Positions 1 through 64,000 of a stretch of 64,000 nucleotides of DNA are shown here, piece by piece. This stretch comes from an uncultured bacterium (GTDB lineage: Bacteria > Patescibacteriota > Doudnabacteria > UBA920). Every line of letters begins with the position of its first letter. Position 1 is the first letter of the stretch. The stretch is from positions 43,913 through 107,912 of the forward strand of contig CAVVMJ010000010.1 of the NCBI GenBank assembly GCA_963749445.1, written 5' to 3'. The position numbers and the translations under genes were made by a program. The notes beneath the pieces were generated by a model, which had not been told where the DNA came from, ran no database searches, and worked only from the letters and a program-made list of their open reading frames with translations.

Positions 1-377
1 CGGTCAACCGTTAAAACCACGGCCGCGGGCCTGTCGTTTAAATTCAGCATCATTCCGCCGCCGCGGTTTTGCGCTTCTGTAATTAGTTGCTCTAAATAAT
101 TATTGTCCATATGCCACCGATTTAACGCGGATAACTACGCGGATCATGCGCTGATAGACAGCTTTCCGCGTTCTATCCGCGCCGTCATCCGCGTCATTCC
201 GCGGCCTTAAATAAAAACAGCCTAGATTAATTTTTAAGCTGTCCTTGATTTGTATATTTATTTGTGCGCCCGAAACTGTGCCTAGACTAATCATAGCACG
301 TTAAAAAAAGATTGCAAATTGGCTGAAACAAACGTGGGTCTTTAAAATTTTATTGGCCTTAATCTTGACACTTTTTG

Positions 378-710
378 TTATTTTGCAAAAGGCGAGGCCA
401 AATAACCTTTCAACATAAACACAAGAAGCGCAAATAATAAAGTTCCAATAAGGGAAAGTTTTGAGTAATTATCTTTTGGGGTTTTGCCCCCAGTCAGCAG
501 GAAAGTCAGTTCATCGAGGAACAAAGCCCAGCCGATGGCGTATATCGTAACCGAGTGAATCATTAAACCGGCAAAGATGCCCGCAACCCCATACATGTAG
601 TGATGAATCCTGAATTTTCCGATGGTCGGGGCAGCTATTGGGCGAATAAAAAGAAATACCCTGATGACAAGAACCGTTGCTGCAAAAAAATAAAAAAAGT
701 AATTGCCCAT
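378..710 (-). CDS. small hydrophobic membrane protein (hypothetical)
   Basis: 110-aa ORF with several predicted TM segments; no recognisable motif. Confidence 0.3.
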   Translation of the reverse strand: MGNYFFYFFAATVLVIRVFLFIRPIAAPTIGKFRIHHYMYGVAGIFAGLMIHSVTIYAIGWALFLDELTFLLTGGKTPKDNYSKLSLIGTLLFALLVFMLKGYLASPFAK

Positions 711-806
711 AGTTCACCTGTTAAAAAAATAAATCACGAACACGCCGACAAAAACCAACAACCCGCCGATTATGGTGGCGGTGTTAACCACGCAACACCT
801 GTACCT

Positions 807-1658
807 TTATTTTTCGCCATAAAATATTCCGTAAACTCCTAAACCATCTCGCCAAGCAAAGTACTGGTCGCGGAAAGCTCGCATATGGGAAGTTCTAAGG
901 GCTTTAATTCCAAACCACCCTAACACTTTAGAGACAGGCAGCATAATGCAGGCGAGATTGTAAACGCGTTTGGCAATCGGCATGACAAAAGAAGTTTTAT
1001 CTATCCATCTGATTTGTTTAAATCCAATCTCATTAAGATACCGTTCAAATTCCGTTCGTTCCGGCAGCACGGGGACATGCACGCCTTCAAAACAGGTTTT
1101 GGCAATAGCTTGTTCCCTGGGCGTTAGGGTGTTTTTGTCTTTTCCAAAGTAACCGTCGGCAATCGCCATGCGTCCGCCGGGTTTTAATATCCTCAAAATC
1201 TCCTTAAGTACCAGGGGCTTTTGTGTGGAGTGGCAAATGCTCTCTATGGCTATAGTAACGTCAAAAGTATTGTCGGGGAAAGTAGTGTGATGATAATCCA
1301 TTGTCAGAAAATCTGTGAGATGTTCCACCCTGTATTTTTCGGCCAATTTTTTAGCATGCATCACTTGGTCTTCAGCAATGGTAATACCGGTCACGTGACA
1401 GCCGATATGAGAGGCAAGCCAAACTGCCGTTGCACCATAACCACAGCCTAAATCAATGACCTTATCAAAAGAGTTCAGCTTTACCAGTTCGGCTAAGACA
1501 CGGTTCTCATTGAGCAAAGCTTCCTTGTGGCTCCGGGTGGTTTTGTCCCATAAACCAAAATGCATGGAAATGTTACTAAAGCTGCCGCTGTAAAGGCGGT
1601 AGTCCAGTTTGCTGAAATTATAATAATCCACTATTTCCTTATCGGTTAGATTTGGCAT
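807..1658 (-). CDS. class I SAM-dependent methyltransferase
   Basis: Motif I VIDLGCGYGATAVWLA and acidic motif II. The real start is likely ATG at 1658 (MPNLTDKEIV); the track ORF extends to 1757 across a terminator hairpin. Confidence 0.65.
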   Translation of the reverse strand: MPNLTDKEIVDYYNFSKLDYRLYSGSFSNISMHFGLWDKTTRSHKEALLNENRVLAELVKLNSFDKVIDLGCGYGATAVWLASHIGCHVTGITIAEDQVMHAKKLAEKYRVEHLTDFLTMDYHHTTFPDNTFDVTIAIESICHSTQKPLVLKEILRILKPGGRMAIADGYFGKDKNTLTPREQAIAKTCFEGVHVPVLPERTEFERYLNEIGFKQIRWIDKTSFVMPIAKRVYNLACIMLPVSKVLGWFGIKALRTSHMRAFRDQYFAWRDGLGVYGIFYGEK

Positions 1659-1687
1659 ATTTATCTTTATTTTAGCAGTTTTTAAGG

Positions 1688-1725
1688 TAAAATAAAAACA
1701 AGGGCAAGGCCTTGCGGCCTTGCCC
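1688..1725 (-). terminator. rho-independent terminator downstream of the giant surface protein gene
   Basis: GGGCAAGGCC-ttgc-GGCCTTGCCC stem-loop followed on the minus strand by a T-run (TTGTTTTTATTTT). Confidence 0.65.
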
Positions 1726-1746
1726 TTTACGGATTTACTAATGTAA

Positions 1747-4700
1747 TTATCTTCCAACCAATTTCAGAAGCGTTTTGCGCTTTTTTACCACCGCGAACGC
1801 GCCGACCATCAATCCGGCAAAAACAAAAGCGTTGGTATCCGCGCCGGTCTTGGGGGCCACAAGCGCTCCCAAAACCTGCGGCGTGTTGATGTTAATCGTT
1901 ATCGCGTTGCCGTAAGTGTTGGTCATAACGTAATGCAGATTGCTGGCCAAAAAGTACTTAATGCGCACGCGGAACGATTTGCTCACGCTGCCGCCGGCCG
2001 ACACAGTAATGGGCGGATAGTTGATGACATTGCCGGAAAGCGTGCCGCCGCCGTTGTCACTGATGTCCGCGTAAGGCAGAACCTGGGACAAATCATCCGT
2101 GACCACAAAGTTGGTGGCCGGCGAATTGCCGTTATTGGTTACCGTCAAAGTGTAAGTAATATAGTCTTCTTTGGAAGCCGGCTGTGTGGTAGCGTCAACA
2201 TTTTTGGTATCGTTCCAGGCTTTTTTGGCGTATATCAAATTAACATTGCCGCCGAGCACGTTGCCGTTGCCGTTAACGAAGACCCACGCGTCATCCTGCA
2301 CATTCGGCACGCTGTCGCCGCGGGCGCTGGCCGTGTTTTCAATGCTGGTGCCGCTGCCGGCCACAACCTGGGCCTGGAAAGTCGCGGTAACGCTCTGACC
2401 CGTGGAAAGCGAGCCCAAATTCAGGCTGTTGCCATACCAGTTGCTGCCGGAATTATAACCGTTGTTGTAATTATTATTGTTGTAATAACCGCCGCTGACC
2501 TGCGTGCTGCCGGAAATCCATTGCAGGCCGCTTACGCCCGCGTCGGTCAAAACCACATTATTGACGCTGGCGTTGCCCGTGTTGGTCACGGTAATTTGGA
2601 ACTGTACGGTATCATTCACGTTGGCGCTTACGGTTTTTTGGAACGAGCCGCCCGCCGTAATATTCCTGACCATTTTTTGGATGCCCAACTGCACGTACTG
2701 GTTATACGGTACCGGGTTATTATAGTAGTAAGGATTACTGTTGGACGACGCGTAGTAATAATAGGTGTTGGTCGTATTAGTTACGTTGTGGGAATCCGTA
2801 GTATTGGTTGTGGTATTGGTTACATTGTGGGAGTCTGTGGTATTCGTAATGTTATGCGAATCGGTGCTGTAATTTATATTATGCGAATCCGAGGTGTTGA
2901 TAATATTATTGCAGGAATTGTTTATGCAGGTATTGATGTTGTTTGTATTGCCGCCGTTGTTGTTATTTGAAGCCTGCAAAGTTATGGCGATAGTAGAAAG
3001 CAGCTGGTTGCAGCTTGCATCATACATCTTAAATACATAACTGCCGCCGGCCTGCAAATCGGAAACCGTTTGCTGGCCGTTGGCACCGCCGCTGGCAAAA
3101 GCCAGTTCCGCGGAAGAGCCGGGGTTGATGCGGGTTATGCGGATTTGGTTGGTGCCCGATGAAGCCCAGCTTATGGTTGAGCTGTAAGCGCTCCCGTTAA
3201 TCAGCAAAGCAGGCGCGGAATAGTTTAAGGTTGCGCCGGTATTGGAGGTACAAACCTGCGGCTGCTGCGAGACATGGACGCTGCAGTTAGCAGATTGGCT
3301 GCCGCTGGTCACGGTTACTGTTTTGGTGCCGATTGAAGTGTAAGTGACTCCGCTGAGCGTATTGCCCAAGGCCGTGCCGTAATTGGCGCCGGGATCGGAC
3401 CAGTTATAACTGCCGTTGCCGCCGGTAGCGGTAAAGTTTACGGCTTGATTGGTTTGGACGCTGGTCGGGTTGGCAAAGCAGGTTAAAGTTTGCGGCTGCT
3501 GGATGACGATGTTAACAACCGGACAACTCACGCCGTTGACTGTGGTTATGCCGCTGGTTACGCCGGCATTAAAGCGGGTAAGAAAAGTCGTGCCCTGGCC
3601 GGCAAACGGCACGGCGCTTTGCGCCGACCAAGTGTAGGTCTGGCTGGAAACAGGGTTGCTAATAGCGTAAGAGACCTGGTCAGACGGCGCATTGCTGCTG
3701 CCGTTTACTGTGGAAGGGGAAGTTAACTGGCAAATCGGCTGATTATTAACAGGAGCAGAACATTTAGCCGAAGCCTGGGCGCTGGCATTGGCCTGGGCCT
3801 GAGCCTGGGCTTGCTGCTGGGCCTGGCTTTGCGCCTTGTTTTGCGCGTCGGCTTGGCTGACGTTGCTGGTGGCTGTGGCGCTGGCCGAAGCCGAGGCCGA
3901 AGCCGAGGCAAACGAGCCGTCAGGGCAGGAAGCGCTGGCCGAAGCCGTGGCGCTGGCCGTGGCAGTTGCCGTAAACGTTCCGGGCTGAACCTGGATATTA
4001 ATAGTCACTATCGGACAGCTCACACCGTTAACGGTAACCGTTCCGGTAGATACACCGGCGTTAAAGCGGGTAAGAAAAGTCGTACCCTGGCCGGCAAACG
4101 GCACGGCGCTTTGCGCCGACCAAGTGTAGGTCTGGCTGGAAACAGGGTTGCTAATAGCGTAAGAGACCTGGTCAGACGGCGCATTGCTGCTGCCGTTTAC
4201 TGTGGAAGGGGAAGTCAACTGGCAAATCGGCTGATTAGCCGGAGCCTGGTTAACCAAAACCGAACAATTGGCGCGCTGGCCGTCAATGCTGCTGACGCTG
4301 GCGGTCTGCGTGCCAACGACACTGTAGTTAACGGTATAACTGGTATAATCCGCCGAAGCGTTCGCCGAAGAAGCGTTGCTGGTAGACCAGCCATAAGCGC
4401 GGCTGGTATCGCCGCCACTGGCGGTAAATACAACCGGTTGACCAAGAGTAATCGAGGCAACGTTGGCGCTGCAGGTTAAAGTCGGAAACTGAGTAGGAGT
4501 GCTACCGCAGCTCAAACTCGGCACAGGCACGTATTTATCAATTTGCGGATAACCATCCGCGGTTAAATAGAAATGTACGGTTTTACCGGGAGTCAACCAC
4601 GGGGCGTCTTGTCCTCCGAAGGGGCTGTTGGCAGCCGCTGCAAATAAACTAGGCTGGCCGGTGGAAGTATTAACTACATAGACTTTAACATTGTTTAAAT

Positions 4701-6642
4701 TGGAAGATGTCCAAGTCACGGTGCCGTCATACAAACATTGATTATAAAGCTGGTTGCCTACCTGGACGTTCAAAGTGGCACTACCGGCCGGAGGAGTGGG
4801 CGTACTGCCGCAGCTCAAAGCGGGCACAGGGACATACTTGTCGATTTGCGGATAATTATCGGCAGTCAAGTAAAAATGGACGCTGGTGCCCGGGGTCAAC
4901 CACGGCGCATCCTGGCTGCCACTTACAGCCGCGGCAAACAAACTCGGCTGGCCGGTTGAAGTATTAACCACGTAAACTTTAACATTGTTTAAATTAGAGG
5001 AAGACCAGGTGACAGTGCCATCATATAAACACTGGTTAGCAACCTGGCTGTTAACCTGAACATTTAACGTAGCGGTGCCGGCCGGAGGAGTGGGCGTACT
5101 GCCGCAGCTCAAAGCGGGCACATTGACGTATTTATCAATTTGCGGATAGTTGTCCGCGGTTAAGTAAAAGTGGACAGACGTGCCCGGAGTAAGCCACGGA
5201 GCATCGGAATTCCCCGAAACGGCGGCGCCGACTAAGCTGGGCTGGCCGGTGGAAGTGTTAACCACGTAGACTTTAACATTGTTTAAATTGGAAGATATCC
5301 AAGTCACGGTGCCGTCATATAAACACTGACCGGAAACCTGTCCGTTAAGATTAACATCCAAAGTAGCTGTGCCGGCCGGAGGGGTAGGCGTACTGCCGCA
5401 GCTCAAAGCAGGCACGCTGACATACTTGTCAATTTGCGGGTAACCATCCGCAGTTAAGTAGAAATGGGTGCTGGTGCCGGGAGTGAGCCACGGCGCATCC
5501 TGGCTGCCACTTACAGCCGCGGCAAACAAACTCGGCTGGCCGGTGGAAGTGTTAACCGCGTAAATTTTAACATTATTTAAATTAGAGGAAGACCATGTGA
5601 CAGTACCATCACCCAAACACTGGCCACTAACCTGGCCGTTGTAGCTTACATCCAAAGTGGCGGTGCCGGCCGGAGGAGTAGGCGTACTGCCGCAGCTCAA
5701 AGCAGGCACGCTGACATACTTGTCAATCTGCGGATAACCATCGGCGGTTAAATAAAAATGGGTGGATGTGCCGGGAGTGAGCCACGGGACATCTGCGTTG
5801 CCGCTTGTAGCGGCGCCAACCAAACCAGGCTGGCCGGTGGAAGTGTTAACCGCGTAAACTTTTACATTATCTAAACCTGAAGAAGTCCATGTTACAGTAC
5901 CATCGCCCAAACACTGGCCACTAACCTGGCCGTTATAGCTTACGTCCAAAGTGGCGGTGCCGGCCGGAGGGGTGGGCTGGGTTTGGCCGGTAACGGTAAC
6001 GGTAAAATAAATCAGTCTGATATAACCAAAACACGCCGGCTGGTCAGGCAAAGAAGCCGAAGAGTTTACAAAATTCAAGCTGCCCTGCCCAATGGGATCC
6101 ATATTCGGATCGCCGGTTCTCGCGCGCCATTGCTGGCCGCTGGCCGAAAGCGTTGTGCCGGAAAGCGTATTAATGTACATCTGGCCGTTTAAGGAATTGG
6201 AAGTGTTGTTAGCCGTAACCGAGGCGGAAATCATGTGACTGTCCGATGTGTTACTGTCAACCGTGGCGCTGACCTGTTCGCCGGTAGCCGCGGGGCCGCC
6301 CACGACCGCGCCGTTGTGCACATATAAAACAAATTCCACCTGGTCGCCGGGCTGGGCGCTAATCATATTATTTTCCGTATCGCCCTGCCAATCGCCGACA
6401 GCTTGCCCGTTGCGCACAATCTGGGCGCGCATAAACGGGGCGTCATTACAGCCGCCGCCGGTATGGGAAATTGAGTAAGGATTTAAAATCGGCGTGCTAA
6501 AAGTCGGGGTGCAGTCGGTTTCCGCGTGCAAAGAATTAATAACCCGCGGAGCCGCGGCCAAAACCGTCAAAGATACCGCAAAAAAACTCACCGCTAAAAC
6601 TGCGCCGACCTTGAAATTTAAAACCTGAGTATATTTTTTCAT
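1747..6642 (-). CDS. giant secreted tandem-repeat cell-surface protein (1631 aa) with sortase-type sorting signal
   Basis: N-terminal signal peptide with hydrophobic core. Five 98-aa (294-nt) tandem repeats. A duplicated roughly 90-aa module, Ser/Ala and Asn/Thr low-complexity tracts, and DUF11-like TVTNNGN segments. C-terminus APKTGAD, then a hydrophobic stretch, then KKRK. Confidence 0.75.
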   Translation of the reverse strand: MKKYTQVLNFKVGAVLAVSFFAVSLTVLAAAPRVINSLHAETDCTPTFSTPILNPYSISHTGGGCNDAPFMRAQIVRNGQAVGDWQGDTENNMISAQPGDQVEFVLYVHNGAVVGGPAATGEQVSATVDSNTSDSHMISASVTANNTSNSLNGQMYINTLSGTTLSASGQQWRARTGDPNMDPIGQGSLNFVNSSASLPDQPACFGYIRLIYFTVTVTGQTQPTPPAGTATLDVSYNGQVSGQCLGDGTVTWTSSGLDNVKVYAVNTSTGQPGLVGAATSGNADVPWLTPGTSTHFYLTADGYPQIDKYVSVPALSCGSTPTPPAGTATLDVSYNGQVSGQCLGDGTVTWSSSNLNNVKIYAVNTSTGQPSLFAAAVSGSQDAPWLTPGTSTHFYLTADGYPQIDKYVSVPALSCGSTPTPPAGTATLDVNLNGQVSGQCLYDGTVTWISSNLNNVKVYVVNTSTGQPSLVGAAVSGNSDAPWLTPGTSVHFYLTADNYPQIDKYVNVPALSCGSTPTPPAGTATLNVQVNSQVANQCLYDGTVTWSSSNLNNVKVYVVNTSTGQPSLFAAAVSGSQDAPWLTPGTSVHFYLTADNYPQIDKYVPVPALSCGSTPTPPAGSATLNVQVGNQLYNQCLYDGTVTWTSSNLNNVKVYVVNTSTGQPSLFAAAANSPFGGQDAPWLTPGKTVHFYLTADGYPQIDKYVPVPSLSCGSTPTQFPTLTCSANVASITLGQPVVFTASGGDTSRAYGWSTSNASSANASADYTSYTVNYSVVGTQTASVSSIDGQRANCSVLVNQAPANQPICQLTSPSTVNGSSNAPSDQVSYAISNPVSSQTYTWSAQSAVPFAGQGTTFLTRFNAGVSTGTVTVNGVSCPIVTINIQVQPGTFTATATASATASASASCPDGSFASASASASASATATSNVSQADAQNKAQSQAQQQAQAQAQANASAQASAKCSAPVNNQPICQLTSPSTVNGSSNAPSDQVSYAISNPVSSQTYTWSAQSAVPFAGQGTTFLTRFNAGVTSGITTVNGVSCPVVNIVIQQPQTLTCFANPTSVQTNQAVNFTATGGNGSYNWSDPGANYGTALGNTLSGVTYTSIGTKTVTVTSGSQSANCSVHVSQQPQVCTSNTGATLNYSAPALLINGSAYSSTISWASSGTNQIRITRINPGSSAELAFASGGANGQQTVSDLQAGGSYVFKMYDASCNQLLSTIAITLQASNNNNGGNTNNINTCINNSCNNIINTSDSHNINYSTDSHNITNTTDSHNVTNTTTNTTDSHNVTNTTNTYYYYASSNSNPYYYNNPVPYNQYVQLGIQKMVRNITAGGSFQKTVSANVNDTVQFQITVTNTGNASVNNVVLTDAGVSGLQWISGSTQVSGGYYNNNNYNNGYNSGSNWYGNSLNLGSLSTGQSVTATFQAQVVAGSGTSIENTASARGDSVPNVQDDAWVFVNGNGNVLGGNVNLIYAKKAWNDTKNVDATTQPASKEDYITYTLTVTNNGNSPATNFVVTDDLSQVLPYADISDNGGGTLSGNVINYPPITVSAGGSVSKSFRVRIKYFLASNLHYVMTNTYGNAITININTPQVLGALVAPKTGADTNAFVFAGLMVGAFAVVKKRKTLLKLVGR
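3470..4235 (-). repeat. duplicated roughly 270-nt module (two copies about 490 nt apart) flanking a Ser/Ala/Gln low-complexity tract
   Basis: aagt(t/c)aactggcaaatcggctgatt at about 3721 and 4212. The protein segment APANQPICQLTSPSTVNGSSNAPSDQVSYAISNPVSSQTYTWSAQSAVPFAGQGTTFLTRFNAGV occurs twice. Confidence 0.8.
4497..6003 (-). repeat. five tandem 294-nt (98-aa) repeats inside the surface protein gene
   Basis: Near-identical DNA blocks starting at about 4500, 4801, 5097, 5391 and 5688 (cgtactgccgcagctcaaagc...). The protein repeats begin TPTPPAGTATL and end PALSCGS. Confidence 0.85.
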
Positions 6643-6691
6643 ATGTCCTAAATGTTAGCTTACCAAAGCTAAGTTTATAATTTAACTTATT

Positions 6692-6720
6692 ATACTACAA
6701 CTTTTCCAACCTTTTGTCAA
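6692..6720 (-). promoter_or_regulatory. sigma70-like promoter for the surface protein gene
   Basis: On the minus strand: TTGACA, 17-nt spacer, TAGTAT, located about 50 nt upstream of the ATG in an AT-rich 340-nt intergenic region. Confidence 0.4.
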
Positions 6721-6980
6721 CCTCACTATTTAAAAAATCGCTTAAATAAAAGGATAAAACTTTTTTATGCTTTAACTGTGTGTAAATATTACGGCTACTT
6801 AAAACATATTTATCTGCTTTTCATTGTATTATAACCGTCATTTAATTTCCACTAATGTTTTGATTGATGGAAATTAAGCAACGGTTAATTTTAATGAGAT
6901 CTGCAGGGCTGGAGGGTGAATGGTTCATGATTTCTCATGTCCACTCTCCCCGTCCAGCCCGACAAAGCATATGAATCGTG

Positions 6981-8489
6981 TTATTTGCAGGCGCCCGGCG
7001 TTCCCGGGGCCAAAATGGGATTACAGGTTGTGACCGGTGCCCCCGGCGGCTTGGCTGGCTCCGTTTGCGTCGTTGTTGTTGTACCGCCGCCGTGATGCGT
7101 GGCAGCGATAATCGCGCCGGCCGCGGCAATCGCGACTACAATCGCAATCCACCACTTGCTACCAGCCGCCTTGAGCAGACCCTCACAGTGGATAACGCAC
7201 CCATCGTCGGTTGTTACATCAAGGGCAAACTGAACTTCCTTCTTCTTGTTCAGCTCGGCTGTTGTAACGAGCAGCGAGTTATCGCTGCCTGTGACGTTAC
7301 CGTTTACTCCCCACCTAATGGACTTTATCTGCCGACCCTTGAGTTGGGCCGGGGAAATGAAATCAGAGATGTTGAGCCGAATGCCGTCCTTCCCAACCCT
7401 AAAAGTCTGGTTGGGCTTGGAACAAGTCGGGCAAACCGGTTTCGAAGGTAGTGGAGGTGGTGAAGCTTCAACCCTCTTGACCACTACCGCAAACGGGCAG
7501 CTCGATCGCCGACCGAACTGGTCGGTAAGATCAAACGAGCCGGGATAAGTCCCGGGAGCGAAGTTGGTGATCTTAGGGCCGAAGGCGAATACATCTTCGC
7601 GCCCGTCGAGATCAGGGTTAGTGGACTGCACCTCCCCTTTCACCAGCCATTCAGCCTTCAGCCTGAGGTTTTCCGCCGCCCCAATAGCCCTCCCCCTAAA
7701 CTCAAGCACCTGTTCAGGAGTCAAGGAAAAAGGCGGCGTGTCAGTGGTAATGAGGTCGCCGTTCTGCCAAAGTCCGCAGGTTGCGAACCCGGGCCGTGTA
7801 ACTGGCGGCGTCCCTGGTTCGCTTGGCGTGGTCTCAAACCACACTTCCACGAACACATATCCGAAGTTGCCACAAATGAACACCAGATTGATAACGACAG
7901 CTTCGGATTCGATGAAGAATTCACAAGACTGCGTTCTGGCGGCCAGCTCCGGCGGAACCTCCAACTTCTCGTTCACCCCTGTACCATTCGCCATGATCAC
8001 GAACCTGCTCGGTTCGAGTAGCTTACTTGGCTTGCATGCTCCGGCTTCGATCTTTTTCTTGAACTCTTCCTTAGCCTCTGCCGACAAATTCAAACGTTTA
8101 TCTATGGCTTCAAAGAGCTCATCTTGCTGGTTCACGGTCGGCGGCATATTGACGATCGGGGTGGACGTAATGGGATCCCGGCGCCATTCGTGCTGCATGA
8201 CTGTCCAGTCCATGTCTGCGAGCCGCTTCATTTCGGGATCAACGTTCCCCTGCCTTTGCAGGTACGCGTCGATCTCCTCACGGGTACGCAGAACATGGAA
8301 GTAAGTTACCTTGCCATCCTCCACCTTCTTGTAGTCATAGCGCCGGCCGGAGGCTGTCACGCCACCGCCGTTCTGGAGCGTCGTAGGCAGTTGGGTTTGC
8401 GGTTGCTGGGCGAGCACGGACTGAGGTCCGGTCACCATCAACAACGCCAAAATCAAGGCCAGTATCTGGCCCACGTTCATACGATTCAT
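6981..8489 (-). CDS. secreted/membrane-anchored protein of unknown function
   Basis: Likely start MNRMNVGQILALILALLMVTGPQSVLA (signal peptide) with a GGAGG ribosome-binding site upstream. C-terminal TM segment WWIAIVVAIAAAGAIIAA followed by a Gly/Thr/Pro-rich tail. GC content is higher than in neighbouring genes. Confidence 0.45.
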   Translation of the reverse strand: MNRMNVGQILALILALLMVTGPQSVLAQQPQTQLPTTLQNGGGVTASGRRYDYKKVEDGKVTYFHVLRTREEIDAYLQRQGNVDPEMKRLADMDWTVMQHEWRRDPITSTPIVNMPPTVNQQDELFEAIDKRLNLSAEAKEEFKKKIEAGACKPSKLLEPSRFVIMANGTGVNEKLEVPPELAARTQSCEFFIESEAVVINLVFICGNFGYVFVEVWFETTPSEPGTPPVTRPGFATCGLWQNGDLITTDTPPFSLTPEQVLEFRGRAIGAAENLRLKAEWLVKGEVQSTNPDLDGREDVFAFGPKITNFAPGTYPGSFDLTDQFGRRSSCPFAVVVKRVEASPPPLPSKPVCPTCSKPNQTFRVGKDGIRLNISDFISPAQLKGRQIKSIRWGVNGNVTGSDNSLLVTTAELNKKKEVQFALDVTTDDGCVIHCEGLLKAAGSKWWIAIVVAIAAAGAIIAATHHGGGTTTTTQTEPAKPPGAPVTTCNPILAPGTPGACK

Positions 8490-8679
8490 TTCATTAGGCC
8501 TCCTTGGCCCTTTTGATTCTGTTTGGATTTTTTCTCGGCCTCGGGCCGAATTTGTACTTCCTACTTGGTTGGCCCGAGTTGGGTACCGAGTAGATAAGAA
8601 TCGCCAAAAAATAATTAAGGGAAAACCCAAAATAAGGGTTTTCCCTCCTCAAATTATTTGGTAAACCTAATCCACCCGA

Positions 8680-8721
8680 TAATGATTGACTTTTTGACGG
8701 CCGTCAAAAAGTCAATCATTA
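8680..8721. repeat. perfect 21-bp-arm palindrome between the sortase gene and the downstream gene
   Basis: TAATGATTGACTTTTTGACGG|CCGTCAAAAAGTCAATCATTA with no loop. Confidence 0.7.
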
Positions 8722-8740
8722 CTAAAATATTTTAAATTTA

Positions 8741-10255
8741 TTAATTTTCCACTTGCGTTAGCTGGCCAAACACCACCAAACGATATTTCGTGGAACCAAC
8801 CGGCCAGCAGGTGGACAAAGCCACCACGCTCTGGCTGCTGTTTTTAAACTGCGCCTGGTCGCTCGGGCTGTATTGCTGGCGGCCGACCACCACATAATGA
8901 AGCACGTGGGTCTTGCCGTCTGTGGTGGTTACGGTAATGCTGAACGAAGTGTCGTCGGCCAGTTTATCCAGCTGGGTAAAAACGTGATTATAATTGCCTT
9001 TGGCCCAGGAATAATTGCTGGAGTGGCCTGAAATGTAAGTAGTGCCGATTTCGCCGGGCAAAGCCGTGCCGGGATAATGGATGACGCCGCTCTGCAAATC
9101 AGTATTAAAATTTTTGGGGTCCGTGCTCCAAATTAAAGGCGCGTCAATTTTTAATGACGGGATGGAAAGTTTACCCGGAATATTTTGGTTGATATCCAAA
9201 TTTGAACCGCCTAGTTGCTGCCCGGCAGGCAAAGCCACTGGCGGATTCTGCACGGTTGAATTTTGAACGGTCGGATTCTGATTCTGCGCAGTTGAATTCT
9301 GCGCGGCCGGCTGCCCGGCGGCTTGCGAACTGCCGTTTACAGACGGCGCAACCTGTGCCGTTGGCGTACCAAAACCATAATTGCCGACTACGGCGCCGGT
9401 TTGCGCCCCGGCCACCTGGCCGCTTTTTTGCATTTGCGCCAAAGTCTGGCGGTTGGAAATGACTTCAAAATCAAAATACTTATCAATAATCGCCTGCTGG
9501 GCCGAGGTCAGCTTTAAACCGCTGGTCGGGTCAATGCCGGCCTGTAGTGCGTCGCTGTCAGACATGCCGAGACCCATGGTATCGTAAGACTTGGGGTTCA
9601 AATTCAAAAGATATTTCTGGAAGTTGGACAAGCCGTTTCCGGAATTATCCGCGTTGGGATCCAAAACTGATGCTTGGGAAACATCATAATAAAACTGGCC
9701 AATCCATTGCTGATAGCCGGACAGGTTCCCCTGCTGCAGCTGGGCCAAAGAATTCTGCTTTGGCGTTTCGGCCTGGGCTTGGGGTTTTGTCAAAAAACCA
9801 AAATTTAAACTCGCGCCGCTGAAAAAATAAAGATAAACAAACAGGGCCACGGTAAACACCGCCACGTAAGGCGTAACGTTTTTAACGAGGTTCAAAATTT
9901 TATTGCCGCCGGAAGGCGGAGACTGATGCAAATCGCTAATATGTACCGGATCCGGTCCGTGATTAACCGCTTCATCATGCGCGGAGCCAACGCCGGGCAA
10001 ATCGCCAAAAACGGAGTGCTTGTCAGCGTTGTCCAACACCTCGCCCAAATCCACACCCGCGCCTTGGGCAAACAAACTCTTGCCCTCCGGCGCCTTGCCG
10101 AAACCGTCTTTATAACCGGGATCAACGCCGGCGCTGGACGGAGGCGTTTGAGGCGTTAGAGAGAGCGGAATGGGCATACCGAACAACTTGGCAACTTCCG
10201 GAGTTGCCGCCGGGTATTTTTTGGCCAAATTGTCTGTAGGATTATTGTCGCTCAT
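8741..10255 (-). CDS. sortase-family transpeptidase with long N-terminal membrane anchor and low-complexity linker
   Basis: C-terminal sortase domain with His in ISGHSS, active-site Cys in VALSTCWP (TLXTC-type) and Arg in RLVVFG. TM segment near residue 135. Confidence 0.7.
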   Translation of the reverse strand: MSDNNPTDNLAKKYPAATPEVAKLFGMPIPLSLTPQTPPSSAGVDPGYKDGFGKAPEGKSLFAQGAGVDLGEVLDNADKHSVFGDLPGVGSAHDEAVNHGPDPVHISDLHQSPPSGGNKILNLVKNVTPYVAVFTVALFVYLYFFSGASLNFGFLTKPQAQAETPKQNSLAQLQQGNLSGYQQWIGQFYYDVSQASVLDPNADNSGNGLSNFQKYLLNLNPKSYDTMGLGMSDSDALQAGIDPTSGLKLTSAQQAIIDKYFDFEVISNRQTLAQMQKSGQVAGAQTGAVVGNYGFGTPTAQVAPSVNGSSQAAGQPAAQNSTAQNQNPTVQNSTVQNPPVALPAGQQLGGSNLDINQNIPGKLSIPSLKIDAPLIWSTDPKNFNTDLQSGVIHYPGTALPGEIGTTYISGHSSNYSWAKGNYNHVFTQLDKLADDTSFSITVTTTDGKTHVLHYVVVGRQQYSPSDQAQFKNSSQSVVALSTCWPVGSTKYRLVVFGQLTQVEN

Positions 10256-10339
10256 AAATCTAAAAATGCCTTATTTATGATGATTTTACTAAATATTAAC
10301 CGGTACGTTAACATCACATATTAGCACATTTATATATAT

Positions 10340-10368
10340 TTGTCAAGTCCATAGTTTTGATGTAAAAT
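10340..10368 (+). promoter_or_regulatory. sigma70-like promoter for the CAP-domain gene
   Basis: TTGTCA, 17 nt, TAAAAT, with the ATG about 10 nt downstream. Confidence 0.4.
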
Positions 10369-10378
10369 ACCTTTAGGT

Positions 10379-11518
10379 ATGCTATCAAAATCCCCATCTG
10401 AACAAACTTTAACAGCCAGGCGCAAGCCACTGCCGACCCACGGCTTTTTACTGATTTTACTGATAATCTTTGTTGCCTTCAAGCTTGTATTGGCACTGGC
10501 GCTACCGCAAAGCGCGGTTTTTGCCTCTGACCTTACCATAGACAACATCCTTTCGGCTGTAAATAGCCAACGGAGCCAGCGCAACCTTGTTACGCTCAAC
10601 ACGGACAGCCGCTTAAGCAGCGCCGCGCAAAGCAAAGCCGACGATATGCAGGCGCGACACTATTTCGCGCACGTTGATCCGGACGGCAATTATATTTGGC
10701 CAAAAATCGTGGCCGCCGGTTACACGCCTTATTTGGAACTCGGGGAAAACTTGGCCATTGAATTTTACGATACAGATAGTTTGATATCCGCCTGGATGAA
10801 CAGCCCAACGCACCGCGCCAACATTTTAAACGACGGTTTCCAGGACCAGGGCATGGGTCTGGACTTTGGCGACGCTAATAGCGGCCAATACCATTCGGTG
10901 GTGGCCAATACCTTTGGAACGCTGCTGTTGGCAAAAAAAGTAGAGGCCGCACCTCAGACGACCAAGTTTACCCCGACTACAGCGTCGGGGCCGGCCGTGT
11001 CCGGCGCCAGCGAAAAAACCCCGACGCAAACGGCTCCAAAAAATACTGCCCAACCCAAACCCAAGGCCCCGCCTACCGCCCCGCCCGCTGCCGCCCAACC
11101 GGAGCCAGAGGCAACTTCGGCTCCAGCCACAACCACGGCACAAAATAATCCCGCCCCTGCTCCGGAACCTGTTGCTAATCCGGTTAATCCCCGCGGCGAT
11201 TATGCCATGGGCCTGAGCCCAAGCCAACCCGAAGCCAGTACGGCCCAAGCGCAAACTTCCCAACCGGTTTCGTCATCTTCACCCCCCGCCCTGACCACGG
11301 CGCCGGCCATAGTGAACACCGAATCCCAAAACCCGCTGGCAAACTTCCAAACCAACCGCTATTTTACGTTGGCCTTTGGCATCGTCTTATTTTTATTTTT
11401 ACTCACCGACCTGCGCGGCATAATGAAACAAAAATCCGAACTCGTCGGCAAAAAAATCAACAACCTGACGCTCCTGTTTTTGGCTTTGGTCGTGATTGCG
11501 ATGATGTACTGGCTGTAA
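10379..11518 (+). CDS. CAP/SCP/PR1-like domain protein (YkwD-like) with Pro/Ala/Thr-rich linker and C-terminal membrane anchor
   Basis: HYFAHVDPDG ... WMNSPTHRANIL motifs typical of the CAP superfamily. N-terminal TM/signal segment and C-terminal TM. Confidence 0.7.
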   Translation: MLSKSPSEQTLTARRKPLPTHGFLLILLIIFVAFKLVLALALPQSAVFASDLTIDNILSAVNSQRSQRNLVTLNTDSRLSSAAQSKADDMQARHYFAHVDPDGNYIWPKIVAAGYTPYLELGENLAIEFYDTDSLISAWMNSPTHRANILNDGFQDQGMGLDFGDANSGQYHSVVANTFGTLLLAKKVEAAPQTTKFTPTTASGPAVSGASEKTPTQTAPKNTAQPKPKAPPTAPPAAAQPEPEATSAPATTTAQNNPAPAPEPVANPVNPRGDYAMGLSPSQPEASTAQAQTSQPVSSSSPPALTTAPAIVNTESQNPLANFQTNRYFTLAFGIVLFLFLLTDLRGIMKQKSELVGKKINNLTLLFLALVVIAMMYWL

Positions 11519-11576
11519 TGACCAATAAAAAAATTGAAAGATTGAAAATTGAAAGATTATGGGACTTTACGAATCC

Positions 11577-12564
11577 TTAAATCTTTAAATCATTCAATCT
11601 CTCAATTGGACTTATCATCGCATAATTGCACCCGTCCAGAATCCGCGCGCGGAAGTTGGTTACGGAAATCACCATGGCCGCAACCAAAACACTAATCAAT
11701 AAAATCTCAATAAAACTTTGGCGGGTCAAAGCGCCGTCCAGCCGATAATGGAACACGCCCCAGAACAGGTTGTAAGCCGCGGTCATAAAAATAGCGCCTG
11801 TAAAATAATTGTAGCCCCAGCGCACGTACACCAATTGGCCGATTATGGCCATTAATACGGCAATAATCAGCGCCGAAGCGATAGTGTAAAAATTCACCCG
11901 GCGGTGCTGGTAAAGCGCCTGGTAAATCAACAGAAAAGTAAAACACAACACTTCAACGCTGAAATACCAGGCCGGCAGGCAATTATAGCGGAGCCAGGAC
12001 AAAGCGGCCGCGTAAAGTACGCCGACCGCGTAAATTTTGACCACGGTTAAAACCACAAAAATGTCGCGGTCCACGATTTCCCTGCGCCGGTAAAAAATTT
12101 CCTTTAAGTACCAATAATAAAGTAATTAGCGCCGCGGATGACAAAAGCAGGACGGTCTGCTGGATTTTGACAAAACCGAAATTGACGTAAAACAGGGACA
12201 CCGTGGCCCAAAAAATAAATCCGGGCAAAAGCAAAAAATGCAGCCATTGCCGAACGTATGACCAGCGGCGCAGGTGCTCAAAGCGATCCCAAAAAGCGGA
12301 AAAAATTATTTGCCCGTTGCGGTGCAACCTGGAAATTGTGTTTTGGTGCTTGCGTTTGGCCCGCTGCCAGCTGCCGCGCTTTTTAAAATGCAAATCAAAG
12401 AAAAAAACAATATTAAAAATCAAGTATACAAATATCCAAAAAGCCACATTCAAATAAGTGGCCGGCTGGTTAAGATTTAAAATGTAAACCAGCGCTTCAA
12501 AACCACCCAGCACGGCCAGGGCGATGACAAAAAGGGCAACGGTTTTTTGGGTTTTTTGGGTCAT
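11577..12564 (-). CDS. polytopic membrane protein, apparently one gene split by a frameshift near 12075-12125
   Basis: ORFs 11983..12564 and 11577..12074 are both multi-TM. The frame of the downstream ORF stays open upstream as LLYYWYLKEIFYRRREIV, while the upstream ORF tail becomes nonsense. Confidence 0.4.
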
Positions 12565-12640
12565 GATAGCGATCCTAATCTACGAATAACATCCGAATTA
12601 TCCGATTCGCAAAAGTCCCCGGGATTCGGAACATTCGGAT

Positions 12641-13372
12641 TTAATTCGTAACATTCGGATCGGATAATGCTTTGCGCCGCATCAGCTCTCCCGCTCGGAA
12701 AAGTGATTCAAAAGTGCCGGCGTCTATCCATTCCCCTGTTACCAAATCTACTTTCAGCTCGTCTTTTTTTAAATACCAATTGTGGATTTCGGTAATTTCC
12801 AACTCGCCGCGCTCCGAAGGCTTAGCCTGTTTGGCCGCCTCGGCTACGCGGTTGTCAAACAAGTAAAGCCCCGTAATGGCGAAATCCGACAAATATTTTT
12901 TTGGTTTTTCCTCAATTTTTACGGCATTCATTTTGCCGTCAAATTTGACCACGCCAAAACGCTGCGGGTCCGGAACTTTTTTGGCGAATATGTGGCCGCC
13001 GCTTTTAAACTTGCGGATGGTGGCCGAAAAATCGTCTTCAAAAATATTGTCCCCCAAAATCATACAAACGTTGTCGCTGCCAATGAAGTCTTTACCGATA
13101 ATAAACGCGTGCGCCAGGCCTTCGGGCTTGTCCTGGATTTCGTAAGCGATGCGGCAGCCAAATTCCCGGCCCGATCCTAGCAACTTCATATAATCGCCGG
13201 CGTGGTCCGGCGCGATTATGACCAAAATATCCTTAATACCGGCCTGCAGCAGCGTTTGCAGCGGATACAAAATCATCGGCTTGTCGTAAACCGGCAGTAG
13301 CTGTTTGGAAGTGACTTTGGTCAGCGGGTGCAGGCGCGTGCCTGTCCCGCCAGAAAGAATAATGCCTTTCAT
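12641..13372 (-). CDS. rfbA: glucose-1-phosphate thymidylyltransferase
   Basis: MKGIILSGGTGTRLHPLT...LPVYDKPMI N-terminus, diagnostic for RmlA. Start chosen at ATG 13372. Confidence 0.85.
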   Translation of the reverse strand: MKGIILSGGTGTRLHPLTKVTSKQLLPVYDKPMILYPLQTLLQAGIKDILVIIAPDHAGDYMKLLGSGREFGCRIAYEIQDKPEGLAHAFIIGKDFIGSDNVCMILGDNIFEDDFSATIRKFKSGGHIFAKKVPDPQRFGVVKFDGKMNAVKIEEKPKKYLSDFAITGLYLFDNRVAEAAKQAKPSERGELEITEIHNWYLKKDELKVDLVTGEWIDAGTFESLFRAGELMRRKALSDPNVTN

Positions 13373-13407
13373 ATCAACTTTATTTAATAATATGCGTTGC
13401 CGCAAAC

Positions 13408-13767
13408 CTATCTGCCCATTTCCCAAATGCTGATTAATATCCCGACAAAACATAATAACAAGAATAGCCAAATGAATGGCTTAAGGATCTTGCGCGCGGT
13501 AGTTTCTTTAACTTTTGAAACCGTGTGCTGCCGTAAGCCATCCTTCAAAATCTCCCGGGTCTGGTCAATAAATTGTTTTTTGACATATACACCCCAAGTC
13601 TCAAAGGGCAATACCGCATTGCCCCGGACTACGGACAAAGCTTCGGTTGCGTCATCTTGCTTTATAAGGGCATCGATGTTGGCCTGCTTAAGCAAAGCTT
13701 GCGCTATCTGAGCTTCGGGTCGACCAGTTGCCATAACTAAACAATATTGGGAAAAATCAATTGCCAT
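13408..13767 (-). CDS. small protein with C-terminal TM anchor (hypothetical)
   Basis: 119-aa ORF filling the rfbA-rfbD gap; C-terminal hydrophobic segment. Confidence 0.35.
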   Translation of the reverse strand: MAIDFSQYCLVMATGRPEAQIAQALLKQANIDALIKQDDATEALSVVRGNAVLPFETWGVYVKKQFIDQTREILKDGLRQHTVSKVKETTARKILKPFIWLFLLLCFVGILISIWEMGR

Positions 13768-14605
13768 ATTTGTCTGTTAAAAATTCTTTTAACGCCGCCT
13801 GCCATGGACGAAGTGGCGGCAGTTTGGTATTTAACAAAACCGCTTTTTTCGGCCGTTTGGCCTGACGTAAAAAGTCCGCAGACTTCACCGGAATCAAATT
13901 GATTTTTTTGCCCGCGATGTTAAAAATTTCTTTGGCAAAATCATACCAAGAAGCCTGCCCGCTGTTGATAATATGGTAAATGCCGTAAGGCAGCTTTTTG
14001 GTAATCAAACTTTCCACCGCTTTGGCCAAGTCAGCAACATAAGTCAAACTGTTGATTTCGTCATTTACCGCCTTAATTGTAGCAGTTTTTTCCGAAAGAC
14101 CCAACATCACATCTATAAAACTCTTTTCGCGATACTTGCTTTCCGCCTCCTGGCCGAACAAAACCGAAGTCCTGATAAGATAATACCTCAGACAGTTAGC
14201 CTGCAATAATTTCTCCCCTTCGTATTTGGACTTCGCATATACTGATATCGGATTGGGCTTGTCGGACTCTCGGTATTCGCCTTTGACTCCGTCAAACACA
14301 TAATTCGTGGAAAAATGCACCAACGGGATGCTGAATTTTTTGCAAGTCTTGGCAATATTGCCCACAGCTGCGGCGTTTATTGAAAAAGCCTGGTCCTTTT
14401 CTTTTTCCGCTCCGTCAACGTTATTATAGGCCGCGCAATTAATCAAGGCCGCGGGTTTTTGCCCGAGCGCCGCGATTTTATTTTCCAAATCTTCAGCGTT
14501 GACAATATCAATTTCCTGCCTGTCCCAACCCAAAGCGCGCGAAAAAGTTCTTTTCAATTCTCCTCCCAACATTCCCTGCGACCCTAAAATCAATATCGTG
14601 CCCAT
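13757..14605 (-). CDS. rfbD: dTDP-4-dehydrorhamnose reductase
   Basis: MGTILILGSQGMLGGEL Rossmann start; RmlD-like length and motifs. Confidence 0.75.
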   Translation of the reverse strand: MGTILILGSQGMLGGELKRTFSRALGWDRQEIDIVNAEDLENKIAALGQKPAALINCAAYNNVDGAEKEKDQAFSINAAAVGNIAKTCKKFSIPLVHFSTNYVFDGVKGEYRESDKPNPISVYAKSKYEGEKLLQANCLRYYLIRTSVLFGQEAESKYREKSFIDVMLGLSEKTATIKAVNDEINSLTYVADLAKAVESLITKKLPYGIYHIINSGQASWYDFAKEIFNIAGKKINLIPVKSADFLRQAKRPKKAVLLNTKLPPLRPWQAALKEFLTDKYGN

Positions 14606-14648
14606 AAAAGCCTGTCTAATATCAATTCTGGCCAGAATTGATATTAGA

Positions 14649-15182
14649 CTAGATAAAATTAAACTTTTTCCTTAAATCTTTATCACTGTCCATTTCTTCA
14701 ACTTTCAAAATTCGGATAAAAAGCAGCAGGCCTGTTTCTCTCAAATACATAATCGCCTCTCGGTTTAAAGGATACGGGCTGACATAAACGCTGTGCTGCA
14801 ATTTCTTAAAACCGTTTTTCTTGAGAAGGCTTCGAAAAAAATTGCGTTTATCTTCACTTTCTTCGGGAATATCAAACATTATTATTCGCCATTTGCCATC
14901 CCATTTTTTTGGCCGTTCCGGTAATCGAGCTTTTGACAACAATGCTTCAAGCTCGCCTTTTGCTGTCAGTCTTATAAAACGTTCATTATCTTTATTTACA
15001 TATTTAATCCAGCCTTTCGCCGCCAAATAACTGACAATTTTATAAAAATTTTTGTTGTCACCCAGCGGCTGCCCCTTATATAACCGCTTGCGCATTTCGT
15101 GGGGAGTAACCAAAAATGTATCCCCCGCAACCAGCAGGGACATCAATATTTTGCTAGTTAAAGTAAAATCTTTTTTTGCCAT
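14649..15182 (-). CDS. PaaX-like transcriptional regulator (winged HTH plus Cas2-like domain)
   Basis: N-terminal winged-HTH (FIRLTAKGELEAL). C-terminal WRIIMFDIPE...LQHSVYVS matches the Cas2/PaaX-middle-domain fold signature. Confidence 0.5.
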   Translation of the reverse strand: MAKKDFTLTSKILMSLLVAGDTFLVTPHEMRKRLYKGQPLGDNKNFYKIVSYLAAKGWIKYVNKDNERFIRLTAKGELEALLSKARLPERPKKWDGKWRIIMFDIPEESEDKRNFFRSLLKKNGFKKLQHSVYVSPYPLNREAIMYLRETGLLLFIRILKVEEMDSDKDLRKKFNFI

Positions 15183-15213
15183 TGTCTAATATAGTTTCCG
15201 GCCATAAATGATG

Positions 15214-16227
15214 TTAGATAAGATTTTTGCCGTATTGCTGCTTGTAATATTTCTGGTAATCCCCGCTCTTTACTCTTTTCCACCAACCCCGGTTGCTCTG
15301 ATACCAGTCCAAAGTTTTTTGCAAAGATTCGTCCAATCCGTATTTAGGCTGCCAGCCGAGCTCGCGGGTAATTTTGGAATGATCCAACGCGTACTTTTGA
15401 TCATGGCCCGGACGGTCGGCAACGAATTCTATCATTCCATCACTCTGCTTCATCATGACCAATAATTTCCTGATGATTTCCAAATTGCTGAATTCCGGAT
15501 TGTTAGGCCCGATAAAATAAGTCTCTCCCGCTTTGCCTTTTTCTAATATTGTTTCTATGCCGCTGCAGTGGTCTTCCACATAAAGCCATTCACGGATTTG
15601 GTTGCCGGGTTTATAAACCGGAACTTTTTTGCCTTCCAATAAATTGGTAATGGCCAGCGGGATTAGCTTTTCCGGAAACATATACGGGCCGATGTTATTG
15701 GCGCAATTGGAGATGGTTATAGGCAAACCATAGGTGTAATAATAAGCGCGGACAAGATGATCACTGGCCGCTTTGCTTGCCGAATACGGGCTGCGCGGAT
15801 TGTACGGACTCTCCTCTGTCCACTTTGTTTTGGAATCAAGGGGCAGCGATCCAAATACTTCATCAGTAGATACATGATGGAAGCGCTTTACCTGATATTT
15901 GCGGGCGGCTTTAAGCAACTCATGCGTACCAATAACATTTGTCCGGATAAAATCATCAGGGCCGGATATTGAACGGTCAACGTGCGTTTCGGCTGCAAAA
16001 TGGACAACAACCTCAACGCCCTGCATCGCCTTATTGACAGCCGCGGGGTCGCAAATGTCGCCTTTGATAAAAGTTATCTTATCCTTAACCGCAGCCAAAT
16101 TTTCCAAATTGCCGGCATAGGTTAATTTATCCAGCACGACAATTTTGTCGTCCGGATGATTCTTGACCCAATAATGGACAAAGTTGGAGCCAATAAACCC
16201 CGCCCCGCCGGTAATAAGAATCTTCAT
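15214..16227 (-). CDS. rfbB: dTDP-glucose 4,6-dehydratase
   Basis: MKILITGGAGFIGSNF...; YxxxK in YSASKAASD; 337 aa. Confidence 0.9.
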   Translation of the reverse strand: MKILITGGAGFIGSNFVHYWVKNHPDDKIVVLDKLTYAGNLENLAAVKDKITFIKGDICDPAAVNKAMQGVEVVVHFAAETHVDRSISGPDDFIRTNVIGTHELLKAARKYQVKRFHHVSTDEVFGSLPLDSKTKWTEESPYNPRSPYSASKAASDHLVRAYYYTYGLPITISNCANNIGPYMFPEKLIPLAITNLLEGKKVPVYKPGNQIREWLYVEDHCSGIETILEKGKAGETYFIGPNNPEFSNLEIIRKLLVMMKQSDGMIEFVADRPGHDQKYALDHSKITRELGWQPKYGLDESLQKTLDWYQSNRGWWKRVKSGDYQKYYKQQYGKNLI

Positions 16228-16228
16228 T

Positions 16229-16762
16229 TTATAAATTCTTTAATAGCTTAAAATAATACAAAGCCACCATAACCCAACCGTCGTGAATTTTGCCGCTTTT
16301 AATCATTTTGTCAATTTCTCCCAAGGTAAAACCTTTCATATATATGTCGGCTTCTCCGGATTCCAACTCAGGTTCACCAAATTTTAGCTTTTCGGCAAGA
16401 TAAATTTCCGTCAATTGGTTGTTTGAGCCATTTGAAGGGTTAAATTCCCCCAAATGAACCCATTTGGCCGCGGTAATCCCCGTCTCTTCCTTTAGCTCTT
16501 TTTTAGCCTGCACCAGGAAATTTTTGTTTTCCGCTCCTCCGGCGGGAAACTCCCAACTGCGTTTTTGGACAGGATATCGAAATTGATTAACCAAATAAAA
16601 TTTCTTTCCGTCAAAAGGAACAATCAGGACGCTGGGTTTCTTTTTTAACCAAAAATAAACTCCGTGGGCGCCGTCGGGTTTAATCACTTTGTCTTCATAG
16701 ACTGCGAATTTATAGCATTCATAAACTTTTTTACTGCTGATTTTTTTCCAGGATTTTTTCAT
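16229..16762 (-). CDS. NUDIX hydrolase
   Basis: Nudix box GGAENKNFLVQAKKELKEETGI. Confidence 0.75.
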   Translation of the reverse strand: MKKSWKKISSKKVYECYKFAVYEDKVIKPDGAHGVYFWLKKKPSVLIVPFDGKKFYLVNQFRYPVQKRSWEFPAGGAENKNFLVQAKKELKEETGITAAKWVHLGEFNPSNGSNNQLTEIYLAEKLKFGEPELESGEADIYMKGFTLGEIDKMIKSGKIHDGWVMVALYYFKLLKNL

Positions 16763-17822
16763 GGCTGCTTTAGCTGCCCCGCGGTTAAAGTCAAAGTCAT
16801 CTGGCTTTTGCCGCGAATGATTTTAACACTGATGTTATCCCCCGGCTTGGCTCCGGCCAAGGCCGCTTCCAAAGAATTATTGTCGTTGATGTCGGTTTGC
16901 CCCCAGGTCTGGATTACGTCATTTATCATAAATCCCGCTTTTTGCGCCGGCTGCCCCGAAGTGATGCTGACGACTTTCGCACCAGCAGCCGAACCCAAAG
17001 CCTGGCCCTCAGCCGGGCTCACCATCTTGTAGGAAAACCAAATTCGGGGCGAATAACTTGCCCTTGGTTATTCAAATACAAATTGTCTAAATTCTTAATT
17101 ACGTCAATGGAAACAATGTGCCCCGCATCCCACAAACCCAAAACCGCGCCGTTGGTATCGGCAACCGCGGTTCCCGGGAGCAAAGTGTCGCGATCCTGTA
17201 TGGTAAAAGTCCGACTCGGCATATCGGCGTTTTTTTCGCTCCAGCCTCCTTGCGTCTGGCTAATAAAACTGGCCTCAAACACAGCGGAAAAATTAGTCAG
17301 CTGCGGCGTGGCCAAAATAACCCGTTGTCCCGCGCTTGCGTCTTTGGAGCTCGCAAAATCCGCCACCGGCAAATTCTGCAAATCGGCTTTCAAAATCACC
17401 AAATCCGTCGCGTTATCCGGGGTTAATTTTACCACCGGAGCCAGAGTGCCGTCATCTAATTTTATTTTCAGATTGGATAATTTTTGGCCATCCACAGCGG
17501 ATTTTACGGTGACAAACAGCCCGTCGGAAGTTAAATTCAAAGCTCCGCCCAAAACCGTCACCTGGCCGCCGTTGTCGGATACCAGCAAACTTAACTTCGG
17601 ACGGATGGCGGCCAAAGCTTGCTGGACGTCGCCGCTGTCGCTAACTCGGACTTCCTCGCGGGTATTGATAACTATCGGCGCCTGCGGACTGACCAGCTTA
17701 TAACGGCTCAACAGAGGCAAAGTGGAAACTTTAGCAGTTAGCCAGCGGCCGAATAAGATGCTAAATAACTGCGACAATATGATAGCGGCTATGAGTACAA
17801 AGAAAACTCGCCTTTTATTCAT
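16759..17822 (-). CDS. membrane-anchored HtrA-like protein (trypsin-fold region plus C-terminal PDZ), split by a frameshift near 17019-17025
   Basis: ORF 17019..17822 has an N-terminal TM and a protease-like region. ORF 16759..17025 is a PDZ domain. The canonical GNSGG serine motif is not evident. Confidence 0.45.
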
Positions 17823-17828
17823 AAAAAT

Positions 17829-18629
17829 CTAGGTTAAAATCTTCCACGGGGTGGCTAAAGCAACAATAGTAATCGCCAACGCGACCAAAACTAAGTGAAA
17901 TTGGATTTTTTTGACGGTTAAAGTCTGGAACAAATGGTAGTAGTTTAAAATCAGGCAAAAATAAAACAGGCAAAGCAGTATCAGTCCCTGGGCCGAATAA
18001 TGAAGCGGCAAAAAACTTTCCGCCCAAAACAGCTCGGCGGAAAACAGGCTCAATGCCAGGGCCGCCACCCACTTGGTCTTATCCGGCTGGGGGACAAATT
18101 CGTAAAACGCGCGGCTAAGAAGCAAGGTCACAAAAAATACGCCGAGCAAATAGAGCGGCTGCAGGGAAAACTGCCAGTTGAGCAAATGCCAGCGGCCCAG
18201 ATGCACGGCAATTTGGTGAAAATCCGGAAAAAATTGTCCGGCGGCCGAAAGGCCCAGCAGCAAACCGAAAGCAATCAGCAGCGTTTCATTAATCACCATA
18301 TTTTCCGTGAAATTGCCCAAATTGACTTCCGCCAAAAAAATCACCACAGCCGCGCTGGCCAAAAACCAACCGCGGAACACGGGCGTGGGCAGCATAAAAA
18401 AAATCGCGAAGCCGCTGAAAAACTGCAGCACTGACCGCGTTAAAATCCAGGGGTTGTATTTTTGGACGGACAATAAATATTTTTTGTTATAGTAAGCCAC
18501 CGCGCCGCAAAACAACAAAAAAACCGGCAGCATGATGCGGAACACAGGCTGCGGATTTGACAAGCGCCAAAGGACTGCGGCATACAGCACCCCAATGACG
18601 GCGGAAATTATTTTATGTTTTTGGAACAT
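17829..18629 (-). CDS. polytopic membrane protein (hypothetical)
   Basis: 266-aa ORF with 7-8 predicted TM segments. Confidence 0.4.
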   Translation of the reverse strand: MFQKHKIISAVIGVLYAAVLWRLSNPQPVFRIMLPVFLLFCGAVAYYNKKYLLSVQKYNPWILTRSVLQFFSGFAIFFMLPTPVFRGWFLASAAVVIFLAEVNLGNFTENMVINETLLIAFGLLLGLSAAGQFFPDFHQIAVHLGRWHLLNWQFSLQPLYLLGVFFVTLLLSRAFYEFVPQPDKTKWVAALALSLFSAELFWAESFLPLHYSAQGLILLCLFYFCLILNYYHLFQTLTVKKIQFHLVLVALAITIVALATPWKILT

Positions 18630-19482
18630 TGCGGTAAAGATATATCAAAACGCAAAAACTTATTGCGGCCAGGAGCAAACTGACCAGAGCGTTAAGTCGG
18701 AAAGCCCCAATAAAAGTACTGTCAATTCTTAAAAACTCCAAACAAAATCTCAGTAAATTATACAATAAAAAATAAGAAAAAGCAACGAGCCCCGCTTTTT
18801 GTTTCTTGCCGATTTTGAGCAAAAAAATCAGGATAAAAGTATTGCCCACGACTTCATACAAAAACCAAGGGTGAAAAAAATTATAATTGACAAAAATTTC
18901 CGGACGGAATTGCAATGGCACAAACATTTTCCAGGGCAGGTTCGTTGGATAACCGAATGCTTCGTAATTAAACAGGTTGCCAAAACGGCCGATAATTTGG
19001 CCTAGCAAAACACACGGCGCGAGCCAGTCTAAAAGAGGGCTAAGGGCTAAGGGTTTAGGGCTAAGTCTCCGATAAATTTCTAATATCAAAATGCCGCCGA
19101 GGACAGCGCCGTAAATGGACAAGCCGCCGTTCCAGACTTTAAAAATATCGATCGGATATAGCCGGTAATACCCAATGGACGAAAGCACGTGATATAATCT
19201 GGCCCCGATGAAACCGCCAATAATCACCCAAAATAAAATATCCTCGGCTTGCTTTGGGGTTATCCCAAAAGTCGATGATCTTTTCATCGCGAGATAAAAG
19301 CCGGCCGCCGCCGCAGCTGCCATTATAAGCCCGTAATAATGAATGGTAACCAACCCGATACGGAAGTATTGGGGAAGAATTATACGACCAGAAAAGACGC
19401 GTTGCAAAAAGAAAACCAAGGCTATCAAACTCGCGCCAACTAGCCTAATAATGACCTTCCTCGATTTTGAGGCAAGAAGCAT
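18613..19482 (-). CDS. lgt: prolipoprotein diacylglyceryl transferase
   Basis: Lgt signature IGRFGNLFNYEAFG and multi-TM topology. Carries an in-frame short repeat insertion encoding LSPKPLALSP. Confidence 0.8.
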   Translation of the reverse strand: MLLASKSRKVIIRLVGASLIALVFFLQRVFSGRIILPQYFRIGLVTIHYYGLIMAAAAAAGFYLAMKRSSTFGITPKQAEDILFWVIIGGFIGARLYHVLSSIGYYRLYPIDIFKVWNGGLSIYGAVLGGILILEIYRRLSPKPLALSPLLDWLAPCVLLGQIIGRFGNLFNYEAFGYPTNLPWKMFVPLQFRPEIFVNYNFFHPWFLYEVVGNTFILIFLLKIGKKQKAGLVAFSYFLLYNLLRFCLEFLRIDSTFIGAFRLNALVSLLLAAISFCVLIYLYRNVPKT

Positions 19483-19528
19483 GAAGTAAGAGTCAAGGAA
19501 CTTAATTCTTAACTCTTGATTCTTGCCT

Positions 19529-20110
19529 CTAGAACAATGCCGCCTGATGCTTCACTCCCACCCGCGGCGCGGCGTCCGCGATTTTCAGCGGTATTTCTTT
19601 GGTCTTAAAAAAATCTTTATACAGCAGCTTTTGGTTTTTTAACGCGTAATCGTAAATTTGTTTGGTGATTTTTACGTCGTCGGTGCAATATTTTTTAAGC
19701 AAATCCATTCTTCCGTTTTTGTAATACAAAAGCGCCTCCAGCCCGCTGCCGGACTTGCCGCTGCCCAGCGTACCCTGGGCCACCAGTTCCAATTTTATCC
19801 GGTGGTGCAAAACCTTTTCAATTTCCGCGAGCAAATCCAAATACGGAACCTCGTCTATATTAAAATTTAAATAAGGTTTTAAAACCTCAAAATCAAAATC
19901 TTTTATGTTATAACCGATAATCTGGTCTGCGGTCTGTAAAATCGGCGCCAGCCTATTAAGCTCGTGCTCTTCGTAAGCTGTATATTTGTCGGTGCTGTAA
20001 TCGTAAATTACGCAAACACTCACCTTTAACAAATGGTTCTTCCCCCGCCCCCCTACATCCTGGAAAGATTTCTGGGTTTCAAGATCTAATACAATCTTTT
20101 TTAAAAACAT
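19529..20110 (-). CDS. RNase H-like 3'-5' exonuclease (YprB/PolB-exo-like)
   Basis: DEDD-type motifs LDLETQ, YNIKDFDFEVL and CTDDVKITKQIY. Confidence 0.5.
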   Translation of the reverse strand: MFLKKIVLDLETQKSFQDVGGRGKNHLLKVSVCVIYDYSTDKYTAYEEHELNRLAPILQTADQIIGYNIKDFDFEVLKPYLNFNIDEVPYLDLLAEIEKVLHHRIKLELVAQGTLGSGKSGSGLEALLYYKNGRMDLLKKYCTDDVKITKQIYDYALKNQKLLYKDFFKTKEIPLKIADAAPRVGVKHQAALF

Positions 20111-20951
20111 TTTGGTTTTATTGATCAGTTATATATAAGCAATGTAGCGTGCCGATTCATCGGCGTCCGAAAACCGCCCATAAATGGGCACGCTACACTT
20201 ATTCATTATATAAAACATTTGTCAAAAAGACAAAAAAAGCTCTCTGCCAGATCAGAGAGCAACGGTACCCGGAAGCCCGCGTGCGGCCCCGGGATTTTTC
20301 TACGATACGCAACCGTTCAAAAACAAACGGCTGGTTCCCGCGGCAGATGCTGGCAACCGCGAAAAATTCATAATTGCGGCCCGGAGCTTTCGCCCCGGAC
20401 TGTGCCCCATGTGGGGCTCCTTCTCCTTGGTATTGTATACCCGCTTGCCAGTTCAGGCGGGGTGATGCAAAAGGGCAGAAGCCCCAACTACGCCCAAAAT
20501 ATCACCGATATTACTGGTTGGGCCTGCCTGATCAAACGCTCCCGGAGCTAAATGGAGTTAAAAAATATCAGGGCAGAAGCGCCTGCAGTCCTCGGCCGTC
20601 AACCGAGTCCTTTGGCGATTTTTTGCCCCTATTTCGTCCAAACCATCAGGGGCCAATGGATTGCACGTTGGGCTATCGGCTCAGCAGGTTGACGGACATC
20701 GTCGCACTCATAGACGAAACTCCCTTCTTCATGTGTTCCAATTGTTTTTCCGCAGGCCTTTTTCCTGCGGCGATTGGTTTAACCAGATATTACTCTCTCT
20801 CTCTGTTTTTGTCAACATTTTTGCCATTTTTACAATTTTGTTGTAAAATACTTTTATCATTGATTTTTAACAGCCCTACCGACTGTTTATCGGACGAGGG
20901 CTATCCTCAGAGGCCGATAAATCGGCAAACTACACTGGGGTGAAAGCAAAT

Positions 20952-22815
20952 ATGCAACGAACACTATCTTTGGAAACGCCCGAAAAAATCGGGCAAGACG
21001 TCTCGGTTGAGGGCTGGGTAAATTCCCGGCGCGACCACGGGGGCGTTATTTTTATTGATTTGCGCGACCACACTGGTTTGGTCCAGCTCGCGATTCATCC
21101 TGATGAAAAAGAGGCTTTCGCGGCCGCTGATAAATGCCGCGACGAGTTTGTAATAAAAGCCGAGGGCAAAGTTATTGAACGGTCGCCCGAAACCAAAAAC
21201 GAAAACCTGCCCACAGGCGGCGTGGAAATTTTAACTTCATCTATCGTCATCCTTAATACTTCCAAACCCCTGCCGTTTCAGGTGGCGCACGGCCATGGTG
21301 AAGAACAGGAAATTAACGAGGATTTGCGATTAAAATATCGGTTCCTTGATCTGCGCCGCGAAAAAATGCAAGCAATGCTCGTCAAACGGCACAAAATGAT
21401 TAAGTTTATCCGCGACTGGATGGACGAACATCAATTTATAGAAATCACCACGCCGATTCTGACTTCCAGCAGCCCCGAAGGCGCGCGCGACTTTTTAGTG
21501 CCGTCGCGCCTGCACCCCGGAAAATTTTACGCTCTGCCGCAATCGCCTCAGCAATACAAACAGCTGCTGATGACCGGCGGCGTGCCGCGCTATTTCCAAA
21601 TCGCGCCATGTATGCGAGACGAAGACCCGCGTGCGGACAGAAGCCCGGGCGAACACTACCAGCTGGACTTGGAAATCGGTTTTGCCCAGGAACCGGAAGA
21701 TGTGTTTTCGGTGATGGAGCCGTTTTTTGTGGAGTTGGCCGAAAAATTCGCGGACAAAAAAATCTGGAAAAAACCTTTCCCGCGCATTTCCTACGAAGAC
21801 GCCATGAATTTATACGGCTCGGATAAACCGGATTTGCGTTTTGGAATGGCAATGGTGGATTTAACGGAAGATTTACGCAATACAAAATTTAGCGTTTTCG
21901 GCAACGCCATAAAAAACGGCGGGGTGGTCAAGGCCATTTGTTGCGACGACGGCGCAAAATTAACCCGCTCGCAAATTGACGAACTTACGGAAATGGTCAA
22001 AAAAGAAGGCGCCGGCGGGCTGGCGTATATTGTTGTTGATAGCAAATCCGATAGTGGCGTAGAGGCACGCCGCGGCGTGCCTGATCAAGACGGCATGCCT
22101 CGGCATGCCGCTACAGGGACAGAAAACCTCCGCTCCCCCATCCTTAAATTTTTATCATCTGACGAAATTTCCGCCATCCTCACCAAAACCAAGGCCGAGC
22201 CCGGTGACATTATTTTCTTTGGCGCGGACCAGTTGCCGATTGTGAACAAAGTCCTCGGGAAGCTCCGCAGTAAACTTGGCGACGTCTTCGGGTTAAAAGA
22301 TCGAAAACCTAATAGCCTGGGCCTGGATTTACAACTTCCCGATGTATGAATACAATGAGCAGGAAAAGCGCCTGGACTTCGGCCACAATCCGTTTTCCAT
22401 GCCCAAAGGCGGGCTGGAAGCATTAAACACGCAAGATCCGCTCAAAATCATTGCCCAGCAATATGACATTGTGGCCAACGGCCTGGAAATTTGCTCCGGC
22501 GCCATCCGCAATTACCATCCCGAAACTATGTATAAGGCTTTTGAAATTGTTGGTTACGACAAAAAAACTGTGGACGAAAAATTCGGCGGCATGATCCGCG
22601 CCTTTGAATTTGGCGCGCCGCCGCACGGCGGCATGGCCCCGGGCATTGATAGGATAATGATGCTTTTGGAAAATGAACCCAACATCCGCGAAATTATCGC
22701 CTTCCCCAAAAACGGCTCAGCCGAAGACGTCATGATGGGCGCCCCCGGCACCGTGGAAGAAAAACAGTTAAAAGAATTGCATATAAAACTGGACCTTCCA
22801 AAACCTAAAAAATAG
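20952..22815 (+). CDS. aspS: aspartyl-tRNA synthetase, with an apparent frameshift in an A4 run near 22295-22298
   Basis: N-terminal anticodon-binding OB fold, class II motifs and motif 3 [19 protein letters not shown]. ORFs 20940..22349 and 22342..22815 are in different frames. The upstream frame reads ...GLKD and the downstream frame ...[16 protein letters not shown], matching the E. coli sequence around WAPLWVIDFPMFE. Confidence 0.85.
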
Positions 22816-22875
22816 CAGTCCATCCCGGAATTTTTTGCGCTGATGGCTATCACAGGCCGCAAAAAATATCCGGGA
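22816..22875 (+). repeat. hairpin repeat family F2, copy 1
   Basis: CATCCCGGAATTTTTTGCG - 20-nt loop - CGCAAAAAATATCCGGGATCC. Near-identical copies at 43998-44057 and, inverted, at 55140-55213. Confidence 0.8.
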
Positions 22876-22971
22876 TCCAGAATCGAGCAAAAATCTGGAT
22901 TCCCGCTTCCGTGGGAATGGCAAAGAGTAATTCACCGATTTATCGGTCATAAAAAATTAAATGCAAAAAAA

Positions 22972-23340
22972 ATGAACAATATAACTCTAAATTTAATCAT
23001 AATATTGGTACCCTTGCTCATCCTTTTGGTACTTTATTATGCTTTTAAGCGTACACAAGGACATTCAGTCCAAGAAAGTTCTTCCAGAACTTTTAACAAA
23101 TTGCCTCACACTTTTAAGGCTGGCGTTTCATTAGGGCTAAAAATTACCATTTTGGTTTTTGTTATAATTGAAATTGTTATGGTAATATCAACCATCGTTA
23201 GCCAGGCAAAAGATCCGGCTCCAATAATAATGGGGCCAATATTTACTTTTTTAATCGTAAGTCCGTTCATACTGGTCTTTATTCTTGGCATAGGAATGAT
23301 AGGTCATTTTATAGGAAAATTTAATCGAAAAAATAATTAA
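22972..23340 (+). CDS. small membrane protein (hypothetical)
   Basis: Start MNNITLNLIIILVPLLILLVLYY; three to four TM segments. Confidence 0.4.
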   Translation: MNNITLNLIIILVPLLILLVLYYAFKRTQGHSVQESSSRTFNKLPHTFKAGVSLGLKITILVFVIIEIVMVISTIVSQAKDPAPIIMGPIFTFLIVSPFILVFILGIGMIGHFIGKFNRKNN

Positions 23341-23352
23341 TTTTTCTTACAA

Positions 23353-23868
23353 ATGAAAAAAACAATCAAATCAAAAAAATCAATCAATCAAAAAATCAAA
23401 AAACTTGAAACCAAAGTTACTAAACTTCTTGATAAGGCAAAAATCAAATACAAAACTCTGGAGCACAAAGTTGTTTTTACTGCTCACGATGTCGGCGCGA
23501 CAACCAAAAAGAAACTTAGCGAAATCGCCAAGGTGGTTTTGGTAAAGGCGGACAAAAATTTTGTGCTCATTGTTTTGCCCGCAGGAAAATATTTGGACTT
23601 TTCCGGCATTAAAAAAGCTCTAAAGGCGAAAAAAGTTTCAATGGCTTCCGAAAAAGACATTACCAAATACTTAAAAACCAAAGTCGGTCTTCTCCACCCC
23701 TTCGGCTCCGAATATAATCTAAAAACTCTGCTCGATAAAGGAATGTCCAGATCCAAAAAAATGATTGCTTCAGCCGGCACGTTTACGGACAGCGTGGAAG
23801 TCGCATTAAAGGATTTTGAAAAACTGGTAAAGCCGGTAAAAGGCGCGTTCTCAAAATCAAAAAAATAA
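23353..23868 (+). CDS. YbaK/ProX-type aminoacyl-tRNA deacylase domain protein with Lys-rich N-terminus
   Basis: Core VVFTAHDVGATTKKKLSEIAKVVLVKADKNFVLIVLPAGKYLDFSGIKKALKAKKVSMASEKDITKYLKTKVGLLHPFG resembles YbaK/EbsC. Confidence 0.5.
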   Translation: MKKTIKSKKSINQKIKKLETKVTKLLDKAKIKYKTLEHKVVFTAHDVGATTKKKLSEIAKVVLVKADKNFVLIVLPAGKYLDFSGIKKALKAKKVSMASEKDITKYLKTKVGLLHPFGSEYNLKTLLDKGMSRSKKMIASAGTFTDSVEVALKDFEKLVKPVKGAFSKSKK

Positions 23869-23871
23869 GCA

Positions 23872-24000
23872 TTACGGCCTTCTCCCCTTTTGAGGGGAGA
23901 TGTCGCGAATGCAGCTGAGCGACAGAGAGGTTGCAATCGCACAAGGATACAACCTCTCCCCTGCCCCTCTCCTCAAAAGGAGAGGGGGCTCCGCGAAATC
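23872..24000. repeat. variant copy of palindromic repeat family F1 in the ybaK-scpA intergenic region
   Basis: CTCCCCTTTTGAGGGGAG hairpin plus ACAACCTCTCCCCTGCCCCTCTCCTCAAAAGGAGAGGGGGCTCCGCG. Shares modules with the copy at 62129-62175. Confidence 0.7.
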
Positions 24001-24003
24001 ACC

Positions 24004-24735
24004 ATGCTCCAAACCAAACTCCGACAATTTGAAGGGCCGCTGGATCTGCTGCTGTCCCTGATTGAACAGCGGCAGCTGAACATTACCGAAATCGCGCTGG
24101 CCGAGGTGACCGAACAATTTTTGCAGCACATTAAACAGCTGGAAAAAATTGACCCGACCGTGCTGGCCGATTATCTGGCCATTGCCGCCAAGCTTTTGGT
24201 CATTAAATCCAAGGCCATTTTGCCGACTTTGGAAATTGAGGAAGAGGAAGAGGACGCCGGCTTTGATTTGGAAAGCCGATTGCTGCTTTACAAACAGTTT
24301 AAAGAAGCCGCCAAGTACTTAAAGCATCTGGATAACAAACGAAAACAAAGCTTCACCCGCTCTTTACAATTTGAACAGCGGATGAATTTTTATCCCGACC
24401 CCAATGTCAGCCCGGAGACTTTGCATAACTCCATCCTCAGGGTGCTGAACGCCTTAAAAGAACTGGATGCCCTGCCCAAAGCCCAAATCAAAGAAGCCAT
24501 TTCCATCCAGGAAAAAATTAACCAGTTGCGCAATTTCCTGGAATCGCAGGTGGAAACCAAATTAAGCGATCTGTTAAAATCCGCCAAAAACAAGTCGGAA
24601 GTGATAATTACTTTTTTGGCGCTGCTGGAACTCATTAAGCAAAAAATCCTCACCGTCAACCAGGAAGCGATGTTCGCAGATATTGCCATAAAAAAATACC
24701 ATCCCGACACAAGCGGAATGCCATCGGAAAATTAA
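24004..24735 (+). CDS. scpA: segregation and condensation protein A
   Basis: MLQTKLRQFEGPLDLLLSLIEQRQLNITEIALAEVTEQFL, the ScpA N-terminal signature. Confidence 0.8.
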   Translation: MLQTKLRQFEGPLDLLLSLIEQRQLNITEIALAEVTEQFLQHIKQLEKIDPTVLADYLAIAAKLLVIKSKAILPTLEIEEEEEDAGFDLESRLLLYKQFKEAAKYLKHLDNKRKQSFTRSLQFEQRMNFYPDPNVSPETLHNSILRVLNALKELDALPKAQIKEAISIQEKINQLRNFLESQVETKLSDLLKSAKNKSEVIITFLALLELIKQKILTVNQEAMFADIAIKKYHPDTSGMPSEN

Positions 24736-24736
24736 G

Positions 24737-24842
24737 TTGATGGACATCTTCCTGCGGCTAAATAAATCAGCCGATGTTTATTGATTAAAGGATATTTTAT
24801 CGCTAACAGCACCACAACCGCGAAGATGCCCATCAAGCTCAA
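24737..24842. repeat. MITE-like repeat family F3, copy 1
   Basis: Terminal inverted repeats TTGATGG(G/A)CATCTTC ... GAAGATGCCCATCAA around a roughly 75-nt core. Other copies at 25712-25815 and 27868-27972. Confidence 0.8.
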
Positions 24843-24857
24843 AAGTAAAATCGCTAT

Positions 24858-25094
24858 ATGAACCGCACCCTAATCGGCCTTTTATTTCTGCTGGCCGGAG
24901 TCGCTTACGGCTCCATGGCCATTGATTCTTTTTACAACCACACTTTGGGCTGGTTGGTGGCAAACGACTGGATTAGCCAACAAACGATAAAAAAAGTCCC
25001 CAAAACCGCGCTCGGCCGCAAACCAACAATTTTGCTATACAGCTTATCTTTAATTATTATCGGGATATTTATTCTATGGAACAGGAACAACTAG
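24858..25094 (+). CDS. small membrane protein (hypothetical)
   Basis: 78-aa ORF with two TM segments; overlaps the scpB start by 19 nt. Confidence 0.3.
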   Translation: MNRTLIGLLFLLAGVAYGSMAIDSFYNHTLGWLVANDWISQQTIKKVPKTALGRKPTILLYSLSLIIIGIFILWNRNN

Positions 25095-25699
25095 CCAACG
25101 TTTTAGAAAGCCTGCTGTTTATTTCCCACAAGCCGCAAAGGGCGAAAGATTTGGCGAAATTTTTGGAAGTTGATGAGCCGGCGGTACAAGCGGCTTTGGA
25201 CAAACTGGCGCGCGAAAAAAAAGACCGCGGCGTGGTAATTTTGGAAAACAACGGGGAGTACCAAATGGCCACCGCGCCTTTAAATTCCGCGCAGGTCAAA
25301 AACTTTTTGAATCTGGAGCTGCGGGAAAAACTCACGGAAGCCACCGTGGAAGTTTTGGCCATTGTCGCCTACCGCCAGCCGATTTCCAAAGCCGAACTTG
25401 AGGCCATCCGCGGCGTCAATTCCCAGTACAGCCTGCGCGCGCTGTTGATGCGCGGGCTGGTGGAAAAAATTCCCAATCCCCGCGACGCCCGAAGTTTCCT
25501 ATACCAAACCACCACGGAATTTCTCCAGCATTTAGGGATGCTTTCTGTTAAAGATTTGCCGGAATTTGACAAACTAGTTAGCCAAATCAAACTGCCCGAA
25601 ACCCCGGCAATTCAAGAAGCTTTGCGGGAGCCGGGTACTCCCGAAGAAACGGCGCCGCCCGGCAATATCAACCAACCAGATGAAAAACCTCCCGGCTAA
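25076..25699 (+). CDS. scpB: segregation and condensation protein B
   Basis: LESLLFISHKPQRAKDLAKFLEV...; tandem winged-helix ScpB architecture. Confidence 0.8.
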   Translation: MEQEQLANVLESLLFISHKPQRAKDLAKFLEVDEPAVQAALDKLAREKKDRGVVILENNGEYQMATAPLNSAQVKNFLNLELREKLTEATVEVLAIVAYRQPISKAELEAIRGVNSQYSLRALLMRGLVEKIPNPRDARSFLYQTTTEFLQHLGMLSVKDLPEFDKLVSQIKLPETPAIQEALREPGTPEETAPPGNINQPDEKPPG

Positions 25700-25711
25700 A
25701 ACGGGAGGTTT

Positions 25712-25815
25712 TGTTGATGGGCATCTTCTCGCTAACAATGCCGCTTGCGATAGTTATCAGGCTGTCGATAAACAATCGCCGACATTAAAACAATCACAAA
25801 GATGCCCATCAAGCA
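25712..25815. repeat. MITE-like repeat family F3, copy 2
   Basis: TTGATGGGCATCTTCTCGCTAACA ... AAAGATGCCCATCAA. Confidence 0.8.
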
Positions 25816-26012
25816 ACGGCCGGAAACGCTTATCTAGGCAACTGGTTATAAGAAGCCTGCGGACTGGACGGCACTTCCTGTTTGAGCTGAACTTTTTGGC
25901 AAGCGGCCGCCAAAAGCGACAGTAAAACCAAAACCAAAATCAATTTCCTTTTACCCATATTATAAATCCCTTGTCTAACATCATTTCCGGCCGGAAATGA
26001 TGTTAGAGTAAA

Positions 26013-26774
26013 TTAAATCAATAGCGCCGCGCCCAAAGCTCCAGCGTTCTTTAATTGCGAAACCAAAATTTCAGTCTCGGCATTTTTGTCGAAAAGATAC
26101 TGACGCATCTCTAACTTCGCCGCGGGCAAATACTTTTTGCTTTGGTCGCTGCCGAATCCGCCCCCGATAATGACGGCATCGGCCGCGAAAATATTTATAA
26201 AAGACGCCAGTGCTTTGCCGACCACTCTGCCTACCTGCTTATAATCTTTCTTGTCCCGAAACCGCTTGAAAGCCGCTTCAAAAAACTCCTCGCCCAAAAC
26301 TATGTGCCCAAGCTCGGCGCCAAAATTGTTTTCGCCCCGATACAGCCGCCTGTTAATCACAATCCCGCCGCCGATGCCGGTACCCAAAGTCAAAGCCAAA
26401 AAATTTTTGAATTTTCTCCCCTGCCCCAACATCAGTTCCGCCCGGGCAAAACAGTTGGCGTCATTGTCAACCCTGACCCTTTTTATGCCGTTTAATTTAA
26501 GCAGCTTGGCTAAATTTAAATCACGGATAAATTTTATATTCGGGGAATGCCTGACCATGCCATTTTTCTGATCTACCAATCCGGCCATGCCCGCGCCGAG
26601 GCCGGAAATTTTTCGCTTTGCTGACAAAAAATCCGCGAGCTTGATGATGTTCCGCTCAAACTCAAATAAATTTTTCGGGGTCACAACTGTCAGCTCGTCA
26701 ATGATTTTTTTACCGTCATAAACAATGCCGGTGATTTTAGTGCCGCCGATGTCAATTCCTATAATATTTTTCAT
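26013..26774 (-). CDS. ROK/BadF-type sugar kinase (ASKHA ATPase)
   Basis: MKNIIGIDIGGTKITGIV phosphate-1 motif; DNDANC and GTGIGGGIV motifs; no ROK zinc motif. Confidence 0.6.
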   Translation of the reverse strand: MKNIIGIDIGGTKITGIVYDGKKIIDELTVVTPKNLFEFERNIIKLADFLSAKRKISGLGAGMAGLVDQKNGMVRHSPNIKFIRDLNLAKLLKLNGIKRVRVDNDANCFARAELMLGQGRKFKNFLALTLGTGIGGGIVINRRLYRGENNFGAELGHIVLGEEFFEAAFKRFRDKKDYKQVGRVVGKALASFINIFAADAVIIGGGFGSDQSKKYLPAAKLEMRQYLFDKNAETEILVSQLKNAGALGAALLI

Positions 26775-26866
26775 ACAATAGTATTTCTATTTTATTTCCA
26801 CTTATTTCTATCGTATTCCATCACAAAAAGAAATACAGTTGAAATATAGTCGATATAAAATTGAAA

Positions 26867-27862
26867 TTAATTGTTAAACAACTGTTTTGCTTTTTCCCAA
26901 AACTCCGGATGCCCGCGCTGCTTCATCCAGTACCACCACTCCACTCCCCACAAATACTGAGGTGAAAAGCCGGTGCCCCGCGCGTAACTGACAATGGTAT
27001 CAAAATGGTCCAGACTCATGGTTTTAAACTGCTGGTCAATGGGCGTATTAGGGATGCCGGCTGTGGTCCACGGCTCGGCCTCCAGTTCTATTATAGCAAT
27101 TTGTTTGCCAGGATGCAGCATTTCCACCAAACCGGCCTTAAACCTATACACAATGGGCAAAAAATAAAAGTTCGTCCAATAGCGTTTTAAGACATCGGAA
27201 AACACGTAGCGGTAAAAGGTGGTGCCAAAAATGTCGCCCCGCGCCGAGGCTGAAAACCACCAGTTCAGCTCGCCGCTGTCGGTAACAATGACGGGACGGG
27301 ACGGGTCCAGCTTTTTCACCAAGGCGATTTCCTCATCGAGCAGCGCGATATTCAAAGGCGGGCAAATCCCGAAAGTGGACAAAAACGGCTCATTCTCCAC
27401 CTGCCATGCAATGAGATTGGAATTATTTTGATAACGCCTCACCACGGTTTCCACGTAAGAAAGCTGCGCGGCTTCAAGGCCACTTTGGGAAAGATTGTTA
27501 ATCCATGACGGATCATGGCATTCCGGCCAGCGCGGCAGCCGGCGGCCCACGACCAGGACAATCTTGGCATTATGGCTAGAGGCCTGATCCATTTGAAAAT
27601 CCAAATCGTCAAAATTATACTGATCCTTCTGCGGTTCAACAGCATCCCAGTAAGCTGACAGCCGCAAATATTTGGGTTTGAGATCGTTTAATATATCCTG
27701 ATAAGCCTGCTTCCAATCCAGTCCCAGGCTTTGCGCGTAGGGAGCGCTAAAAGTGACTCCGTATTCAATTTTTTGGCTCTTGGGCGCGAACAAAGACACA
27801 AACCACACCAATACAAGCGCGATGATGATTAGGGATATTAGCCATTTGAAAAATCTTTTCAT
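26867..27862 (-). CDS. secreted glycoside hydrolase, TIM-barrel (GH5/GH113-like)
   Basis: N-terminal TM/signal segment; WQVENEP catalytic acid/base motif; second Glu in IELEAEPW. Confidence 0.5.
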   Translation of the reverse strand: MKRFFKWLISLIIIALVLVWFVSLFAPKSQKIEYGVTFSAPYAQSLGLDWKQAYQDILNDLKPKYLRLSAYWDAVEPQKDQYNFDDLDFQMDQASSHNAKIVLVVGRRLPRWPECHDPSWINNLSQSGLEAAQLSYVETVVRRYQNNSNLIAWQVENEPFLSTFGICPPLNIALLDEEIALVKKLDPSRPVIVTDSGELNWWFSASARGDIFGTTFYRYVFSDVLKRYWTNFYFLPIVYRFKAGLVEMLHPGKQIAIIELEAEPWTTAGIPNTPIDQQFKTMSLDHFDTIVSYARGTGFSPQYLWGVEWWYWMKQRGHPEFWEKAKQLFNN

Positions 27863-27867
27863 ATATA

Positions 27868-27972
27868 CGCTCGATGGGCACTTTCTTGCTGACACTCCCG
27901 CTGTCTATAATTATCCCCCAACTGATAAACACCGGCCAGCGGCTAAATTAACAGGAAGGTGCCCATCAACTC
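27868..27972. repeat. MITE-like repeat family F3, copy 3 (more diverged)
   Basis: GATGGGCACTTTCTTGCTGACA ... GGAAGGTGCCCATCAA. Confidence 0.7.
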
Positions 27973-27974
27973 CT

Positions 27975-28864
27975 TTATTGGTTCCCCAAAAACAAAACCA
28001 CGGTGCCTAAAAAAATCAAGGCAATTGCGGCGAGCTTTAATTTAACGGCGTGACGGTCCGTGTCTTCATCCAAAATATGCCGGAATTTGTAGCTTAAAAT
28101 TAAAGCGAAAATAAATAAAAAAGCGTAGCGGAAGCCTGACAATCCGTCCACTATGGGAACTTTGCCACGCGCCAAAAAATAGCTCAAAAAAATAAAATTC
28201 AATCCGCCGAGCGCCTGTTTAAAGACAAACAAAACGCCGGTATGGGCTTTTTTTCAACGTGTTCGGTAACCAGCGCGGCGCGGCGGAATTTTGGAATAAC
28301 CAATAAAATTATCAGGACGCCGGCCGCGCCCAAGCGGTTCCACATTAAATTATTTAAGCTTGACCCAACCTGCGCCCCGTACTGCCACAAAAAATTATAA
28401 GCGCTGTATAAAAACGCGGAAAGCAGCGCCAGGCCGAGAATCTTTTGGTAATCTTTACCGGAATGATAGCCAATCAATAGCGCCCCCGGTATTAGCAGCG
28501 CCATGGCCCCCAACTCCGTGGTTGTCAATGCGCTGCGCCCCGTGGCAAAAGATAACAGCACGTCAAATACCGGTACCAAACCAAAAATCAAAGGCACCAC
28601 GCGCGACACCTCGCCGTGAGACAAAACTTTGTAATACACGTACATCACCAGCCCAAAAAACGCGCCCGACAAAAGGTTAAAAAAAATAAATTTACCCGGG
28701 AGGGGATTATAAACCCACGGCCAGATTGCCAGCAAAAGCGCGCCCGTAACCACGGTATAAAACGCGTACGACAGCGGCTGGATTTTGCGCTTGCTGATTA
28801 AAAATTTGTCGAACAAATCGACAACGGCAAAGCTGGCATAGAGGAGGATAACTTGTGCGAGCAT
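27975..28864 (-). CDS. EamA/DMT-family transporter, apparently split by a frameshift in a T7 run near 28249-28256
   Basis: ORFs 28199..28864 and 27975..28232 are both multi-TM and adjacent in different frames. Confidence 0.5.
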
Positions 28865-28984
28865 AAAGGTTATTGGTTATAAGATATAGCGACCGGTCTG
28901 GTCTTAGGTATGTAGTTTTAAGTTACAAATACCTTAAAACCTTTTACTACGCTGGCCGCCACAACTTATAACATACGCCTAACT

Positions 28985-30210
28985 TTAAATCTCCAAATAA
29001 TTATTCTTGCATACTTCCGCAAACTTGACGGCGCTAAAGCGCACCCTGCGACGCAGCAAATCTTCGCGGTCAATTTCCACCAGCCCGAACCGCGGCCAAA
29101 AACCTTCTTCCCATTCAAAATTATCGGTAAGCGACCAGTACAGGTAGCCGCGCACGTCCGCATTTTTTTGGATGGCGCGGTGCACATAGAACAAATGGTC
29201 CTTAATGAATTTTTCCCGCTTTTCGTCTTTGCGATCCGCGATGCCGTTTTCCAAAATATAAATCGGCTTGCCGTAGCCTTTAATCCCAAGCAGTACGCGC
29301 TCAATGCCTTCGGGATGTATGCCCCAGCCGCGGTCGGTTTCGTTATGCTGGCTGTGGCTGTGCTTGCGCAGGCCGAACAGGCCGAGGTGGTGGTGGAAAT
29401 AATAATTCACGCCAATGTAATCGCACGTCTTGATGGTGCGGCGTAAAATATAATCGTTAACTACATAATCCGCCAAGCCCGCCGCCAAGCCGCCCAAAAA
29501 TCCGTAAGGCTGCAAGTCAGACAAATTAAACGCCAAACTTACCGGCTGACGCAGATGCTGCTGGATGTATTCGGCCAATAAATTGTGGGACCTGATTAAA
29601 TTATCCACCACTCTCCAAGCCGTGCGGAAACTTTTAACCTGCGGCGGATGCACGCCCAGCCAATAACTTTGTCCAGCGTACAGGCCAGGCTCGTTAATTG
29701 TCACCCAAAAATCCACGTACTGGCTCAACCGCCTGGCGGTATGCCGCGCATAGTGCAAAAAATCGCTGATGTTTTCTTTTTTGGTAAATCCCCCTTTTTC
29801 ATAAACCACACCGGGCTGGTATAATGGTGCAAAGTCAAAAATACTTTCAGCCCGTGATATTTGGCGGACTGCAAAATTTTTTCGTAATGGTCCAAAGCCT
29901 TTTCGTCAAACACGCCTTCTTTGGGCTCTATGCGCGACCATTCCACGCCAAACCGCGTGGCGTTTTGGTTAAGATGCTCAGCCAAAGCGAAATCTTCATC
30001 GTACCGGTTATAAAAATCGCAGGCAATACCACTCTGGAATTCGGCCGGATTTTTACCCGCTTTCCTGAGCGCGTCTTCCCGCCGCGGCGACCGTTCCCAA
30101 ACCCACCAATCCGCGTTGCTGTTACCGCCCTCGGTCTGGTAAGCGCCGCTGGCCGCCCCCCACAAAAAATCTTTGGGAAAGATAAATTTTTGTATCTGTT
30201 TCATTGCCAA
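28985..30210 (-). CDS. GH1 beta-glucosidase, split by a frameshift near 29790-29800 (C5/T5 runs)
   Basis: N-terminal FLWGAASGAYQTEGG. Acid/base TINEP and nucleophile YILENG in the downstream ORF. The junction lies between NEP and YILENG, inside the catalytic barrel. Confidence 0.75.
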
Positions 30211-30403
30211 AATTATTTTTCGACCTCGTGGAGAAGATAATTTTGTCCCCGCGCAATCGAAAAGTTTAGTGCTTTCATTATGCCACAGTTGATAAAAAAA
30301 TCAAAATCTGGTAAGATTGGTAGGACTTATAGGACAAATAAGGCTGATAAGCCACATGTGCTTGCAATCTTAAATCCAAAATCATAAATCTAAAATTATT
30401 CAT

Positions 30404-30478
30404 GGCGCTATCGTCTAATGGTCAGGACGAATGGTTCTCAGCCATTAAATCAGGGTTCGATTCCCTGTAGCGCTACCA
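30404..30478 (+). tRNA. tRNA-Glu (anticodon CTC) with encoded CCA
   Basis: Cloverleaf: acceptor GGCGCTA/TAGCGCT, D-stem GTCT/GGAC, anticodon stem AATGG/CCATT with loop TTCTCAG, T-arm CAGGG-TTCGATT-CCCTG. Confidence 0.85.
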
Positions 30479-30620
30479 AGTTCGCAATTTTGGAAACAAC
30501 TGACCAATATCAATCGTATTATGCTGGCAATTACTAACAAAGGCTATGAACATCAAGGGCAAAGTCGTAATCATCACCAGCGCATCGCAAGGGATATGTC
30601 CAAGTTGGCCAATATAAAAC

Positions 30621-31663
30621 TGGTTTAATGGTAAATTCTAGTGCTTGAAACCGGCTAAAACTTCCTCGATTAACCGCCAGCGCCTGTCGCGTTTCAGACC
30701 GCTATGGATGCCAATCAGTTGTTTAAGATATTTAAAACTGCCGTCTAAAGAATTCGTAGTATTGGGAATATTTAAACCGGTATATCGTTGGTAAGTAAAC
30801 AGGTAAGGCGCGTTGGTTTTCAAACTCCGATAAGCAGACCTAATTCGCTTGTGGGTGTAAAACCACTTTTTAGGATTAAAGGGATTAACGGTTCGTTCTT
30901 TTAAAAAGTCTCCCCATTTTTCATGCCAGGCATCCAGCAACAACAGCAACATGTTTTCAGTTAATTCAGTTAAAGCCAAGGCAATCATCCGCAGTTCTTT
31001 TCCCGCTTCCAGCTTCGGCCGTTTGGTCAAATACCTGGTAACGATGGCCATTTGGTGGAACTGGCAGACTTGTACCGGAATGTCGGAAAACACTTCTCTG
31101 ACGCCCTTTTTACCGTCTAAGACCACTGCTTCAAAGGTGTAGCCCAATTCTTCCAGCAGTTGTCTGGCTTCCCGATACACATCAGCCGTTTCAGTTTTAA
31201 CCTCCGTCCAGTACAGGTTCTGTTTAAGGTCAAAGGATCTAAAAACCAACACCCCGTAACCCCGACCCCAGAATGTGCAATCAGCGATGGCAACTACAGG
31301 TTGCGGATAAAGGCGAAATGACTTTGTAGGAGCTTTATCCAGCTGCTGCCGAATCCACTTTTCACTCCGCTGATATTTTTTAACCAGCTGCTTAACTGTT
31401 TGTTTGCCCCAGATGTATTGCCGCCAGAGGGCGCGTTGAAGTTTCTGTTTACGCCGTTTATTCTCAAAATTCTTTCCGCAATTCTTGCACTGGTAACGCT
31501 GGAGCCCTAACTGTTTCCCTTTCTTAATAATTGCCGAAGAACGGCATCTTGGGCACTTTTTTTACAAGCCATACATAATCAAAGTTAATTATTTATCTTA
31601 AGTATGGCACAAACGCCGAAATCTAAGCACTAATATTTACCATTAAGCCAAATGTGTTAACAT
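30621..31663 (-). mobile_element. IS1595-family (ISXO2-like) insertion sequence next to tRNA-Glu
   Basis: Imperfect terminal inverted repeats TTAATGGTAAATTCTAGTGCTT (30626-30647) and, on the other strand, TTAATGGTAAATATTAGTGCTT (31636-31657). One transposase gene inside. Confidence 0.7.
30638..31572 (-). CDS. IS1595-family transposase (N-terminal zinc ribbon plus DDE domain), frameshifted in a homopolymer at 31557-31563
   Basis: With one extra A the N-terminus reads MACKKKCPRCRSSAIIKKGKQLGLQRYQCKNCGKNF (the Zn_Tnp_IS1595 pattern) and continues into the 204-aa DDE ORF. As sequenced there is no ATG in that frame. Confidence 0.7.
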
Positions 31664-32084
31664 ACTGCACACCTACCCGCCAGGCGGGCGGATCGCTGGT
31701 TTTCTATAAACCGGACAAAGGCTATTTAAGCAAACTTTTAAGGACAAAACGAAGAGAAACCGCCTTTTAAGTTGCCATGAATAGCAGGCCTGCCTGCCGA
31801 AAAAACCGGAGGACAAGTTTCGTCTTGCCGCGTTATCGGCTGCCGTATCGCCTTCAGGTCCGCGGCGAAACAGCACGCTGAGCGCGACATTGCCATGAGG
31901 GCAGCTGATTGGGCTTTTCATCTGCGGCCCGCAGTTGCCCTCGTCGGCAAAATTTCAATTTGAGATCGTTGATCAGCAGAAACCTATCCGGTGAACATCA
32001 TTGGGGATACCCGGAACAGGATGCCGATTTTGGGCTTTGCCCAAACAAGCAGAACACGACTGTTTGGTTTCAACGATTCTCCGG

Positions 32085-32128
32085 CCCGGCAATTGGTTTC
32101 AAGCACCAATTGCCGGGTGCGTTTTTTT
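32085..32128 (+). terminator. rho-independent terminator on the plus strand with no upstream plus-strand CDS
   Basis: CCCGGCAATTGG - 9-nt loop - CCAATTGCCGGG followed by TTTTTTT. Confidence 0.6.
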
Positions 32129-32368
32129 ATACCCGCGGCCAAAGCACACCCCTGAATTCGTTGTTCACGATTAGCGGAACGCCGCGCAAACTTTGCACGC
32201 GCGCGGAAATTTCACTCACCGGGCATCGGTGGGCGCGGTTTGATCCGCAGGAGCAATGCGCGCATAAGCCGGAAAGTTGGCTCACAATGTTCAATTTTTG
32301 CTTTTCAAGTTCGCTCATAAATTAGTGAGTAGTTAGTAGCGGGTAGTCAGTAGCCAAACAGAATGTGC

Positions 32369-32722
32369 TCAATTTTTGTTTTGAATAAGCTTGTTAAGCA
32401 TTTTCATAACCTCCTCAAGCAAGCTGTCAACTTTTGAAAAATCCAAGCCTTTGCCGAAAGGCAATCTTTTTGCTATTTCTATTTGGGTTTCCAATTCGGC
32501 TCCGGAAGCAAAAGCAATCGACAAAAAATGATAAAACTCATTATCCCCGAATCTACGCCTGCCCTCGGCAATATTTGACGGAATAGAAACTGAGCAACGG
32601 CGAGACTGCGAAACTAAACCATACAACTCATTCGGTGGATATCTTTCCGTAAGCTTATATACTTCAACGACTAAATCCATTGACTTGCGCCAAACAATTA
32701 AATTTTTGTAATCCGCGTACAT
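32369..32722 (-). CDS. four-helix-bundle protein (TIGR02436; 23S rRNA intervening-sequence protein family)
   Basis: SIPSNIAEGRRRF...EFYHFLSIAFASGAELETQIEIAKRL signature. Confidence 0.75.
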   Translation of the reverse strand: MYADYKNLIVWRKSMDLVVEVYKLTERYPPNELYGLVSQSRRCSVSIPSNIAEGRRRFGDNEFYHFLSIAFASGAELETQIEIAKRLPFGKGLDFSKVDSLLEEVMKMLNKLIQNKN

Positions 32723-32765
32723 ACTTCGTCATACTGGCTACTTACTACTAACTACCATCTACTTA

Positions 32766-33380
32766 CTACTCAAGGTTTCTAATGACTCCAACCACCTTCC
32801 CCTGCACGCTCCATTCTTCCTTGGGATAAATGTTCTTATAGTCCGGATTCTCGGCTTTTAAGTAGGCGCGGTTTTTTACGTAGACCAGCCGTTTAACCGT
32901 GGCTTCGTCGTGCAGCAGCGCCACCACGATTTCGTTATTTTTGGCTTCCTTGGTCGGCCGCACGATTACCAAATCGCCCTCAAAAATTCCGGCGTTTATC
33001 ATGCTGCCTCCGCGCACCTTAAGCAAGAACACATCGCGCCGGCCTTTAATTAAGCTGGAAGGCAAATTAATCCATTCTTCAATTTGCTCTTCGGCCAAAG
33101 TCGGCACGCCGGCCTGGATGGCGCCCAGTAAAGGCACTCTGATTAGCCCTTTTTGCAAACTTTCGCCCAAAGTCTTTAGCACTTCAATGCCGCGCGCCTT
33201 GCCGGAAATCCTGATAAAACCTTCGCTTTCCAAAGCGTTCAGCAATTTAGCCACCCCGTTTTTGGATTTGACCTTAAGGTAAGTGGCCATTTCCGAAATG
33301 GACGGCGGCAAATTGTATTCCCGCACCTGCTTAATGATGAATTGGAGCAGTTCTTTTTGGCGCTGTGTGATTTTGTCCAT
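32766..33380 (-). CDS. lexA: LexA repressor
   Basis: N-terminal winged HTH; cleavage site region AIQAG (Ala-Gly); S24 catalytic Ser in GGSMINAGI and Lys in TVKRL. Confidence 0.85.
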   Translation of the reverse strand: MDKITQRQKELLQFIIKQVREYNLPPSISEMATYLKVKSKNGVAKLLNALESEGFIRISGKARGIEVLKTLGESLQKGLIRVPLLGAIQAGVPTLAEEQIEEWINLPSSLIKGRRDVFLLKVRGGSMINAGIFEGDLVIVRPTKEAKNNEIVVALLHDEATVKRLVYVKNRAYLKAENPDYKNIYPKEEWSVQGKVVGVIRNLE

Positions 33381-33490
33381 AGGTTTAAAATTAATGATAT
33401 TTAAATAGTATACCTTCGTTCACCGTCAGTCAACAGCATTAAAATACCGGCCTTTCGTCTGCCCGATTAAAGTTATCCACAAGCAATTAT

Positions 33491-33578
33491 AGCTAATAGC
33501 GCTTAGCGTTTAGCGATTAGCCTAACAAAAACCAGCCCTTTATGGCTGGCTAAACGCTAAATGCTAAACGCTAAATGC
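33491..33578. repeat. large imperfect palindrome built from TAGCGTTTAGC units around a central hairpin
   Basis: AGCGCTTAGCGTTTAGCGATTAGCC ... CCAGCCctttaTGGCTGG ... CTAAACGCTAAATGCTAAACGCTAAATGCT. Confidence 0.7.
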
Positions 33579-33815
33579 TCATTTCGTATTCAGCAAAAAC
33601 TTAATAAACTCCACCACCCCCTGCCAAATATTCTGCAGCATTGGCACCGATGTCGGCAGTAAAATCAGCAGGGCAATAATAAAAATAAAATCCTTTTTTA
33701 CCACCTTAAAAATGGAGTAGACCAAAAATATGGCCAAGGCGATGGAAATGACCGGCCGCGTGTTGACCGGAAAGTTGGCAAGAAACTGCAGGTAAAGGGA
33801 CTGAATTTGGTCCAT
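33579..33815 (-). CDS. small membrane protein (hypothetical) immediately upstream of lexA
   Basis: Start chosen at MDQIQSLYLQ. The longer track ORF translates the upstream repeat array. Two TM segments. Confidence 0.4.
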   Translation of the reverse strand: MDQIQSLYLQFLANFPVNTRPVISIALAIFLVYSIFKVVKKDFIFIIALLILLPTSVPMLQNIWQGVVEFIKFLLNTK

Positions 33816-33820
33816 AGAAT

Positions 33821-33920
33821 AATTGACAAGATTTAAAAGATTTAAATGATTGACAAGATTTTCAACTGGCAATCTTGCTCAATCATGTCAATCTTGTCAA
33901 TCTTGTCAATCTTGTCAATA
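33821..33920. promoter_or_regulatory. array of about six ATTGACAAGAT motifs (two forward, four reverse at 9-bp spacing) upstream of the small membrane gene
   Basis: AATTGACAAGATTT at 33821 and 33850. ATCTTGTCAAT at 33888, 33897 and 33906, with a partial fourth reverse copy ending near 33918. Each contains a TTGACA hexamer. Confidence 0.5.
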
Positions 33921-33951
33921 ATATTATAGCACAAACAAGCCGGATGTAAAG

Positions 33952-34560
33952 TTAATGCTTACCTTTACCCAGCGTGTCGCAAACCACGATGTGCGGGTAA
34001 TCAAAAATGTCCTTGATAAACTTGTCAAAAGTGTCGCGCCGGAGTTCAAACTCCGGCTGGGTCATTAAGCTGTAGTTGATGTCCTGGCTCATCATTTTTT
34101 CCACGGCTTTCAAAAAATCCGCCAGTTTCCTTAAGTTGATCCGGCCGACCAAAAGCAAATCAACCGGTAAGTTCGGCTGGCCGCAGAACAGGCCGCTTAA
34201 AAAGGCCGCCTTAATCTCCCCTAAATTCTTCAGCGCGGCAAACAGCTCGTCTTTGTAGGCCGGAACTCGGCCCAGACGGCGCTTGAGGTCAGGCAGAAGC
34301 GGATGACGAAGATTAACCAAAAAATATTTCTTGCCGCGCTTGCTGAAACTTTTAAGCAGGCCGGCCTCTGCCAGCTTATTTAAACTCACAGCGGCCTGCG
34401 CGTGGCTGAATCCCAGACGCCGGGCGATTTCGTGAATGGAAAAAGCCCTCGGCGGGGCGGCCAGAAAAAAACTCAAAGCCGGGCTTTCGGTTTTGGAATC
34501 AATGATGGTTTCCAGCATATGGTTGGAATTATAACACAGGCGCGGGGTATTTTGAAACAA
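33952..34560 (-). CDS. winged-HTH transcriptional regulator-like protein with uncharacterised C-terminal domain
   Basis: HEIARRLGFSHAQAAVSLNKLAEAGLL HTH-like segment. Confidence 0.35.
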   Translation of the reverse strand: MFQNTPRLCYNSNHMLETIIDSKTESPALSFFLAAPPRAFSIHEIARRLGFSHAQAAVSLNKLAEAGLLKSFSKRGKKYFLVNLRHPLLPDLKRRLGRVPAYKDELFAALKNLGEIKAAFLSGLFCGQPNLPVDLLLVGRINLRKLADFLKAVEKMMSQDINYSLMTQPEFELRRDTFDKFIKDIFDYPHIVVCDTLGKGKH

Positions 34561-34796
34561 ATTGATGCGAATCTTCGCAATTGTTTTATCGCCAGCCGAT
34601 ATTTATATATCGGGGGTTGATTTTCGGCGACCTTACTATACACAAGAAGATTCCCATCAAACCCTTAAAATATTTTGAATTCTTTTAAATTTGTTGTATA
34701 ATATAGCAGTAATCTTCACCCGCCAAAATTTGTTTCGGATTTGGAAATAAAGCTTAGGTCAATTAGGTCAAATTTCAATCAAATCTAAACTATTGT

Positions 34797-34925
34797 GGGT
34801 AACCACAAATTTAGGCGAAGGTTTACCCGCCAAAATTTTGCGGTTCCCAACAAAACGCTGGCGGTGACCATCCACGATATAAAAATAATAACTTTGTCCA
34901 AAATTATTGGGCAAAATTTAGGCGG
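34797..34925. repeat. MITE-like repeat family F4 (terminal inverted repeats TTTACCCGCCAAAATTTTG / TTGGGCAAAATTTAGGCGGGTAAA)
   Basis: TIR pair flanking a roughly 60-nt core. Solo half-site at 34718-34745. Second full element at 39912-40040. Confidence 0.7.
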
Positions 34926-34929
34926 GTAA

Positions 34930-36960
34930 ATGGAAGAATTAGAAAGCCAAATCGCCAAAATCCAACTAGGCAATTTCCGGCATACCGCCAGTTTCGTTTA
35001 CGCGATGGCCGAAAAAGCCGGCGGCAGCCCGGCCGAGCTTTTTGCCGTGGCCGAATTGCCCCTGCTCAACCCGGCGGCGCAGGAGTCGTGCGAAAGGATC
35101 TGCCTGGCCATAGCCGGCGCCCTAAGGCGGATTTACAAAAAACCCATAACAGCAGGCAGTTTTGAAACAGCCATTGCCCAAATCAACGACGACCTGGGCG
35201 CAGCAGCTTCTTTGGGCCAAACCCATTGGATCAATAAGCTCAACTGCGTCATCGGCGTCAAAAATGAAAACTCCTTTACCGTCGCTTCCTGCGGCAAGGT
35301 GGCGGCTTACCTGCTGCGGGGCGGCGAGTTCACGGACATTGCCTGTTCCCCGGACCAAAGCCATCCGCTCAAAACTTTTGAAAATTACGCCACGGGCAAA
35401 ATCCGTTTGGGCGATTTGCTGATTTTATCCACCACCCAACTGCTGAATTACGTGGCTTTGGACAGATTAAAAAATATTCTTATGGGGGCGGAATTTTTGC
35501 CCGCAACCCAAACCATCGTCAATTTACTTAAAGACAATGCCGGCCCGGAAGTCGCCTTTGGCGCGATTTTTAACCTCCAGGTACAACCCGGGCAAACCAA
35601 GGACGAAGAAATTGATTTGGAAAGTTACGCGGCGGAGACCCAAACCCCACGCGCTCCGATTTTTGCCAAAGCCTGGGATTACGTAAAATCCATGCTGGCT
35701 TTGGACAAAAAAAAGCGCCAGCCGCAAACCTCCCTGCCCGGCATCAAGTCTACCAGCCGGCTTGCCGGCTTCAAAACCGGCGCCAGATCGGCCTGGAGCA
35801 AAAGCAAAAGTTTTTGGACGCTGTTCGGCCGCGGCACTCAAGCCGGCCGGCGGGCGTTGGATCCCGAAAACTTTAAAACCTACAGCCCGGAAAAAAAGTT
35901 TTTTCTGGTTTCCCTTGGCGTTTTGTTAATGACTTTGGCGGTGTGTTTGACCGTGGCGGTGCACGTCAGGCAAACCCGGCAAAACGACGCGAATACCGCT
36001 GCCCGCTTGAAACAAACGCAAACCCTGCTGGGCAGCGCGCAGACGTCCTTTTTGTACAACGACCAAAACGGCGCCGGTAATTTTTTGGCCCAGGCCGAAC
36101 AGGCTATGCCGCCGACCGGCCAAATCAGCGGCGTTAACAAAACTTTATACCAAACGGTCGGCGGGCAATTGGCGGACCTGCGGCAAAAAATCCAAAAAGA
36201 AACCCAAGCCCAGGTAACAAATCTCGGCGCGCTGGCTTCAGGAAACTCTTTGATTAAATTGCCCAACCTTTTGGCCGTCCAGAGCAAAGGCAGCATCATC
36301 AGCTACAGCCAAACCACGGGAAAAATTGAGGAAGGCGTTTTAAAATCAAACGACAATATTTTGGATGAAGTCTATTTCGGCAATAATTTGGCGGCCATTT
36401 ACAATGGCGGCGCTTTGCGGCTGTGGGATTTTACGACCGGCAATTTAACAGCGCCGTTTACGCAAAACGTGCCGGCCCAAAGCGACTTTACGGGGCTGGC
36501 CGTTTATCCCACCAACAGCCGCGTTTACACTATCAACACCAAAACCGGCCAAATTGTGAGTTTCGCGGTTTTCGCCAATAATTTTATCAAACCGGTAATT
36601 TCCGTTTCCGCTGATGTCCTCAAAAATGCCCAGGATTTGGCTGTTGACGGCGCAATCTATGTACTGGCCAACAAAAGCGTCAGCAAATTCCAAAACGGCC
36701 AGCCGGCAACGTTCAGCATGCCGGTTTTAACCACGCCTTTGAGCGGCAAAGGCAAAATTTACACGGAAAAAGGCTGGCAAAATTTGTATATTTTGGATGT
36801 TGGCAACAGCCGCATAGTAATTTTGGACAAAAAAGGCAATTTGATTTCCGTTTTGCAAAGCAACCAATTTACCAAATTGATAGATTTTTCCGTGGATGAA
36901 AAAAATAAGGTGATGTACGTGCTCAACGATTCCAGTTTGCTCAAAGTGACGCTACCATAA
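34930..36960 (+). CDS. large membrane protein: cytoplasmic N-terminal domain, one TM, C-terminal beta-propeller-like repeat domain
   Basis: 676 aa; TM FFLVSLGVLLMTLAVCLTVAV near residue 320; C-terminal repeated YVLAN/LYILDVGNSRIVILD motifs (NHL/propeller-like). Confidence 0.4.
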   Translation: MEELESQIAKIQLGNFRHTASFVYAMAEKAGGSPAELFAVAELPLLNPAAQESCERICLAIAGALRRIYKKPITAGSFETAIAQINDDLGAAASLGQTHWINKLNCVIGVKNENSFTVASCGKVAAYLLRGGEFTDIACSPDQSHPLKTFENYATGKIRLGDLLILSTTQLLNYVALDRLKNILMGAEFLPATQTIVNLLKDNAGPEVAFGAIFNLQVQPGQTKDEEIDLESYAAETQTPRAPIFAKAWDYVKSMLALDKKKRQPQTSLPGIKSTSRLAGFKTGARSAWSKSKSFWTLFGRGTQAGRRALDPENFKTYSPEKKFFLVSLGVLLMTLAVCLTVAVHVRQTRQNDANTAARLKQTQTLLGSAQTSFLYNDQNGAGNFLAQAEQAMPPTGQISGVNKTLYQTVGGQLADLRQKIQKETQAQVTNLGALASGNSLIKLPNLLAVQSKGSIISYSQTTGKIEEGVLKSNDNILDEVYFGNNLAAIYNGGALRLWDFTTGNLTAPFTQNVPAQSDFTGLAVYPTNSRVYTINTKTGQIVSFAVFANNFIKPVISVSADVLKNAQDLAVDGAIYVLANKSVSKFQNGQPATFSMPVLTTPLSGKGKIYTEKGWQNLYILDVGNSRIVILDKKGNLISVLQSNQFTKLIDFSVDEKNKVMYVLNDSSLLKVTLP

Positions 36961-37056
36961 TTTAATAAACATAGTAGCGTCATCCTGAGGAGTGCACCCG
37001 ACGAAGGATCTCAAACACGGTTAAAAGATTCTTCGTCCCCCAGATGCATTCGGGAC

Positions 37057-38421
37057 TCAGAATGACGCCCTTGATAAATAATCTCCGATAATTTGCCTGG
37101 TTTCGTCCAGGTTTTTTGTTTGCATTAGCTTGGCGCGTAGCTCGTGCGCGCCGGCAAAACCGGAACAATAAGCTTTAAAATGCTTGCGCATAATCGCGAA
37201 TGATTTATTTTTGCCAAGTTCCCGGTCAAACAGTTCCGCGTGTTCCAGCATGACGCGGAGGCGTTCTTTTATGTCCGTCTGGTAATTATCATCGCGAAAT
37301 ACCCAAGGGTGCCCAAACGCTCCCCTGCCGATCATTACGCCGTCGCAACCCGTCTCCGCGACGCGCGCCAGCCCTTCCTCGCGCGACTTAATGTCGCCAT
37401 TCCCGATAATCAAAGTCTTAGCCCTTAGCCCTAAAACCTTAGCCCTGATATTCACCGCCTCGGCAATCTTGTCCCAATGCGCCGGAACTTTGGACATTTC
37501 CTGTTTGGTACGGCCGTGCAAAATCAGCGCCGCGATGTCCATCGCGAGCAAATTTTCCACCCATTTTTCCATCTCCGATGTTTTGCTGTAGCCGATGCGG
37601 GTTTTGACTGATATCGGCACCAAAACCACCTCCCCCCTCGGCTTCGCTCGGGGTACTCCTCCTTGAAAAGGAGGAGAGCTCCGCACTTTATCCGATAACG
37701 GGGACAATTGCGGAGCCTCCCCTCCTGTTAAGGAGGGGTGTCCCGCGGAGCGGGACGGGGTGGTTGGAGATTGCACGGATTGTCCCGACAGCCACCCTTC
37801 TTTTGTCGCGCTGATGATTTCCCAGGCGAGTTTCGGTTCGCGGATAAGCGCCGCGCAAGTCCCGCCCGCAATTTCTTTTTGCTGCGGACAGCCCATATTA
37901 ATGTCAATGCCGTCAAATTTTAAATCGCGGATGATTCGCGCGGCCTCTTTAAATTTTTCCGGGTCGCGCCCCCACAACTGCGCCACAATCGGTCTCTGCG
38001 CTTCGCTGTATTTTAAATCGATGGATAAATTTTTCCTGCCTTCCGGATGCGTCAACCCGTCCACGTTTATAAATTCCGTGAACGTAACAAAATTATTACC
38101 ACCTCCCCCGCCTTCGGCGGGTACTCCTCCTATGAGAGGAGGAGAGCTCCGCAAAATATTCGAGGATAACCGCGGAGCGCTCCCCTCCTTTTTTGAGGCC
38201 TTGATGAAGGCAAAGGAGGGGTGGCTCGCGCAGCGAGACGGGGTGGTACTTCCACTTTTAACTTTTAATTTTCCACTTTTAACTTGCCCGCCATAGCGGG
38301 CCACCATCTCCCGAAACGCAAAGTCAGTGACTTGCTCCATCGGAGCCAAGCAAAATATCGGTTTCTTTAAATTATTCCAAAAATTATTCATTGCGCAAGC
38401 AAACGACCTCTCTGTCGCCAA
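37057..38421 (-). CDS. tRNA-dihydrouridine synthase (Dus family; specific paralog not determined) carrying three in-frame repeat-element insertions
   Basis: CLAPMEQVTDFAFREMV, DINMGCPQQKEIAGGTCAAL and IGNGDI motifs. At 454 aa versus about 330 expected. Inserts correspond to family F1 copies at 38098-38240 and 37625-37766 and a short TTAGCCCT repeat at 37416-37451. Confidence 0.8.
   Translation of the reverse strand: MATERSFACAMNNFWNNLKKPIFCLAPMEQVTDFAFREMVARYGGQVKSGKLKVKSGSTTPSRCASHPSFAFIKASKKEGSAPRLSSNILRSSPPLIGGVPAEGGGGGNNFVTFTEFINVDGLTHPEGRKNLSIDLKYSEAQRPIVAQLWGRDPEKFKEAARIIRDLKFDGIDINMGCPQQKEIAGGTCAALIREPKLAWEIISATKEGWLSGQSVQSPTTPSRSAGHPSLTGGEAPQLSPLSDKVRSSPPFQGGVPRAKPRGEVVLVPISVKTRIGYSKTSEMEKWVENLLAMDIAALILHGRTKQEMSKVPAHWDKIAEAVNIRAKVLGLRAKTLIIGNGDIKSREEGLARVAETGCDGVMIGRGAFGHPWVFRDDNYQTDIKERLRVMLEHAELFDRELGKNKSFAIMRKHFKAYCSGFAGAHELRAKLMQTKNLDETRQIIGDYLSRASF
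37625..37766. repeat. palindromic repeat family F1, copy A (module order 1 then 2), inside dus
   Basis: CCACCTCCCCCC..GGGGTACTCCTCCttgaaaaGGAGGAGAGCTCCGC ... GCGGAGCCTCCCCTCCtgttaaGGAGGGGTG..GGGACGGGGTGG. Confidence 0.85.
38098..38285. repeat. palindromic repeat family F1, copy B, plus adjacent tandem TTCCACTTTTAACTT x2, inside dus
   Basis: Same module structure. Module 2 is nearly identical to the copies at 62499 and 63405. Confidence 0.85.
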
Positions 38422-38768
38422 AAACGATATTATTCTAAAAATTTTGGCGACATCTCCCCTCGCCAGGGGAGAATAATAATGAAGAATCTATCGCGAAATC
38501 CGTCACCTCTTCCATCGGCGCGAGGCAAAATATCGGTTTTTTTAGTTGTTGCCAAAAGTTGACAAACATATATTTATAACATAGCTGCCATCCCGAGGAG
38601 TGCAGCCGACGAGGGATCTTTCACATAGTTTAAATCAAAAACCGCGCTGATGCAATCGGTGCGGTTTTTGAACGTTTGATGATAATCGATGATTATTTAG
38701 GGGATCCTTCGGCCGCCTGTATAATTCTGATGACGGCCTCGGGATGAATTTGAAATAACAATGCTGTG

Positions 38769-39149
38769 TTATTTCAAATTCACCTTGCCGCCGGCGTCTT
38801 CAATTTTCTTTTTCCAGGCTTCAGCGTCGGCTTTGGCCACGTTTTCTTTGATGACCTTGGGCGCGGCATCCACGATATCCTTGGCTTCTTTGAGCCCGAG
38901 GCCCGTGACTTCGCGCACGACTTTGATTACGGAAATTTTGTTGGCGCCGGTTTCGGCGAGCTCAACCGTAAATTCCGTTTTTTCCTCGGCCGGGGCGGCC
39001 GCGGCGGCTGCCGGACCCGCCATCATCATGGCCGGGGCGGCGGCGGAAACGCCGAATTTCTCTTCCAAAACTTTTACCAGTTCGCTTAATTCGAGCACGG
39101 TGAGCTTTTCAAGGTGTTCGACGATTGTCTTAAACTTTTCTTCGCTCAT
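38769..39149 (-). CDS. rplL: 50S ribosomal protein L7/L12
   Basis: [34 protein letters not shown]...; Ala-rich hinge; C-terminal [26 protein letters not shown]. Confidence 0.95.
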
Positions 39150-39238
39150 AATATTAGTTGATTTCTGAATTCCGGATTGCGGATTGCGGATTAATCCGTA
39201 ATGCGTAATTCGTAATTCGTAATAAATTAATTAATAAT

Positions 39239-39757
39239 TTAGGTTTTTTGCGCTTTAGCGTTTAACACATTAAGCAGCCCGCGGATGGTGCCGGCCAAAA
39301 CGTTGACAAAGCCCGAAACGGGCGCGTTAATGGTGCGGACGATTTGGGCGCGCAGCTGGTCTTTGGACGGCAAATCGGCCAAAACCAAAACCTGGGCCTT
39401 GTTGACCAATTTTTTATCCACAATCCCTTCAAGCACCAAAATGGTTTTTAAATCCTTGGACAGATTTTTTACCGCGCGGGCCGGAGCGGTTTCGTCATCG
39501 GCCGAGACCGACAAAATCATCGGCTGTTTGTAATCCGCGATTTCCCCATCAATCCCCGCGTCCTTCATGGCCTTTTTGACCAAAGTGAGTTTATAGACTT
39601 TGGAAAAAACTTTTTGTCTACGCAGGGTTTTGCGGAAAGTATCCAGGTCTTTAACCGTTGTGCCGCGGTAATTGGAAAACACCACGCCTTTGGCTTCCTT
39701 GAGTTTGGCCGTGAGTTCCTTTAGGTCTTCGGTTTTCTGATTTTTTGCTTTGGGCAT
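39239..39757 (-). CDS. rplJ: 50S ribosomal protein L10
   Basis: 172 aa, N-terminus MPKAKNQKTEDLKELTAKLKEAKGVVFSNYRGTTVKDL. Placement immediately upstream of rplL. Confidence 0.9.
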   Translation of the reverse strand: MPKAKNQKTEDLKELTAKLKEAKGVVFSNYRGTTVKDLDTFRKTLRRQKVFSKVYKLTLVKKAMKDAGIDGEIADYKQPMILSVSADDETAPARAVKNLSKDLKTILVLEGIVDKKLVNKAQVLVLADLPSKDQLRAQIVRTINAPVSGFVNVLAGTIRGLLNVLNAKAQKT

Positions 39758-39900
39758 AATTTATTAGTAGTTAGCAGATAGTATTTAGCAGTTAGGGCTA
39801 GATCGACCTCGTAGCCGATAAATATCCTTTTAATAAAAAGACTCGGGCTTACCCGAGTGAATAAGTGTAGTGTGCACATTTATGGGCAACTAATGATGGC
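39758..39900 (-). promoter_or_regulatory. rplJ 5' leader (candidate L10-leader autoregulatory structure)
   Basis: A 140-nt untranslated region with hairpin potential (GGGCTTACCCGAG..) upstream of rplJ. Call is by position only. Confidence 0.3.
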
Positions 39901-39911
39901 CGATAAATCGG

Positions 39912-40040
39912 CGCACTACATTTTCCTCGGTGGGTTTACCCGCCTAAATTTTGCGCTTGTCTTTAGGGTTTGATAAATAACGAAATAATTTTGTTATCGA
40001 TCAAATTTCCAACTAATTGGGCAAAATTTTGGCGGGTGAA
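39912..40040. repeat. MITE-like repeat family F4, second element
   Basis: TTTACCCGCCTAAATTTTGCGC ... AATTGGGCAAAATTTTGGCGGGTGAA flanking an 85-nt core. Confidence 0.7.
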
Positions 40041-40253
40041 TTAAGGCCTTTCGGCCGCCAACTGTCTTTGGATATTTTCCGCCGGTCCTCGACTCTGAGG
40101 GACGAGCATCGCTCGGACTCGAATGAGAGACGGATCCGCCTTTGGCGGAAATTAAACCTATTATAGCAAACCCTTTAAAATCCGTCAACCCGCATCCGTA
40201 GATCTGTGTCCCGACATTTTAAGGCTAAAAAATCACAGCTGTGATAATTCAGC

Positions 40254-40892
40254 CTAATGCCCCAGTGCAAACTTGGGCAAATAATCAATCAATGCCGCGG
40301 CTTCGCGCAGGTAATGGAAAACCAAATCAGCCGACGAATACCCGCCGGACGTCTCCGGCGCTTTCCAATAAACCGGGCTAAACCCGGCCAGTTTGGCGGT
40401 AATCACGCCGCGCGCCAAATGGTAGGTATCGCTGACAATAATAACGCTTTTGGCCGACGGAATTAATTTTTTGGAATCGGCGATGTTTTCAAAAGTTGAT
40501 TGGGAATTTTGTTCCAAAATCATCACCGGCGCTTTATTCTCCCTCCCCTTTTGAGGGGAGGGATTAAGGGAGAGGTTGCTGTCTGATTCTTTCGCCACCT
40601 CATCCAGCACCGCGTTCTCCATATACTGCGCTTCGGAAATAGATTTAGGATAATCCTCCCCGCCGGACAAAACCAGTACGGGCGCCTTGCCTTCATCGTA
40701 CAGTTTTAACCCCTCAAGCGCGCGGTTATAAGCCGCTGGCGTCTTAATGGCCGCGCCAAGCACTATAATAGCGTCCGCCTGCCCCACCGGCCGCTGCCAG
40801 TGCCCCACGCCAATCACAACGCCAAGCGATATAACAAACACCGCGCACGTGGCGTAAATTAAATATCTGATGGTTTTCCAAAGTTTCCTCAT
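40254..40892 (-). CDS. DUF218 (YdcF/ElyC/SanA-like) membrane-anchored protein with an in-frame mini-repeat insertion
   Basis: N-terminal TM; LVLSGGEDYPKSISEA and TFENIADSK motifs. Insert at 40548-40585 encodes NPSPQKGREN. Confidence 0.55.
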   Translation of the reverse strand: MRKLWKTIRYLIYATCAVFVISLGVVIGVGHWQRPVGQADAIIVLGAAIKTPAAYNRALEGLKLYDEGKAPVLVLSGGEDYPKSISEAQYMENAVLDEVAKESDSNLSLNPSPQKGRENKAPVMILEQNSQSTFENIADSKKLIPSAKSVIIVSDTYHLARGVITAKLAGFSPVYWKAPETSGGYSSADLVFHYLREAAALIDYLPKFALGH

Positions 40893-40995
40893 ATGCCTTT
40901 AATTATAGCACTTTTCTTTTTTACCCAGATTTTGTATAATATATCAGTTACCCGATGTTAATCGTTAATTGTAAATTGTTAATCGTTGTCCGCAT

Positions 40996-41069
40996 TGGGG
41001 TGTAGCCAAGCGGTAAGGCAAGCGGCTCTGAACCGCTCATCCCAGGTTCGAATCCTGGCACCCCAGCCA
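40996..41069 (+). tRNA. tRNA-Gln (anticodon CTG) with encoded CCA
   Basis: TGGGGTGTAGCCAAGCGGTAAGGCAAGCGGCTCTGAACCGCTCATCCCAGGTTCGAATCCTGGCACCCCAGCCA; the U1:A72 pair and overall sequence are close to E. coli tRNA-Gln. Confidence 0.85.
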
Positions 41070-41077
41070 ACACTTTT

Positions 41078-41102
41078 CACCAATGTTTATTGGTGTTTTT
41101 TG
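41078..41102 (+). terminator. rho-independent terminator after tRNA-Gln
   Basis: CACCAAT-gttt-ATTGGTG followed by TTTTTT. Confidence 0.6.
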
Positions 41103-41167
41103 TTAGGCTATAAATTACTTTGGAGCTGTGATATAATAATGATGTAAAATACATTAATTCATTTTTT

Positions 41168-41383
41168 ATGAGTATAAACAATAGCGGCGAATTTGTTAGG
41201 GATAGCGAAGGTCCCGATATTAGCGGAAATCCCGAACGAGAAGAGCTAATAAGGCAATCTAGGGAACGGGCAGCAAGACAAGGCCAAGAGCCAGATCCAG
41301 TAGAAGAAACCAACCCTGAAATTAGGGCAAGGCAAAAAGCCGAAATGAAAAGACGCCTTTGGGCAATAATTTTATCTTACTAA
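41168..41383 (+). CDS. small charged protein (hypothetical)
   Basis: 71-aa ORF, Glu/Arg-rich; weak support. Confidence 0.2.
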   Translation: MSINNSGEFVRDSEGPDISGNPEREELIRQSRERAARQGQEPDPVEETNPEIRARQKAEMKRRLWAIILSY

Positions 41384-41509
41384 ATTTCTAACTTGGTCAA
41401 ATAAGACAGCCTTTAAAAATCACAAAACAACGAAACGCCAACGAGGCGTTTTTTTGATGCACCCAAAAACCAACATCCTTCGTATTAAAATTACAGAAAG
41501 TCAAATTCT

Positions 41510-42386
41510 ATGCGGAAAAAATATTCCTCTTTTTTAACCAGTTTGGCGGCGGCGGTTATTGTTATGCCGGTTTTTTTGGCGCAAACGGCGGCTGCGCAAA
41601 CCGTTAACAGCTCACGCAACTGGGCGGGTTATGTGGCTCAAAGCGGGCCGTACACCTCGGTCAGCGGTTCCTGGGGTTGTACCAGCAGTAAGCGGCGCGG
41701 GATCAACATCAGCCGACGCAGAGTGGGTCGGCATCGGCGGCGTCAGCTCCCCCGATTTAATCCAAAGCGGCACCCAGGCAATTACGGACACCAACGGACA
41801 AATTACATACCAGGCCTGGCTGGAAACTTTGCCGCAGGTCTCGCAATTCATCCCTGTTGCCGTCAAACCCGGCGACAGCGTAAGCGCGTCCATTACCCAA
41901 ACCTCGACCAACCAGTGGCAAATAGTTTTTAATGATTTAACCTCCACCCAAACTTTCCAGACAACTGTATCATACGTCTCTTCCCAATCTTCAGCAGAAT
42001 GGATAGTGGAAGCGCCGGCCTTGCGCGGCGGATTTTTGCCCCTGGATAATTTTGGCACAATCCAATTCAGCGGCGGCTTGGCAACGGCTAACGGCCAAAC
42101 TCAAACCATCGCGGGATCCGGCGCCGCGATTATTAACATGCTCAACAACAGCCAACAGGCATTGGCCAATGTTTCGGCTTTGGATGGTTCCGGCCAAAGC
42201 TTTACCGTAACCCGCACTTCTGCCACCGCCTCACCGCCGACCGGCCGCTACATTATTTCCCGCGGCCGCACTTTCCGCCGCGGCGGCAGTGGCGTCAACC
42301 AGCGCACGACCTGGCCGTGGGGTTTTGGCGGCAATGGTTTGAGAAATAATAACCGGATGATGTTTAGGTTTTCGTTTGATAGATAA
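41510..42386 (+). CDS. secreted peptidase G1 (eqolisin/scytalidoglutamic peptidase)-like protein, with a frameshift in a G4 run near 41672-41675
   Basis: Signal peptide; SRNWAGYVA, AEWVGIGG and QSSAEWIVEAP motifs of the G1 family. The N-terminal 50 aa lie in the frame of ORF 41510..41932 and the rest in 41559..42386. Confidence 0.55.
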
Positions 42387-42432
42387 AACTGCTTTTTGGT
42401 CGTAGCTTACAGCCCGCGCAATATCCGCACTT

Positions 42433-42537
42433 CCTGTCATTGCGAGGAGGCCGGGGCTTCGACCGGCCGACGCGGCAATCTCCTTCAACAATCGATAAAG
42501 ATTGCTTCGGTCGGATGCTACTGCCTCGCAATGACAG
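42433..42537 (+). other. compound hairpin element in an ORF-free gap
   Basis: Outer stem CTGTCATTGCGAGG / CCTCGCAATGACAG encloses two inner hairpins (GCCGGggcttcgaCCGGC; GCAATCT...AGATTGC). Confidence 0.6.
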
Positions 42538-42616
42538 CAAGTTTCGGTTTCTCTTGGCTTGAGCCGCCGGAACTGCTATAATTTAAAGGTCGTCAATCAT
42601 TAATCAAACCATACAA

Positions 42617-42919
42617 ATGGACCAACCAACTGAGACTAAAGATTCCCGTTCCCACGATTGCTCCTGCGGCATGGGCGGATGCCACGGCCACTGGGGCAGG
42701 TTTTCCCTGCTCCGCATACTGCTCGCCCTGATAGTCGCCGTTTTGCTGTTCGTGTTCGGCTTTGCCCTGGGCAGAGTCAGCGGCGGACGTTTCCGCGCCG
42801 GCAACATGATGTACTACCGCGGAGGCGCGCCCCTGATGCGCTATTATCAGGGTTATGCCCCGGGAACCATGGTGCCCTATGGCAACTGGCCAACGGCCAC
42901 CAGCACCCCTGCGAAATAG
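42617..42919 (+). CDS. small membrane protein with N-terminal Cys/His cluster
   Basis: HDCSCGMGGCHGHW followed by a TM segment LLRILLALIVAVLLFVFGFAL. Confidence 0.45.
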   Translation: MDQPTETKDSRSHDCSCGMGGCHGHWGRFSLLRILLALIVAVLLFVFGFALGRVSGGRFRAGNMMYYRGGAPLMRYYQGYAPGTMVPYGNWPTATSTPAK

Positions 42920-42932
42920 TTAGAATTGATAA

Positions 42933-42966
42933 CCCCGCCCTTTGCTAGCAAAGGGCGGGGTTTTTG
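42933..42966 (+). terminator. rho-independent terminator
   Basis: CCCCGCCCTTTGC-tag-GCAAAGGGCGGGG followed by TTTTT. Confidence 0.75.
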
Positions 42967-43021
42967 CGCTTTTTTATGGCTGTGATAAACTATTATCAGA
43001 GCAACTTTATCCTTACCCGCA

Positions 43022-43204
43022 ATGAAAACCCTTAAACGCCTCCTAATCGTCCTGCTGGTTTTGGCCGCTGTGTTTTTGTACTGGTTTTTACCCAAATATT
43101 CCTTTGTCCGTAAAAATCCCGGCTATTGCACGAATTTAACCTCGCACATTTACTACTGCGGAAGCCAGGCGGGGCTGGACAGGCTGTTTGACACAGTGAA
43201 ATAG
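43022..43204 (+). CDS. small membrane protein (hypothetical)
   Basis: 60-aa ORF with one TM. Confidence 0.2.
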   Translation: MKTLKRLLIVLLVLAAVFLYWFLPKYSFVRKNPGYCTNLTSHIYYCGSQAGLDRLFDTVK

Positions 43205-43365
43205 CGGCAGGCTTTCTGCTAAATGCTAAAGAAGCTAAAAAATACTAAACTTATATGCATCGGCTTTTTTTGTATTTAGTATATTTTAGTATTTAGTAGG
43301 GATTTGACAGAACTTCATCGGCAATCGTATAATAATACCAAAGACCAAAATCATCCGAAACTAAA

Positions 43366-43929
43366 ATGTCCAAATATAAACACTTAGCCCCCCAGACCAA
43401 AAGCTTTGTCATTCTGTTCGCCATCGCGGTGGTGGGCACATATTTGACGGTGATGGTCGCCGAACACCCGCTGGCGCCGGGACTAAACGGCTATCAACAA
43501 ATTTACTACCCCGCGCCACCGACCGGCTCCGTCCAGTCGGCGACCGACCGCTATTTGCCGAGCTTTAAACCCGTGGACACCTCCGCTTGGAAAACTTACC
43601 AGGACACGGCTTATGCCTTTAGCTTTAAATACGACCCGGCCTGGAAAATTTCGCCGGCCAAAAAACAAAACGGCTTTTACGTTTTGGAGATTGATCCCGG
43701 GGCAAAATTTTACAACATGAAAATTTACATCAGCGGCAGCGGTTATTACTACTCGCTGGACGGCCTGCCTGTTGTGGAAACCGACATCGGCAGCGCCAAG
43801 GCTTCTGACGTTTCCGACCTGCTTTACGCGATCAAAATGGGGCCGGATTATTACACTTTTGACAACGGTTTGTCCACGGCCATGATGGACGGTTTTAACG
43901 CAATGGTAAGAACCGTTAAATTTCAATAA
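43366..43929 (+). CDS. membrane-anchored extracytoplasmic protein (hypothetical)
   Basis: N-terminal TM FVILFAIAVVGTYLTVMV; Tyr-rich soluble domain. Confidence 0.4.
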   Translation: MSKYKHLAPQTKSFVILFAIAVVGTYLTVMVAEHPLAPGLNGYQQIYYPAPPTGSVQSATDRYLPSFKPVDTSAWKTYQDTAYAFSFKYDPAWKISPAKKQNGFYVLEIDPGAKFYNMKIYISGSGYYYSLDGLPVVETDIGSAKASDVSDLLYAIKMGPDYYTFDNGLSTAMMDGFNAMVRTVKFQ

Positions 43930-43997
43930 CTTTTTGTTTGCCCAAAAATCCCTGAAATGGGATTTTTTTCTTATTAACAAATCCTACAGGCCTTCCC

Positions 43998-44057
43998 ATC
44001 CCAGAATTTTTTTGTGCTGATGGTATTCATCGGCCACAAAAAAATATCCGGGATCCA
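43998..44057 (+). repeat. hairpin repeat family F2, copy 2
   Basis: CATCCCAGAATTTTTTTGTG ... CACAAAAAAATATCCGGGATCC. Confidence 0.8.
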
Positions 44058-44198
44058 AAAAGAAGCGCAACTGGATCCCGGCTCTCGGCGGCACTCGGCC
44101 GGGATGGCACAAGAAATACAAAACTTACCATCAATCATTGCCAACTTTTTTATTTTGCCCTATAATTTACGAAGAAATATCATTAATTAAAAGCAAAC

Positions 44199-46268
44199 AT
44201 GAACGAGAATACGTATTTGTACTACGCCTTGGCAGCCGGCATTTTGGCCCTTGCCTACGGCGTGTTTTTAATTTTTAGGATATTGGCCCAGCCGCAGGGC
44301 CAAGGCAAAATGGTGGAAATTTCGCGCGCCATCCAGGACGGTGCCAAGGCGTATTTGTCGCGGCAGTATAAAACTGTCGGCATTGTGGCGGTGGTGGTGA
44401 TTTTATTGATGTGGCTCGCGCGCTTTTCCGGACACACGATTGTTGGATTCATTTTAGGCGCGGTTCTTTCCGCTGTGGCGGGTTTTGTGGGCATGAACAT
44501 TTCCGTGCGCGCCAATGTGCGCACCACCGAAGCCGCCAAAAAAGGTTTGGGTTCGGCCTTGTCTTTGGCTTTCCAAGGCGGCTCGGTCACCGGTTTGTTC
44601 GTGGCGGGCTTAGGACTCTTGGCGGTTACCGGATTTTTGATGTTTGCCAGAACCGCTGCCGGACCCTGCATAAATTTGGGCGATGCCAACCAGTGCATTC
44701 CGACTCCGACTTTTGACCTGTCCGCGCTGGCGGGTTTGGCTTTTGGCGCGTCCCTGATATCGGTCTTTGCCCGTTTGGGGGGCGGCATTTTTACCAAGGG
44801 CGCTGACGTGGGCACGGATATGGTCGGCAAAGTTGAAGCCGGCATTCCGGAGGACGATCCGCGCAACCCGGGCGTGATTGCCGATAACGTGGGCGACAAC
44901 GTGGGCGACTGCGCGGGCATGGCCGCGGATTTGTTTGAAACTTACGTGGTTTCGTCCGTGGCCGTCATCTTGCTCGGCGCCGCGATTTTACCCGACTTTA
45001 CCAACGCGATTTTGTACCCGCTGATGATTGGCGCGGCTTCCATTGTCACCACGATTATCGGCACCTGGTTTGTGCGCTTGGGCAAATCCCAAAACATAAT
45101 GGGCGCGCTGTACAAAGGCCTGGCTGTTTCCGGAATTTTGTCTGCGATTGCTTTTTACCCGATTACTATGAAACTCATGGATGGCAATGGTTTGTATCCG
45201 ACGATGAATTTATTTTACTGCGCGCTAATTGGCTTAGCCGTCACCGCGGCCGTGGTGGTGATTACCGAATACTACACGTCCAAAAAATTCTCGCCGGTTA
45301 AAAATATTGCCGCCGCCTCCACCACGGGCCACGGCACCAATATTATCCAAGGGCTGGCCGTGGGCATGCAGTCCACGGCGCTGCCGGTTATTGTTATTGT
45401 CTGCGCTATCTTGTTATCGTTCCACCTGGCCGGTCTTTACGGTATTGCTTTGGCTGTGATGAGTATGCTATCGCTGACCGGAATAATTGTCGCGATTGAC
45501 GCTTTTGGCCCAATTACGGACAACGCCGGAGGAATTGCCGAAATGGCCGGGCTGGACAAATCCGTGCGCGACATCACCGACCCGCTGGATGCCGTCGGTA
45601 ACACCACCAAAGCCGTTACCAAGGGTTATGCCATTGCCTCAGCCGGTTTAGCCGCTATGGTGCTGTTTGCCGCCTACACGCAGGAATTAAGCGCACGCGG
45701 CATTTCGGCCGTGTTTGATCTGTCTGATAGTAAAGTATTAGTTGGCTTACTTATAGGCGGTTTGCTGCCTTATTTGTTCGCTTCCATTGCCATGTCAGCC
45801 GTGGGCAAGGCGGCCAAAGCCGTGGTGGAAGAGGTTCGTAGGCAGTTTAGGGAGATAAAAGGGATAATGTCAGGCGAGGCCAAACCGGATTATTCGCGCG
45901 CCGTGGATATTGTTACCAAAGCGGCGATGCGGCAAATGATTATTCCGGCTTTGATTCCGGTCGTGGTGCCGATTTTAGTTGGATGGTTGCTCGGCGCCGC
46001 GGCTTTGGGCGGGCTTTTGGTTGGCACGATTGTGACCGGATTGTTTGTTGGTATCTCGATGACAACTGGCGGCGCGGCCTGGGACAATGCCAAAAAATAT
46101 ATTGAAGAAGGCCACTTTGGCGGCAAAGGTTCGGAAGCGCACAAAGCTGCCGTCACCGGCGACACCGTCGGCGACCCCTACAAAGACACCGCCGGCCCGG
46201 CGATAAATCCGATGATTAAGATTATAAACATTGTCGCATTGTTGATGGTAAAATTTTTAAAGCCGTAA
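44199..46268 (+). CDS. hppA: membrane-bound proton/sodium-translocating pyrophosphatase
   Basis: [55 protein letters not shown] and about 16 TM helices. Confidence 0.95.
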
Positions 46269-46294
46269 ATTATCCACAAATAATCCAAATTGTA

Positions 46295-46323
46295 GGGACA
46301 GGGTATTGCCCTGTCCCTTTTTG
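46295..46323 (+). terminator. rho-independent terminator after hppA
   Basis: GGGACAGGG-tatt-GCCCTGTCCC followed by TTTTT. Confidence 0.75.
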
Positions 46324-46440
46324 GTGCCCCCGGGATTTTTGGCGCTAGTGGCTATTACTAAAATAAGAACCCGGACACAACATTATTAGTAGTGCCCGGA
46401 TTCGTTGATCTTAAGCTTCCAAAGCCTGTCTTGCTTCCCG

Positions 46441-48054
46441 CTACTTTCTTACGGAATAGCTTTTCTCGGCCTCTTGGTAAACTCGAATGAAGAAATCCCT
46501 ACGGCCAGGCGAAGTCCCGAAGTGCAAGGTCTTACGAGCCGTCGACTCTAAGAAGTACCCTAGTGATTCGTCCCATCCCATATCCTGGATAACGAATTGC
46601 AGGCACTTAACTTCCCATTTGGGCAGGCGCAGATACGAAATGTCAACCGCGCCGACGCAATGGGTGGGGAACTGGGTGTGCGAGTTCGGATTCTTGGCCA
46701 ACAACTTCTGGTATTCCAAGCTCCGAACCAGGGCGGTAATTTCCAGGGCGACAAAATCCTTTTCGCCCTTGGGGTGCGTTGCTTCCCAGAATCGCCGCGT
46801 CTCGAACGCGACGTACTCCAGGGCGCCGATGTCATCGGGCGGATCCTGCAAAAACAGTTGTCGGTGTTCCGGATCTTTCTCCCCGATTGCCTCAGGGCCG
46901 TTCGTGCGCAAAGTGTAACTGAAGAACTCCGTCCACTCCGGCACGGTAACAAGTCGCTTGCCGCGCGCTTCCGCCAAGTCACTGTTAAGTTGGAACATGT
47001 CTTTCGGCATATTCCATACCCATAAGCGGTTAAGCGCTCGCTCGTTAGGGTTGATGGGGTTGGTGTAGTGGCTCGCCAGGGTCTTGTAGGCGTTCGGGTC
47101 GTGACGATACAGAGCGAGCAGTTCCTCGCCCTTCCGGACACAGAAATAGTATGTCGGGCCATAGTCCTTTTCCATATCCTTTCCGATTAACTCATACAAG
47201 TCCTTCCGCCACTCCGGTGTGTTGCCAAAAAACACCAACGGCACGGTCGCGTCTTCTATTCGGTACTTGCCGATGAGCTTACGGACTTGGCCGATGCGTC
47301 CCTCGCCGGAATGGTAAGCCCAAAGGGCAAAATCCACGCCGCCGTAGCGCCTGGCCATGTCAGCCAAGTACTTGGCCGCGGCCGGAACCGCTTTGCTCGG
47401 GTCTAAACGCTCATCTACCAGGACTTTGTACTTTTCCTTTCTCGCCGGAACGTCTTTGTAAACAGCCGGGTGCCCGGGACGCGCTTTTTTAACCAGCTTG
47501 CGTTGCGCCAGGACTTGCCGTAGACGGGTCTCGGAATACTGCCTAAGACCCATGAGCTTGGCGGTTGACTTGCTGATCTGAATTATGCCCGCAGGCCCGC
47601 TTGGGCTTTTTGCGTTAGGATCACACCCGCTTTCCACAAATGACAGTCCCTCCAAAAGCCCTTTGGGAAAACCCGCTTCCTTGGCGGCAGAGATAAACAG
47701 CGCCTGCAACGAGCTGTCATTGCAGGTCTGGGCCCATGCAACGGCCCGCGGATCCCGCAAGATGGAAAAAGCCTGCGATTGAATCAGATTCGAGGTCCGG
47801 AATTGCAAGACTGCCGGACTCATGCTTTGGCGGTCAAGGCCGATGCCGGGCAAACGATTAGTCGGTTGAAAATACTGCTGCCCGGCCGGGATCTTGACCA
47901 CCGGCGGCAAAGCGTCCGGCTTTTTGTGCGGCTTCTTTGTTGCAGTTGCACCTTTGGGTACCGGCCGTACTGCCTGTAATTGCCAAACCTCGCCAAACAG
48001 GGCCAATACGACCGCCAGTAACGATAGCGAATACGCTTTCTTCATTCTCATCAT
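46441..48054 (-). CDS. secreted lytic transglycosylase (SLT domain) family protein
   Basis: Signal peptide. SLT motif ESGCDPNAKSPSGPAGIIQI at about aa 140-160, plus TLASHYTNP (aa 326-334). Longer than typical SLT proteins. Confidence 0.55.
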   Translation of the reverse strand: MMRMKKAYSLSLLAVVLALFGEVWQLQAVRPVPKGATATKKPHKKPDALPPVVKIPAGQQYFQPTNRLPGIGLDRQSMSPAVLQFRTSNLIQSQAFSILRDPRAVAWAQTCNDSSLQALFISAAKEAGFPKGLLEGLSFVESGCDPNAKSPSGPAGIIQISKSTAKLMGLRQYSETRLRQVLAQRKLVKKARPGHPAVYKDVPARKEKYKVLVDERLDPSKAVPAAAKYLADMARRYGGVDFALWAYHSGEGRIGQVRKLIGKYRIEDATVPLVFFGNTPEWRKDLYELIGKDMEKDYGPTYYFCVRKGEELLALYRHDPNAYKTLASHYTNPINPNERALNRLWVWNMPKDMFQLNSDLAEARGKRLVTVPEWTEFFSYTLRTNGPEAIGEKDPEHRQLFLQDPPDDIGALEYVAFETRRFWEATHPKGEKDFVALEITALVRSLEYQKLLAKNPNSHTQFPTHCVGAVDISYLRLPKWEVKCLQFVIQDMGWDESLGYFLESTARKTLHFGTSPGRRDFFIRVYQEAEKSYSVRK

Positions 48055-48171
48055 CTGGCCCTCCTGGCCATTGTAAAATTGATTCCAAAGCTAATCTGGA
48101 ATCTTATTATTATTCTATATTTTCAGACTTTTGTCAAGCCTTATCTACCGCCAAACAAGATTCATTGACCT

Positions 48172-48732
48172 TCAAAGCCCATTTTTTGCTTCTAAAACGT
48201 TTAACTGTAATGATTTTTTTATCTCTTCCAGCGCTATTTGTTTGTTTTCTAAACTTTTAACCTCTGTCACTTTGTTTTTCTGTCGGCCCACTTCGCGGTA
48301 AAAGGCCGTGCATTTTTCCAAAAAGCCCGGCGGCAAATTATCAGCGTCAAGATATTTACCGGCAAGTTCGTCGTCCAGAGGCACAACAATAATTTTATCA
48401 TCCACTTCGCCGCGGTCAATGGTTTTTAACATACCGACCGCTTTGCACTTCACGAACTCGCCCATCTTAATCGGCGCGGATGACAAAACTATGGCGTCCA
48501 AAGGGTCACCGTCGCCGCCCAAAGTGTGCGGAATGAATCCGTAATTAAAAGGAAAAACCAAATCCTTAAATACAAAATCCAATTTTAAACTGTCTGAGGC
48601 TTCGTCGTACTCGTACTTTAAATTACTCCCTTGCGGAATTTCCACAATGACGTTAAAAGCCTCCAAACTGCCAAAAGGAATTTGTTCCAGATTAATTTTG
48701 TCATTTTTATTATTTTTACTCATTTTTGTCAT
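48172..48732 (-). CDS. ppa: soluble inorganic pyrophosphatase (family I)
   Basis: Core region FNVIVEIPQGSNLKYEYD...LDFVFKDLVFPFNYGFIPHTLGGDGDPLDAIVL. Confidence 0.85.
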   Translation of the reverse strand: MTKMSKNNKNDKINLEQIPFGSLEAFNVIVEIPQGSNLKYEYDEASDSLKLDFVFKDLVFPFNYGFIPHTLGGDGDPLDAIVLSSAPIKMGEFVKCKAVGMLKTIDRGEVDDKIIVVPLDDELAGKYLDADNLPPGFLEKCTAFYREVGRQKNKVTEVKSLENKQIALEEIKKSLQLNVLEAKNGL

Positions 48733-50138
48733 TACCCAATTATTCCGCCGCCAACGCACACTTTACCCTTATATAATACCAAACTCTGCCCCGAAGCGAC
48801 AGCTTTTTGGGGATCTTTAAAGGTTACGCGATAAAGGCCATTTTTAATTTTGTCGATAGTTAGCGGCACCAGTTGGCCCTGGTGGCGGTAGCGGCCAACT
48901 AGGGCTAAGGGTCTAGGGCTAAGAGCTAAGTCGCTTTTGCTTAGCCCTATAACCTTAGCGCTTAGCCCTGTTTGCCCAATCCAGTTCACGCTATAAATTT
49001 GTACTTCTTTCGTCATCAGATTTTCGTCATCCGGATTATTTGTAACGTACAACGCATTGCTCTTTAAATCTTTTCTTACCACATAATACGGCCCGCCGGC
49101 GCCAACATGAATTCCCTGCCGCTGGCCGATGGTATAGTTAAATAATCCCTGATGTTGGCCGATTATGTTTCCTGAAATTGCAAGTGCAGCCGACTTGTCC
49201 GCCGAAGCTTCAGCGAAGGTGGAAGCAATCCCGTCTTTTATGGGATTGCCACGTCGCCCCTCCGGTGCAGTCGGGGCTCCTCGCAATTTCAAATCAGAAG
49301 AAACAAGAACAATCGGACCCGGTTTTGGCTTTAACCTCTGTTCCAAAAAATCTTTTAATCTTATCTTGCCGACAAAGCACAGTCCCATACTCTCTTTTTT
49401 CTCGGCGTTGGGCAGATCGATTTTCCGCGCCAGCGCGCGCACCGCCGATTTTTTCATCCCGCCGATGGGAAACAACAAATGCGGCAGCTGGTGGGTTTTG
49501 ATGTTATAGATAAAGTAGGTCTGGTCTTTAAATTCGTCGATACTGCGCATAAGACCATACCTAACTCCAACCTCCTCCCCCGCCTGACGGCGGGTACTCC
49601 TCCTTAAAAAGGAGGAGAGCTCCGCGGAGCCGCCAAGAACATCTGCAGAGCCTCCCCTCCTGCCAAGGAGGGGCGTCTGCGAAGCAGACGGGGTGGTATG
49701 AATCTGCGCGTAATGGCCGGTGGCCAAATAATCAAATCCGTTTTGCATTGCCCAGTTATACAAAAGTTTGAACTTGATTTCCTTATTGCACATCACGTCC
49801 GGGTTGGGGGTGAGGCCTTTTTTGTATTGGTCAAAAAAATAACGCATCACGTTTTTTTGGTACTGTTTTTCAAAATCCAAAGTATGCAGCGGAATTCGCA
49901 AAAACGCGGCCACGCGCAGCGCGTCCTGGCGATCTATTAGCCACGGACATTCGTTTTTTAAAAGCCCGGCCGTGGAAGACCAATTCTTCATAAACGCGGC
50001 CTCAACTTCGTAGCCCTGCTTAATCAGCAAATACGCCGAAACCGCGGAATCAATCCCGCCTGACAGGGCGATTAAAACTTTTCGTTTCTTAACTCCCCCT
50101 CTTTTGAAAAGAGAGGGCTGGGGGAAGTTCTTTTTCAT
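48732..50138 (-). CDS. mnmA: tRNA-specific 2-thiouridylase MnmA carrying in-frame repeat-element insertions
   Basis: PP-loop LIALSGGIDSAV; KDQTYF; C-terminal domains. The F1 copy at 49566-49700 encodes a 46-aa insert. A TTAGCCCT repeat at 48901-48972 encodes ALSPRPLAL. A mini-hairpin sits at 50091-50130 near the N-terminus. Confidence 0.85.
   Translation of the reverse strand: MKKNFPQPSLFKRGGVKKRKVLIALSGGIDSAVSAYLLIKQGYEVEAAFMKNWSSTAGLLKNECPWLIDRQDALRVAAFLRIPLHTLDFEKQYQKNVMRYFFDQYKKGLTPNPDVMCNKEIKFKLLYNWAMQNGFDYLATGHYAQIHTTPSASQTPLLGRRGGSADVLGGSAELSSFLRRSTRRQAGEEVGVRYGLMRSIDEFKDQTYFIYNIKTHQLPHLLFPIGGMKKSAVRALARKIDLPNAEKKESMGLCFVGKIRLKDFLEQRLKPKPGPIVLVSSDLKLRGAPTAPEGRRGNPIKDGIASTFAEASADKSAALAISGNIIGQHQGLFNYTIGQRQGIHVGAGGPYYVVRKDLKSNALYVTNNPDDENLMTKEVQIYSVNWIGQTGLSAKVIGLSKSDLALSPRPLALVGRYRHQGQLVPLTIDKIKNGLYRVTFKDPQKAVASGQSLVLYKGKVCVGGGIIG
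49566..49700. repeat. palindromic repeat family F1, copy C, inside mnmA
   Basis: CCTCCTCCCCCGCC..GGGTACTCCTCCttaaaaaGGAGGAGAGCTCCGCGGAGC ... CTCCCCTCCtgccaaGGAGGGG..GACGGGGTGG. Confidence 0.85.
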
Positions 50139-50268
50139 CCCGCTGATTATAGCAAAATTAAACAGAAAAATCTATGTCTTATATAACGTGCGGCCGCACG
50201 TTATATAAGACTAATAAAAAAACCCACTGCCACACGGCGACGTATGGCAGTAGGAAAACCCAAGCTTT

Positions 50269-51009
50269 CTATCTGGTAAACTTTAACAATTCTTGATGAA
50301 CTTTGCCGTTGGTAATAAGCGCGCCGTTGACTTGCCTATCATACCGTTGTTCCCTGCCATAGCGGTCTGTGACCTTACCGCCGGCCTCTTCCACGATAAT
50401 TTCTAACGCCGCCACGTCGTGGGCATTTTTGCCGGGATAACAAGTCGCGTTCAGCTCCCCGCAGGCAACCATGACCCCTTCATAACAAATGCACCACAGG
50501 CAAATTGCCTGAACTTTTGGATAATAATATTTCGCAATTTTGGTCATTCCCCTGTTGCTCCAGCCGATGACCCCGCTTTTCATATTCAAATTATTAACGC
50601 GGATTTTTTTGCCGTTTAAAGTCGCGCCTTTGCCAAGCTCGGCAAAAAACATCCGGTCCATAATCGGATCGTACACAACGCCCAAAATCGGTTTGCCGTC
50701 TTTAACCAGGGCCAAAGAAAAAACAAAAGTCGGGATAGCATGGGAAAACGGCACCGTGCCGTCCACCGGATCGCAGACCCACAAATATTCACCATGGTTT
50801 GATCTGTAACTTTCTTCCTCCCCCAACACATCGTGGCCGGGAAAATTCTTTTTAACCGCTTCAATGACCATTTTGTTGACCGCAACATCCGTTTTGGTTA
50901 CCGGCGAACCGTCCGCCTTAAACTTCTTTTCCATCCCGGCTTTAAAATCCTTCCGGATAATCTCTCCGGCCTGCTTGGCGATTTTGATGGCAAATTTTTT
51001 GTAAGTCAT
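50269..51009 (-). CDS. inositol monophosphatase family protein (SuhB/CysQ-like)
   Basis: VLGEEE and WVCDPVDGT metal-binding motifs. Confidence 0.8.
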   Translation of the reverse strand: MTYKKFAIKIAKQAGEIIRKDFKAGMEKKFKADGSPVTKTDVAVNKMVIEAVKKNFPGHDVLGEEESYRSNHGEYLWVCDPVDGTVPFSHAIPTFVFSLALVKDGKPILGVVYDPIMDRMFFAELGKGATLNGKKIRVNNLNMKSGVIGWSNRGMTKIAKYYYPKVQAICLWCICYEGVMVACGELNATCYPGKNAHDVAALEIIVEEAGGKVTDRYGREQRYDRQVNGALITNGKVHQELLKFTR

Positions 51010-51059
51010 AAAATCATTGGTAAAAGAGATCCCGCTCGTTCAGGGTGACGCCCCTGGTG

Positions 51060-51788
51060 TCATTTGTTCACGTACTGCTGCGCCTGCTGGAGCAAGCCGT
51101 TTAAGTCAGAAGCCTGCAGCTCGTGGCCGTTAAAAAAATAACTCGGCGTGCCCTGCAAATTTAAACCCAGCGCCTGGTTGTTGTCGTTCTCTATGGCGGG
51201 CAGGTATTTTTTCCCGGTTACGTCATTTTTAAATTGATTGATGTCGGAAACGCCGACGGTTTGGGCGTACTGGGCAAAGGTGTCCAGCGGATCGCCTAGA
51301 CCTTCCCAATCGGATTGTTTTTGGAAAAGGATGTCGTGCATTTCCCAATATTTTCCCTGCGCTCCGGCGGCTTCCGCGGCCATGGCCGATTCCACCGAAT
51401 TGGCGTGGATTTGCACCAGCGGAAAATAACGGAACACGAACACGGTGTCGGGAAATTTGTCCGGCACCTGCTTAAGCTCGACGCTGGCCGCGGCGCAGGA
51501 TGGGCACTGAAAATCAGCGTACTCGATTAGGACATTTTTGGCCTTGGCGTTGCCCAAATAATGATCCGCGGCCGGGTCAAAAGCCGGCACAGCCGAAAGC
51601 GGTTTGGCGCCGGAAGTGTCCAAGCTGGCGTTGTAAGAAGACGTGTTCCCCGTGCCGGTTTGCGTATTCGGCGAAATCTTGAGCAGGTAATATCCAAAAC
51701 CCAAAATCACCACCAAAATGATTATAATCGTAATAATTTTTTTTGCGCCCGATGACGATCCGCCGTCGGCGGGATTAAAATTTGCCAT
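51060..51788 (-). CDS. membrane-anchored DsbA-like thiol:disulfide oxidoreductase
   Basis: N-terminal TM; thioredoxin-fold CPSC active site in LIEYADFQCPSCAA. Confidence 0.75.
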   Translation of the reverse strand: MANFNPADGGSSSGAKKIITIIIILVVILGFGYYLLKISPNTQTGTGNTSSYNASLDTSGAKPLSAVPAFDPAADHYLGNAKAKNVLIEYADFQCPSCAAASVELKQVPDKFPDTVFVFRYFPLVQIHANSVESAMAAEAAGAQGKYWEMHDILFQKQSDWEGLGDPLDTFAQYAQTVGVSDINQFKNDVTGKKYLPAIENDNNQALGLNLQGTPSYFFNGHELQASDLNGLLQQAQQYVNK

Positions 51789-51818
51789 ATCTTGATGTTA
51801 GTTGTTAATCGTAAATTG

Positions 51819-52784
51819 TTAATTGTTTCCGCCAAAGGCGGATCCGCCTCCGGCGGAAATTGTGGATACCGCCGTGCTCGTGCCCAAAACTGTCTGACCC
51901 GAATTCAGCCACGCCAGGGCTTTGGCCTCTTGCGCCAGGCCGGCCAGAAGTTTAGTTTCCGCAAACGCCGTGTACAAATGCTGTTCGCCCAAAACCACAA
52001 TGGCCAGTTCCTGGCCGCCGGAGTAAACCAGCGAAGCAAAATTGTAACCGGATTGATCAAGGTAGCCGGTTTTGGCGCCGATGATCTGAACATCGCCGTC
52101 CGACAGCAGCTTGTCAGTATTCTTAATAGTCTGATTATAGCGGGGATTGTTGGTGGAGCGCAACGCGTAAGATTGCAGCACCGCAATGTTGGCCAAATAA
52201 GAATTTTCAAACGCGGCTTTGACAATAGCGGCGTAATCGGCCGCGGTAATGGTGTTGCCGGGATCCATACCCGTGGGTTCGTTAAAATGGGTTTGCGTGG
52301 CTCCCAAAACAGCCGCTTTTTCGTTCATGCGCGCTGCAAATTCTTCGGCAGACAAACCGGTGCTGCGTGCCAAAGCCGCGGCCGCGTTATTGGCCGAAGG
52401 CATCAACGCGGCGTGGAATAAGCCGTCCACCGTAAATTTGACGCCGGGCTTAACTTTAATACAAGCGCCGCCGCTGCTGCATCCGCCCGCGACTTGGTCG
52501 GCTGCGGTCATGGCCACGGTTTTTTTAAGGTTCGGGTTGGTATCCAAAACCACTAAAGCCGTGACCAGCTTGGTCAGACTGGCCGGCACCCAAGGTTCGC
52601 CGGAATTTTTGTTGACCAACACCTGGCCGCTTTGCGCGTCAACCACCACGTAACTCTGCGCGTTAAACCCGGCCATGTCCGCCAGCTCGTTAATGCTGGT
52701 CGGCAGCTGCAAGGCCAAGGTGAAAGTTGGAAACGTTAACAGTAAAACCGCAACTCCTGCAATTATTTTCGTTTTTTTGATCAT
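51819..52784 (-). CDS. D-alanyl-D-alanine carboxypeptidase (S11, PBP5-like)
   Basis: Signal peptide; SLTK (SxxK), SAN (SxN) and KTG motifs in order. Confidence 0.8.
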   Translation of the reverse strand: MIKKTKIIAGVAVLLLTFPTFTLALQLPTSINELADMAGFNAQSYVVVDAQSGQVLVNKNSGEPWVPASLTKLVTALVVLDTNPNLKKTVAMTAADQVAGGCSSGGACIKVKPGVKFTVDGLFHAALMPSANNAAAALARSTGLSAEEFAARMNEKAAVLGATQTHFNEPTGMDPGNTITAADYAAIVKAAFENSYLANIAVLQSYALRSTNNPRYNQTIKNTDKLLSDGDVQIIGAKTGYLDQSGYNFASLVYSGGQELAIVVLGEQHLYTAFAETKLLAGLAQEAKALAWLNSGQTVLGTSTAVSTISAGGGSAFGGNN

Positions 52785-52851
52785 TATTTTGTATTAAGAA
52801 GTACGGCAACTTTCTCCCTTAACTCTTAACTCCTAATTCTTAACTCTTGTC

Positions 52852-53154
52852 TTACTCTTTCATCATATTGCCGAACTTGCTTTGCAGCATTTTTTTATGA
52901 TGCTTAAACAAATCCTCCAGGGCCGAGCGAATGTGCCGCGCGATTTCGCTTTTGTCGCCGGCAATGTCCGGGCTGACTTCCACGCTTTTAACGTTTTGGT
53001 TGCCGTCAATGATTAAAACGATTTTGCCGCCGGACGATTTGCCGCTCACGGTTTCCACTGCCAACAGGCTTTCCATCTGCTTGGCCTGCTTGCGCATTTC
53101 GTTAATATCCTTTAACTTGTCAAAAATTCCCATAAAATAATTTTTTAATGACAA
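52852..53154 (-). CDS. ybaB: nucleoid-associated protein YbaB/EbfC
   Basis: 100 aa; central SSGGKIVLIIDGNQNVKSVEVSP pattern. Confidence 0.8.
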   Translation of the reverse strand: MSLKNYFMGIFDKLKDINEMRKQAKQMESLLAVETVSGKSSGGKIVLIIDGNQNVKSVEVSPDIAGDKSEIARHIRSALEDLFKHHKKMLQSKFGNMMKE

Positions 53155-53223
53155 TTCATTTCATTATAGCAAAATTTTGGGATAAATAAAATAGCCGTCC
53201 GCTTGCAGCAGATACGGCGACTA

Positions 53224-54093
53224 TCAGGACGCGCAGGCGTTAAAAGCCTGCACCCCAGCGTTATACTGTCCGGTGTCCTGCTTTAGCAAATCAACCTTAT
53301 TATTATAAATGTTCACCAAGTCGTTATATTGCGCGACGAGCTGGTTATACTGGTTGGCCTGCTGCTGGTTTTGCGGCTCAGGCGAACTGTCAATCTGGCT
53401 TTTGAGCGCCTGGAGCTGGGGCAAAATTGAGTCCACGTCGGACTTTAAACTGTCAATCTGGCTTTTGAGAACCGCGTCAACTTGCGGACAGCTTGACAAA
53501 GGTTTGCCGAATTCCTGCACCGCCAGCCACGTCTGCTTGCCTTCAAACTGCCCCTGGCCCACGGCCGCGCCGATTTCCTGGTACTTAATATTTAAAATAT
53601 TGGCGCGATGGCCCGGGCTGTTCATCCAGGCGTCCACTAAAGCGGCGTCGTCTTTAAAGTTGCCTAAAGCCAGATTTTCGCCGATGATGACATATTGGTA
53701 GCCCGCGGCCTTGGCCTGGTCCGCCGGCCCTTTGCCGTCCGGCGAAACGTGCTCAAAATACTGCCGCGCGAACATGTCAGCCAGTTTATTTTGCGCGTCT
53801 TGATCCAATTTTTGATTTTCTATTAATGGCGGTAAATTGCCGTTTTGCTGCCGCGCCTGGTTGGTAAAATTAATCACGCCGGCACGGGTTAAAAAAGCGT
53901 CGGGACTGTCCTGGGTGCCGCGCAAAGCGCCGCCGTTTAAGACCTGTTGCTTTAAATCCTGCACGGCCTGGTTATTTTGGATAATCTGCACCAGTTGTGG
54001 GCTTTTTTTGACCAACGATTCCAGCTGCGGCCAAAACAGCGCCGCCGCGGCGCCTAAAACTGCCAAGCCGATAATAAAAAAAACTTTTTTCAT
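53224..54093 (-). CDS. second CAP/SCP/PR1-like domain protein (YkwD-like), secreted, with C-terminal coiled-coil/Gln-rich region
   Basis: FEHVSPDGKG...WMNSPGHRANIL motifs; signal peptide. Confidence 0.7.
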   Translation of the reverse strand: MKKVFFIIGLAVLGAAAALFWPQLESLVKKSPQLVQIIQNNQAVQDLKQQVLNGGALRGTQDSPDAFLTRAGVINFTNQARQQNGNLPPLIENQKLDQDAQNKLADMFARQYFEHVSPDGKGPADQAKAAGYQYVIIGENLALGNFKDDAALVDAWMNSPGHRANILNIKYQEIGAAVGQGQFEGKQTWLAVQEFGKPLSSCPQVDAVLKSQIDSLKSDVDSILPQLQALKSQIDSSPEPQNQQQANQYNQLVAQYNDLVNIYNNKVDLLKQDTGQYNAGVQAFNACAS

Positions 54094-54111
54094 AAAAACT
54101 TTTCTTATGGC

Positions 54112-54393
54112 TTACTGGCAAAAATGGTTTTGGCAGGTTTGGCCGGCTGGGCATTCGTTACTGGCCACACATTCGCGGGCTACGGTCTGTTCAATGAACA
54201 TCCTGCCGCCGGGAGCCCCGCACTGCCTGGGATAACTTTGCATTACCGGATAGCCGGCTGCCGCGCACTCCTGGAAATTGCTGATTTTCGGCAATGGGGG
54301 ATTTTTTGACTTAAAAAAAATAATCACGGCTGCGGCCGCCAACAAAACCAAAAAAATTCCCGAATAAATTCTGACGTCACTGCGGATTTCCAT
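54112..54393 (-). CDS. small secreted Cys-rich protein (hypothetical)
   Basis: Signal/TM start, then six Cys in about 55 aa (QECAAAGYP...CVASNECPAGQTCQNHFCQ). Confidence 0.35.
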   Translation of the reverse strand: MEIRSDVRIYSGIFLVLLAAAAVIIFFKSKNPPLPKISNFQECAAAGYPVMQSYPRQCGAPGGRMFIEQTVARECVASNECPAGQTCQNHFCQ

Positions 54394-55078
54394 AATTTGC
54401 GATGTTAATTGCCAAACCCGGATTGTTGGTTATAATGCCGGTTATTTCCGGCCGCTGTAACAGCCGGCGGATCATTTTAGGATCATCAACCGTCCAAACC
54501 CACACGGCATGATGCTTTAAAGGAAATAGTTTATAAAATTTATATGCCCAATGCTTATAACTCAAAGACAGGTCATCAAATTGCCGGCTGAATTTCCTCA
54601 CAAAAATTAACTTTAAGATGCCAAACCATTCATGGGGATAGGTACCCAGGATCAGGCCGATTTTTATTTGCGGATAAAGCCGCTTAAGTTCGGCCAGATT
54701 CTTGGCGGAAAATGAAGTGACCAGCAAATCGTCAGCAACAAAATTCTTCGTCAAAATTTCCCCGACCAAATTTTCATAACCGCCTTCCTTTAACTCTACG
54801 TTTAGTTTGATTTTTCCGCGGCACAAATCCAAAACCTCTTTAAGGGTTGGAATTTGATGCTGCGATAAATCTGATAATTCCTGATAACCTAAGTCGCAAA
54901 TTAATTTTCCGCGATAAATTGGATCGTGCGCGGCCACCAAAACACCGTCTCTGGTCTTCCGGACATCCAGCTCAATCATGTCCGCGCCGATTTCTATGGC
55001 TTTTTGGAAAGCTTTGATGGTGTTTTCCGGCGCAAGATTGGACGCGCCCCTATGCGCGACAATTAATTTTTTAGCCAT
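54377..55078 (-). CDS. glycerophosphodiester phosphodiesterase
   Basis: HRGASNLAPENTIKAF...ELDV GDPD catalytic motifs. Confidence 0.85.
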   Translation of the reverse strand: MAKKLIVAHRGASNLAPENTIKAFQKAIEIGADMIELDVRKTRDGVLVAAHDPIYRGKLICDLGYQELSDLSQHQIPTLKEVLDLCRGKIKLNVELKEGGYENLVGEILTKNFVADDLLVTSFSAKNLAELKRLYPQIKIGLILGTYPHEWFGILKLIFVRKFSRQFDDLSLSYKHWAYKFYKLFPLKHHAVWVWTVDDPKMIRRLLQRPEITGIITNNPGLAINIANYGNPQ

Positions 55079-55139
55079 ACTTTTATTATAGCTTGTCCAC
55101 CCCGGAACCCCGGACTCCGATCCGGGGTATCCGGGGTCC

Positions 55140-55213
55140 AGGTAAAAGCCTATATCTGGATCCCGGATATTTTTTGCGGCTTATAATAATCGTCAACGCA
55201 AAAAATTCCGGGA
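55140..55213 (-). repeat. hairpin repeat family F2, copy 3 (inverted orientation)
   Basis: Reverse complement reads CCATCCCGGAATTTTTTGCG ttgacgattattataagc CGCAAAAAATATCCGGGATCC. Confidence 0.8.
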
Positions 55214-55221
55214 TGGAACCT

Positions 55222-55635
55222 TCAAAGATTAGCTACCCCGTTATCAACCAGCTCCTTGAAAAAGCTGTCCAAAATAGAAATGTCCATTGTTTTTATTTCT
55301 CCCGAGCTAAACCATTTGGCTTCCAGATGATCATCGTCAATCACCGGCTGACCGTCAAGCTCGCCAATGTAAGTCAAACGCACCACATGCTTATCGGTTG
55401 ACTTTAGAATATCCTGCGCCGCGACTAACTTAGGGTTGCCGATGTAGTCCAACCCGACCTCTTCTTTTATCTCCCGCTTCAAATTATCCAAAAGCGGCGA
55501 GCCGGGATTAATTCGGCCGCCGACAATGTCCCACTTGGGTCCGACCTCGGGGTATTTTTTAGGGTTGCGCCGCACCAGCAAATATTTGCCGTCGCGATTT
55601 TTCAGCAGCGCCTTCACACCGACCTGAAGTTCCAT
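55222..55635 (-). CDS. NUDIX hydrolase (second)
   Basis: Nudix box GGRINPGSPLLDNLKREIKEEVGL. Confidence 0.75.
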   Translation of the reverse strand: MELQVGVKALLKNRDGKYLLVRRNPKKYPEVGPKWDIVGGRINPGSPLLDNLKREIKEEVGLDYIGNPKLVAAQDILKSTDKHVVRLTYIGELDGQPVIDDDHLEAKWFSSGEIKTMDISILDSFFKELVDNGVANL

Positions 55636-55641
55636 ATTATT

Positions 55642-56388
55642 TTAGTTCTCGCGTGAGTCTTTTATTTTTTTCAAATGTAAAAGTAAATCGGGGGCGTTGC
55701 AGTCAAAACCAATTTTTGCCGAACTGGCTAACTGTTTTTGTAAAACTAAAAGCCCTCTTTCGGCTTCCTGACGGTTTTTAGAATGCCATTGCGCGAATAA
55801 AACCCCTCCGTCATTTAACAACCTAAAACATTTTCTAAATTGAAAAAGCCAAAAATAATTACTTACATTAAAATCAGAAATCGCTCCCTCCATCCTTTCA
55901 TCTGCGAAATCCGCTTTGCCGTTCCCGTACTTTGCCAACCATGATTCAATGTCAGAAAAGCCTGTCTGCTCAAAAACATTAGCTTCAATAACATCATGAC
56001 CTCTAACTTCATCAGCCTCTTTTTCCATGCCTTTACGGGTATCCAAGAGTACTACGCCGAGAGTTCTTTTAAAAAACCCATCTGAAAACCCTCTGAATAA
56101 TTTTGAGCCCAAACCTCCCAACTCAATGCCTAAAGCCTGTCCTTGTCTGTCCTGCAATTCAGATTCAACATAGCTTTTTAAGCCTCTTTCTTTCAAAAAT
56201 ACCCTATAAGTGCTGCTAAAACTGCCTATTGGCTTGTCATAAATCGCCCATGGAGCATATATGCTAGATTTGTCCCGGGGATATTGAGTTTTTCTATCAC
56301 GCAGAAGATTGTGGGCTGCTTTTTGCTCCTCAACCCTATAATCAGCTTTCAAAATCTGGAACATCTCATGTAGTTTTTCTGAATCCAT
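55642..56388 (-). CDS. hypothetical protein, possibly SAM-dependent methyltransferase-like
   Basis: Gly-rich LGIELGGLGSKLF segment; otherwise no firm motif. Confidence 0.25.
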   Translation of the reverse strand: MDSEKLHEMFQILKADYRVEEQKAAHNLLRDRKTQYPRDKSSIYAPWAIYDKPIGSFSSTYRVFLKERGLKSYVESELQDRQGQALGIELGGLGSKLFRGFSDGFFKRTLGVVLLDTRKGMEKEADEVRGHDVIEANVFEQTGFSDIESWLAKYGNGKADFADERMEGAISDFNVSNYFWLFQFRKCFRLLNDGGVLFAQWHSKNRQEAERGLLVLQKQLASSAKIGFDCNAPDLLLHLKKIKDSREN

Positions 56389-56398
56389 ACACTCTTCC

Positions 56399-57691
56399 TC
56401 AACTTGATTTTAAATATAAAATCAAGTTTTCTTTATTTACTATTGATTCTACCGACGTTGCCAAGCTTTTGACTTTAAACTTTTCACTTTTAACTTCCTC
56501 TTCGCCGACCACCAGCACGTACGGGATTTTTTCCCTGTCCGCGGTTTTGACCTGGGCGGAAACTTTTTTATCGGTAAGGTCAACGGCCACATTCACCCCT
56601 TGCTTTCTAATGTAGTCTGCCAATTTATTGGCCTCTTCGATATATCCTTCAAGATGACAAATGTACAGTTTTACCGGCGGATGATATTCGGGCAACAAAT
56701 CATAAGTCTCCAAAAAATCCCGCGTGGTCACGTCGCCCCAACCAAAGCCGATGCCCGAAACTTTTTCCACGCCAAAAATCCCGACCAAATCATCGTACCT
56801 CCCGCCGCCGAACAACGCGCGGGGGTTTTTGGGATTGGTATCGTACATTTCAAACACCGTGCCGGTGTAATAGTCAAAGCCGCGGGTTAAAGGAAAGTGA
56901 AATTTGATATTTTTTATTCCCTTATCATTTAATATTTTAAATATTCCGATGAACGATTTTACTTCGGGATTATGTCCAAACTCTTTTACCATGTATTCCA
57001 TTGTCAAAGTTTGTATCAGCTTATCAAATTCAAACGCTTTCTCTCTTGACCCAACTATTTCCGACAGGGCATCAACAAACTTATTAGGATCCAATTTATC
57101 TGATTTATCCAACAATTTCATAAACTTATGTTCTTGTACTTCTGACCATTTGTGTAATTTTGCAAACTCTTTTAAAATTTTGCGGCTGTTTATTCTTATC
57201 TCAAAATTTTCATCCTTTGCCCCAAACGCCTTCATAATATCATAGGCGAGCGATATTATTTCCACATCAGCCTCAATTGAATCCACGCCGAACAAATCGC
57301 AGTTCAGCTGCCAGTGTTCGCGCAAACGGCCGCGCTGGGGGCGTTCGTAACGAAATAAGTTCGGGATAGAATACCAGCGCAAAGGAAAAGTTAATTCTTT
57401 GCGCTTTTGCGCCACCATACGAGCCACGGTTGGCGTCATCTCGGGACGAATGGTTACATCGCGACCGCCGCGATCAGTAAAAGAGTAAGTTTGCTCGTTG
57501 ACGATTTCCTCGCCGGTTTTAGCACGGTACAAATCCGTCTCTTCCAAAATAGACGCGCCGTATTCCAAATAACCGTAGCTTTCCGCCACTTTTTTCCATA
57601 TTGAAAAAATGTAATTTTGCACGAACTGGTCCTGCGGATAAAAATCCCTCGTGCCTTTGTAGGGCTCCAAACTTAACTTTTTTTGTGTCAT
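56399..57691 (-). CDS. hisS: histidyl-tRNA synthetase
   Basis: Class II motifs, RYERPQRGRLREHWQ and anticodon-binding C-terminus. Confidence 0.9.
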   Translation of the reverse strand: MTQKKLSLEPYKGTRDFYPQDQFVQNYIFSIWKKVAESYGYLEYGASILEETDLYRAKTGEEIVNEQTYSFTDRGGRDVTIRPEMTPTVARMVAQKRKELTFPLRWYSIPNLFRYERPQRGRLREHWQLNCDLFGVDSIEADVEIISLAYDIMKAFGAKDENFEIRINSRKILKEFAKLHKWSEVQEHKFMKLLDKSDKLDPNKFVDALSEIVGSREKAFEFDKLIQTLTMEYMVKEFGHNPEVKSFIGIFKILNDKGIKNIKFHFPLTRGFDYYTGTVFEMYDTNPKNPRALFGGGRYDDLVGIFGVEKVSGIGFGWGDVTTRDFLETYDLLPEYHPPVKLYICHLEGYIEEANKLADYIRKQGVNVAVDLTDKKVSAQVKTADREKIPYVLVVGEEEVKSEKFKVKSLATSVESIVNKENLILYLKSS

Positions 57692-57772
57692 AATGAAAAA
57701 TCCTTACTTAAAATATAGCAAAGATAAGGATTTTTTACAATGATTGATGTCACGACGTTGTTGCTTAGGAAA

Positions 57773-57930
57773 ACTGCGGAGCATTCCCCTCCTATTCCCA
57801 GAATATCATCAGAATATAGGAGGGGTGTCGCCCGCAGGGTGACAGGGTGGTAAATACAGGTTGCCGATGTCTACCACCTCCCCCTGCTAGTGCAGGGTAC
57901 TCCTCCTGTTCCAGGAGGAGAGGCTCCGCA
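57773..57930. repeat. palindromic repeat family F1, copy D (module order 2 then 1), intergenic
   Basis: GCGGAGCATTCCCCTCC..GGAGGGGTG..GGGTGGTA - spacer - TACCACCTCCCCC..GGGTACTCCTCCtgttccaGGAGGAGAGGCTCCGC. Confidence 0.85.
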
Positions 57931-57956
57931 TATACCCCTATACTGAACAATTTCAG

Positions 57957-58208
57957 CTACTGCGCCGTCACATCTTTGCAGAAAAACTTCTGCGCGCCCA
58001 ACGCCAGCCAGGCAACCGCAAGAATCCCTGTGGAAGCCACACTCAGCCACAAATGCAGGGTGAAATACACAACCGTGTAAATAAGCAAAACACCACCGGT
58101 TAAAACGCTGGTGGAAACAGGCGGTTTGTCTTTGCCAAACAGCGAAGGAAACAAGGCAAAAATAAAAACCCACGAACCCACGGACAACACAACATCTTGC
58201 CAACTCAT
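57957..58208 (-). CDS. small membrane protein (hypothetical)
   Basis: 83 aa, three TM segments. Confidence 0.35.
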   Translation of the reverse strand: MSWQDVVLSVGSWVFIFALFPSLFGKDKPPVSTSVLTGGVLLIYTVVYFTLHLWLSVASTGILAVAWLALGAQKFFCKDVTAQ

Positions 58209-58266
58209 ATTTTTAAAATATAATTTTTTTGACCGCTATACTAAACTATAGCGATATTTATTGATG

Positions 58267-58452
58267 TTACTTTTTGTGCTGCGGTTTACAATTTCTGAAC
58301 CCTTCGCGCTTATCCCGCATGGCTTTAATTTTACTTTTGGACAGGGACGTCCAGGCTAAAACGCCGATAGCGGTAAAAACCGCCTCCCTTTCTTCATCTT
58401 CAAGCTGATCTTTATCCAACAACTTCATTAAGATTGTGGAAGCTTTTTGATG
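58267..58452 (-). CDS. small hypothetical protein
   Basis: Likely start MDHQKASTILMKLLDK; no recognisable domain. Confidence 0.3.
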   Translation of the reverse strand, partial: HQKASTILMKLLDKDQLEDEEREAVFTAIGVLAWTSLSKSKIKAMRDKREGFRNCKPQHKK

Positions 58453-58535
58453 GTCCATAACGATTGTATTATAACACTCCCGACAACAAATTGATAAATT
58501 GCCCAAAATCTTGTACTATTATTACAGTTTAAGCA

Positions 58536-58609
58536 AGCGGGATTAGTACAATGGCAGTATGAGACCTTCCCAAGGTTTAGACACGGGTCCGATTCCCGTA
58601 TCCCGCTCC
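58536..58609 (+). tRNA. candidate tRNA-Gly (anticodon CCC) with atypical T-loop
   Basis: Acceptor GCGGGAT/ATCCCGC plus T plus CCA. D-stem GTAC/GTAT. Anticodon stem AGACC/GGTTT with loop TTCCCAA. T-arm ACGGG-TCCGATT-CCCGT, where position 55 is C instead of T. Confidence 0.55.
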
Positions 58610-58655
58610 AAGTTTCCAAATTAGACAATATAATAAGCAATTAAATTAAACTTAT

Positions 58656-58997
58656 ATGGAAGAACAATTCATAAAAAAACAAAATTTAAACTTAAAATCA
58701 ACAGGCAGCGTCACCAATCCTTTTAAAATAGCCTATTATTTTTTTGGGTACATCACACTAACACTCAATACATTTATAGTTTATTTGGTTTTGAGATACG
58801 GGGCTGATTATGTGAACAAAATTTTTTTGGTTTGCGTGATTATTTTAGAAATTTTTCTTCCGATATCGCTTTTCTTTAGACGAAAAATTCAGAATGTAAA
58901 ATACTTAAAATTTGTGGTGCTTGTTATTTTTATTGCTTCTCTAATTGGAGTATCATTGTTTATATATTCATACGCTACCTTCAAAATCCATTTTTAA
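58656..58997 (+). CDS. small polytopic membrane protein (hypothetical)
   Basis: 113 aa; three TM segments; AT-rich codon usage. Confidence 0.35.
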   Translation: MEEQFIKKQNLNLKSTGSVTNPFKIAYYFFGYITLTLNTFIVYLVLRYGADYVNKIFLVCVIILEIFLPISLFFRRKIQNVKYLKFVVLVIFIASLIGVSLFIYSYATFKIHF

Positions 58998-59090
58998 ATA
59001 ACGGCGTTTGAATTAACTATTTCCGTCCGAACATCGTTCCATAACCCGCTCCAAAAAATCACAATTGGTACCAATTGTGATTTTTTGTAA

Positions 59091-59711
59091 TCAATCTTCC
59101 ACCAAAGGCACAAAGGCAAAGCCCCAATGCTCGGCGGTGCGGAAATTATCTTTGCCGATTTTGTCCAGAACAACAACATTGTCTTTAACCGGAGCCACAA
59201 TCCGCCCGCCGATTTTTAATTGCTCTTTCCACGCCTGAGGAATCTCTTGTGCCGCGGCCGCGGCTATGATTTTATCAAACGGCGCGGCCGCGGCAAAACC
59301 TTTTGTCCCGTCGCCCAGCGCTATCGTAATATTCCGATGAAGCCCGGGATATTTGGCAACATTTTTTTCGGCCAACGACTTTAACTCCGCGACCCGTTCA
59401 ACCGCAAAAATTTTCCCCGTTTTGCCGGCCAAAGAACAAAGCAACGCGGTTTGCCAGCCGCTGCCAGCGCCGATTTCCAAAATTTTATCCCCTGCTCGAA
59501 CATCTAGCAAGCCCAACATAAACGCCACGGTATACGGCTGGGAAATCGTCTGGCCGAATCCGATGGGCAACGGGAAATTTTCGTAAGCTGAATCCCGCAG
59601 CTGGGGCGGCACAAAATCCGCGCGGTCCACCTTCGCCAAAGCTTTTGCCAAGCGCTTATCCTTAAGTACGCCCTGCGCCGTTAACTCATTTAATAATTGC
59701 TTTTTTGTCAT
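59091..59711 (-). CDS. pcm: protein-L-isoaspartate O-methyltransferase
   Basis: VLEIGAGSGWQTALL motif I; QPYTVAFML; about 206 aa. Confidence 0.85.
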   Translation of the reverse strand: MTKKQLLNELTAQGVLKDKRLAKALAKVDRADFVPPQLRDSAYENFPLPIGFGQTISQPYTVAFMLGLLDVRAGDKILEIGAGSGWQTALLCSLAGKTGKIFAVERVAELKSLAEKNVAKYPGLHRNITIALGDGTKGFAAAAPFDKIIAAAAAQEIPQAWKEQLKIGGRIVAPVKDNVVVLDKIGKDNFRTAEHWGFAFVPLVED

Positions 59712-59758
59712 TTGTATGGAATAATCTAAAAGGCTCCAATCTATATTTTAAACCAATT

Positions 59759-61318
59759 ATGGCAAAAATCCAGCGCAAAATTCCGGCCACCATGGCTACA
59801 CAGCATCCTGACCACGCCGGCAAGCCGTTTTGGCATAAGGACAGTTTTATCCCCGCGACCGAGGAGGCCAGGGAGCTGTTTTTGTCGTTCGCCGATTTGG
59901 GAATTTCGGAATATATGTGGGACTGGGAAGGCAAGCTGGTTGACGAATCAATCCTGGAGCGCCTCTTTGGCGAACACTACCGTTTTTTCCAAAAACTTCC
60001 TTTGGGCAAAGAAAGGTTTTTGACGTTCCGCCTGCCCAACTCCAAAGTGGAAAACGAATTCCGCCTCGGCCGCGCCCTCATTGGCATGCTGTCCTCGGCC
60101 TCCATGGCCAAAAAGGTGGGTATGCACAGCCCGCCGATGTTTGAGGTGATTTTGCCGATGACGGAATCGGCGTCAGAAATGATAGACGTGCAGGAAGCCT
60201 TCGCGGAAATTACCGACTTAAAGCACCCGCTCAACAAATTCCAAAAAAACCTGCTGTCCCACATTTTGCTCATCCCGCTGTTCGAACAGGTTTCCACCAT
60301 CATCGGTTCCGATAAAATCCTCGGGTCATATTTAAAAAACCATAAAAAAAATTTTGGCTTTAACCCGCCGTATTTGCGCCCGTTTATTGCGCGTTCCGAT
60401 CCGGCGCTGAACTCCGGGCTGGTGCCCACGGTCTTGGCCGTCAAGATCGCGCTGTCGCGCTACCAAAAATTCGCGCGGCAACATAAAATTAATTTATACC
60501 CGATTATCGGCTGCGGCAGCCTGCCGTTCCGCGGCGGGCTGTATCCGCTCCGGCCGGAACGATTTTTGCGCGAATACCAAGGGATCAGGACAGCCACCAT
60601 CCAAAGCGCTTTTAGATACGACTACCCCAAAGCCACCGTCATCAAGGCGATTAAAACTTTGGAAAGGGGCTTGCCCAAAGGCAAGGCGGTTGAAATGACA
60701 ACCCGCGAAGAACAGGACTTGATTTTGGCAATAAAGCCGTTTGAGGCCGCTTACAAACACACTGTGGAGGGAATTGCGCCGTTGATTAACCATTTGGCGA
60801 CATTCATACCGCGCCGCCGCGAACGCGTGCAGCATATTGGGTTATTCGGATATTCCCGCGGCCACGGTAAAGTCAGCCTGCCGAGGGCCATTGGTTTTAC
60901 CGCGGCGCTGTATTCTTTGGGCGTGCCGCCTGAACTTATAGGCACCGGCCGCGGCTTGGCCTTGGCCAAAAAACAGGGGCGCGCGCATTTGGTGGAAAAG
61001 CATTATCTTAATTTCAAGCACGATGTGTATTTTGCCGGAAAATTTTTATACAAACCCGGCCTAGTCAGTTTGGCCAAAAAATTTCCGGCCTGGAATAACA
61101 TTTTGACCGACGTTGAAGAATTAGAAAAATACCTGGGTAAACCGTTTGCCCCCAAATATTTAAACGAGCAGGAACACCAGCTGGTTTCCGCGCGCATCCA
61201 CCAAAACCTAAAAAACCCGTCTCGACTCGGCAAGGCTTCTGTCCGATCCGAGGCGGGCGGCAAAAATCTTGCAAAATTAATTGAACAGGCCGCCGTTTTG
61301 CGGCATAGCATGGGGTAA
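59759..61318 (+). CDS. ppcA: archaeal-type phosphoenolpyruvate carboxylase
   Basis: N-terminus KIPATMATQHPDHA matches the atPEPC signature (..MSTQHPDN..); about 520 aa. Confidence 0.7.
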   Translation: MAKIQRKIPATMATQHPDHAGKPFWHKDSFIPATEEARELFLSFADLGISEYMWDWEGKLVDESILERLFGEHYRFFQKLPLGKERFLTFRLPNSKVENEFRLGRALIGMLSSASMAKKVGMHSPPMFEVILPMTESASEMIDVQEAFAEITDLKHPLNKFQKNLLSHILLIPLFEQVSTIIGSDKILGSYLKNHKKNFGFNPPYLRPFIARSDPALNSGLVPTVLAVKIALSRYQKFARQHKINLYPIIGCGSLPFRGGLYPLRPERFLREYQGIRTATIQSAFRYDYPKATVIKAIKTLERGLPKGKAVEMTTREEQDLILAIKPFEAAYKHTVEGIAPLINHLATFIPRRRERVQHIGLFGYSRGHGKVSLPRAIGFTAALYSLGVPPELIGTGRGLALAKKQGRAHLVEKHYLNFKHDVYFAGKFLYKPGLVSLAKKFPAWNNILTDVEELEKYLGKPFAPKYLNEQEHQLVSARIHQNLKNPSRLGKASVRSEAGGKNLAKLIEQAAVLRHSMG

Positions 61319-61543
61319 AATATGCATAAAGAACATCACATGACAGATCCCGCACTTGATGAAGATCCATTAATTGATCCACCTAACCAAGTACCTAACG
61401 TTGATGTGAGGCACAACCCATTAATTGAAAACATGCCGGACGACACCCGAATGGATAAGACTTTATTAAAAGACAAACATAATTATACAAAAAAGTAAAT
61501 TTATGCTGCCTTATCCTATGTAAATTTTTGATATAATTCCATC

Positions 61544-62491
61544 ATGAGCTTATTAATCGTCGGTAGCGTGGCGTTTGACAGCATTGAGACGCCGTTTGGG
61601 AAAATTAAAAAAGCTTTGGGCGGCAGCGCCAGCTATTTTTCTTTGGCTGCTTCGTTTTTTGCGCGGCCGAGCGTAGTCGGCGTGGTCGGAAAGGATTTTG
61701 CCGATATTTATCGGCAACCGCTAAAAAAGAAAAACATTGACCTCTCGGGCCTGGAGCAAACAGCGGGAAAGACTTTTGCCTGGGGCGGCAAGTACAGTTT
61801 TGATTTGAACAACCGCGAAACCCTGTTTACCCATTTAAACGTTTTTGAAAATTTCAAGCCAAAACTTTCGGCCGGCCACAAAAACGCATCTTATATTTTT
61901 TTGGGCAACATCCACCCGGCGCTGCAGCTTGAAGTTTTATCGCAAATAAAAAAACCAAAACTCGTAGGGCTGGACACGATGAATTTATGGATAGAAAAAA
62001 CGCCCAAGGAACTGGCTAAAATTTTAAAACTGGTTGATGTTTTTGTGATTAACGATTCCGAGGCGCGGGAACTGTCGGGGGAACATAATTTGGTGAAAGC
62101 CGCAAAGAAAATCATCGCGATGATGGACACAACCTCTCCCCAGCCCTCCCCTCAAAAGGGGAGGGAGACTGCAACGCTGATTATCAAGCGCGGGGAATAT
62201 GGGCTGCTGCTGTTTAAAGGCCGCGATGTGTTCCATCTGCCGGGATATCCCTTAGAAGACGTGATTGACCCCACCGGCGCGGGCGACAGCTTTGCCGGAG
62301 GGCTGATGGGCTTTTTAGCCAAAACTGAAGACCTAAGTTGGGGCAATTTAAAACGAGCCTGCGTGGCAGGCTCGGTCATGGCCAGTTTTTGCTGCGAGCG
62401 GCTGGGTACCCAAAGGTTGCAGGAAATATCGCCGGGTGATATAAAACGGCGGTTCAAAGAATTTAAACGGTTGACGCACTTTGATAACTAG
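61544..62491 (+). CDS. PfkB-family carbohydrate kinase with in-frame mini-repeat insertion
   Basis: DPTGAGDSFAGGLMGFL ATP-binding motif; N-terminal GG sugar-binding region. Insert 62129-62175 encodes TTSPQPSPQKGRETA. Confidence 0.75.
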   Translation: MSLLIVGSVAFDSIETPFGKIKKALGGSASYFSLAASFFARPSVVGVVGKDFADIYRQPLKKKNIDLSGLEQTAGKTFAWGGKYSFDLNNRETLFTHLNVFENFKPKLSAGHKNASYIFLGNIHPALQLEVLSQIKKPKLVGLDTMNLWIEKTPKELAKILKLVDVFVINDSEARELSGEHNLVKAAKKIIAMMDTTSPQPSPQKGRETATLIIKRGEYGLLLFKGRDVFHLPGYPLEDVIDPTGAGDSFAGGLMGFLAKTEDLSWGNLKRACVAGSVMASFCCERLGTQRLQEISPGDIKRRFKEFKRLTHFDN

Positions 62492-62498
62492 CAAACCC

Positions 62499-62647
62499 GC
62501 GGAGCACTCCCCTCCTTTTTTGAGGTCTTGATGAGCACAAAGGAGGGGTGGCTCGCGCAGCGAGACGGGGTGGTATTTATCGTTGATTCTACCACCTCCC
62601 CCCGCTTCGCGGGGTACTCCTCCTTTTCAGGAGGAGAGGCTCCGCAA
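62499..62647. repeat. palindromic repeat family F1, copy E (module order 2 then 1)
   Basis: Module 2 is identical over about 78 nt to copy F (63405-63480). Confidence 0.85.
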
Positions 62648-62993
62648 TTATTCTATGACAAAGGGCGGCCAATGGCCGCCCTATACGTCACCGGCTATTA
62701 GTTTCTCCGTTCAGCCAGCTATCCATCGTGGTGGGGTTAAAATTATAGGTTCGGCCGCCAAGGTGGCCGGACACGGGTACGCGGAACAGCCAGAGTACAA
62801 AGGCGGCTAAAATCAGCAGCATCAAAATTACGCTGATAATGGGGACTGGTGCATATATCTGTTGGTGGATAAATCAAAATCGCCTGTAGCTACAGGCGAT
62901 TTTGTGTATTTTTTCGTTACTAATTTCGTTTATGAAATCAGTTTTGCTTTTATGCTAATCAGTTAATCATCAAGCGCCGGTAAACATTAACGT

Positions 62994-63362
62994 TTATCGA
63001 TAATTTTGCCGTTTATCGATTAACTTTACCAACAGGTTAGTGCAGCAGTCCCTGATAATGCGGGCAAAAATTCCGGCGCGCGACAGAATGGACAGGCCCA
63101 AAAAAATTATCAGCACCGGCCAAACGTGGGAGAAAAACTGTCCCCACTCAAAACCGGTCACGTAGCCCAATGAGCGGGCCAAAAATGCCAGGCCGATCAT
63201 AATAATTATCATTCCCCAAAACAAGTGCCCGAACCAATGACCGTGGTAATGATCGTGGCGATGGTAATGCAAATCTTTAAATTTATCCCTTTGCTGCTGC
63301 TCGGGCGTGGGTTGGGTCGGCGTGGGCTGATGAATATTTGGATTCGTTTGATTGTTTTCCAT
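62994..63362 (-). CDS. small membrane protein with His-rich N-terminus (paralog of 63562..63906)
   Basis: HYHRHDHYHGHW His cluster; TM segments; shared WPVLIIFLGLSILSR motif. Confidence 0.4.
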   Translation of the reverse strand: MENNQTNPNIHQPTPTQPTPEQQQRDKFKDLHYHRHDHYHGHWFGHLFWGMIIIMIGLAFLARSLGYVTGFEWGQFFSHVWPVLIIFLGLSILSRAGIFARIIRDCCTNLLVKLIDKRQNYR

Positions 63363-63404
63363 AAGATTATAAATAGTTTTTATACTACGGTTTTAAGGAA
63401 TATC

Positions 63405-63558
63405 GCGGAGCACTCCCCTCCTTTTTTGAGGTCTTGATGAGCACAAAGGAGGGGTGGCTCGCGCAGCGAGACGGGGTGGTATTATCATAGCGAGTATTTA
63501 TACCACCTCCCCCCGACAAGTCGGGGTACTCCTCCTATGATAGGAGGAGAGGCTCCGC
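63405..63558. repeat. palindromic repeat family F1, copy F (module order 2 then 1)
   Basis: CGCGGAGCACTCCCCTCCttttttgagg..GGAGGGGTGGCTCGCGCAGCGAGACGGGGTGGTA - spacer - TACCACCTCCCCCCGAC..GGGGTACTCCTCCtatgataGGAGGAGAGGCTCCGCGG. Confidence 0.85.
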
Positions 63559-63561
63559 GGA

Positions 63562-63906
63562 CTACCTATGGCTCCCGCCGCGCGACAAAATCGCGATTCC
63601 CAAAACGATTATCAGCACCGGCCAGAGCACGTTCCAGCCAATCCAGGGCTGCGGGAACAACTGGTTCATTAAAGCCACGGCGCCGACAATTACAACAATC
63701 AACCCAAACCACAAACGGCGGTTTTGGCGCCTTTTTTCCCAATCGATATTTTTAACTTCACCCCTCACTTCGCCGGCCCAGTGTTGGGCGCTGGCTCTTA
63801 CGTCGGCCACGAAATCGTGAAATTGCTCGCCGTGGTTAACGACTCCGGCGCCTGGCCTGCCAAAGGCTCTTTGGGAATAATGATCGCCAAAATAATATAC
63901 AGCCAC
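63562..63906 (-). CDS. small membrane protein (paralog of 62994..63362)
   Basis: Shared WPVLIIVLGIAILSR motif and two TM segments. Confidence 0.4.
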   Translation of the reverse strand: MAVYYFGDHYSQRAFGRPGAGVVNHGEQFHDFVADVRASAQHWAGEVRGEVKNIDWEKRRQNRRLWFGLIVVIVGAVALMNQLFPQPWIGWNVLWPVLIIVLGIAILSRGGSHR

Positions 63907-64000
63907 GCTCCGCTGCCGCCGGCAAACAGCAAAACTAAAAAGATAATGCGGAAAATCAGCGCGTCCATGCTAAAATACTCGCCTAATCCCCCGCAAACCC

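Follow-up and report, generated by a model that had tools for sequence, protein, structure and literature searches.

A putative sortase and a giant adhesin-like protein with a variant APKTG sorting signal form a conserved gene pair in Patescibacteria

The 64 kb window analyzed here (the whole stretch of DNA under study) comes from an uncultured ultrasmall bacterium of the Patescibacteria (Doudnabacteria-like), and an ORF check of this window confirmed that its minus strand carries both a sortase gene and a gene for a giant secreted protein (table 1). The giant gene lies two genes downstream on the same strand, as an earlier note on this DNA had described, with a single gene in between. The sortase is the sole one found within the window, and, among ORFs in real genes, a scan of the window found a sorting signal in the giant protein alone. 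A divergent CAP/YkwD gene sits directly upstream of the sortase, as it does in most related loci, and the dTDP-rhamnose genes rmlA/rmlD/rmlB always adjoin the locus in the related loci that we compared. Because terminator-like hairpins follow, and promoter-like sites (consensus matches only) precede, both the sortase and the giant genes, these look like neighboring transcription units rather than one operon, and the hairpins suggest that the two genes are not co-transcribed.

The intervening gene appears to code for a secreted type-I membrane protein, with a signal peptide (MNRMNVGQILALILALLMVTGPQSVLAQ) and a C-terminus composed of KWW, an Ala/Gly-rich transmembrane (TM) segment, GGG, and a Pro/Thr-rich tail. 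This protein lacks a sorting motif, has no match in Pfam or NCBIfam searches, and is probably not a sortase substrate. Its position is conserved across loci but its sequence is not: save for a weak partial match in one locus, no homolog was found at that position elsewhere, and about 25 loci hold an analogous gene whose product has a C-terminus built in the same way.

Table 1. Features of the sortase locus, in window coordinates, with the evidence on which each assignment is based.
Feature	Position (nt)	Strand	Basis
Sortase gene, 504 aa	8741..10255	-	ORF; Pfam PF04203; Patescibacteria homologs; AF2 model
Transmembrane anchor, residues 119-145	9821..9901	-	AF2 helix; alignment block
Helical extracytoplasmic domain, residues ~165-278	9422..9763	-	Invariant columns D203-P221; pLDDT 83-94
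Gln/Asn/Ala/Pro-rich low-complexity stalk, residues 280-347	9215..9418	-	pLDDT <50
Catalytic domain, residues 355-504	8744..9193	-	Pfam; alignment; Foldseek
Catalytic residues His411; Cys483; Arg492	9023-9025; 8807-8809; 8780-8782	-	Translation
Candidate substrate, 1631 aa, secreted Ser/Thr/Asn-rich repeat protein	1747..6642	-	ORF; domain matches; composition
N-terminal Sec-type signal peptide, ~first 40 residues, MKKYTQVLNFKVGAVLAVSFFAVSLTVLAAAPRVINSLHA	6523..6642	-	Translation; assigned by eye
Tandem array of 294-nt (98-aa) repeats	4632..5977	-	Tandem Repeats Finder: 4.6 copies, 80% identity
First CLIPPER/DUF11 Ig-like domain, residues ~1319-1456	2275..2688	-	Pfam DUF11; AF2
Second CLIPPER/DUF11 Ig-like domain, residues ~1469-1585	1888..2238	-	Conservation; AF2; fold matches
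Sorting pentapeptide APKTG, residues 1596-1600	1843..1857	-	Translation; motif frequencies
Hydrophobic membrane-retention segment AFVFAGLMVGAFAVV, residues 1605-1619	1786..1830	-	Translation; AF2 helix 303-320 of C-terminal model
Basic tail KKRKTLLKLVGR, residues 1620-1631	1750..1785	-	Translation; relatives
Intervening gene, 549-aa ORF	6981..8492	-	ORF; likely real start ATG at 8492
CAP/YkwD-domain membrane protein gene, divergent	10379..11518	+	Pfam CAP 59 bits; synteny
Terminator-like hairpin 3' of sortase stop codon	8617..8647	-	12-bp stem, then T-run; consensus scan only
Terminator-like hairpin 3' of giant gene stop codon	1700..1727	-	12-bp stem, 8 GC pairs, T-run; consensus scan only

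From N- to C-terminus, the 504-aa protein is laid out as a cytoplasmic region, a TM helix, a helical extracellular domain, a low-complexity stalk, and a sortase domain. Its full-length homologs in Patescibacteria are already annotated “sortase,” so that a sortase in this lineage is not in itself new; indeed, one is present in more than half of CPR genomes (PMC6744442). The Pfam Sortase profile (PF04203, peptidase C60) matches residues 363-499 at 69.4 bits (cut-off 26.6) and is covered from position 1 to 124 of 125. In a 21-sequence family alignment, His411 (GHSSNY), Cys483 (LSTCWP), and Arg492, whose codon positions were verified by translation, are properly aligned, invariant, and in canonical order, when the lack of the catalytic Cys/His would have spoken against the identification; the chain stops 12 residues past Arg492, and the signature in this sortase's clade is ALSTC instead of the usual TLxTC. 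The AlphaFold2 (AF2) model combines a confident helical domain at residues ~165-278, disorder at 280-347, and an eight-stranded beta-barrel sortase fold at 361-503 (pLDDT mostly 74-94). All of the best 50 Foldseek PDB matches listed are sortases (E 8e-12 to 2e-9), with sortases C, A, E, and D among them and an rmsd of 2.4-3 Å for the best class C matches. Profile, catalytic residues, and predicted fold thus all fit a member of the sortase superfamily, held, as the earlier note had it, behind a membrane anchor and a stalk.

Outside of the catalytic domain, the family alignment reveals a conserved hydrophobic block, PYxAVFxVGLFLYFFFF, in the TM anchor and a stalk that is gapped and unconserved, varying in both length and sequence. 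The helical domain contains the invariant motif DNSGNGL(S/T)NFQKYLLNLNPKSYDT, and no Pfam family matches it at E<=1 beyond a chance-level match (E 0.075, 12.7 bits, cut-off 27). With regard to sortase classes, the protein reaches no curated cut-off for classes A-F in NCBIfam profile searches, class C being the nearest (NF033745, 51.4 bits vs. a cut-off of 160), ahead of the SrtD (43.8 vs. 140), class D (42.9 vs. 165), class E (41.7 vs. 160), and class F (22.4 vs. 166) models; the class A and class B models have no match to it at E<=0.01. Membership in class C was rejected on account of this score, of the absence of a lid, and of the absence of a C-terminal membrane anchor: according to the alignment and the AF2 model, beta1 is preceded by a linker that is disordered and not conserved, with no conserved DP[WFY] lid.

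The giant protein, as judged from its sequence, resembles a fibrillar adhesin, being a long secreted protein with a sorting signal and an Ig-like stalk that matches DUF11 (PF01345) over two stretches (58.7 bits vs. 24.6). Each 98-aa unit of its tandem array contains two Cys residues, and no recognizable adhesive domain was found in its N-terminal region. The AF2 model of its C-terminal part (mean pLDDT 85) displays two beta-sandwich domains, the first of which has its strands at model positions 19-156 (pLDDT mostly >90), and has fold matches that include isopeptide-containing AgI/II C-terminal domains. Both correspond to the CLIPPER domain described in PMC12617251. In the 65 C-terminal modules compared, the second is the most conserved, and K1473, D1516/D1517, and N1575/N1579 are at least 90% conserved; their spacing being similar to that of K715/D748/N806 in 9IFR, these residues form a candidate isopeptide triad.

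The translated C-terminal sequence of the giant protein (...LGALVAPKTGADTNAFVFAGLMVGAFAVVKKRKTLLKLVGR) runs eight residues beyond the KKRK at which the earlier note had placed its end, and relatives' tails usually end in KKRKxLxKLIFT. The three-part signal that this note had read there, with Ala in place of Leu, is otherwise confirmed: APKTG, four residues, 15 hydrophobic residues, and KKRK, on a secreted protein, as in LPXTG-type signals. The NCBIfam model LPXTG_anchor (TIGR01167) recognizes it at 17.8 (cut-off 15.9), whereas it lacks the Leu of position 1 and stays under the cut-off of Pfam Gram_pos_anchor (PF00746, 16.5 vs. 20). Across 84 non-redundant tails, the motif is A 96%, P 100%, K 86% (position 3), T 100%, and G 100%, position 1 being Ala or Pro by construction since the tails were collected with an [A/P]P.TG pattern; in an unconstrained search, Ala occupies this position in 41 of 42 tails. 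The conservation of P, T, G, and A far exceeds that of the flanking TM segment.

The earlier note's central proposal, that the sortase and a candidate substrate share one locus, is strongly supported by comparative genomics. Of the 43 related Patescibacteria/Doudnabacteria loci that extend far enough downstream, 41 have the sortase followed by a same-strand protein that ends in AP[KTNRQ]TG, a TM segment, and a basic tail. These proteins range from 338 to 2354 aa, and their C-terminal 320 aa are 44-72% identical in most loci when the rest varies. Conversely, starting from the substrate, a sortase lies upstream in 13 of 15 informative loci, and a database search for homologs of the C-terminal module retrieved an [A/P]PxTG tail in 50 of 60, 38 of them APKTG. 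Synteny and motif are thus kept across some 40 species-level genomes, which argues for a pairing beyond chance. At the two remaining sortase loci, no substrate was found within 8-10 kb downstream. The earlier note would have counted against its reading many proteomes with APKTG-like C-termini but without a sortase; tails without a linked sortase were found only in one sub-lineage (L081 and L105), on contigs that cover only part of the genome, where lexA neighbors the APKTG protein and the surrounding 6-10 kb contain no sortase.

The suggestion that the variant motif may define the specificity of this sortase subfamily also gains support from a sister clade, of which 17 sortases adjoin proteins, small ones in the case of the LPxTG targets, that carry LP[AVTK]TG or TPATG. 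A neighbor-joining tree separates the Ala- and Leu-motif sortases cleanly, so that the switch from Leu to Ala tracks the enzyme clade exactly; the enzyme clade considered here hence appears specialized on Ala at position 1, and its sister on Leu. Clade-specific substitutions accompany this switch, Q469 (Ile in the Leu sister) in the beta6/beta7 loop and A479 (Thr in the Leu sister) in the TLxTC signature, although, with the switch corresponding to a single split of the tree, they could have been carried along by descent without determining specificity. In this regard, an engineered S. aureus SrtA variant obtained from a beta6/beta7-loop library, F40, favors Ala at position 1 and can ligate a peptide bearing APKTG (PMC9126251). 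F40 thus accepts the same pentapeptide, and the natural Ala clade is likewise altered in that loop; however, F40 is a laboratory mutant of low activity and broad specificity, when the present enzymes form a natural family whose specificity we infer.

On this basis, we consider it likely that the locus encodes a fibrillar adhesin together with its cognate sortase, as a cassette with a variant sorting motif in which the substrate is anchored to the wall by the neighboring sortase. The 1631-aa protein would be exported via Sec by its signal peptide and retained in the membrane by the hydrophobic segment and KKRK tail at its C-terminus; the catalytic domain of the sortase would be displayed on the cell's exterior, carried by the helical domain and flexible stalk. 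By analogy with the established sortase mechanism, from which the transpeptidase activity and the discrimination between Ala and Leu are also extrapolated, Cys483, aided by His411 and Arg492, would cut APKTG at the predicted site between Thr1599 and Gly1600, giving a thioacyl intermediate that the amine of a cell-wall precursor (lipid II peptide) would resolve. The outcome would be a covalent bond between the adhesin-like protein and peptidoglycan, the part of the stalk nearest the wall being formed by the two isopeptide-type CLIPPER domains. The DD-carboxypeptidase and SLT lytic transglycosylase genes also found in the window point to peptidoglycan in the same organism, which counts in favor of this explanation.

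The enzyme could instead be a general housekeeping sortase that anchors many APxTG (perhaps even LPxTG) proteins, its adjacency to the giant gene reflecting a conserved neighborhood only. Its N-terminal anchor and lack of a lid are as in housekeeping sortases, it is alone in the window, and the unlinked APKTG proteins of the sub-lineage mentioned above would fit; yet neither the window nor the 10 kb on either side of some 40 loci yielded a second sorting-signal protein, all recovered APxTG tails belong to one homologous C-terminal module, and one MAG (nzgw383) contains the sortase twice, an APKTG substrate of its own accompanying one copy and a giant-like gene that runs off the contig following the other, all of which make this option rather unlikely. 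That the tail might be a plain membrane anchor resembling a sorting signal, with the sortase acting on something else, is extremely improbable: the sub-threshold Gram_pos_anchor score and the non-canonical Ala agree with it, but a motif this much more conserved than its flanking TM segment, linked to a sortase in both surveys, and switching with the sortase clade, does not.

As for the fate of the cleaved protein, a polymerase resembling class C enzymes would join copies of it, or another subunit, via a lysine into a pilus-like fiber rather than to the wall. Such a role could be read from the best profile and structural matches, which are class C pilin sortases, from the CnaA-like isopeptide-type domains of the substrate, such as pilins and adhesins contain, and from the annotation of some substrate homologs as “fimbrial isopeptide formation D2”; it becomes very doubtful given the low class C score, the missing lid and C-terminal TM, a single sortase and a single substrate gene per locus without minor pilins, a substrate of 1000-2350 aa that is far above pilin size, and a conserved Lys1473 at the position predicted for the lysine of the intramolecular CLIPPER isopeptide bond. 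We also regard as improbable that the sortase releases the protein or hands it to an acceptor other than peptidoglycan, be it another envelope protein, an S-layer, water (shedding), or an amine of a rhamnose-containing wall polymer made by the adjacent rml genes. To our knowledge, the nucleophile is a peptide or lipid-II amine in all sortases characterized; the window contains genes for peptidoglycan processing, and nothing in our data points to a specific alternative. The constant proximity of the rml genes, the unusual conserved extra extracytoplasmic domain of the sortase, and the poor characterization of CPR envelopes (PMC5220378) would nonetheless be in keeping with such a transfer.

Compared with known systems, the giant protein shares with LPXTG fibrillar adhesins (AgI/II SspB/SpaP, CLIPPER/DUF11) a signal peptide, a variable N-terminal region, tandem Ig-like repeats, CnaA-like CLIPPER domains, and a C-terminal sorting signal. 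It departs from them by its APKTG tag, its Patescibacteria host, its N-terminal region without a recognizable adhesive domain, and a motif located about 10 residues past the last Ig domain, without a Pro/Gly-rich wall-spanning region. On the enzyme side, class C sortases (S. pneumoniae SrtC-1/3, 2w1j and 2w1k; A. oris SrtC1, 2xwg) have the same His-Cys-Arg beta-barrel and serve substrates that tolerate a non-Leu position 1 (YPRTG, IPQTG, and VPDTG in RrgA/B/C), but the present sortase differs by its 350-residue N-terminal extension as well as by the lid and C-terminal anchor that it lacks, and it faces a single giant substrate where class C enzymes have a set of small pilins. Class E sortases of Actinobacteria, whose structures 5go5 and 5go6 are among the Foldseek matches, have a similar housekeeping-type N-terminal anchor and recognize LAxTG; in both cases Ala replaces a canonical motif residue, at position 2 (for Pro) in class E and at position 1, with Pro kept in all tails, here.

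A parallel in logic is provided by dedicated gene pairs, such as S. aureus SrtB-IsdC (NPQTN), the B. anthracis class D sortase with BasH/BasI (LPNTA), and proteobacterial single-target sortases (LP[QK]T[AS]T), in which a specialized sortase lies beside its own variant-pentapeptide target(s) and the pairing is conserved across species. The linkage observed in our loci follows the same logic, with an enzyme of another clade (far from the class B and class D models) and with a different motif, a giant CLIPPER adhesin as substrate, and a different phylum. The pairing is therefore genuine, and as a variation on the familiar scheme of wall anchoring it is a modest one.

The sortase encoded upstream of the giant surface protein belongs to a lineage-specific clade of Patescibacteria sortases that lies outside the curated classes and combines a natural Ala-at-position-1 motif with a conserved giant-adhesin partner. 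Both open reading frames located in an earlier note, that of a 504-aa sortase and that of a 1,631-aa secreted repeat protein (the giant protein), are present at the stated positions, on the minus strand (see table). The sortase product matches the Pfam Sortase profile (PF04203) over residues 363–499, scoring 69.4 bits where 26.6 is the cut-off, and the His, Cys, and Arg motifs already pointed out in that note correspond to His411 (GHSSNY), Cys483 (LSTCWP), and Arg492, whose codon positions are borne out by translation and which do not vary among 21 aligned full-length relatives. An AlphaFold2 model based on this alignment was compared with the PDB, and each of the best 50 Foldseek matches listed is a sortase. 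The first 350 residues are made up of a cytoplasmic segment with the conserved sequence KKYPxATPEV (more fully, KKYPxATPEVAxMxGL), a transmembrane helix, a helical domain, and a stalk, a region that is specific to the long-form sortase family; its helical domain, extracytoplasmic and conserved, carries an invariant DNSGNGL(S/T)NFQKYLLNLNPKSYDT. Pfam returned nothing meaningful at E ≤ 1 for the N-terminal 120 aa or for the helical domain (residues 156–285). By eye, DNSGNGLSNFQKYLLNLNPKSYDT resembles a degenerate bacterial TSP3-like (thrombospondin-type-3, Ca-binding) repeat in which Asn/Ser take the place of Asp, a resemblance for which Pfam gave no meaningful profile match at E ≤ 1.

The enzyme was placed among the sortase classes by NCBIfam class-model scores and fold ranking, and none of these models reached its cut-off: class C scored 51.4 bits (cut-off 160), SrtD 43.8 (140), class D 42.9 (165), class E 41.7 (160), and class F 22.4 (166), while the class A and class B models gave no match at E ≤ 0.01. 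Class C pilin sortases rank first both in a profile search of PDB sequences and in Foldseek, with small margins over classes A, E, and D; yet membership in class C is rejected on the HMM score and on the lack of its two hallmarks, as no lid motif is conserved before beta1 (the 21-sequence alignment and the model show a disordered, unconserved linker there) and the C-terminal membrane anchor is absent. The closest homologues (45–69% identity, full-length coverage) come from metagenome-assembled Patescibacteria, and most of the named sources are Candidatus Doudnabacteria. Several of these homologues already bear the annotation "sortase." Since a family profile run against 1.84 billion representative proteins retrieved only 110 clusters at E ≤ 1e-30, the long-form sortases form a small, lineage-restricted family.

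At its C-terminus, the giant protein ends in ...NTPQVLGALVAPKTGADTNAFVFAGLMVGAFAVVKKRKTLLKLVGR, which consists of APKTG, four residues, fifteen hydrophobic residues, and a basic tail. From the tripartite sorting signal described earlier, the pentapeptide, the hydrophobic stretch, and the basic residues are thus retained, but not the end at KKRK, since eight residues follow. The NCBIfam LPXTG_anchor model scores slightly above its cut-off on this protein (17.8 vs. 15.9) and the Pfam Gram_pos_anchor model slightly under (16.5 vs. 20). No homologue of the N-terminal 250 aa, which would hold a putative adhesive head, was found at E ≤ 1e-3, and Pfam gave sub-threshold matches only (PKD_6, 16 bits) on residues 1–225 and 650–1300. 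The protein contains 98-aa tandem repeats (4.6 copies, 80% DNA identity in Tandem Repeats Finder), along with additional Cys-pair repeats and low-complexity stretches; we also observed a module of ~90 aa (ICQLTSPSTVNGSSNAPSDQVSYAISNPVSSQTYTWSAQSAVPFAGQGTTFLTRFNAG...) in two near-identical copies, one on either side of an (AS)n/(QA)n low-complexity tract, and an N-rich repeat, TDSHN(I/V)TNTT, N-terminal to two C-terminal DUF11 domains detected by Pfam. DUF11 has lately been given the name CLIPPER and been shown to act in fibrillar adhesins as a CnaA-like stalk domain with an intramolecular isopeptide (PMC12617251). The AlphaFold2 model of the last 331 residues (mean pLDDT 85) displays, in order, a pair of beta-sandwich domains, a short segment without structure that bears NTPQVLGALVAPKTGADT, and a transmembrane helix. 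Among its fold matches are C-terminal domains of streptococcal AgI/II adhesins, which contain isopeptides, and the Ig-like domains of PrgB. Across 65 aligned modules, residues K1473, D1516/D1517, and N1575/N1579 reach a conservation of 90% or more and are spaced similarly to the Lys/Asp/Asn triad of a solved CLIPPER domain, which suggests that an isopeptide bond may form in the giant protein.

We scanned one genome per species, which yielded 78 loci, flanked on either side by 10 kb at most, and searched them for substrates, initially through C-terminal hydrophobic segments and basic residues with no motif presupposed, and then through the loose pattern xPx[TSA][GASN]. Where enough downstream DNA was available, 41 of 43 Doudnabacteria-type loci harbor a same-strand protein of 338–2,354 aa ending in AP[K/T/N/R/Q]TG, a transmembrane segment, and a basic tail, the exceptions without a detected substrate being two loci, L056 and L058; the remaining substrate-less loci mostly end too soon, and several show the N-terminus of a giant-protein homologue at the contig edge. 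The conserved gene order runs from rmlA through a DUF5656-like membrane protein, a divergent CAP-domain protein, the sortase, and an optional variable gene to the APxTG protein. In most linked loci, the C-terminal ~320 residues of the substrate are 44–72% identical and the remainder is hardly alignable. Among 60 database homologues of this C-terminal module, 38 tails read APKTG, 2 APTTG, 2 APATG, 1 APQTG, and 3 PPxTG, and LPxTG occurs only in very distant matches. Reciprocally, in a substrate-anchored set obtained by a metagenome scan with the C-terminal module (alignment A3) and two contig look-ups, a sortase lies upstream of the substrate gene in 13 of the 15 informative loci, that is, those in which 2 kb or more of sequence precede that gene. 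The two exceptions, L081 and L105, belong to one sub-lineage in which the APKTG gene sits beside lexA, with no sortase within 6–10 kb; the linkage has therefore been lost at least once.

Across 84 non-redundant tails, position 1 is A in 96% and P in 4%, for a collecting pattern that permitted Ala or Pro alone at this position, and the following positions are P (100%), K (86%), T (100%), and G (100%). Residues around the pentapeptide are conserved as well, namely (F/Y)(V/I/T) ahead of it, A-(D/E)-T behind it, and NTPQVLG farther upstream, giving a predicted recognition consensus of (F/Y)(V/I/T)-A-P-K-T-G-A-(D/E)-T. The same scan also retrieved 17 more distant sortases from Moranbacteria and other Patescibacteria, which share the GHSSNYxWAKG and LSTCWP motifs and each of which lies directly downstream of a secreted 126–259-aa protein ending in LP[A/V/T/K]TG or TPATG. 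These partners are mostly low-complexity and often His/Asp-rich; in L059–L077, the small secreted protein always precedes the sortase and is mostly Ser/Ala/Gln-rich, with an acidic His-rich block right before LPATG. This arrangement is a second type of dedicated sortase–substrate pair in Patescibacteria. A neighbor-joining tree of catalytic domains sets the 41 sortases with APxTG partners (Ala-group) apart from these 17 (Leu-group) with no exception, and four positions are conserved within each group yet different between them: T405/N, Q469/I, A479/T, and G497/A. Position 469 lies in a short helix of the beta6/beta7 loop, and position 479 falls in the canonical TLxTC signature, which the Leu-group keeps as TLSTC and which reads ALSTC in the Ala-group. 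The beta6/beta7 loop of Staphylococcus aureus SrtA builds the pocket that receives the Leu of the motif. A library of this loop gave rise to the F40 mutant, which favors Ala as the first motif residue and can ligate a peptide with APKTG (PMC9126251). On this basis, the direction of the changes between the clades fits a specificity shift; the Ala/Leu switch being a single event on the tree, however, the correlation cannot part cause from shared ancestry.

As a whole, the best-supported reading is a classical sortase pathway acting on a dedicated or near-dedicated target, with components that are present and co-evolve, and with a chemistry and an acceptor that we infer. The substrate would leave the cell by Sec export and be held in the membrane by its C-terminal anchor, Cys483 would cut between T and G of APKTG, and the cleaved substrate would then pass to a wall-precursor amine. 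The window encodes a D-Ala-D-Ala carboxypeptidase, an SLT lytic transglycosylase, and a DsbA-like oxidoreductase, and the organism therefore very probably makes peptidoglycan; a non-peptidoglycan acceptor is less likely. Polymerization of a pilus by this sortase is unlikely, given that there is no lid, that minor pilins are missing, and that the substrate is very large.

The main alternative still open is that the enzyme serves as the general sortase of the organism, with further APxTG clients encoded elsewhere, and the lineage of L081 and L105 shows that linkage can indeed be lost. Against this stand the observations that every recovered APxTG tail belongs to one homologous module, that no second client appears in the 64 kb or in roughly 0.8 Mb of flanks, and that two sortase copies occur in one metagenome-assembled genome, nzgw383 (JAHFJJ01). 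These long-form copies lie in L010 and L053; one is followed by an APKTG substrate of its own, the other by a giant-like gene that breaks off where the contig ends. The 64-kb window itself contains neither a second sortase nor another real gene with a sorting signal. Going beyond a dedicated or near-dedicated pairing, one may conceive of the long-form Patescibacteria sortases as a distinct lineage-specific class, strictly specific for APKTG against LPxTG through the beta6/beta7-loop and TLxTC changes, each member serving one rapidly evolving giant adhesin that attaches the ultrasmall cell to a host or substrate; we consider this full version tentative and rather unlikely. If true, it would provide a natural orthogonal ligation sortase and a handle on how these bacteria build their attachment surface.

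The gene between the sortase and the giant protein was considered as a conserved component of the system and rejected, having no positional homologue elsewhere except a weak partial match in locus L038. Analogous intervening genes at other loci nonetheless encode the same C-terminal architecture. About 25 loci (the window, L002, L005, L008, L012, L015, L020, L021, L030, L039, L054, and others) carry such a same-strand secreted protein of 240–835 aa between sortase and substrate; these are non-homologous across loci and most share KK(x)W, an Ala/Gly-rich transmembrane segment, GGG, and a short tail of Pro/Gly that often has G.RP or PRGP at its end. This shared architecture may be an uncharacterized anchor/sorting module on a fast-evolving surface protein. 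Consensus terminators and promoters speak, weakly, against the sortase and the giant protein sharing one transcript. The CAP/YkwD gene is divergent from the sortase in most related loci. Three genes of the window appear to be split by frameshifts, unlike the intact sortase and giant-protein frames, which suggests either indel errors (perhaps from long-read assembly) or real pseudogenes. A Peptidase A4 protein, an archaeal-type PEP carboxylase, and the joint presence of membrane and soluble pyrophosphatases are unusual in a reduced genome.

Features of the sortase locus, of the remainder of the window, and of related loci (nucleotide positions refer to the window or, for L-numbered loci, to the locus)
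Feature	Position (strand)	Residues or length	Remark
Sortase	8741–10255 (−)	504 aa	
Sortase transmembrane helix		119–145	AlphaFold2 model
Sortase helical domain	9422–9763 (−)	~165–278	AlphaFold2, confident (pLDDT 83–94)
Sortase stalk		280–347	AlphaFold2 model; disordered, Gln/Asn/Ala/Pro-rich
Sortase beta-barrel		361–503	AlphaFold2 model
Giant protein	1747–6642 (−)	1631 aa	
Giant protein, N-terminus			Sec-type signal peptide
Giant protein, ~90-aa modules	3400–4400 (−)	~870–960, 1035–1120	
Sorting signal, APKTG-spanning peptide			GAFVAPKTGADT
Intervening gene	6981–8492 (−)	549-aa frame; likely start at 8492	
CAP/YkwD-domain protein	10379–11518 (+)		Long Pro/Ala/Thr-rich region, C-terminal transmembrane segments
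DUF5656-like membrane protein	11577–12564 (−)	193 + 165 aa	Overlapping frames; one ~320-aa frame in relatives
rmlA	12641–13471		dTDP-rhamnose
rmlD	13757–14605		dTDP-rhamnose
PaaX central/Cas2-like domain protein	14649–15182 (−)	177 aa	Amid dTDP-rhamnose genes
rmlB-like	15214–16227		dTDP-rhamnose
Aspartyl-tRNA synthetase	20940–22815 (+)	469 + 157 aa	Apparently frameshift-split
GH1 glycosidase	28985–30210 (−)	161 + 274 aa	Apparently frameshift-split
Peptidase A4 protein	41559–42386 (+)		Scytalidoglutamic-type
Membrane H+-pyrophosphatase	44199–46268 (+)		
Soluble inorganic pyrophosphatase	48172–48759 (−)		
Second CAP-domain gene	53224–54093 (−)		
Archaeal-type PEP carboxylase	59705–61318 (+)		PEPcase_2
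L081, APKTG protein	9741–11414		Adjoins lexA
L105, APKTG protein	6413–10498		Adjoins lexA
L065, Leu-group partner	4661–5239		
L077, Leu-group partner	8709–9269		

More than half of the genomes of Patescibacteria (CPR) carry a sortase (PMC6744442). The mechanism proposed here is the familiar sortase pathway; sortases of CPR genomes have previously been reported, mentioned in passing in genome papers, and we found no paper on their specificity. A large part of bacterial diversity belongs to the Patescibacteria, which seem to live attached to other cells, and the display of their surface proteins is, to our knowledge, almost unstudied; the giant, fast-evolving CLIPPER-domain protein is probably a wall-anchored adhesin of the organisms that encode it. 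The locus provides a concrete enzyme–substrate pair with a defined recognition sequence, a catalytic domain of ~150 residues, and a natural LPxTG-using comparison clade, which makes the structural basis of position-1 sortase specificity directly testable. The system is well defined and testable, with some appeal for biotechnology and CPR biology: protein engineering, which has thus far achieved APxTG recognition only through a weak engineered SrtA mutant, could gain a naturally orthogonal sortase from it. Variant pentapeptides with specialized, co-located sortases are a known theme, as illustrated by SrtB with NPQTN, class D with LPNTA, and class E with LAxTG. Across the literature open to searching, APKTG is linked to sortases solely as the substrate of the engineered SrtA-F40; whereas the latter is a weak laboratory mutant for APxTG, the Patescibacteria sortase is a natural enzyme paired with the same APKTG pentapeptide.

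Follow-up and report, generated by a model that had tools for sequence, protein, structure and literature searches.

The locus described here raises the question of whether a giant surface gene built from repeated modules is a present-day hotspot for recombination and length variation, as was originally predicted from its DNA, or whether its repeats are mainly the record of events that took place on evolutionary time. The gene lies in a 64-kb stretch of DNA (hereafter the window) from a bacterium assigned to Patescibacteriota; Doudnabacteria; UBA920. The lifestyle of CPR/Patescibacteria is believed to be an attached one, on other microbes, and, to our knowledge, almost nothing is known of the means by which most of them attach. 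All the reported repeat classes fall within a single minus-strand open reading frame; apart from it and the genes upstream of it described below, the window is occupied by housekeeping genes. The features of the gene and of its surroundings, in coding order, are the following:

8741 to 10255, minus strand: sortase gene, 504 aa, with the catalytic domain at aa 363-499 (Pfam Sortase PF04203, 69.4 bits against a cut-off of 26.6)
6692 to 6720, minus strand: promoter-like site, TTGACA, 17 nt, TAGTAT (consensus scan, 10/12 matches; a pattern match only)
1747 to 6642, minus strand: whole gene, sortase-anchored modular surface protein of 1631 aa (open reading frame list and translation)
6553 to 6642, minus strand: putative signal peptide, about aa 1-30 (a hydrophobic stretch after a basic N-terminus, by translation)
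5980 to 6552, minus strand: all-beta N-terminal domain, aa 31-221, conserved in the family, candidate binding head
4501 to 5979, minus strand: five tandem 98-aa units, U1-U5, predicted to be FN3-like (repeat finders, profile, fold model)
5686 to 5979, minus strand: U1, aa 222-319
5392 to 5685, minus strand: U2, aa 320-417
5098 to 5391, minus strand: U3, aa 418-515
4804 to 5097, minus strand: U4, aa 516-613
4501 to 4803, minus strand: U5, aa 614-714
4243 to 4500, minus strand: module A, about aa 715-800, Cys-bounded, about 80 aa, predicted Ig/PKD-like (translation; approximate boundaries)
3982 to 4242, minus strand: module B, first copy of a duplicated 270-nt module
3760 to 3981, minus strand: Ser/Ala/Gln-rich Cys-bounded module, aa 888-961 (codon inspection, homologues)
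3499 to 3759, minus strand: module B', second copy (repeat finder and direct comparison)
3259 to 3498, minus strand: module A', about aa 1049-1128, related to A and diverged from it (translation; approximate boundaries)
2974 to 3258, minus strand: distant sixth unit-like domain, about aa 1129-1223 (HMM i-E 1.7e-5)
2707 to 2973, minus strand: Asn/Thr/Tyr-rich tract, aa 1224-1312, with CxNNSCN; the equivalents in homologues differ in length
1873 to 2706, minus strand: conserved C-terminal region with two DUF11 / TIGR01451 repeats (Pfam and NCBIfam matches)
1750 to 1857, minus strand: sorting signal, APKTG, hydrophobic segment and KKRK (TIGR01167 match)
1700 to 1727, minus strand: terminator-like hairpin, a 12-pair stem followed by a T-run, directly 3' of the stop codon

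Rfam and tRNA scans of the gene region returned no RNA genes. The plus-strand open reading frames at 1933-2970 and 3811-4479, within the gene, were taken as spurious, as homology is entirely on the minus strand.

The overall layout is that of a large surface protein of repeated modules, as had been anticipated, with a signal peptide, an APKTG sorting signal and an upstream sortase. The translation starts with MKKYTQVLNFKVGAVLAVSFFAVSLTVLAAAP, which reads as an N-terminal secretion signal, and homologues share this layout. At the opposite end, APKTG is followed by 18 hydrophobic residues and KKRK, an LPXTG-type arrangement that scores 17.8 bits with TIGR01167, above the cut-off of 15.9, and 16.5 bits with Pfam Gram_pos_anchor PF00746, below the cut-off of 20. 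The first position of the motif is A instead of L throughout the family, and the A, P, T, G and A of the signal are invariant in 8/8 proteins. The DUF11 repeats that precede it are above curated cut-offs (58.7 bits against 24.6 for Pfam DUF11 and 57.7 against 24 for NCBIfam TIGR01451), and homologues match the last 172 residues with 62-72% identity. The giant gene product is the sole sorting-signal protein of the window, and a nearby sortase, as expected for an LPXTG-type wall protein, is found both by the PF04203 match and by synteny. From these sequence features we infer that the upstream sortase would attach the giant protein covalently to the wall.

A scan of one genome per species yielded 53 related loci, 52 of them from Patescibacteria-type MAGs, many labelled Candidatus Doudnabacteria, with a best C-terminal identity of 79%; the genome of the window is itself absent from the 53, and the related loci point to a Doudnabacteria-like CPR bacterium. 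The giant gene has a sortase homologue upstream in 31 of them, and a divergently transcribed CAP-domain gene is also conserved, together with flanking rhamnose-biosynthesis genes that include rmlA- and rmlD-like ones. The pair of sortase gene and giant gene recurs in about 30 Patescibacteria genomes, mostly Doudnabacteria. Between the two genes, on the same strand, the window holds an open reading frame of 549 aa without a family match, a homologue of which is absent from 53/53 related loci.

A word-indexed search across 5.8 billion clusters of proteins gave 8 matches only, one of them (P0001) identical to the query. The C-terminal segment of about 300 aa is common to 7/7 relatives and the N-terminal one of about 200 aa to all but P0004, and the middles of the seven consist of differently shuffled modules. 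The protein collection contained no relative above 90% identity, the 90% identity cluster having a single member, and a scan of JGI metagenomes with six exact 8-residue peptides from the N-terminal domain found no close relative. The gene is of an ordinary kind, that of fibrillar or Periscope-like adhesins, found in an unusual ultrasmall lineage. Since the N-terminal domain gave no match to any known adhesive domain, the term adhesin rests on analogy, and it is by comparison with such proteins that a role in adhesion is suggested.

The five units are the most regular part of the stalk. Tandem Repeats Finder recovered a 294-nt period at 4632-5977 and a separate repeat finder returned five in-register copies, the last of which is 303 nt long with a 3-codon insertion. 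Each unit matches a profile built from the same five units with E ~1e-60, a circular comparison that shows mutual consistency only; independent support comes from the DNA repeat finders and from matches to units of other proteins. Five 294-nt units had been described at 4497-6003 with about 90% DNA identity; the array stands at nearly the same place, but the identity figure is too high, pairwise comparisons giving 71-87% (mean 77%). At the protein level the units are 72-88% identical (mean 83%), with neighbours at 87-88%. They differ at 122/294 columns, mostly synonymous, with the reading frame intact; dS between units ranges from 0.38 to 2.27 and dN/dS from 0.04 to 0.26, so that synonymous sites are near saturation, and the longest in-register exact runs between units span 17-57 nt.

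An AlphaFold2 model of a single unit is a seven-strand sandwich (pLDDT 90.9), whose best PDB matches are FN3 domains (E ~2e-3, TM 0.5-0.66). PDB sequence searches, whether made with the unit profile or the entire protein, returned sub-threshold matches only, those of the unit profile being likewise FN3, and a Pfam scan of 27 aligned units, with E up to 1, gave scattered weak matches only and no match to the PF00041 profile. The unit profile matches 919 representative proteins among 1.84 billion at E <=1e-3, with matched stretches reaching 28 per protein among the best 150 of the 919. An RHS-repeat protein is among the matches, as is a eukaryotic one with 36 fn3 domains. Because of the fold model, the sub-threshold sequence matches and the profile match to a multi-fn3 protein, we assign the unit, as modelled, to a diverged FN3-like domain family without annotation, in line with the Ig-like fold that had been expected; apart from the match to the multi-fn3 protein, the resemblance to FN3 is one of fold. 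In the 27-unit alignment (A1), W31 and P69 are invariant, and C23, W66, F75, L77 and C96 are nearly so. The sixth unit-like domain, detected with the A1 profile, has a position conserved across the family and is 43% identical to unit 820 of locus L001. Short Pro/Thr linkers (TPTPP) are present and suggest that the stalk is rod-like.

The rest of the stalk is made of other modules, and modules similar to A are found in P0002 and P0007. The 270-nt module, described as a duplication about 490 nt apart, is seen at 3499-3745 and 3991-4237, with a spacing of 492 nt and 89% identity over 247 nt. The duplicated module is a composite of a near-identical core of 177 nt (3569-3745 = 4061-4237; 2 differences, 99%), which contains a 131-nt exact direct repeat (3593-3723 = 4085-4215), and of a diverged part, the next 79 nt of the module in coding direction (3982-4060 against 3490-3568), with 30 differences. 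The Ser/Ala/Gln-rich module that separates the copies is conserved in homologues, with 3 copies in P0003 and 2 in P0005. It had been described as microsatellite-like; its protein is of low complexity, but codon inspection led us to reject a microsatellite in the DNA, the longest perfect tandem being 27 nt with a period of 12. Interleaving of repeats is limited to this B, Ser/Ala/Gln, B' segment; the gene had been thought to be built of nested repeats, and the other classes stand in series. The Asn/Thr/Tyr-rich tract was located as described, with four (T/S)DSHN(I/V) minirepeats at 2794-2889, each written with different codons.

The reading that we favour, and regard as reasonably likely, is that of a fibrillar surface protein anchored by sortase, probably an adhesin, with a stalk in which modules are born and decay and a five-unit array that has by now aged. 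The stalk, of some ten beta-sandwich modules (the five FN3-like units, the distant unit and, at about 80 aa each, four Cys-bounded modules), would keep the conserved N-terminal beta-domain at a distance from the wall. C-terminal to it are the two DUF11 repeats and the APKTG motif that the upstream-encoded sortase is presumed to use for wall attachment. Units would duplicate in tandem within a lineage and gene conversion would patch them now and then, and their DNA would subsequently drift at synonymous sites with retention of the protein sequence. The array of this gene would represent the aged state, in which unequal recombination has become rare.

Traces of past exchange and of changes in length are found both inside the gene and among its relatives. 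As units from elsewhere reach at most 43-48% identity to those of the protein, which are 72-88% identical among themselves, the five-unit array arose in its own lineage. Unit number is 0-5 in the orthologues of the 53 loci and 8 in the database homologue P0004; one sub-family of the unit is present in 2 copies in L004 and in 4 copies in L007. The proteins of L016 and L017, 85-91% identical, differ in length by 275 aa, with an alignment offset of about 287 aa that appears to correspond to three tandem modules of about 92 aa. Recent duplicates, with 93-98% nucleotide identity and exact runs of 173-306 nt, are held by L005, L007 and L021, and aged arrays, in which amino acid identity exceeds nucleotide identity, by L001, L011 and L025. 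Within the gene itself, the longest in-register run is the following:

5488 to 5544, minus strand: U2/U4 gene-conversion tract, a 57-nt exact match with its partner at 4900-4956

Between U2 and U4, 26 variable sites in a row are concordant (global permutation p = 0.0006), and between U3 and U5, 10 (p = 0.002). In the case of B and B', differences amount to 3/177 in one part and 35/84 in the other (Fisher p = 6e-17), counted in windows slightly unlike the 177- and 79-nt ones given above. Gene conversion has linked U2 with U4 and B with B'. Recombination and length change, to judge from these comparisons, have occurred on evolutionary time.

The present state of the array is a different matter. 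The rate of homologous recombination drops sharply as sequences diverge, and the process requires a stretch of exact identity. Since the units are 13-29% diverged and their exact runs are short, recombination in the array is expected to be rare, and the divergence of the sequences, taken together with this general dependence on identity, points to a low current rate. The five-unit array is probably not a present-day hotspot. The sole strong recombination substrate in the gene is the 131-nt exact repeat, with copies 492 nt apart, and recombination between them would delete 492 nt (164 aa) in frame, that is, one B module and the Ser/Ala/Gln module. Of the hotspot that was originally predicted, past recombination is borne out by conversion tracts and length change by copy numbers that differ between species, but the array DNA as it now stands is a poor substrate next to that of classic variable-length proteins. 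As for phase variation, which had also been proposed, nothing points to it: the gene has neither microsatellites nor long homopolymers of the kind expected of simple-sequence contingency loci, and the only homopolymer of at least 7 nt, T7 at about 6580-6586, falls within the part that encodes the signal peptide.

A more dynamic picture of the same array would be that of a Periscope-type fast length switch, in which the number of the five units changes often within populations by unequal homologous recombination, tuning how far the head projects or aiding escape from recognition. Periscope candidates have been screened for as tandem repeats of >50 aa with >=80% protein identity (PMC8201768), and the five units, of 98-101 aa, fall within this rule. 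The layout also agrees: as in SasG, Aap, Rib/alpha C and Sgo_0707 (PMC8201768), an N-terminal head is followed by a tandem beta-domain stalk and a C-terminal sortase anchor, the identity between adjacent domains is far over the usual limit of <50% for multidomain proteins, and relatives differ in repeat number, here between species. Moreover, the conversion tracts mean that units do interact. The identity of adjacent units, unusually high for multidomain proteins, speaks against our favoured reading in that it could reflect ongoing homogenisation. However, the most extreme length variation of Periscope Proteins is tied to the highest repeat DNA identity (PMC8201768), and in the present gene such identity is found only in the B/B' core; the units themselves, at 71-87%, with their short exact runs and nearly saturated synonymous sites, do not have it. 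Nor are the units G5/E, Rib or SHIRT domains, being FN3-like and unannotated, and the gene differs from those of Periscope Proteins in its CPR host and in its APKTG sorting motif. A fast switch of this kind is therefore unlikely in our view.

We have also considered a broader proposal, in which the sortase and the giant protein would constitute the main host-attachment organ of Doudnabacteria-like episymbionts, cycles of duplication would tune the stalk, and selected synonymous "scrambling" would protect a useful array from recombinational collapse, with its protein domains staying nearly identical. The scrambling component draws on the excess of amino acid over nucleotide identity, which recurs independently in at least four other lineages. 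We regard the proposal as a whole as quite doubtful.

Returning to single wall attachment, as in our favoured reading, the adjacent sortase might instead polymerise the protein into a fibre, making it a pilus subunit. The best NCBIfam class match of the sortase is indeed to class C, with 51 bits against a cut-off of 160, but every class score is below its cut-off. The window holds one sorting-signal protein and the conserved locus one substrate gene, no YPKN-type pilin motif was seen on reading the translation, and 1631 aa is far above known pilin size. Taken together, these observations render a pilin improbable.

That the array was wrongly expanded or collapsed by the assembler from fewer or more identical units can be set aside almost entirely: repeats are a general risk in short-read metagenome assemblies and the 131-nt exact repeat might confuse assemblers with k-mer <131, but an assembler cannot invent a pattern of in-frame, mostly synonymous differences such as the one found here, exact overlaps between units (<=57 nt) are below the typical read length, and similar arrays are present in independent genomes. 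Expansion of one single unit is excluded by copies that differ mainly at synonymous sites, and collapse, to which genes of this type had been said to be prone, is unlikely for units this diverged. Assembly ambiguity could affect only the B, Ser/Ala/Gln, B' segment, and only at k-mers <131.

As a case of repeat-driven variation, the gene adds little to a general phenomenon that is well known, and its array looks stabilised, not hypervariable. It is of more interest as a conserved, unannotated pair of sortase and substrate in CPR bacteria. The locus defines this pair, with a single APKTG substrate, as a concrete candidate for attachment studies; the head and the main stalk domain of the substrate, both without family annotation, provide two new domain families, and modules have visibly been gained and lost in the stalk from one species to another.

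The protein can be compared with three further known systems. Like the fibrillar adhesins of large-scale screens (PMC9210967), it combines repeats in the stalk with an anchor in the cell wall and a distal domain free of repeats, although this distal domain has given no match to a known adhesive family and the stalk modules, DUF11 aside, have no Pfam model. A hypervariable surface gene of a Gracilibacterium, with PTD repeats, has been described in which nucleotides vary and amino acids are conserved (PMC6851277). Both cases concern a CPR surface repeat whose protein is kept while its DNA varies, but the PTD repeat is a 9-nt (3 aa) element in a coil region that varies within a population, whereas here 294-nt units, modelled as folded domains, are compared between species. 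Finally, two DUF11 repeats adjoin the anchor, as in DUF11 / TIGR01451 surface proteins, but they cover only about 15% of the protein and the five-unit repeats are different domains; one homologue carries in its source the name "uncharacterized repeat protein (TIGR01451 family)".

The giant protein, a modular surface protein of 1631 aa and the presumed sortase substrate, has APKTG(A) instead of LPXTG as its sorting motif, and APKTG(A) is invariant in all eight of the family proteins aligned in A2. Its partner sortase (504 aa) carries about 340 aa of low-complexity sequence as a long N-terminal extension and, when compared with all NCBIfam sortase classes, scores below the cut-off for every one of them. 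Taken together, the invariant motif, the long extension and the sub-cut-off scores suggest that the two form an unclassified CPR sortase/motif pair. The features of the locus discussed here are, in window coordinates:

1750-1857, minus strand: sorting signal of the giant gene, APKTG(A) (alignment A2)
3760-3981, minus strand: Ser/Ala/Gln tract, a conserved Cys-bounded module
6981-8630, minus strand: 549-aa ORF, lying between the sortase gene and the giant gene that encodes the presumed substrate
within 10379-14605: CAP/YkwD-domain gene, divergent, flanking the sortase
12641-13471: RmlA-like dTDP-rhamnose pathway gene, flanking the sortase
13757-14605: RmlD-like dTDP-rhamnose pathway gene, flanking the sortase

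The genes flanking the sortase hint at a cell-envelope neighbourhood. Of 53 related loci, 26 yielded a homologue of the CAP-domain gene, 22 one of the RmlA-like gene and 14 one of the RmlD-like gene. The probable start of the 549-aa ORF is the Met near 8489. Its product has an N-terminus resembling a signal peptide and a membrane segment at the C-terminal end, and searches of Pfam and NCBIfam returned no match to it. Because none of the 53 related loci carries a homologue, this ORF looks like a lineage-specific insertion in a conserved locus.

The 98-aa FN3-like unit, present as five tandem copies in the giant protein, is a predicted stalk domain that is both widespread and unannotated: the profile built from 27 units (A1) matched 919 representative proteins, among them an RHS-repeat protein (P0011) with 13 matched stretches, and Pfam holds no model for it. 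Duplications of this unit in two orthologues from other species are much fresher than those in the window. In L021, the units spanning aa 320-427 and aa 582-689 share 98% nucleotide identity with an exact run of 306 nt, and those of L005 (aa 209-411) share 93% with an exact run of 263 nt; these two loci are better candidates than the window for continuing recombination or assembly problems. Between the orthologues L016 and L017, which share 85-91% identity, the length difference is 275 aa and the alignment offset about 287 aa; it appears to correspond to three Cys-bounded modules in tandem, each of about 92 aa, found in L016 and missing from L017. This is a clear case of recent stalk-length change inside the giant-protein family.

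The Ser/Ala/Gln module follows the pattern C-PDG...ASASASATSN(I/V)SQxDAQNKAQ...AKC. The window's giant protein has one copy, and the homologous proteins P0003 and P0005 have three and two copies respectively. As for base composition, G+C is 53% over the giant gene (taken as 2001-6000) versus about 44% over the initial 2 kb of the window; it is 43-50% in the next 20 kb, and values of 50-54% are also found elsewhere in the window. The higher G+C of the giant gene probably stems from its Ala/Gly/Pro/Thr-rich composition, not from a foreign origin.

Follow-up and report, generated by a model that had tools for sequence, protein, structure and literature searches.

Three genes of the window (the whole stretch of 64,000 nucleotides that was analyzed) carry short runs of TTAGCCC-type units: lgt, dus and mnmA, to whose ORFs Pfam assigns LGT, Dus and three MnmA domains, respectively. 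A preliminary description of this DNA had reported degenerate, microsatellite-like repeats preserving the frame of these genes. Upon re-reading of the sequence, the repeats were found where they had been placed, and the reading frame is kept in all three genes. The family itself is real, but not the unit of 8–9 nt attributed to it: the period given by TRF is 7 nt (Table 1). The sequence TTAGCCCT has 12 exact matches in the window, compared to 2.19 expected (none of 100 shuffles contained at least 12); ten of them lie within lgt, dus and mnmA, the other two being isolated single copies at 23133 and 33143.

Table 1. Positions of the heptanucleotide arrays of the window and of the parts of the mnmA element
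Position	Strand	Feature	Details
19036..19065	-	TTAGCCC-family array in lgt (ORF 18613-19482)	TRF period 7, 4.3 copies
19501..19524		CTTAATT array filling the spacer directly upstream of lgt	TRF
30366..30396		Period 7/14 array (AATCTTA AATCCAA...)	7 nt upstream of tRNA gene 30404-30475
32323..32353		TAGTNAG array beside ORF 32369-32722	Inverted partner at 32738-32770
32738..32770		CTACTAA (CTACTNA) array on the other side of the same 117-residue ORF	Inverted counterpart of 32323-32353
33497..33579		Inverted array pair TAGCGNT / GCTAAAY, intergenic	Flanks GC-rich terminator-like hairpin 33530-33551
37417..37446	-	TTAGCCC-family array in dus (ORF 37057-38421)	TRF period 7, 4.3 copies
38254..38285	-	AAGTTAA-family array, N-terminal variable site of dus (QVKSGKLKVKSG)	In frame; abuts larger GC-rich element copy 38119-38247
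39169..39223		Inverted array pair ATTGCGG / TAATTCG between convergent ORFs, intergenic	RNA hairpin -28.4 kcal/mol, z = -5.5
40957..40987		GTTAATC array	8 nt upstream of tRNA gene 40996-41066
48901..48930	-	mnmA, second arm on sense strand	CTTAGCT CTTAGCC CTAGACC CTTAGCC CT, encoding LALSPRPLAL
48931..48939	-	mnmA, inter-arm loop, 9 nt	KSD, encoded together with flanking bases
48940..48969	-	mnmA (ORF 48732-50138), first arm on sense strand	AGGGCTA AGCGCTA AGGTTAT AGGGCTA AG, encoding GLSAKVIGLS
51796..51827		TGTTAAT array, 3' end of peptidase_S11-like ORF 51819-52784, into spacer	TRF
52818..52848		CTTAACT array in the spacer upstream of ORF 51819-52784	TRF
56466..56496	-	AAGTTAA-family array in hisS-like ORF 56399-57691	In frame; orthologous-position array in L161, L163

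On the forward strand the lgt array reads AGGGCTA AGGGCTA AGGGTTT AGGGCTA AG, that is, CTTAGCC CTAAACC CTTAGCC CTTAGCC CT on the sense strand, which encodes LSPKPLALSP (residues 140–149). The dus copy is antisense to that of lgt: CTTAGCC CTTAGCC CTAAAAC CTTAGCC CT on the forward strand is read as AGGGCTA AGGTTTT AGGGCTA AGGGCTA AG on the sense strand and encodes RAKVLGLRAK. What had been taken for tandem units in mnmA is instead an inverted pair of arms separated by a short loop, the whole element (48901–48969) spanning 69 nt, i.e. 23 codons (GLSAKVIGLS-KSD-LALSPRPLAL). As RNA, this element folds into a long imperfect hairpin (-38 kcal/mol, z = -3.0); the single lgt array is without structure (z = -0.13).

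A period of 7 nt rotates through all three frames, and a unit with TAA or TAG on the sense strand therefore yields an in-frame stop codon every third unit. The one unit whose stop the period would bring into frame must be mutated, and this is the unit previously noticed as degenerate. Indeed, unit 2 of the lgt array is deviant, and the would-be in-frame TAG reads AAA; in dus the deviant unit turns a would-be in-frame TAA into TTA, and the TAG of the mnmA copy is displaced by one base. Across 51 coding arrays, 40 of the 94 mismatches hit would-be in-frame stop codons, which represent 10.8% of the positions. About half of these arrays (25 of 51) have no TAA, TAG or TGA on the sense strand, and coding arrays with a stop-free unit are purer than the others (7.0% mismatches versus 11.2%).

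The array sites of lgt, mnmA and dus in related proteins

The preliminary description had treated the lgt array as an inserted element. The alignment of homologs that it called for does not show an insertion: almost all of 29 aligned homologs have a 10-residue segment as long as that of the window protein, the loop of E. coli Lgt (5AZB) being 2 residues shorter than that of the window protein. In 19 loci the loop measures 75 nt, with an array region that is always 30 nt long and in frame. An equivalent segment of equal length is hence present in homologs, as would be expected of ancestral sequence that merely resembles a repeat; this latter idea fails, however, because the corresponding loop of roughly half the relatives also consists of a heptamer array, made of other units. 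The units are CTATTCA in L002, CTACTCA/G in L005 and L013, CTTAGCA in L007, ATTATCA in L017 and CTTTTCA in L042, and arrays with units other than that of the window also occupy the loop in L020 and further loci. Homologous peptides such as LSTKHLALST, LFTNHYSLFT and LLTTHYSLLT share an unusual pattern with the window peptide, their first three residues recurring as the last three.

The periodicity is confined to the array region. In the 19 loci with the standard 75-nt loop, identity at a lag of 7 nt is 0.62 in the array region versus about 0.27 in the flanks; within the region it is 0.22–0.26 at other short lags (3, 5, 6, 8 and 9 nt) and 0.63 at twice the period (14 nt). In the periodic loci the units are 86% alike within an array; between species those 30 nt are 54% alike, and the neighboring 60 nt are 72% alike. 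Because the units remain alike within an array while the array itself diverges between species, the lgt site shows concerted evolution of an array that has remained in one place. The arrays of L005 and L013 differ by one identical A/G change in three of the four units. The codon phase and a common CTNNNCA skeleton are shared across species, which argues for descent in place and not for repeated replacement of the array.

Arrays also decay. Those of L003 and L024 are half periodic, and the loops of L001, L027 and L033 are non-periodic. In L167 the peptide LSPRPLALSS is retained and the periodicity of the DNA has been erased by synonymous changes; at least there, the segment behaves like ordinary, selected coding sequence. 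In some relatives the lgt array harbors a small GC-rich hairpin element. We considered whether arrays could be footprints of 7-bp target duplications left by such elements and rejected the idea, since in L062, L018 and L006 the array runs in phase across the insert without duplication.

In MnmA, the array is held by a variable site between HSVNWI and GR[YF]RHQG. The shortest homologs have a single 10-residue segment there, whose first three residues recur as the last three (YQLSAISYQL, LRLKIKDLRL), and the second arm of the window element sits where shorter homologs have this single 10-residue array. The site is a perfect (CAATATC)4 in L082. An additional upstream arm with its loop is found in the window and in L161, L162 and L163, and amounts in the window to 39 nt more than in the shortest homologs. 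Among the elements of lgt, dus and mnmA, only that of mnmA thus seems, by comparison with homologs, to contain an extra part (one arm and the loop). The paired units are AGGGCTA/TTAGCCC in the window and L161, AGAGGGT/AAACCCT in L162 and AGTAACA/ACTTTCA in L163, and the folding energies of the arm pairs across the window and these relatives are -38, -35, -27 and -8 kcal/mol. The arms of L163 are each internally uniform and have lost their mutual complementarity (-7.8 kcal/mol). Arms that are uniform yet do not pair point to homogenization within each arm, and not to selection for the hairpin.

The TTAGCCC-family array of dus fills a loop of 6, 9 or 12 residues in homologs, and in L165 the site is a perfect (AAATTCC)4. 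The variable N-terminal site of dus encodes, in the window, about 14 residues that some homologs lack. In the AlphaFold model of MnmA, which is of mediocre quality (mean pLDDT 60), both the array-encoded residues and the two larger insertions are unstructured (pLDDT below 50). The listed metagenome matches of MnmA are mostly relatives of about 35% identity; they still have 8 heptamer arrays per 100 kb. As regards the larger elements of the window (37651–37764 and 38119–38247), they fit the class of in-frame palindromic or small dispersed repeats better than the heptamer arrays do.

Heptanucleotide arrays in the window and in its relatives

The arrays are not restricted to lgt, dus and mnmA. 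TRF detects 17 period-7 arrays in the window, compared to 1.5 in dinucleotide shuffles, and 12 of them are 30–33 nt long. (All array counts are those of TRF; custom lag-7 scans are stricter and missed most arrays.) Their units are diverse and include CTTAACT, GTTAATC, AAGTTAA, TAGTNAG, GCTAAAC and TAATTCG, and most of the arrays are intergenic. Nor does the supposed tie to the genes that host the larger elements hold: hisS, intergenic spacers and tRNA leaders also contain arrays of the same type, so that the presence of arrays and larger elements in common genes is best read as the sharing of permissive sites. At gathering level, Rfam recognizes tRNAs and nothing else in the window.

The closest proteins come from MAGs of Candidatus Doudnabacteria and of other Patescibacteria; among 5.8 billion proteins, the nearest Lgt besides the protein itself is 70% identical. 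We examined 80 genomic loci around lgt, which provided 1.32 Mb of related loci. In these, 7 nt is the commonest period (257 arrays, versus 116 for period 8 and 161 for period 9), and the length histogram of period-7 arrays shows a second mode at 30–35 nt followed by a sharp drop, a feature absent at other periods. A total of 145 distinct canonical units are represented among 274 arrays. The density of arrays of at least 24 nt is 23.4 per 100 kb in the window and 15.2 in Doudnabacteria-like loci; by contrast, it is 0.4 in distant lgt loci (SR1, Bdellovibrionales, Acidimicrobiia and others) and 2.0 in a 50-kb stretch of E. coli, both used as controls. For periods 9 and 12, the array density is the same in the window, the relatives, the distant loci and E. 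coli.

Although about 89% of the DNA is coding according to crude ORF calls, 120 of 172 arrays lie in spacers or at the edges of genes, an enrichment between genes of about 10-fold; the remaining arrays lie in variable protein loops. An inverted partner is found within 90 nt for 25 of the 120 non-coding arrays, as compared with 1 of 516 random controls. With respect to the direction of transcription, the non-coding arrays favor neither orientation (42:43 for A against T, 48:40 for G against C). Conserved array positions are found beside start and stop codons and beside the 5' ends of tRNAs, and in relatives a T-box-like leader has a stem built of arrays. Neither shared termini, inverted ends, nor duplications of flanks or target sites were seen among the arrays compared, and no transposase was seen in association with them.

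Non-coding sites are dynamic. The spacer upstream of lgt, filled by an array in the window, also consists of one, with other units, in at least eight relatives (L001, L005, L007, L013, L015, L028, L034 and L042). Upstream of an rfbA-like gene, TAATTCC-type arrays range between species from 26 to 60 nt (about 3.7–8.6 units) and often form inverted GGAATTA/TAATTCC pairs. The YbaB-to-peptidase spacer (upstream of ORF 51819–52784) differs in its array or hairpin among all four syntenic genomes compared (the window, L161, L162 and L163). L039 and L045 are 92% identical over 13 kb, yet stretches bearing arrays have been replaced wholesale between them. Altogether, in this lineage of Doudnabacteria-like Patescibacteria, weakly constrained DNA (intergenic spacers, tRNA and T-box leaders, variable protein loops) very often consists of heptamer arrays, whose unit sequence varies from site to site and from species to species. 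In the literature searched, heptanucleotide repeats of this kind were not reported from Patescibacteria (CPR).

Origin of the arrays and comparison with known repeats

We consider it probable that the TTAGCCC runs are ordinary members of a lineage-wide, STRR-like class of heptanucleotide arrays, homogenized by slippage or misalignment, with selection filtering frame and stop codons. A typical array has about 4.3–4.9 units (30–34 nt). Slipped-strand mispairing, or transient misalignment of the template in a 7-nt register, would homogenize the units, possibly assisted by conversion between arrays having a common unit. In coding DNA, selection would act only as a filter, the length staying a multiple of 3 (30 nt, or 10 codons), and the encoded peptides (LSP-KPLA-LSP and the like) would be by-products with no function in themselves. 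Inverted pairs such as those of mnmA and of many spacers can form long hairpins and may act on the RNA between genes; at the mnmA site the hairpin structure is not conserved. Plain slippage leaves two features unaccounted for, namely the preference for 7 nt and the sharp length peak at 30–34 nt, which is seen even between genes.

In addition, the recurrence of one unit at unlinked sites of a genome, together with alike deviant units, hints at copying between sites, which slippage in place does not predict. Four observations underlie this hint. Three unlinked genes contain four TTAGCCC arms, which occur in either orientation and have changes in common in their deviant units (CTAAACC, CTAAAAC, CTAGACC, CTATAAC). 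The arrays at 40957–40987 and 51796–51827, both non-coding, are identical at 27 of 32 positions, with a common deviant third unit. L007 has a second CTTAGCA array (at 2062) 8 kb from that of lgt. Finally, arrays of one locus have identical units 2.3 times as often as arrays of different loci. These same observations would be expected if the arrays were copies of a non-autonomous element of about 30 nt, mobile or copy-pasted in either orientation, and surviving in genes only when in frame in tolerant loops, a view close to that of the preliminary description. The sharpness of the length peak, the extra arm and loop of mnmA and the additional residues at the N-terminal site of dus would fit such an element as well. 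Yet the array leaves the length of the lgt loop unchanged, and related but differing units occupying the same site in the same codon phase across species fit descent in place rather than repeated invasion. Furthermore, an element is difficult to reconcile with so many unit types lacking common termini, inverted ends and target duplications, and the within-locus excess of shared units is weak, the case of L026 being the duplication of a longer segment including flanks. We therefore regard copies of a mobile element as an unlikely source of the arrays.

One could also imagine a dedicated activity peculiar to this lineage: a polymerase, primase or recombinase would write or convert patches of about 31 nt, keeping to a 7-nt register. 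The array would then be a new kind of self-renewing micro-repeat, able to overwrite DNA that is not constrained, even in loops of essential genes, while its length stays the same. Such an activity would account for the fixed 30–34 nt, for the roughly 40-fold lineage-specific excess and for the recurrence of the same unit at unlinked sites. We nevertheless view it as speculative, and rather improbable.

We are more doubtful that the arrays are functional cis-elements, whether recognized in a 7-nt register by an oligomeric protein that binds RNA or DNA, or selected as RNA hairpins (terminators, stabilizers, translational couplers). The model for the former is HutP, which reads UAG-N4-UAG-N4-UAG. 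Many units do present TAG or TAA at a fixed 7-nt spacing, array positions by start codons, stop codons and tRNA 5' ends are conserved, inverted pairs fold far better than shuffles, with one of them (33497–33579) flanking a terminator-like hairpin, and for cyanobacterial hairpins of this kind an effect on transcript stability or coupling has been proposed (PMC2670836). However, no triplet or motif is common to the 145 units, only about half of which have a stop-like triplet on the sense strand, and the non-coding arrays lack an orientation bias. In the absence of both a shared motif and a strand bias, we dropped the idea of HutP-like binding sites. Moreover, single arrays such as the lgt copy are unstructured, the complementarity of the mnmA arms decays across relatives, and array-bearing spacers are replaced wholesale between 92% identical genomes.

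Finally, that the repeats are ancestral loop sequence, a compositional accident or the product of protein-level selection for a Pro/Leu-rich or heptad-like peptide is scarcely credible: the equal-length segment of Lgt homologs and the peptide kept by L167 through synonymous changes are in line with it, but the shuffle controls reject chance, the periodicity is specific to a lag of 7 nt (and its multiple 14) and to the 30-nt segment, it accompanies peptides as unrelated as LFTNHYSLFT, VINYQLSIIN and IFNLKFKISN, and arrays of this class are most frequent outside coding DNA. We accordingly rejected selection for the peptide as a general cause; as L167 illustrates, it can take over once an array has decayed.

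From the work on cyanobacterial STRRs and the statistics of bacterial SSRs, heptanucleotide arrays have been a decades-old curiosity without a mechanism. They are now found at high density in an unrelated, genome-reduced lineage, and well beyond a family present in three genes. Orthologous arrays in housekeeping proteins constitute natural replicates (the same site, many species, different units), which can be used to measure how arrays are homogenized and what limits their length. Together with the nested GC-rich elements, the arrays explain many of the odd low-complexity insertions and length differences of Patescibacteria proteins, and both can mislead gene calling, alignment and domain annotation.

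Several classes of known repeats deserve comparison. Like Rickettsia palindromic elements, REP/REPIN and the SDR elements of cyanobacteria, the arrays are short repeats tolerated in protein genes at permissive loops, and some occur as hairpin-forming pairs. SDR elements were reportedly described by Elhai in 2008 as nested in other repeats, which recalls the GC-rich hairpin elements inside lgt arrays mentioned above. Unlike all of these, the arrays have no conserved consensus, terminal repeats or target duplications, and no transposase was seen in association with them. MITE-, REP- or RPE-like insertions would show as a gain in length at orthologous sites; the lgt site has none, mnmA has one arm and the loop more than its shortest homologs, and the dus loop is of variable size. 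As for consensus, termini and target-site duplication, the arrays show none of the hallmarks of MITE-, REP- or RPE-like elements.

A second comparison is with simple sequence repeats. Heptanucleotide SSRs are over-represented in prokaryotes (Mrazek et al. 2007, as reported in PMC4692102), and polymerase slippage has been proposed as the source of the excess of heptamer repeats in bacteria (PMC4692102). The arrays resemble these SSRs and phase-variable contingency loci by a period of 7 nt, which is not a multiple of 3, by the slippage proposed for them and by the variation in copy number between species at non-coding sites. In contingency loci, changes in copy number shift the reading frame or the spacing of a promoter and so turn a gene on or off. 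The arrays described here are short (4–5 units), those at the lgt site all span 30 nt in frame across species, and the hosts (lgt, dus, mnmA and hisS) are housekeeping genes, so that the coding arrays would not act as such switches.

The closest known relatives of the arrays are the STRR heptanucleotide repeats of heterocystous cyanobacteria. STRRs consist of a few fixed unit sequences per genome (STRR1–3) and are not known outside heterocystous cyanobacteria. One of them is said to have been found by Vioque, in 1997, inside the RNase P RNA gene, to which the array-built stem of the T-box-like leader of relatives provides a parallel. STRRs are tandem 7-nt units that form hairpins between the genes of operons and have no known function (PMC2670836; PMC4692102). 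As with STRRs, the arrays described here are tandem 7-nt units in short, dispersed and mostly intergenic arrays, and are frequently inverted so as to be able to form intergenic hairpins. They differ in that they occur in an unrelated phylum, Patescibacteria, in that their 145 unit types are AT-rich and in that their length peaks sharply near 31 nt. Moreover, about 30% of them lie in frame in conserved protein genes, at positions kept across species and with deviant units that avoid stop codons.

Hairpin elements and decay in the lgt loop

In six loci of relatives, the heptamer array (a tandem run of 7-nt units) in the lgt loop hosts small GC-rich hairpin elements, which are in frame and flanked on both sides by array whose phase is kept. 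These elements are of the CCGCC...GGCGGACAGG type and encode peptides such as ...SADRQ and ...MADKQ; in L030, the hairpin element is present as a tandem duplication together with one heptamer. The loop of another locus, L167 (~2916-2945), encodes LSPRPLALSS, near the LSPKPLALSP of the window, in the DNA TTAAGTC CTAGGCC GTTGGCC CTTAGTT CG. The array here has decayed, its periodicity lost through synonymous changes; ordinary purifying selection therefore appears to act on the peptide.

Larger elements and arrays in dus and mnmA

The two larger elements of dus are GC-rich, internally palindromic copies of ~115-130 nt each, 82-89% identical. The larger elements are translated in frame into TTPSR...HPS...GGVP-type peptides, and related insertions are present in homologs at the same sites. 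The dus heptamer array at 38254-38285 is 6 nt away from the end of one copy.

Heptamer arrays and hairpins also cluster within mnmA in many unrelated metagenome contigs among the matches listed (L085-L160, MnmA ~35% identical). Measured from where the tblastn match begins, they lie at ~360-510 nt, which is apparently the first variable site after ATGHYA. The phenomenon is therefore wider than the Doudnabacteria-like clade.

Features located in the window and in the loci compared with it (L-numbers)
Feature	Location	Strand	Context or details
Nested hairpin element	L006, L018, L062		lgt loop; 30 nt
Nested hairpin element	L030		lgt loop; two 21-nt copies
Nested hairpin element	L034, L067		lgt loop; 36 nt
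Larger GC-rich element	window 37651-37764		dus
Larger GC-rich element	window 38119-38247		dus
Larger elements	residues ~147-193 and ~283-325		mnmA
Heptamer array	window 30366-30396		upstream of tRNA gene 30404-30475
Heptamer array	window 40957-40987		upstream of tRNA gene 40996-41066
Inverted pair of period-9 arrays	window 33828-33919		units AAGATTTAA / CAATCTTGT
294-nt tandem repeat	window 4632-5977		4.6 copies, 80% matches
T-box-like leader	L039 7596-7828	-	Rfam RF00230, 34.9 bits

Promoter-like matches, leaders and other repeats

Two of the three tRNA genes in the window carry a heptamer array 7-8 nt upstream, in both cases within the leader that runs from a promoter-like TATAAT to the tRNA. 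The period-9 pair overlaps several promoter-like matches on both strands, and TTGACA-like hexamers lie within its units. The 294-nt repeat is contained in an ORF of 1631 residues (1747-6642), and its copies probably correspond to repeated domains in a large surface protein.

Stretches resembling the T-box-like leader of L039 occur in L059 (~8480-8640) and L032 (~8720-8880). In L045, 92% identical to L039, the corresponding stretch has an unrelated sequence, which does not form a heptamer array. The L039 match spans the full length of the T-box model (34.9 bits, under the gathering score of 93; E 4e-6), and its Stem I region consists of two heptamer arrays in inverted orientation.

Follow-up and report, generated by a model that had tools for sequence, protein, structure and literature searches.

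Does a bacterium whose essential aspS gene reads in two pieces carry broken genes, or does its assembly? This question is raised by a 64,000-nucleotide window (the whole stretch of DNA analyzed here) from an uncultured member of the Doudnabacteria (CPR), a genome with 48% GC, in which the frames of seven genes are broken. As observations, these breaks are real: each of the seven genes consists of two adjacent open reading frames (ORFs) that lie in different frames and meet at a ±1-base break. All of the breaks listed in the initial annotation are present, either where it placed them or within about 25 nt, and five of the seven fall in runs of at least 4 nt. Its total of eight overstates the case by one, since it lists seven and seven were found. 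No eighth frameshift was detected in the parts of the window that can be checked against homologs or Pfam, either by Pfam searches of overlapping or adjacent ORF pairs (12641/13408/13757, 24858/25076, 48172/48732, and others) or by tblastn of the window with ORFs from 80 further metagenome loci.

The positions of the breaks were refined by homolog comparison and indel scoring, together with contigs from a second assembly. Six of the seven genes are unrelated to the insertion sequence (IS) in the window, and each of these non-IS genes has a single ±1-nt break between two frames that are both intact and homologous to one protein. One base is inserted in three of them (aspS, a membrane protein, and peptidase A4), and one is deleted in the other three (an HtrA-like protease, an EamA transporter, and a GH1 glucosidase).

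aspS (20952 to 22815, plus strand), which encodes aspartate-tRNA ligase (AspRS), is split into an N-terminal ORF of 465 aa (20952 to 22349) and a C-terminal ORF that is open from 22297, has its first ATG at 22342, and ends at 22815. An intact, orthologous 607-aa AspRS (L002) aligned by tblastn to both parts, with aa 1 to 438 extending up to position 22301 and aa 439 to 607 resuming from 22303. The AspRS homologs, which carry the Pfam domains tRNA_anti-codon, GAD, and tRNA-synt_2, are those of Doudnabacteria/Patescibacteria. An indel scan against eight orthologs placed one extra base within G-ATC-GAAAA (22299 to 22307, plus strand), more narrowly at 22301 to 22307, in the context GATCGAAAA, which comprises GATC plus an A4 at 22304 to 22307. 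The best-fitting extra base is T22301 or C22302, the deletion of either of which gives a reading that matches L002 codon for codon; one A of 22304 to 22307 is nearly as good. The initial annotation had placed the break in another A4, at 22295 to 22298, a position that scores 72 points lower and would destroy an Asp residue that is invariant in 25 of 25 aligned homologs. A double frameshift hidden in an odd segment of AspRS was also considered and was rejected, as the segment is common to P0003, P0005, and P0009. An Rfam search of the ORF-free stretch from 20100 to 20960 returned nothing meaningful.

Could the aspS break be real, with full-length AspRS still produced, either through a programmed +1 shift of the ribosome or because transcriptional slippage rescues the frame? 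Preservation of the two gene halves is perfect, and a +1 shift of tRNA-Lys on AAA-C (22305 to 22308) would yield a gap-free AspRS (GLKDRKLIAWAW). Moreover, aspS here resembles genes with prfB-type programmed +1 frameshifting, in that an essential translation gene occupies two frames separated by +1. It differs from the prfB type in conservation among orthologs, in the in-frame stop at the shift site, in the Shine-Dalgarno stimulator, and in structure, all of which aspS lacks. The break is absent from the 120 best homologs and from 40 of 40 related loci, in all of which aspS is in one frame. At the site itself, the A site holds neither a stop nor a rare codon, no prfB-like Shine-Dalgarno stimulator is present, and the downstream 90 nt form no significant structure (minimum free energy, −14.4 kcal/mol; z = +0.83), while an A4 is far too short for transcriptional slippage. 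In addition, five other nonconserved ±1 breaks in the same window call for a common technical cause rather than for recoding of aspS. Programmed frameshifting in aspS, which the initial annotation kept as a fallback, was thus checked and found to have no slippery site with a stimulator, no conservation, and no downstream structure; we rate its probability as close to negligible. The aspS break is most likely a consensus error.

The remaining non-IS genes are five. A membrane protein with a weak DUF5656-like match (11577 to 12564, minus strand) has one extra base at 12115 to 12128, in an AT-rich context (TAATTACTTTATTA) with runs of at most 3 nt; sixteen intact homologous ORFs span this break, and homolog scoring ruled out a T6 at 12092 to 12097 as its location. 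An HtrA-like protease with Trypsin_2 and PDZ_2 domains (16759 to 17822, minus strand) is missing one base in a 4-base run at 17034 to 17037; the interval first proposed for it, 17019 to 17025, is merely where the two ORFs overlap. An EamA-family transporter (27975 to 28864, minus strand) is missing one base in a 7-base run at 28248 to 28254, reading GAAAAAAAGCC on the coding strand where A8 is expected. A GH1 beta-glucosidase (28985 to 30204, minus strand) is missing one base in A5G5, i.e., C5T5 on the plus strand at 29790 to 29799. Finally, a peptidase A4 (MEROPS G1) with a signal peptide (41510 to 42386, plus strand) has an extra G in a G4 at 41673 to 41676; its orthologs were compared through Pfam and one contig of the second assembly only. 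Four of the six non-IS sites are in homopolymers of at least 4 nt (P = 0.009 for at least four of six by chance), the aspS site is at GATC beside an A4, and the membrane-protein site has no such context.

If these genes were decaying, signs of decay might be expected beyond the breaks themselves. A pseudogene test on five genes found neither relaxed constraint nor further lesions downstream of the breaks. Amino-acid identity to the best homolog is about equal to or higher downstream than upstream in all five, as evidenced by aspS (84.7% upstream versus 92.9% downstream), the membrane protein (62.5% versus 71.4%), the HtrA-like protease (52.8% versus 52.1%), the EamA transporter (63.5% versus 83.7%), and the GH1 glucosidase (74% versus 90%), and there are no extra stops. 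Wherever a related locus covers one of the broken non-IS genes, its ortholog there is intact. The window has 5 frameshifts in the 21.9 kb that can be compared with relatives, and each of these five sites in the comparable 22 kb is spanned by 16 to 62 intact homologous ORFs. By contrast, 39 related loci outside the MFD Nanopore set (666 kb) contain no true frameshift; even if the rate in those loci is set to its 95% upper bound, P is ≈7e-8 for at least five breaks here. Close relatives include the MFD long-read metagenome-assembled genomes (MAGs) L007 and L011, and across the related loci, which total roughly 710 kb, the sole true frameshift (a 1-nt insertion) belongs to L007, which is a Nanopore-only MAG. 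An apparent break in L025 is an N-gap and no true frameshift.

A second view of this population comes from an alternative k-mer assembly of run ERR10755942, in which six Logan contigs cover 15.5 kb of the window at 99.9 to 100% identity, including four of the non-IS break sites (HtrA-like protease, EamA, GH1, and peptidase). Between window and contigs there are seven differences, 3 of them SNPs and 4 of them one-base changes in homopolymer length. Of the four covered breaks, two are repaired in the way that the homologs predicted: contig L043 has five bases at 17034 to 17037 (T4 to T5), which restores FGFSYKMVSPAEG in the HtrA-like protease, and contig L045 has G3 in place of G4 and with it an intact 291-aa Peptidase_A4 gene. 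The other two breaks are kept, with contig L044 having the same run lengths as the window at EamA (A7) and GH1 (A5G5). L043 also has homopolymer deletions of its own, corresponding to 17288 to 17292 and 16900 to 16904 of the window, which break ORFs at places where the window agrees with homologs. Because homopolymer differences break ORFs in either assembly, both consensus sequences are noisy at homopolymers. A search with a chimeric 400-aa query recovered no junction-spanning fragment at 100% identity for aspS, the membrane protein, or the transposase, and looking up the two aspS halves as exact sequences gave no record.

These differences also bear on the idea that the contig is a consensus over coexisting strains with real indels, the breaks being chimeric artifacts of strain mixing. 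The 3 SNPs in 15.5 kb do point to some population variation. Nevertheless, four of the seven differences between window and Logan contigs are one-base homopolymer lengths within conserved coding sequence, and the frame broken in one assembly is whole in the other, such that real strains would need different frameshifts in the same protease gene. We consider strain mixing very unlikely.

The two breaks that both assemblies share are the leading candidates for a further alternative, namely, that part of the breaks mark genuine pseudogenes of recent origin. In such a case, the adjacent EamA and GH1 genes would have been disrupted by replication slippage in A8 and in A6G5/A5G6, as part of a sugar-utilization cluster in the course of loss. 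Real slippage mutations, too, are frequent in homopolymers. The two genes are neighbors in one sugar-utilization cluster, which also contains a ROK kinase and a further glycosidase, they adjoin an IS insertion, and a decaying operon would look alike; their run lengths, as noted, are identical in the window and L044. However, L044 most likely stems from the same error-prone reads, given the two ORF-breaking homopolymer deletions in its sister contig L043, and a systematic contraction would then be common to both assemblies. The downstream parts of the two genes, moreover, carry no additional lesion and exceed the upstream parts in conservation (84% and 90% identity to L002, respectively), and EamA and GH1 are intact in all relatives covering them. 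Although real loss of these genes is unlikely on this evidence, the platform matters: if ERR10755942 were an Illumina run, it would confirm that the frameshifts in EamA and GH1 are real.

A different way for the breaks at EamA A7, GH1 A5G5, and aspS to be real DNA would be for the CPR cell to keep these genes working by transcriptional or ribosomal slippage, as its IS256-type element appears to do at the A7 described below. In the reduced genomes of the endosymbionts Buchnera and Blochmannia, transcriptional slippage rescues poly(A) frameshifts. The present case is similar insofar as a small-genome bacterium has A-run frameshifts in otherwise intact genes (EamA A7 and GH1 A5G5). It is unlike these endosymbionts in its 48% GC and in its runs of 5 to 7 nt, not at least 9 nt, and the breaks here are read from assemblies alone. 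We hold slippage-tolerant expression of these genes to be highly improbable.

We propose instead that the six non-IS breaks are most likely consensus errors of an unpolished Nanopore assembly, with the transposase as the exception, its conserved A7 being a probable slippage site. The contig belongs to a MAG of Candidatus Doudnabacteria (Patescibacteria/CPR) that was very probably assembled from Nanopore reads only and not polished with short reads. The six breaks would then be single-base consensus errors, mostly in or beside homopolymers, and the genes of the cell itself would be intact. We infer that the platform behind both the source assembly and ERR10755942 is long read and error prone, given the length of the contig (372,259 bp), its presence in both NCBI and ENA, its relatives in the MFD set, and the homopolymer deletions in the k-mer contigs of the ERR run; that aspS, the membrane protein, EamA, and GH1 contain errors is likewise a matter of inference. 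The MFD-LR catalog is Nanopore only (LSK114/PRO114M), was assembled with Flye and one Medaka round, and has its reads in ENA under ERR accessions and its short reads at NCBI under PRJNA1071982 (PMC12313526). Work by Sereika et al. (2022; PMC9262707) found that R10.4 bins below approximately 40-fold coverage still need polishing, because homopolymer indels fragment gene calls.

The breaks share several features with the Nanopore-only consensus errors described in these sources (PMC9262707 and PMC12313526): they are ±1 nt in size, lie mostly in homopolymers, have intact flanks, and affect genes with unbroken orthologs. At the HtrA-like and peptidase sites, though not at EamA and GH1, the two assemblies of this population also disagree in run length, and an MFD relative carries one such error. 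They depart from the usual pattern in that three of the six are insertions, deletions being more usual, and in that the platform is here deduced. In two of the six, aspS (at GATC) and the membrane protein (at its AT-rich site), the inserted base is not in a long homopolymer, an observation that counts against the error reading. The homopolymer spectrum was tried as a Nanopore signature and set aside: related loci, nearly all of them outside the MFD set, have the same cutoff (runs of at least 9 nt), and the 8/7 homopolymer ratio is 0.12 in the window versus 0.21 in related loci, so that the window is not clearly truncated. The explanation put forward in the initial annotation, uncorrected indels, is thus supported for the six non-IS genes, through the repair of two of the four covered sites, the homopolymer deletions of the second assembly itself, and the rate among relatives, although for aspS, EamA, and GH1 it is no more than the probable reading. 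It fails for the transposase, whose A7 break recurs in homologs.

If this is correct, then the contig, and probably the whole genome bin, has a consensus error that breaks a frame about once every 10 kb. Intact genes, the essential aspS included, would then be under-reported in gene calls from the bin, as well as in its pseudogene counts and metabolic reconstructions, and polishing is needed before any claim of gene loss is made in this CPR lineage.

What sets the transposase apart? The gene is part of a complete insertion sequence of approximately 1.03 kb (30621 to 31650, minus strand) with 26-bp imperfect terminal inverted repeats; both the repeats and the DNA homology to L128, L129, and L133 stop at 30621 and 31650. 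It had been labeled IS1595, yet there is no DDE_Tnp_IS1595 Pfam catalytic domain and just weak zinc-ribbon similarity. The best NCBIfam match is instead NF048019, the Zn-binding variant of the IS256 family (322.8 bits; cutoff, 150), and a 4-Cys N-terminal domain matches NF048018. In the fused transposase, NF048018 and NF048019 cover residues 6 to 36 and 9 to 307, respectively, and by these profile matches the transposase is a Zn-binding variant of IS256. The Logan contigs of ERR10755942 stop about 30 nt inside both IS ends, which indicates that the element is multicopy in that run. No further copies were found in a viral-contig collection or in the related loci gathered, and an Rfam search of the ORF-free stretch from 31560 to 32380 gave nothing meaningful.

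The frame break of the transposase is in an A7 run at codons 4 to 6 (31557 to 31563, minus strand), precisely where the initial annotation had located it. The start frame (ATG GCT TGT AAA AAA AGT) stays open for no more than about 20 codons, whereas the −1 frame (TAA AAA AAG TGC CCA AGA TGC) encodes the KK-CPRC half of a zinc ribbon and then the remaining transposase. An identical frame layout is present in L128 to L132 (a 90% homolog) and in L133 (a 59% homolog). Six contigs from other datasets, representing two diverged lineages, thus repeat ATG-GNN-TNT-A7-GTG with a CxxC in the −1 frame, and T-A7-GTG is found in all three lineages, including that of the window, at an equal distance from the left inverted repeat. 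Because homologs at 90% and 59% from other datasets have the same break, the comparison indicates that this break is real DNA.

Conservation is the criterion that Baranov et al. (2005; PMC1088944) give for slippage sites, and the transposase A7 is conserved in this sense; it is probably a programmed slippage site, as far as sequence comparison can tell. Transcripts or ribosomes would slip by −1, with A7 read as A8, to give the full transposase from MAC-KKK-CPRC onward. The rest of the family is consistent with such a product. Among 120 homologs, an in-frame Met precedes the first CxxC in five, and the others start inside or after the first CxxC, which the 4-Cys N-terminal model NF048018 requires. 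The first CxxC is in frame in P0245, P0261, P0265 (M-x-W-C-I-K-K-C-x-F-C), P0276 (M-Q-K-K-C-P-E-C), and P0214, so the predicted fusion product corresponds to a single-ORF protein in these family members.

Could the A7 break nonetheless be an ordinary inactivating mutation or a sequencing error? It does lie in a 7-base homopolymer of an assembly with homopolymer errors, its start frame yields just about 20 aa, which departs from the arrangement classical for IS1 and IS3, and no stimulatory structure was found at the site (z = +0.70 for downstream RNA structure). Yet run length and frame layout are identical in the 90% and 59% homologs, which come from MEGAHIT-style, SPAdes-style, and Logan assemblies; in these homologs, flanking codons differ and an intact ORF of 296 aa lies downstream. 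The element is also multicopy in ERR10755942, going by the contig breaks at both ends. An ordinary lesion or error is thus doubtful, and programmed slippage is the reading that we retain. With respect to mechanism, an A7 is short for efficient transcriptional slippage, and a ribosomal −1 shift would re-pair imperfectly in the P site; both observations speak against slippage. TAA read-through from an in-frame MYGL mini-ORF was rejected as another route, given that the ATG of the mini-ORF is ATA in L133, in contrast to the other, conserved ATG.

IS1, IS3, and other families use −1 frameshifting or slippage on A-runs (PMC1088944; Atkins et al., 2016, PMC5009743), and the present element has in common with them a conserved A-run and a conserved two-frame organization in nonidentical homologs, as well as family members that encode the fusion as a single ORF. 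Unlike in IS1 and IS3, the site is at codons 4 to 6, the start frame encodes a peptide of about 20 aa and not a DNA-binding regulator, the run is only A7, and the family is IS256 (Zn-binding variant). The literature searched describes no recoding in IS256. The A7 is thus a candidate programmed slippage site in this family, and the sole biologically real item among the seven breaks, small but usable. The transposase family has more than 3,000 database homologs, almost all on 1- to 2-kb contigs and without any Pfam domain. All three lineages checked at the DNA level have the A7 break at the start of the gene, and gene callers consequently truncate their proteins.

Inspection of ORFs confirmed that the seven genes named as frameshifted in the initial annotation are each broken into two ORFs in differing frames. 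That annotation counted eight events; it listed seven, and no eighth was found in those parts of the window that Pfam and homologue searches could cover. Its preferred explanation, indel errors, is right in the main: the window is very probably a long-read consensus, with approximately one frame-breaking indel per 10 kb. Breaks were placed by alignment of intact homologues and also by trying each single-base deletion or insertion across a stretch of 80-100 nt and scoring the repaired protein against eight orthologues. One extra base was placed in aspS (22301-22303 best, 22304-22307 a close second; context GATCGAAAA) and in a membrane protein gene (12115-12128, AT-rich with runs of at most 3), while the peptidase A4 gene has one extra G (G4 at 41673-41676). 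One base is missing from the genes for an HtrA-like protease (4-base run, 17034-17037), an EamA transporter (7-base run, 28248-28254), and a GH1 glucosidase (C5T5, 29790-29799). The seventh break is a frame change at a 7-base run in a transposase gene (31557-31563). A T6 run near the membrane protein break was rejected as its site by homologue-scored placement. Runs of at least 4 bases hold four of the six sites outside the insertion sequence (IS; P = 0.009 by chance).

A scan of species-representative genomes yielded 40 related loci, of which L007 and L011 belong to "MFD…bin" MAGs from the Microflora Danica (MFD) catalogue. ORFs of at least 70 aa from 41 related loci were translated and searched against all loci and the window, and proteins continuing in another frame were flagged. 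The window has five flagged frame changes in the 22 kb covered by relatives, each backed by 16-62 intact homologous ORFs, and no well-supported one occurs in the 666 kb of the 39 related loci outside the MFD Nanopore set; an apparent frameshift in L025 was a run of N. Because the rate in these 39 loci cannot account for five events (P ≈ 7e-8 even at its 95 % upper bound), the excess is specific to the window's assembly and not to the lineage. The sole true frameshift among the 41 loci is a 1-nt insertion, GTC[A]GTC, at L007:8898-8920, which splits an RNase-H-like gene upstream of aspS. L007, like L011, belongs to a Nanopore-only MFD MAG, which shows that such MAGs carry single-base insertions outside homopolymers too. 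The MFD catalogue (PMC12313526) was built from Nanopore reads only, using LSK114/PRO114M flow cells, Flye, and one Medaka round, and was not polished with short reads. Its Nanopore reads can be obtained from ENA (PRJEB58634) and its short reads from NCBI. We infer that the window comes from MFD or a similar long-read-only project.

For the same population, a second consensus was available in the Logan k-mer assembly of run ERR10755942: six of its contigs, found by exact-protein look-up, together match 15.5 kb of the window with 99.9-100 % identity. They cover the HtrA-like, peptidase, EamA, and GH1 sites; the aspS, membrane protein, and transposase sites lie outside them. The two consensuses differ by three SNPs (13968, 15651, and 29414), which are slight population variation or consensus noise, and by four one-base homopolymer length differences. 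Two of these four fall at sites listed initially, and both repair the gene as homologues predict. Contig L043 has five bases against the window's four at 17034-17037, restoring the HtrA-like protein to …EFGFSYKMVSPAEG…, and contig L045 has G3 against the window's G4 at 41673-41676, giving an intact 291-aa Peptidase_A4 gene. The HtrA-like and peptidase breaks are thus directly shown to be assembly-dependent. The remaining two are private to L043, which has four bases against five at 17288-17292 and at 16900-16904; these break its HtrA-like gene, and the window agrees with homologues at both spots. The HtrA-like gene is thus broken in both consensuses, at homopolymers that differ between them. 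This crossed pattern fits noisy homopolymer calling rather than strains with distinct inactivated copies, and the homopolymer breaks, with a consistent ENA accession, suggest that run ERR10755942, too, was made with long reads.

Run lengths in contig L044 match those of the window at both the EamA (A7) and GH1 (A5G5) sites, so these breaks are either systematic contractions common to both consensuses or real mutations. We consider errors the probable explanation of the two; that at least one is a real recent pseudogene, a reading favored by the identical run lengths, is unlikely. Nothing in these results calls for the alternatives that had been raised, pseudogenisation on an extensive scale or recoding in housekeeping genes.

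The split gene at 20952-22815 encodes an aspartate-tRNA ligase whose best full-length homologues (72-87 % identity) belong to MAGs of Candidatus Doudnabacteria and other Patescibacteria; its N-terminal fragment is a 465-aa product in the protein collection. The break had been assigned to the A4 run at 22295-22298, where repair would substitute an Asp invariant across 25 aligned homologues. Deleting T22301 or C22302, in a GATC beside the A4 run at 22304-22307, restores the codons of the related locus L002 (GAC/GAT-GAA-AAC). The two halves of the gene are each intact and conserved, with 84.7 % and 92.9 % identity to their counterparts in L002, and AspRS is encoded in one frame in every one of the 40 related loci and of the 120 best homologues. 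Recoding, suggested initially as a fallback, found no backing here: the shift site has neither an in-frame stop nor a Shine-Dalgarno-like stimulator, and the 90 nt 3' of it are no more stably folded than shuffled controls (z = +0.83). Together with the non-homopolymer insertion in L007 and the documented need for polishing of R10.4 bins below ~40-fold coverage, in which homopolymer indels break up gene calls (Sereika et al. 2022, PMC9262707), these observations argue for a consensus error in aspS. Judged from sequence, the aspS and membrane protein breaks appear to have every property of errors.

Upstream of aspS lies an ~830-nt ORF-free stretch (20111-20939) matching no Rfam family. It contains a near-perfect hairpin of 72 nt (20135-20206), to which a copy at 39858-39922 is related; L002 has a GIY-YIG gene in the matching interval instead. 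A family of short repeats sits just past gene ends (22819-22907, right after the aspS stop codon, 43996-44083, and 55155-55217) and may represent terminator-like elements.

The indel-error reading does not extend to the transposase, a small exception to an otherwise ordinary result. The gene had been labeled IS1595; Pfam gives no IS1595 domain, and NCBIfam identifies the repaired protein as "IS256 family transposase, variant Zn-binding type" (score 322.8 bits, cut-off 150), with a 4-Cys N-terminal domain model spanning residues 6-36. The insertion sequence is complete at ~1.03 kb (30621-31650) and is bounded by imperfect terminal inverted repeats of 26 bp; the ERR10755942 contigs stop ~30 nt inside both its ends, the behavior expected of a repeat present in several copies. 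The gene begins ATG GCT TGT AAA AAA AGT… and reaches a stop after ~20 codons. The -1 frame, which lacks its own start codon, reads TAA AAA AAG TGC CCA AGA TGC…, encoding KK-CPRC, the first zinc-ribbon half, and then the whole transposase. Two homologues from other datasets share this layout: one of 90 % identity, present on two ENA contigs with MEGAHIT-style names and on three Logan contigs of SRR runs, and one of 59 % identity, on a single contig with a SPAdes-style name. Both have ATG, two codons, T-A7-GTG, and CxxC in the -1 frame, at an equal distance to the left inverted repeat and with flanking codons that differ from the window's. Among 120 homologous proteins as called, only five have an in-frame Met upstream of the first CxxC (e.g., MLWCIKKCNFC and MQKKCPEC); the others have ragged starts within or beyond it, a pattern that a family-wide upstream stop would produce. 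Such conservation across homologues is what Baranov et al. 2005 (PMC1088944) use to recognize functional slippage sites. By this comparison, the break is real and conserved and is probably programmed, making it a candidate IS256-type slippage site; the literature searched describes no recoding in IS256. Transcriptional slippage would fit better than ribosomal -1 frameshifting because no stimulatory structure follows the A7 run (z = +0.70). Read-through of the TAA from an in-frame MYGL mini-ORF is unlikely, its ATG being ATA in the distant homologue.

Near the insertion sequence, a conserved noncoding block (32140-32360) adjoins an Avd-like 23S_rRNA_IVP four-helix-bundle gene (32369-32722). It has 67-72 % DNA identity to L007:19935-20134 and to L010:21161-21396 in another related genome, without protein-level similarity or an Rfam match, and consensus folding of the three sequences yielded some compensatory pairs but was not convincing.

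Another repeat family, of ~60-165 nt (37625-37764, 38097-38251, 49570-49697, 57766-57930, 62489-62661, and 63396-63558) is intergenic and also lies in frame within two tRNA-modification genes, with two copies inside the Dus ORF (454 aa; Pfam match in two stretches) and one inside MnmA (aa 148-190). In relatives, the corresponding positions have either no such segment or other variable inserts. The copies translate to PLLLKRR…/PLLGRRGGSA-type peptides and resemble the in-frame palindromic elements of Rickettsia. Finally, a 1631-aa ORF with DUF11 repeats (1747-6642) contains tandem DNA repeats with a period of ~300 nt (75-79 % identity, 4491-5977) and a 226-nt repeat pair (3520-3745 and 4012-4237).
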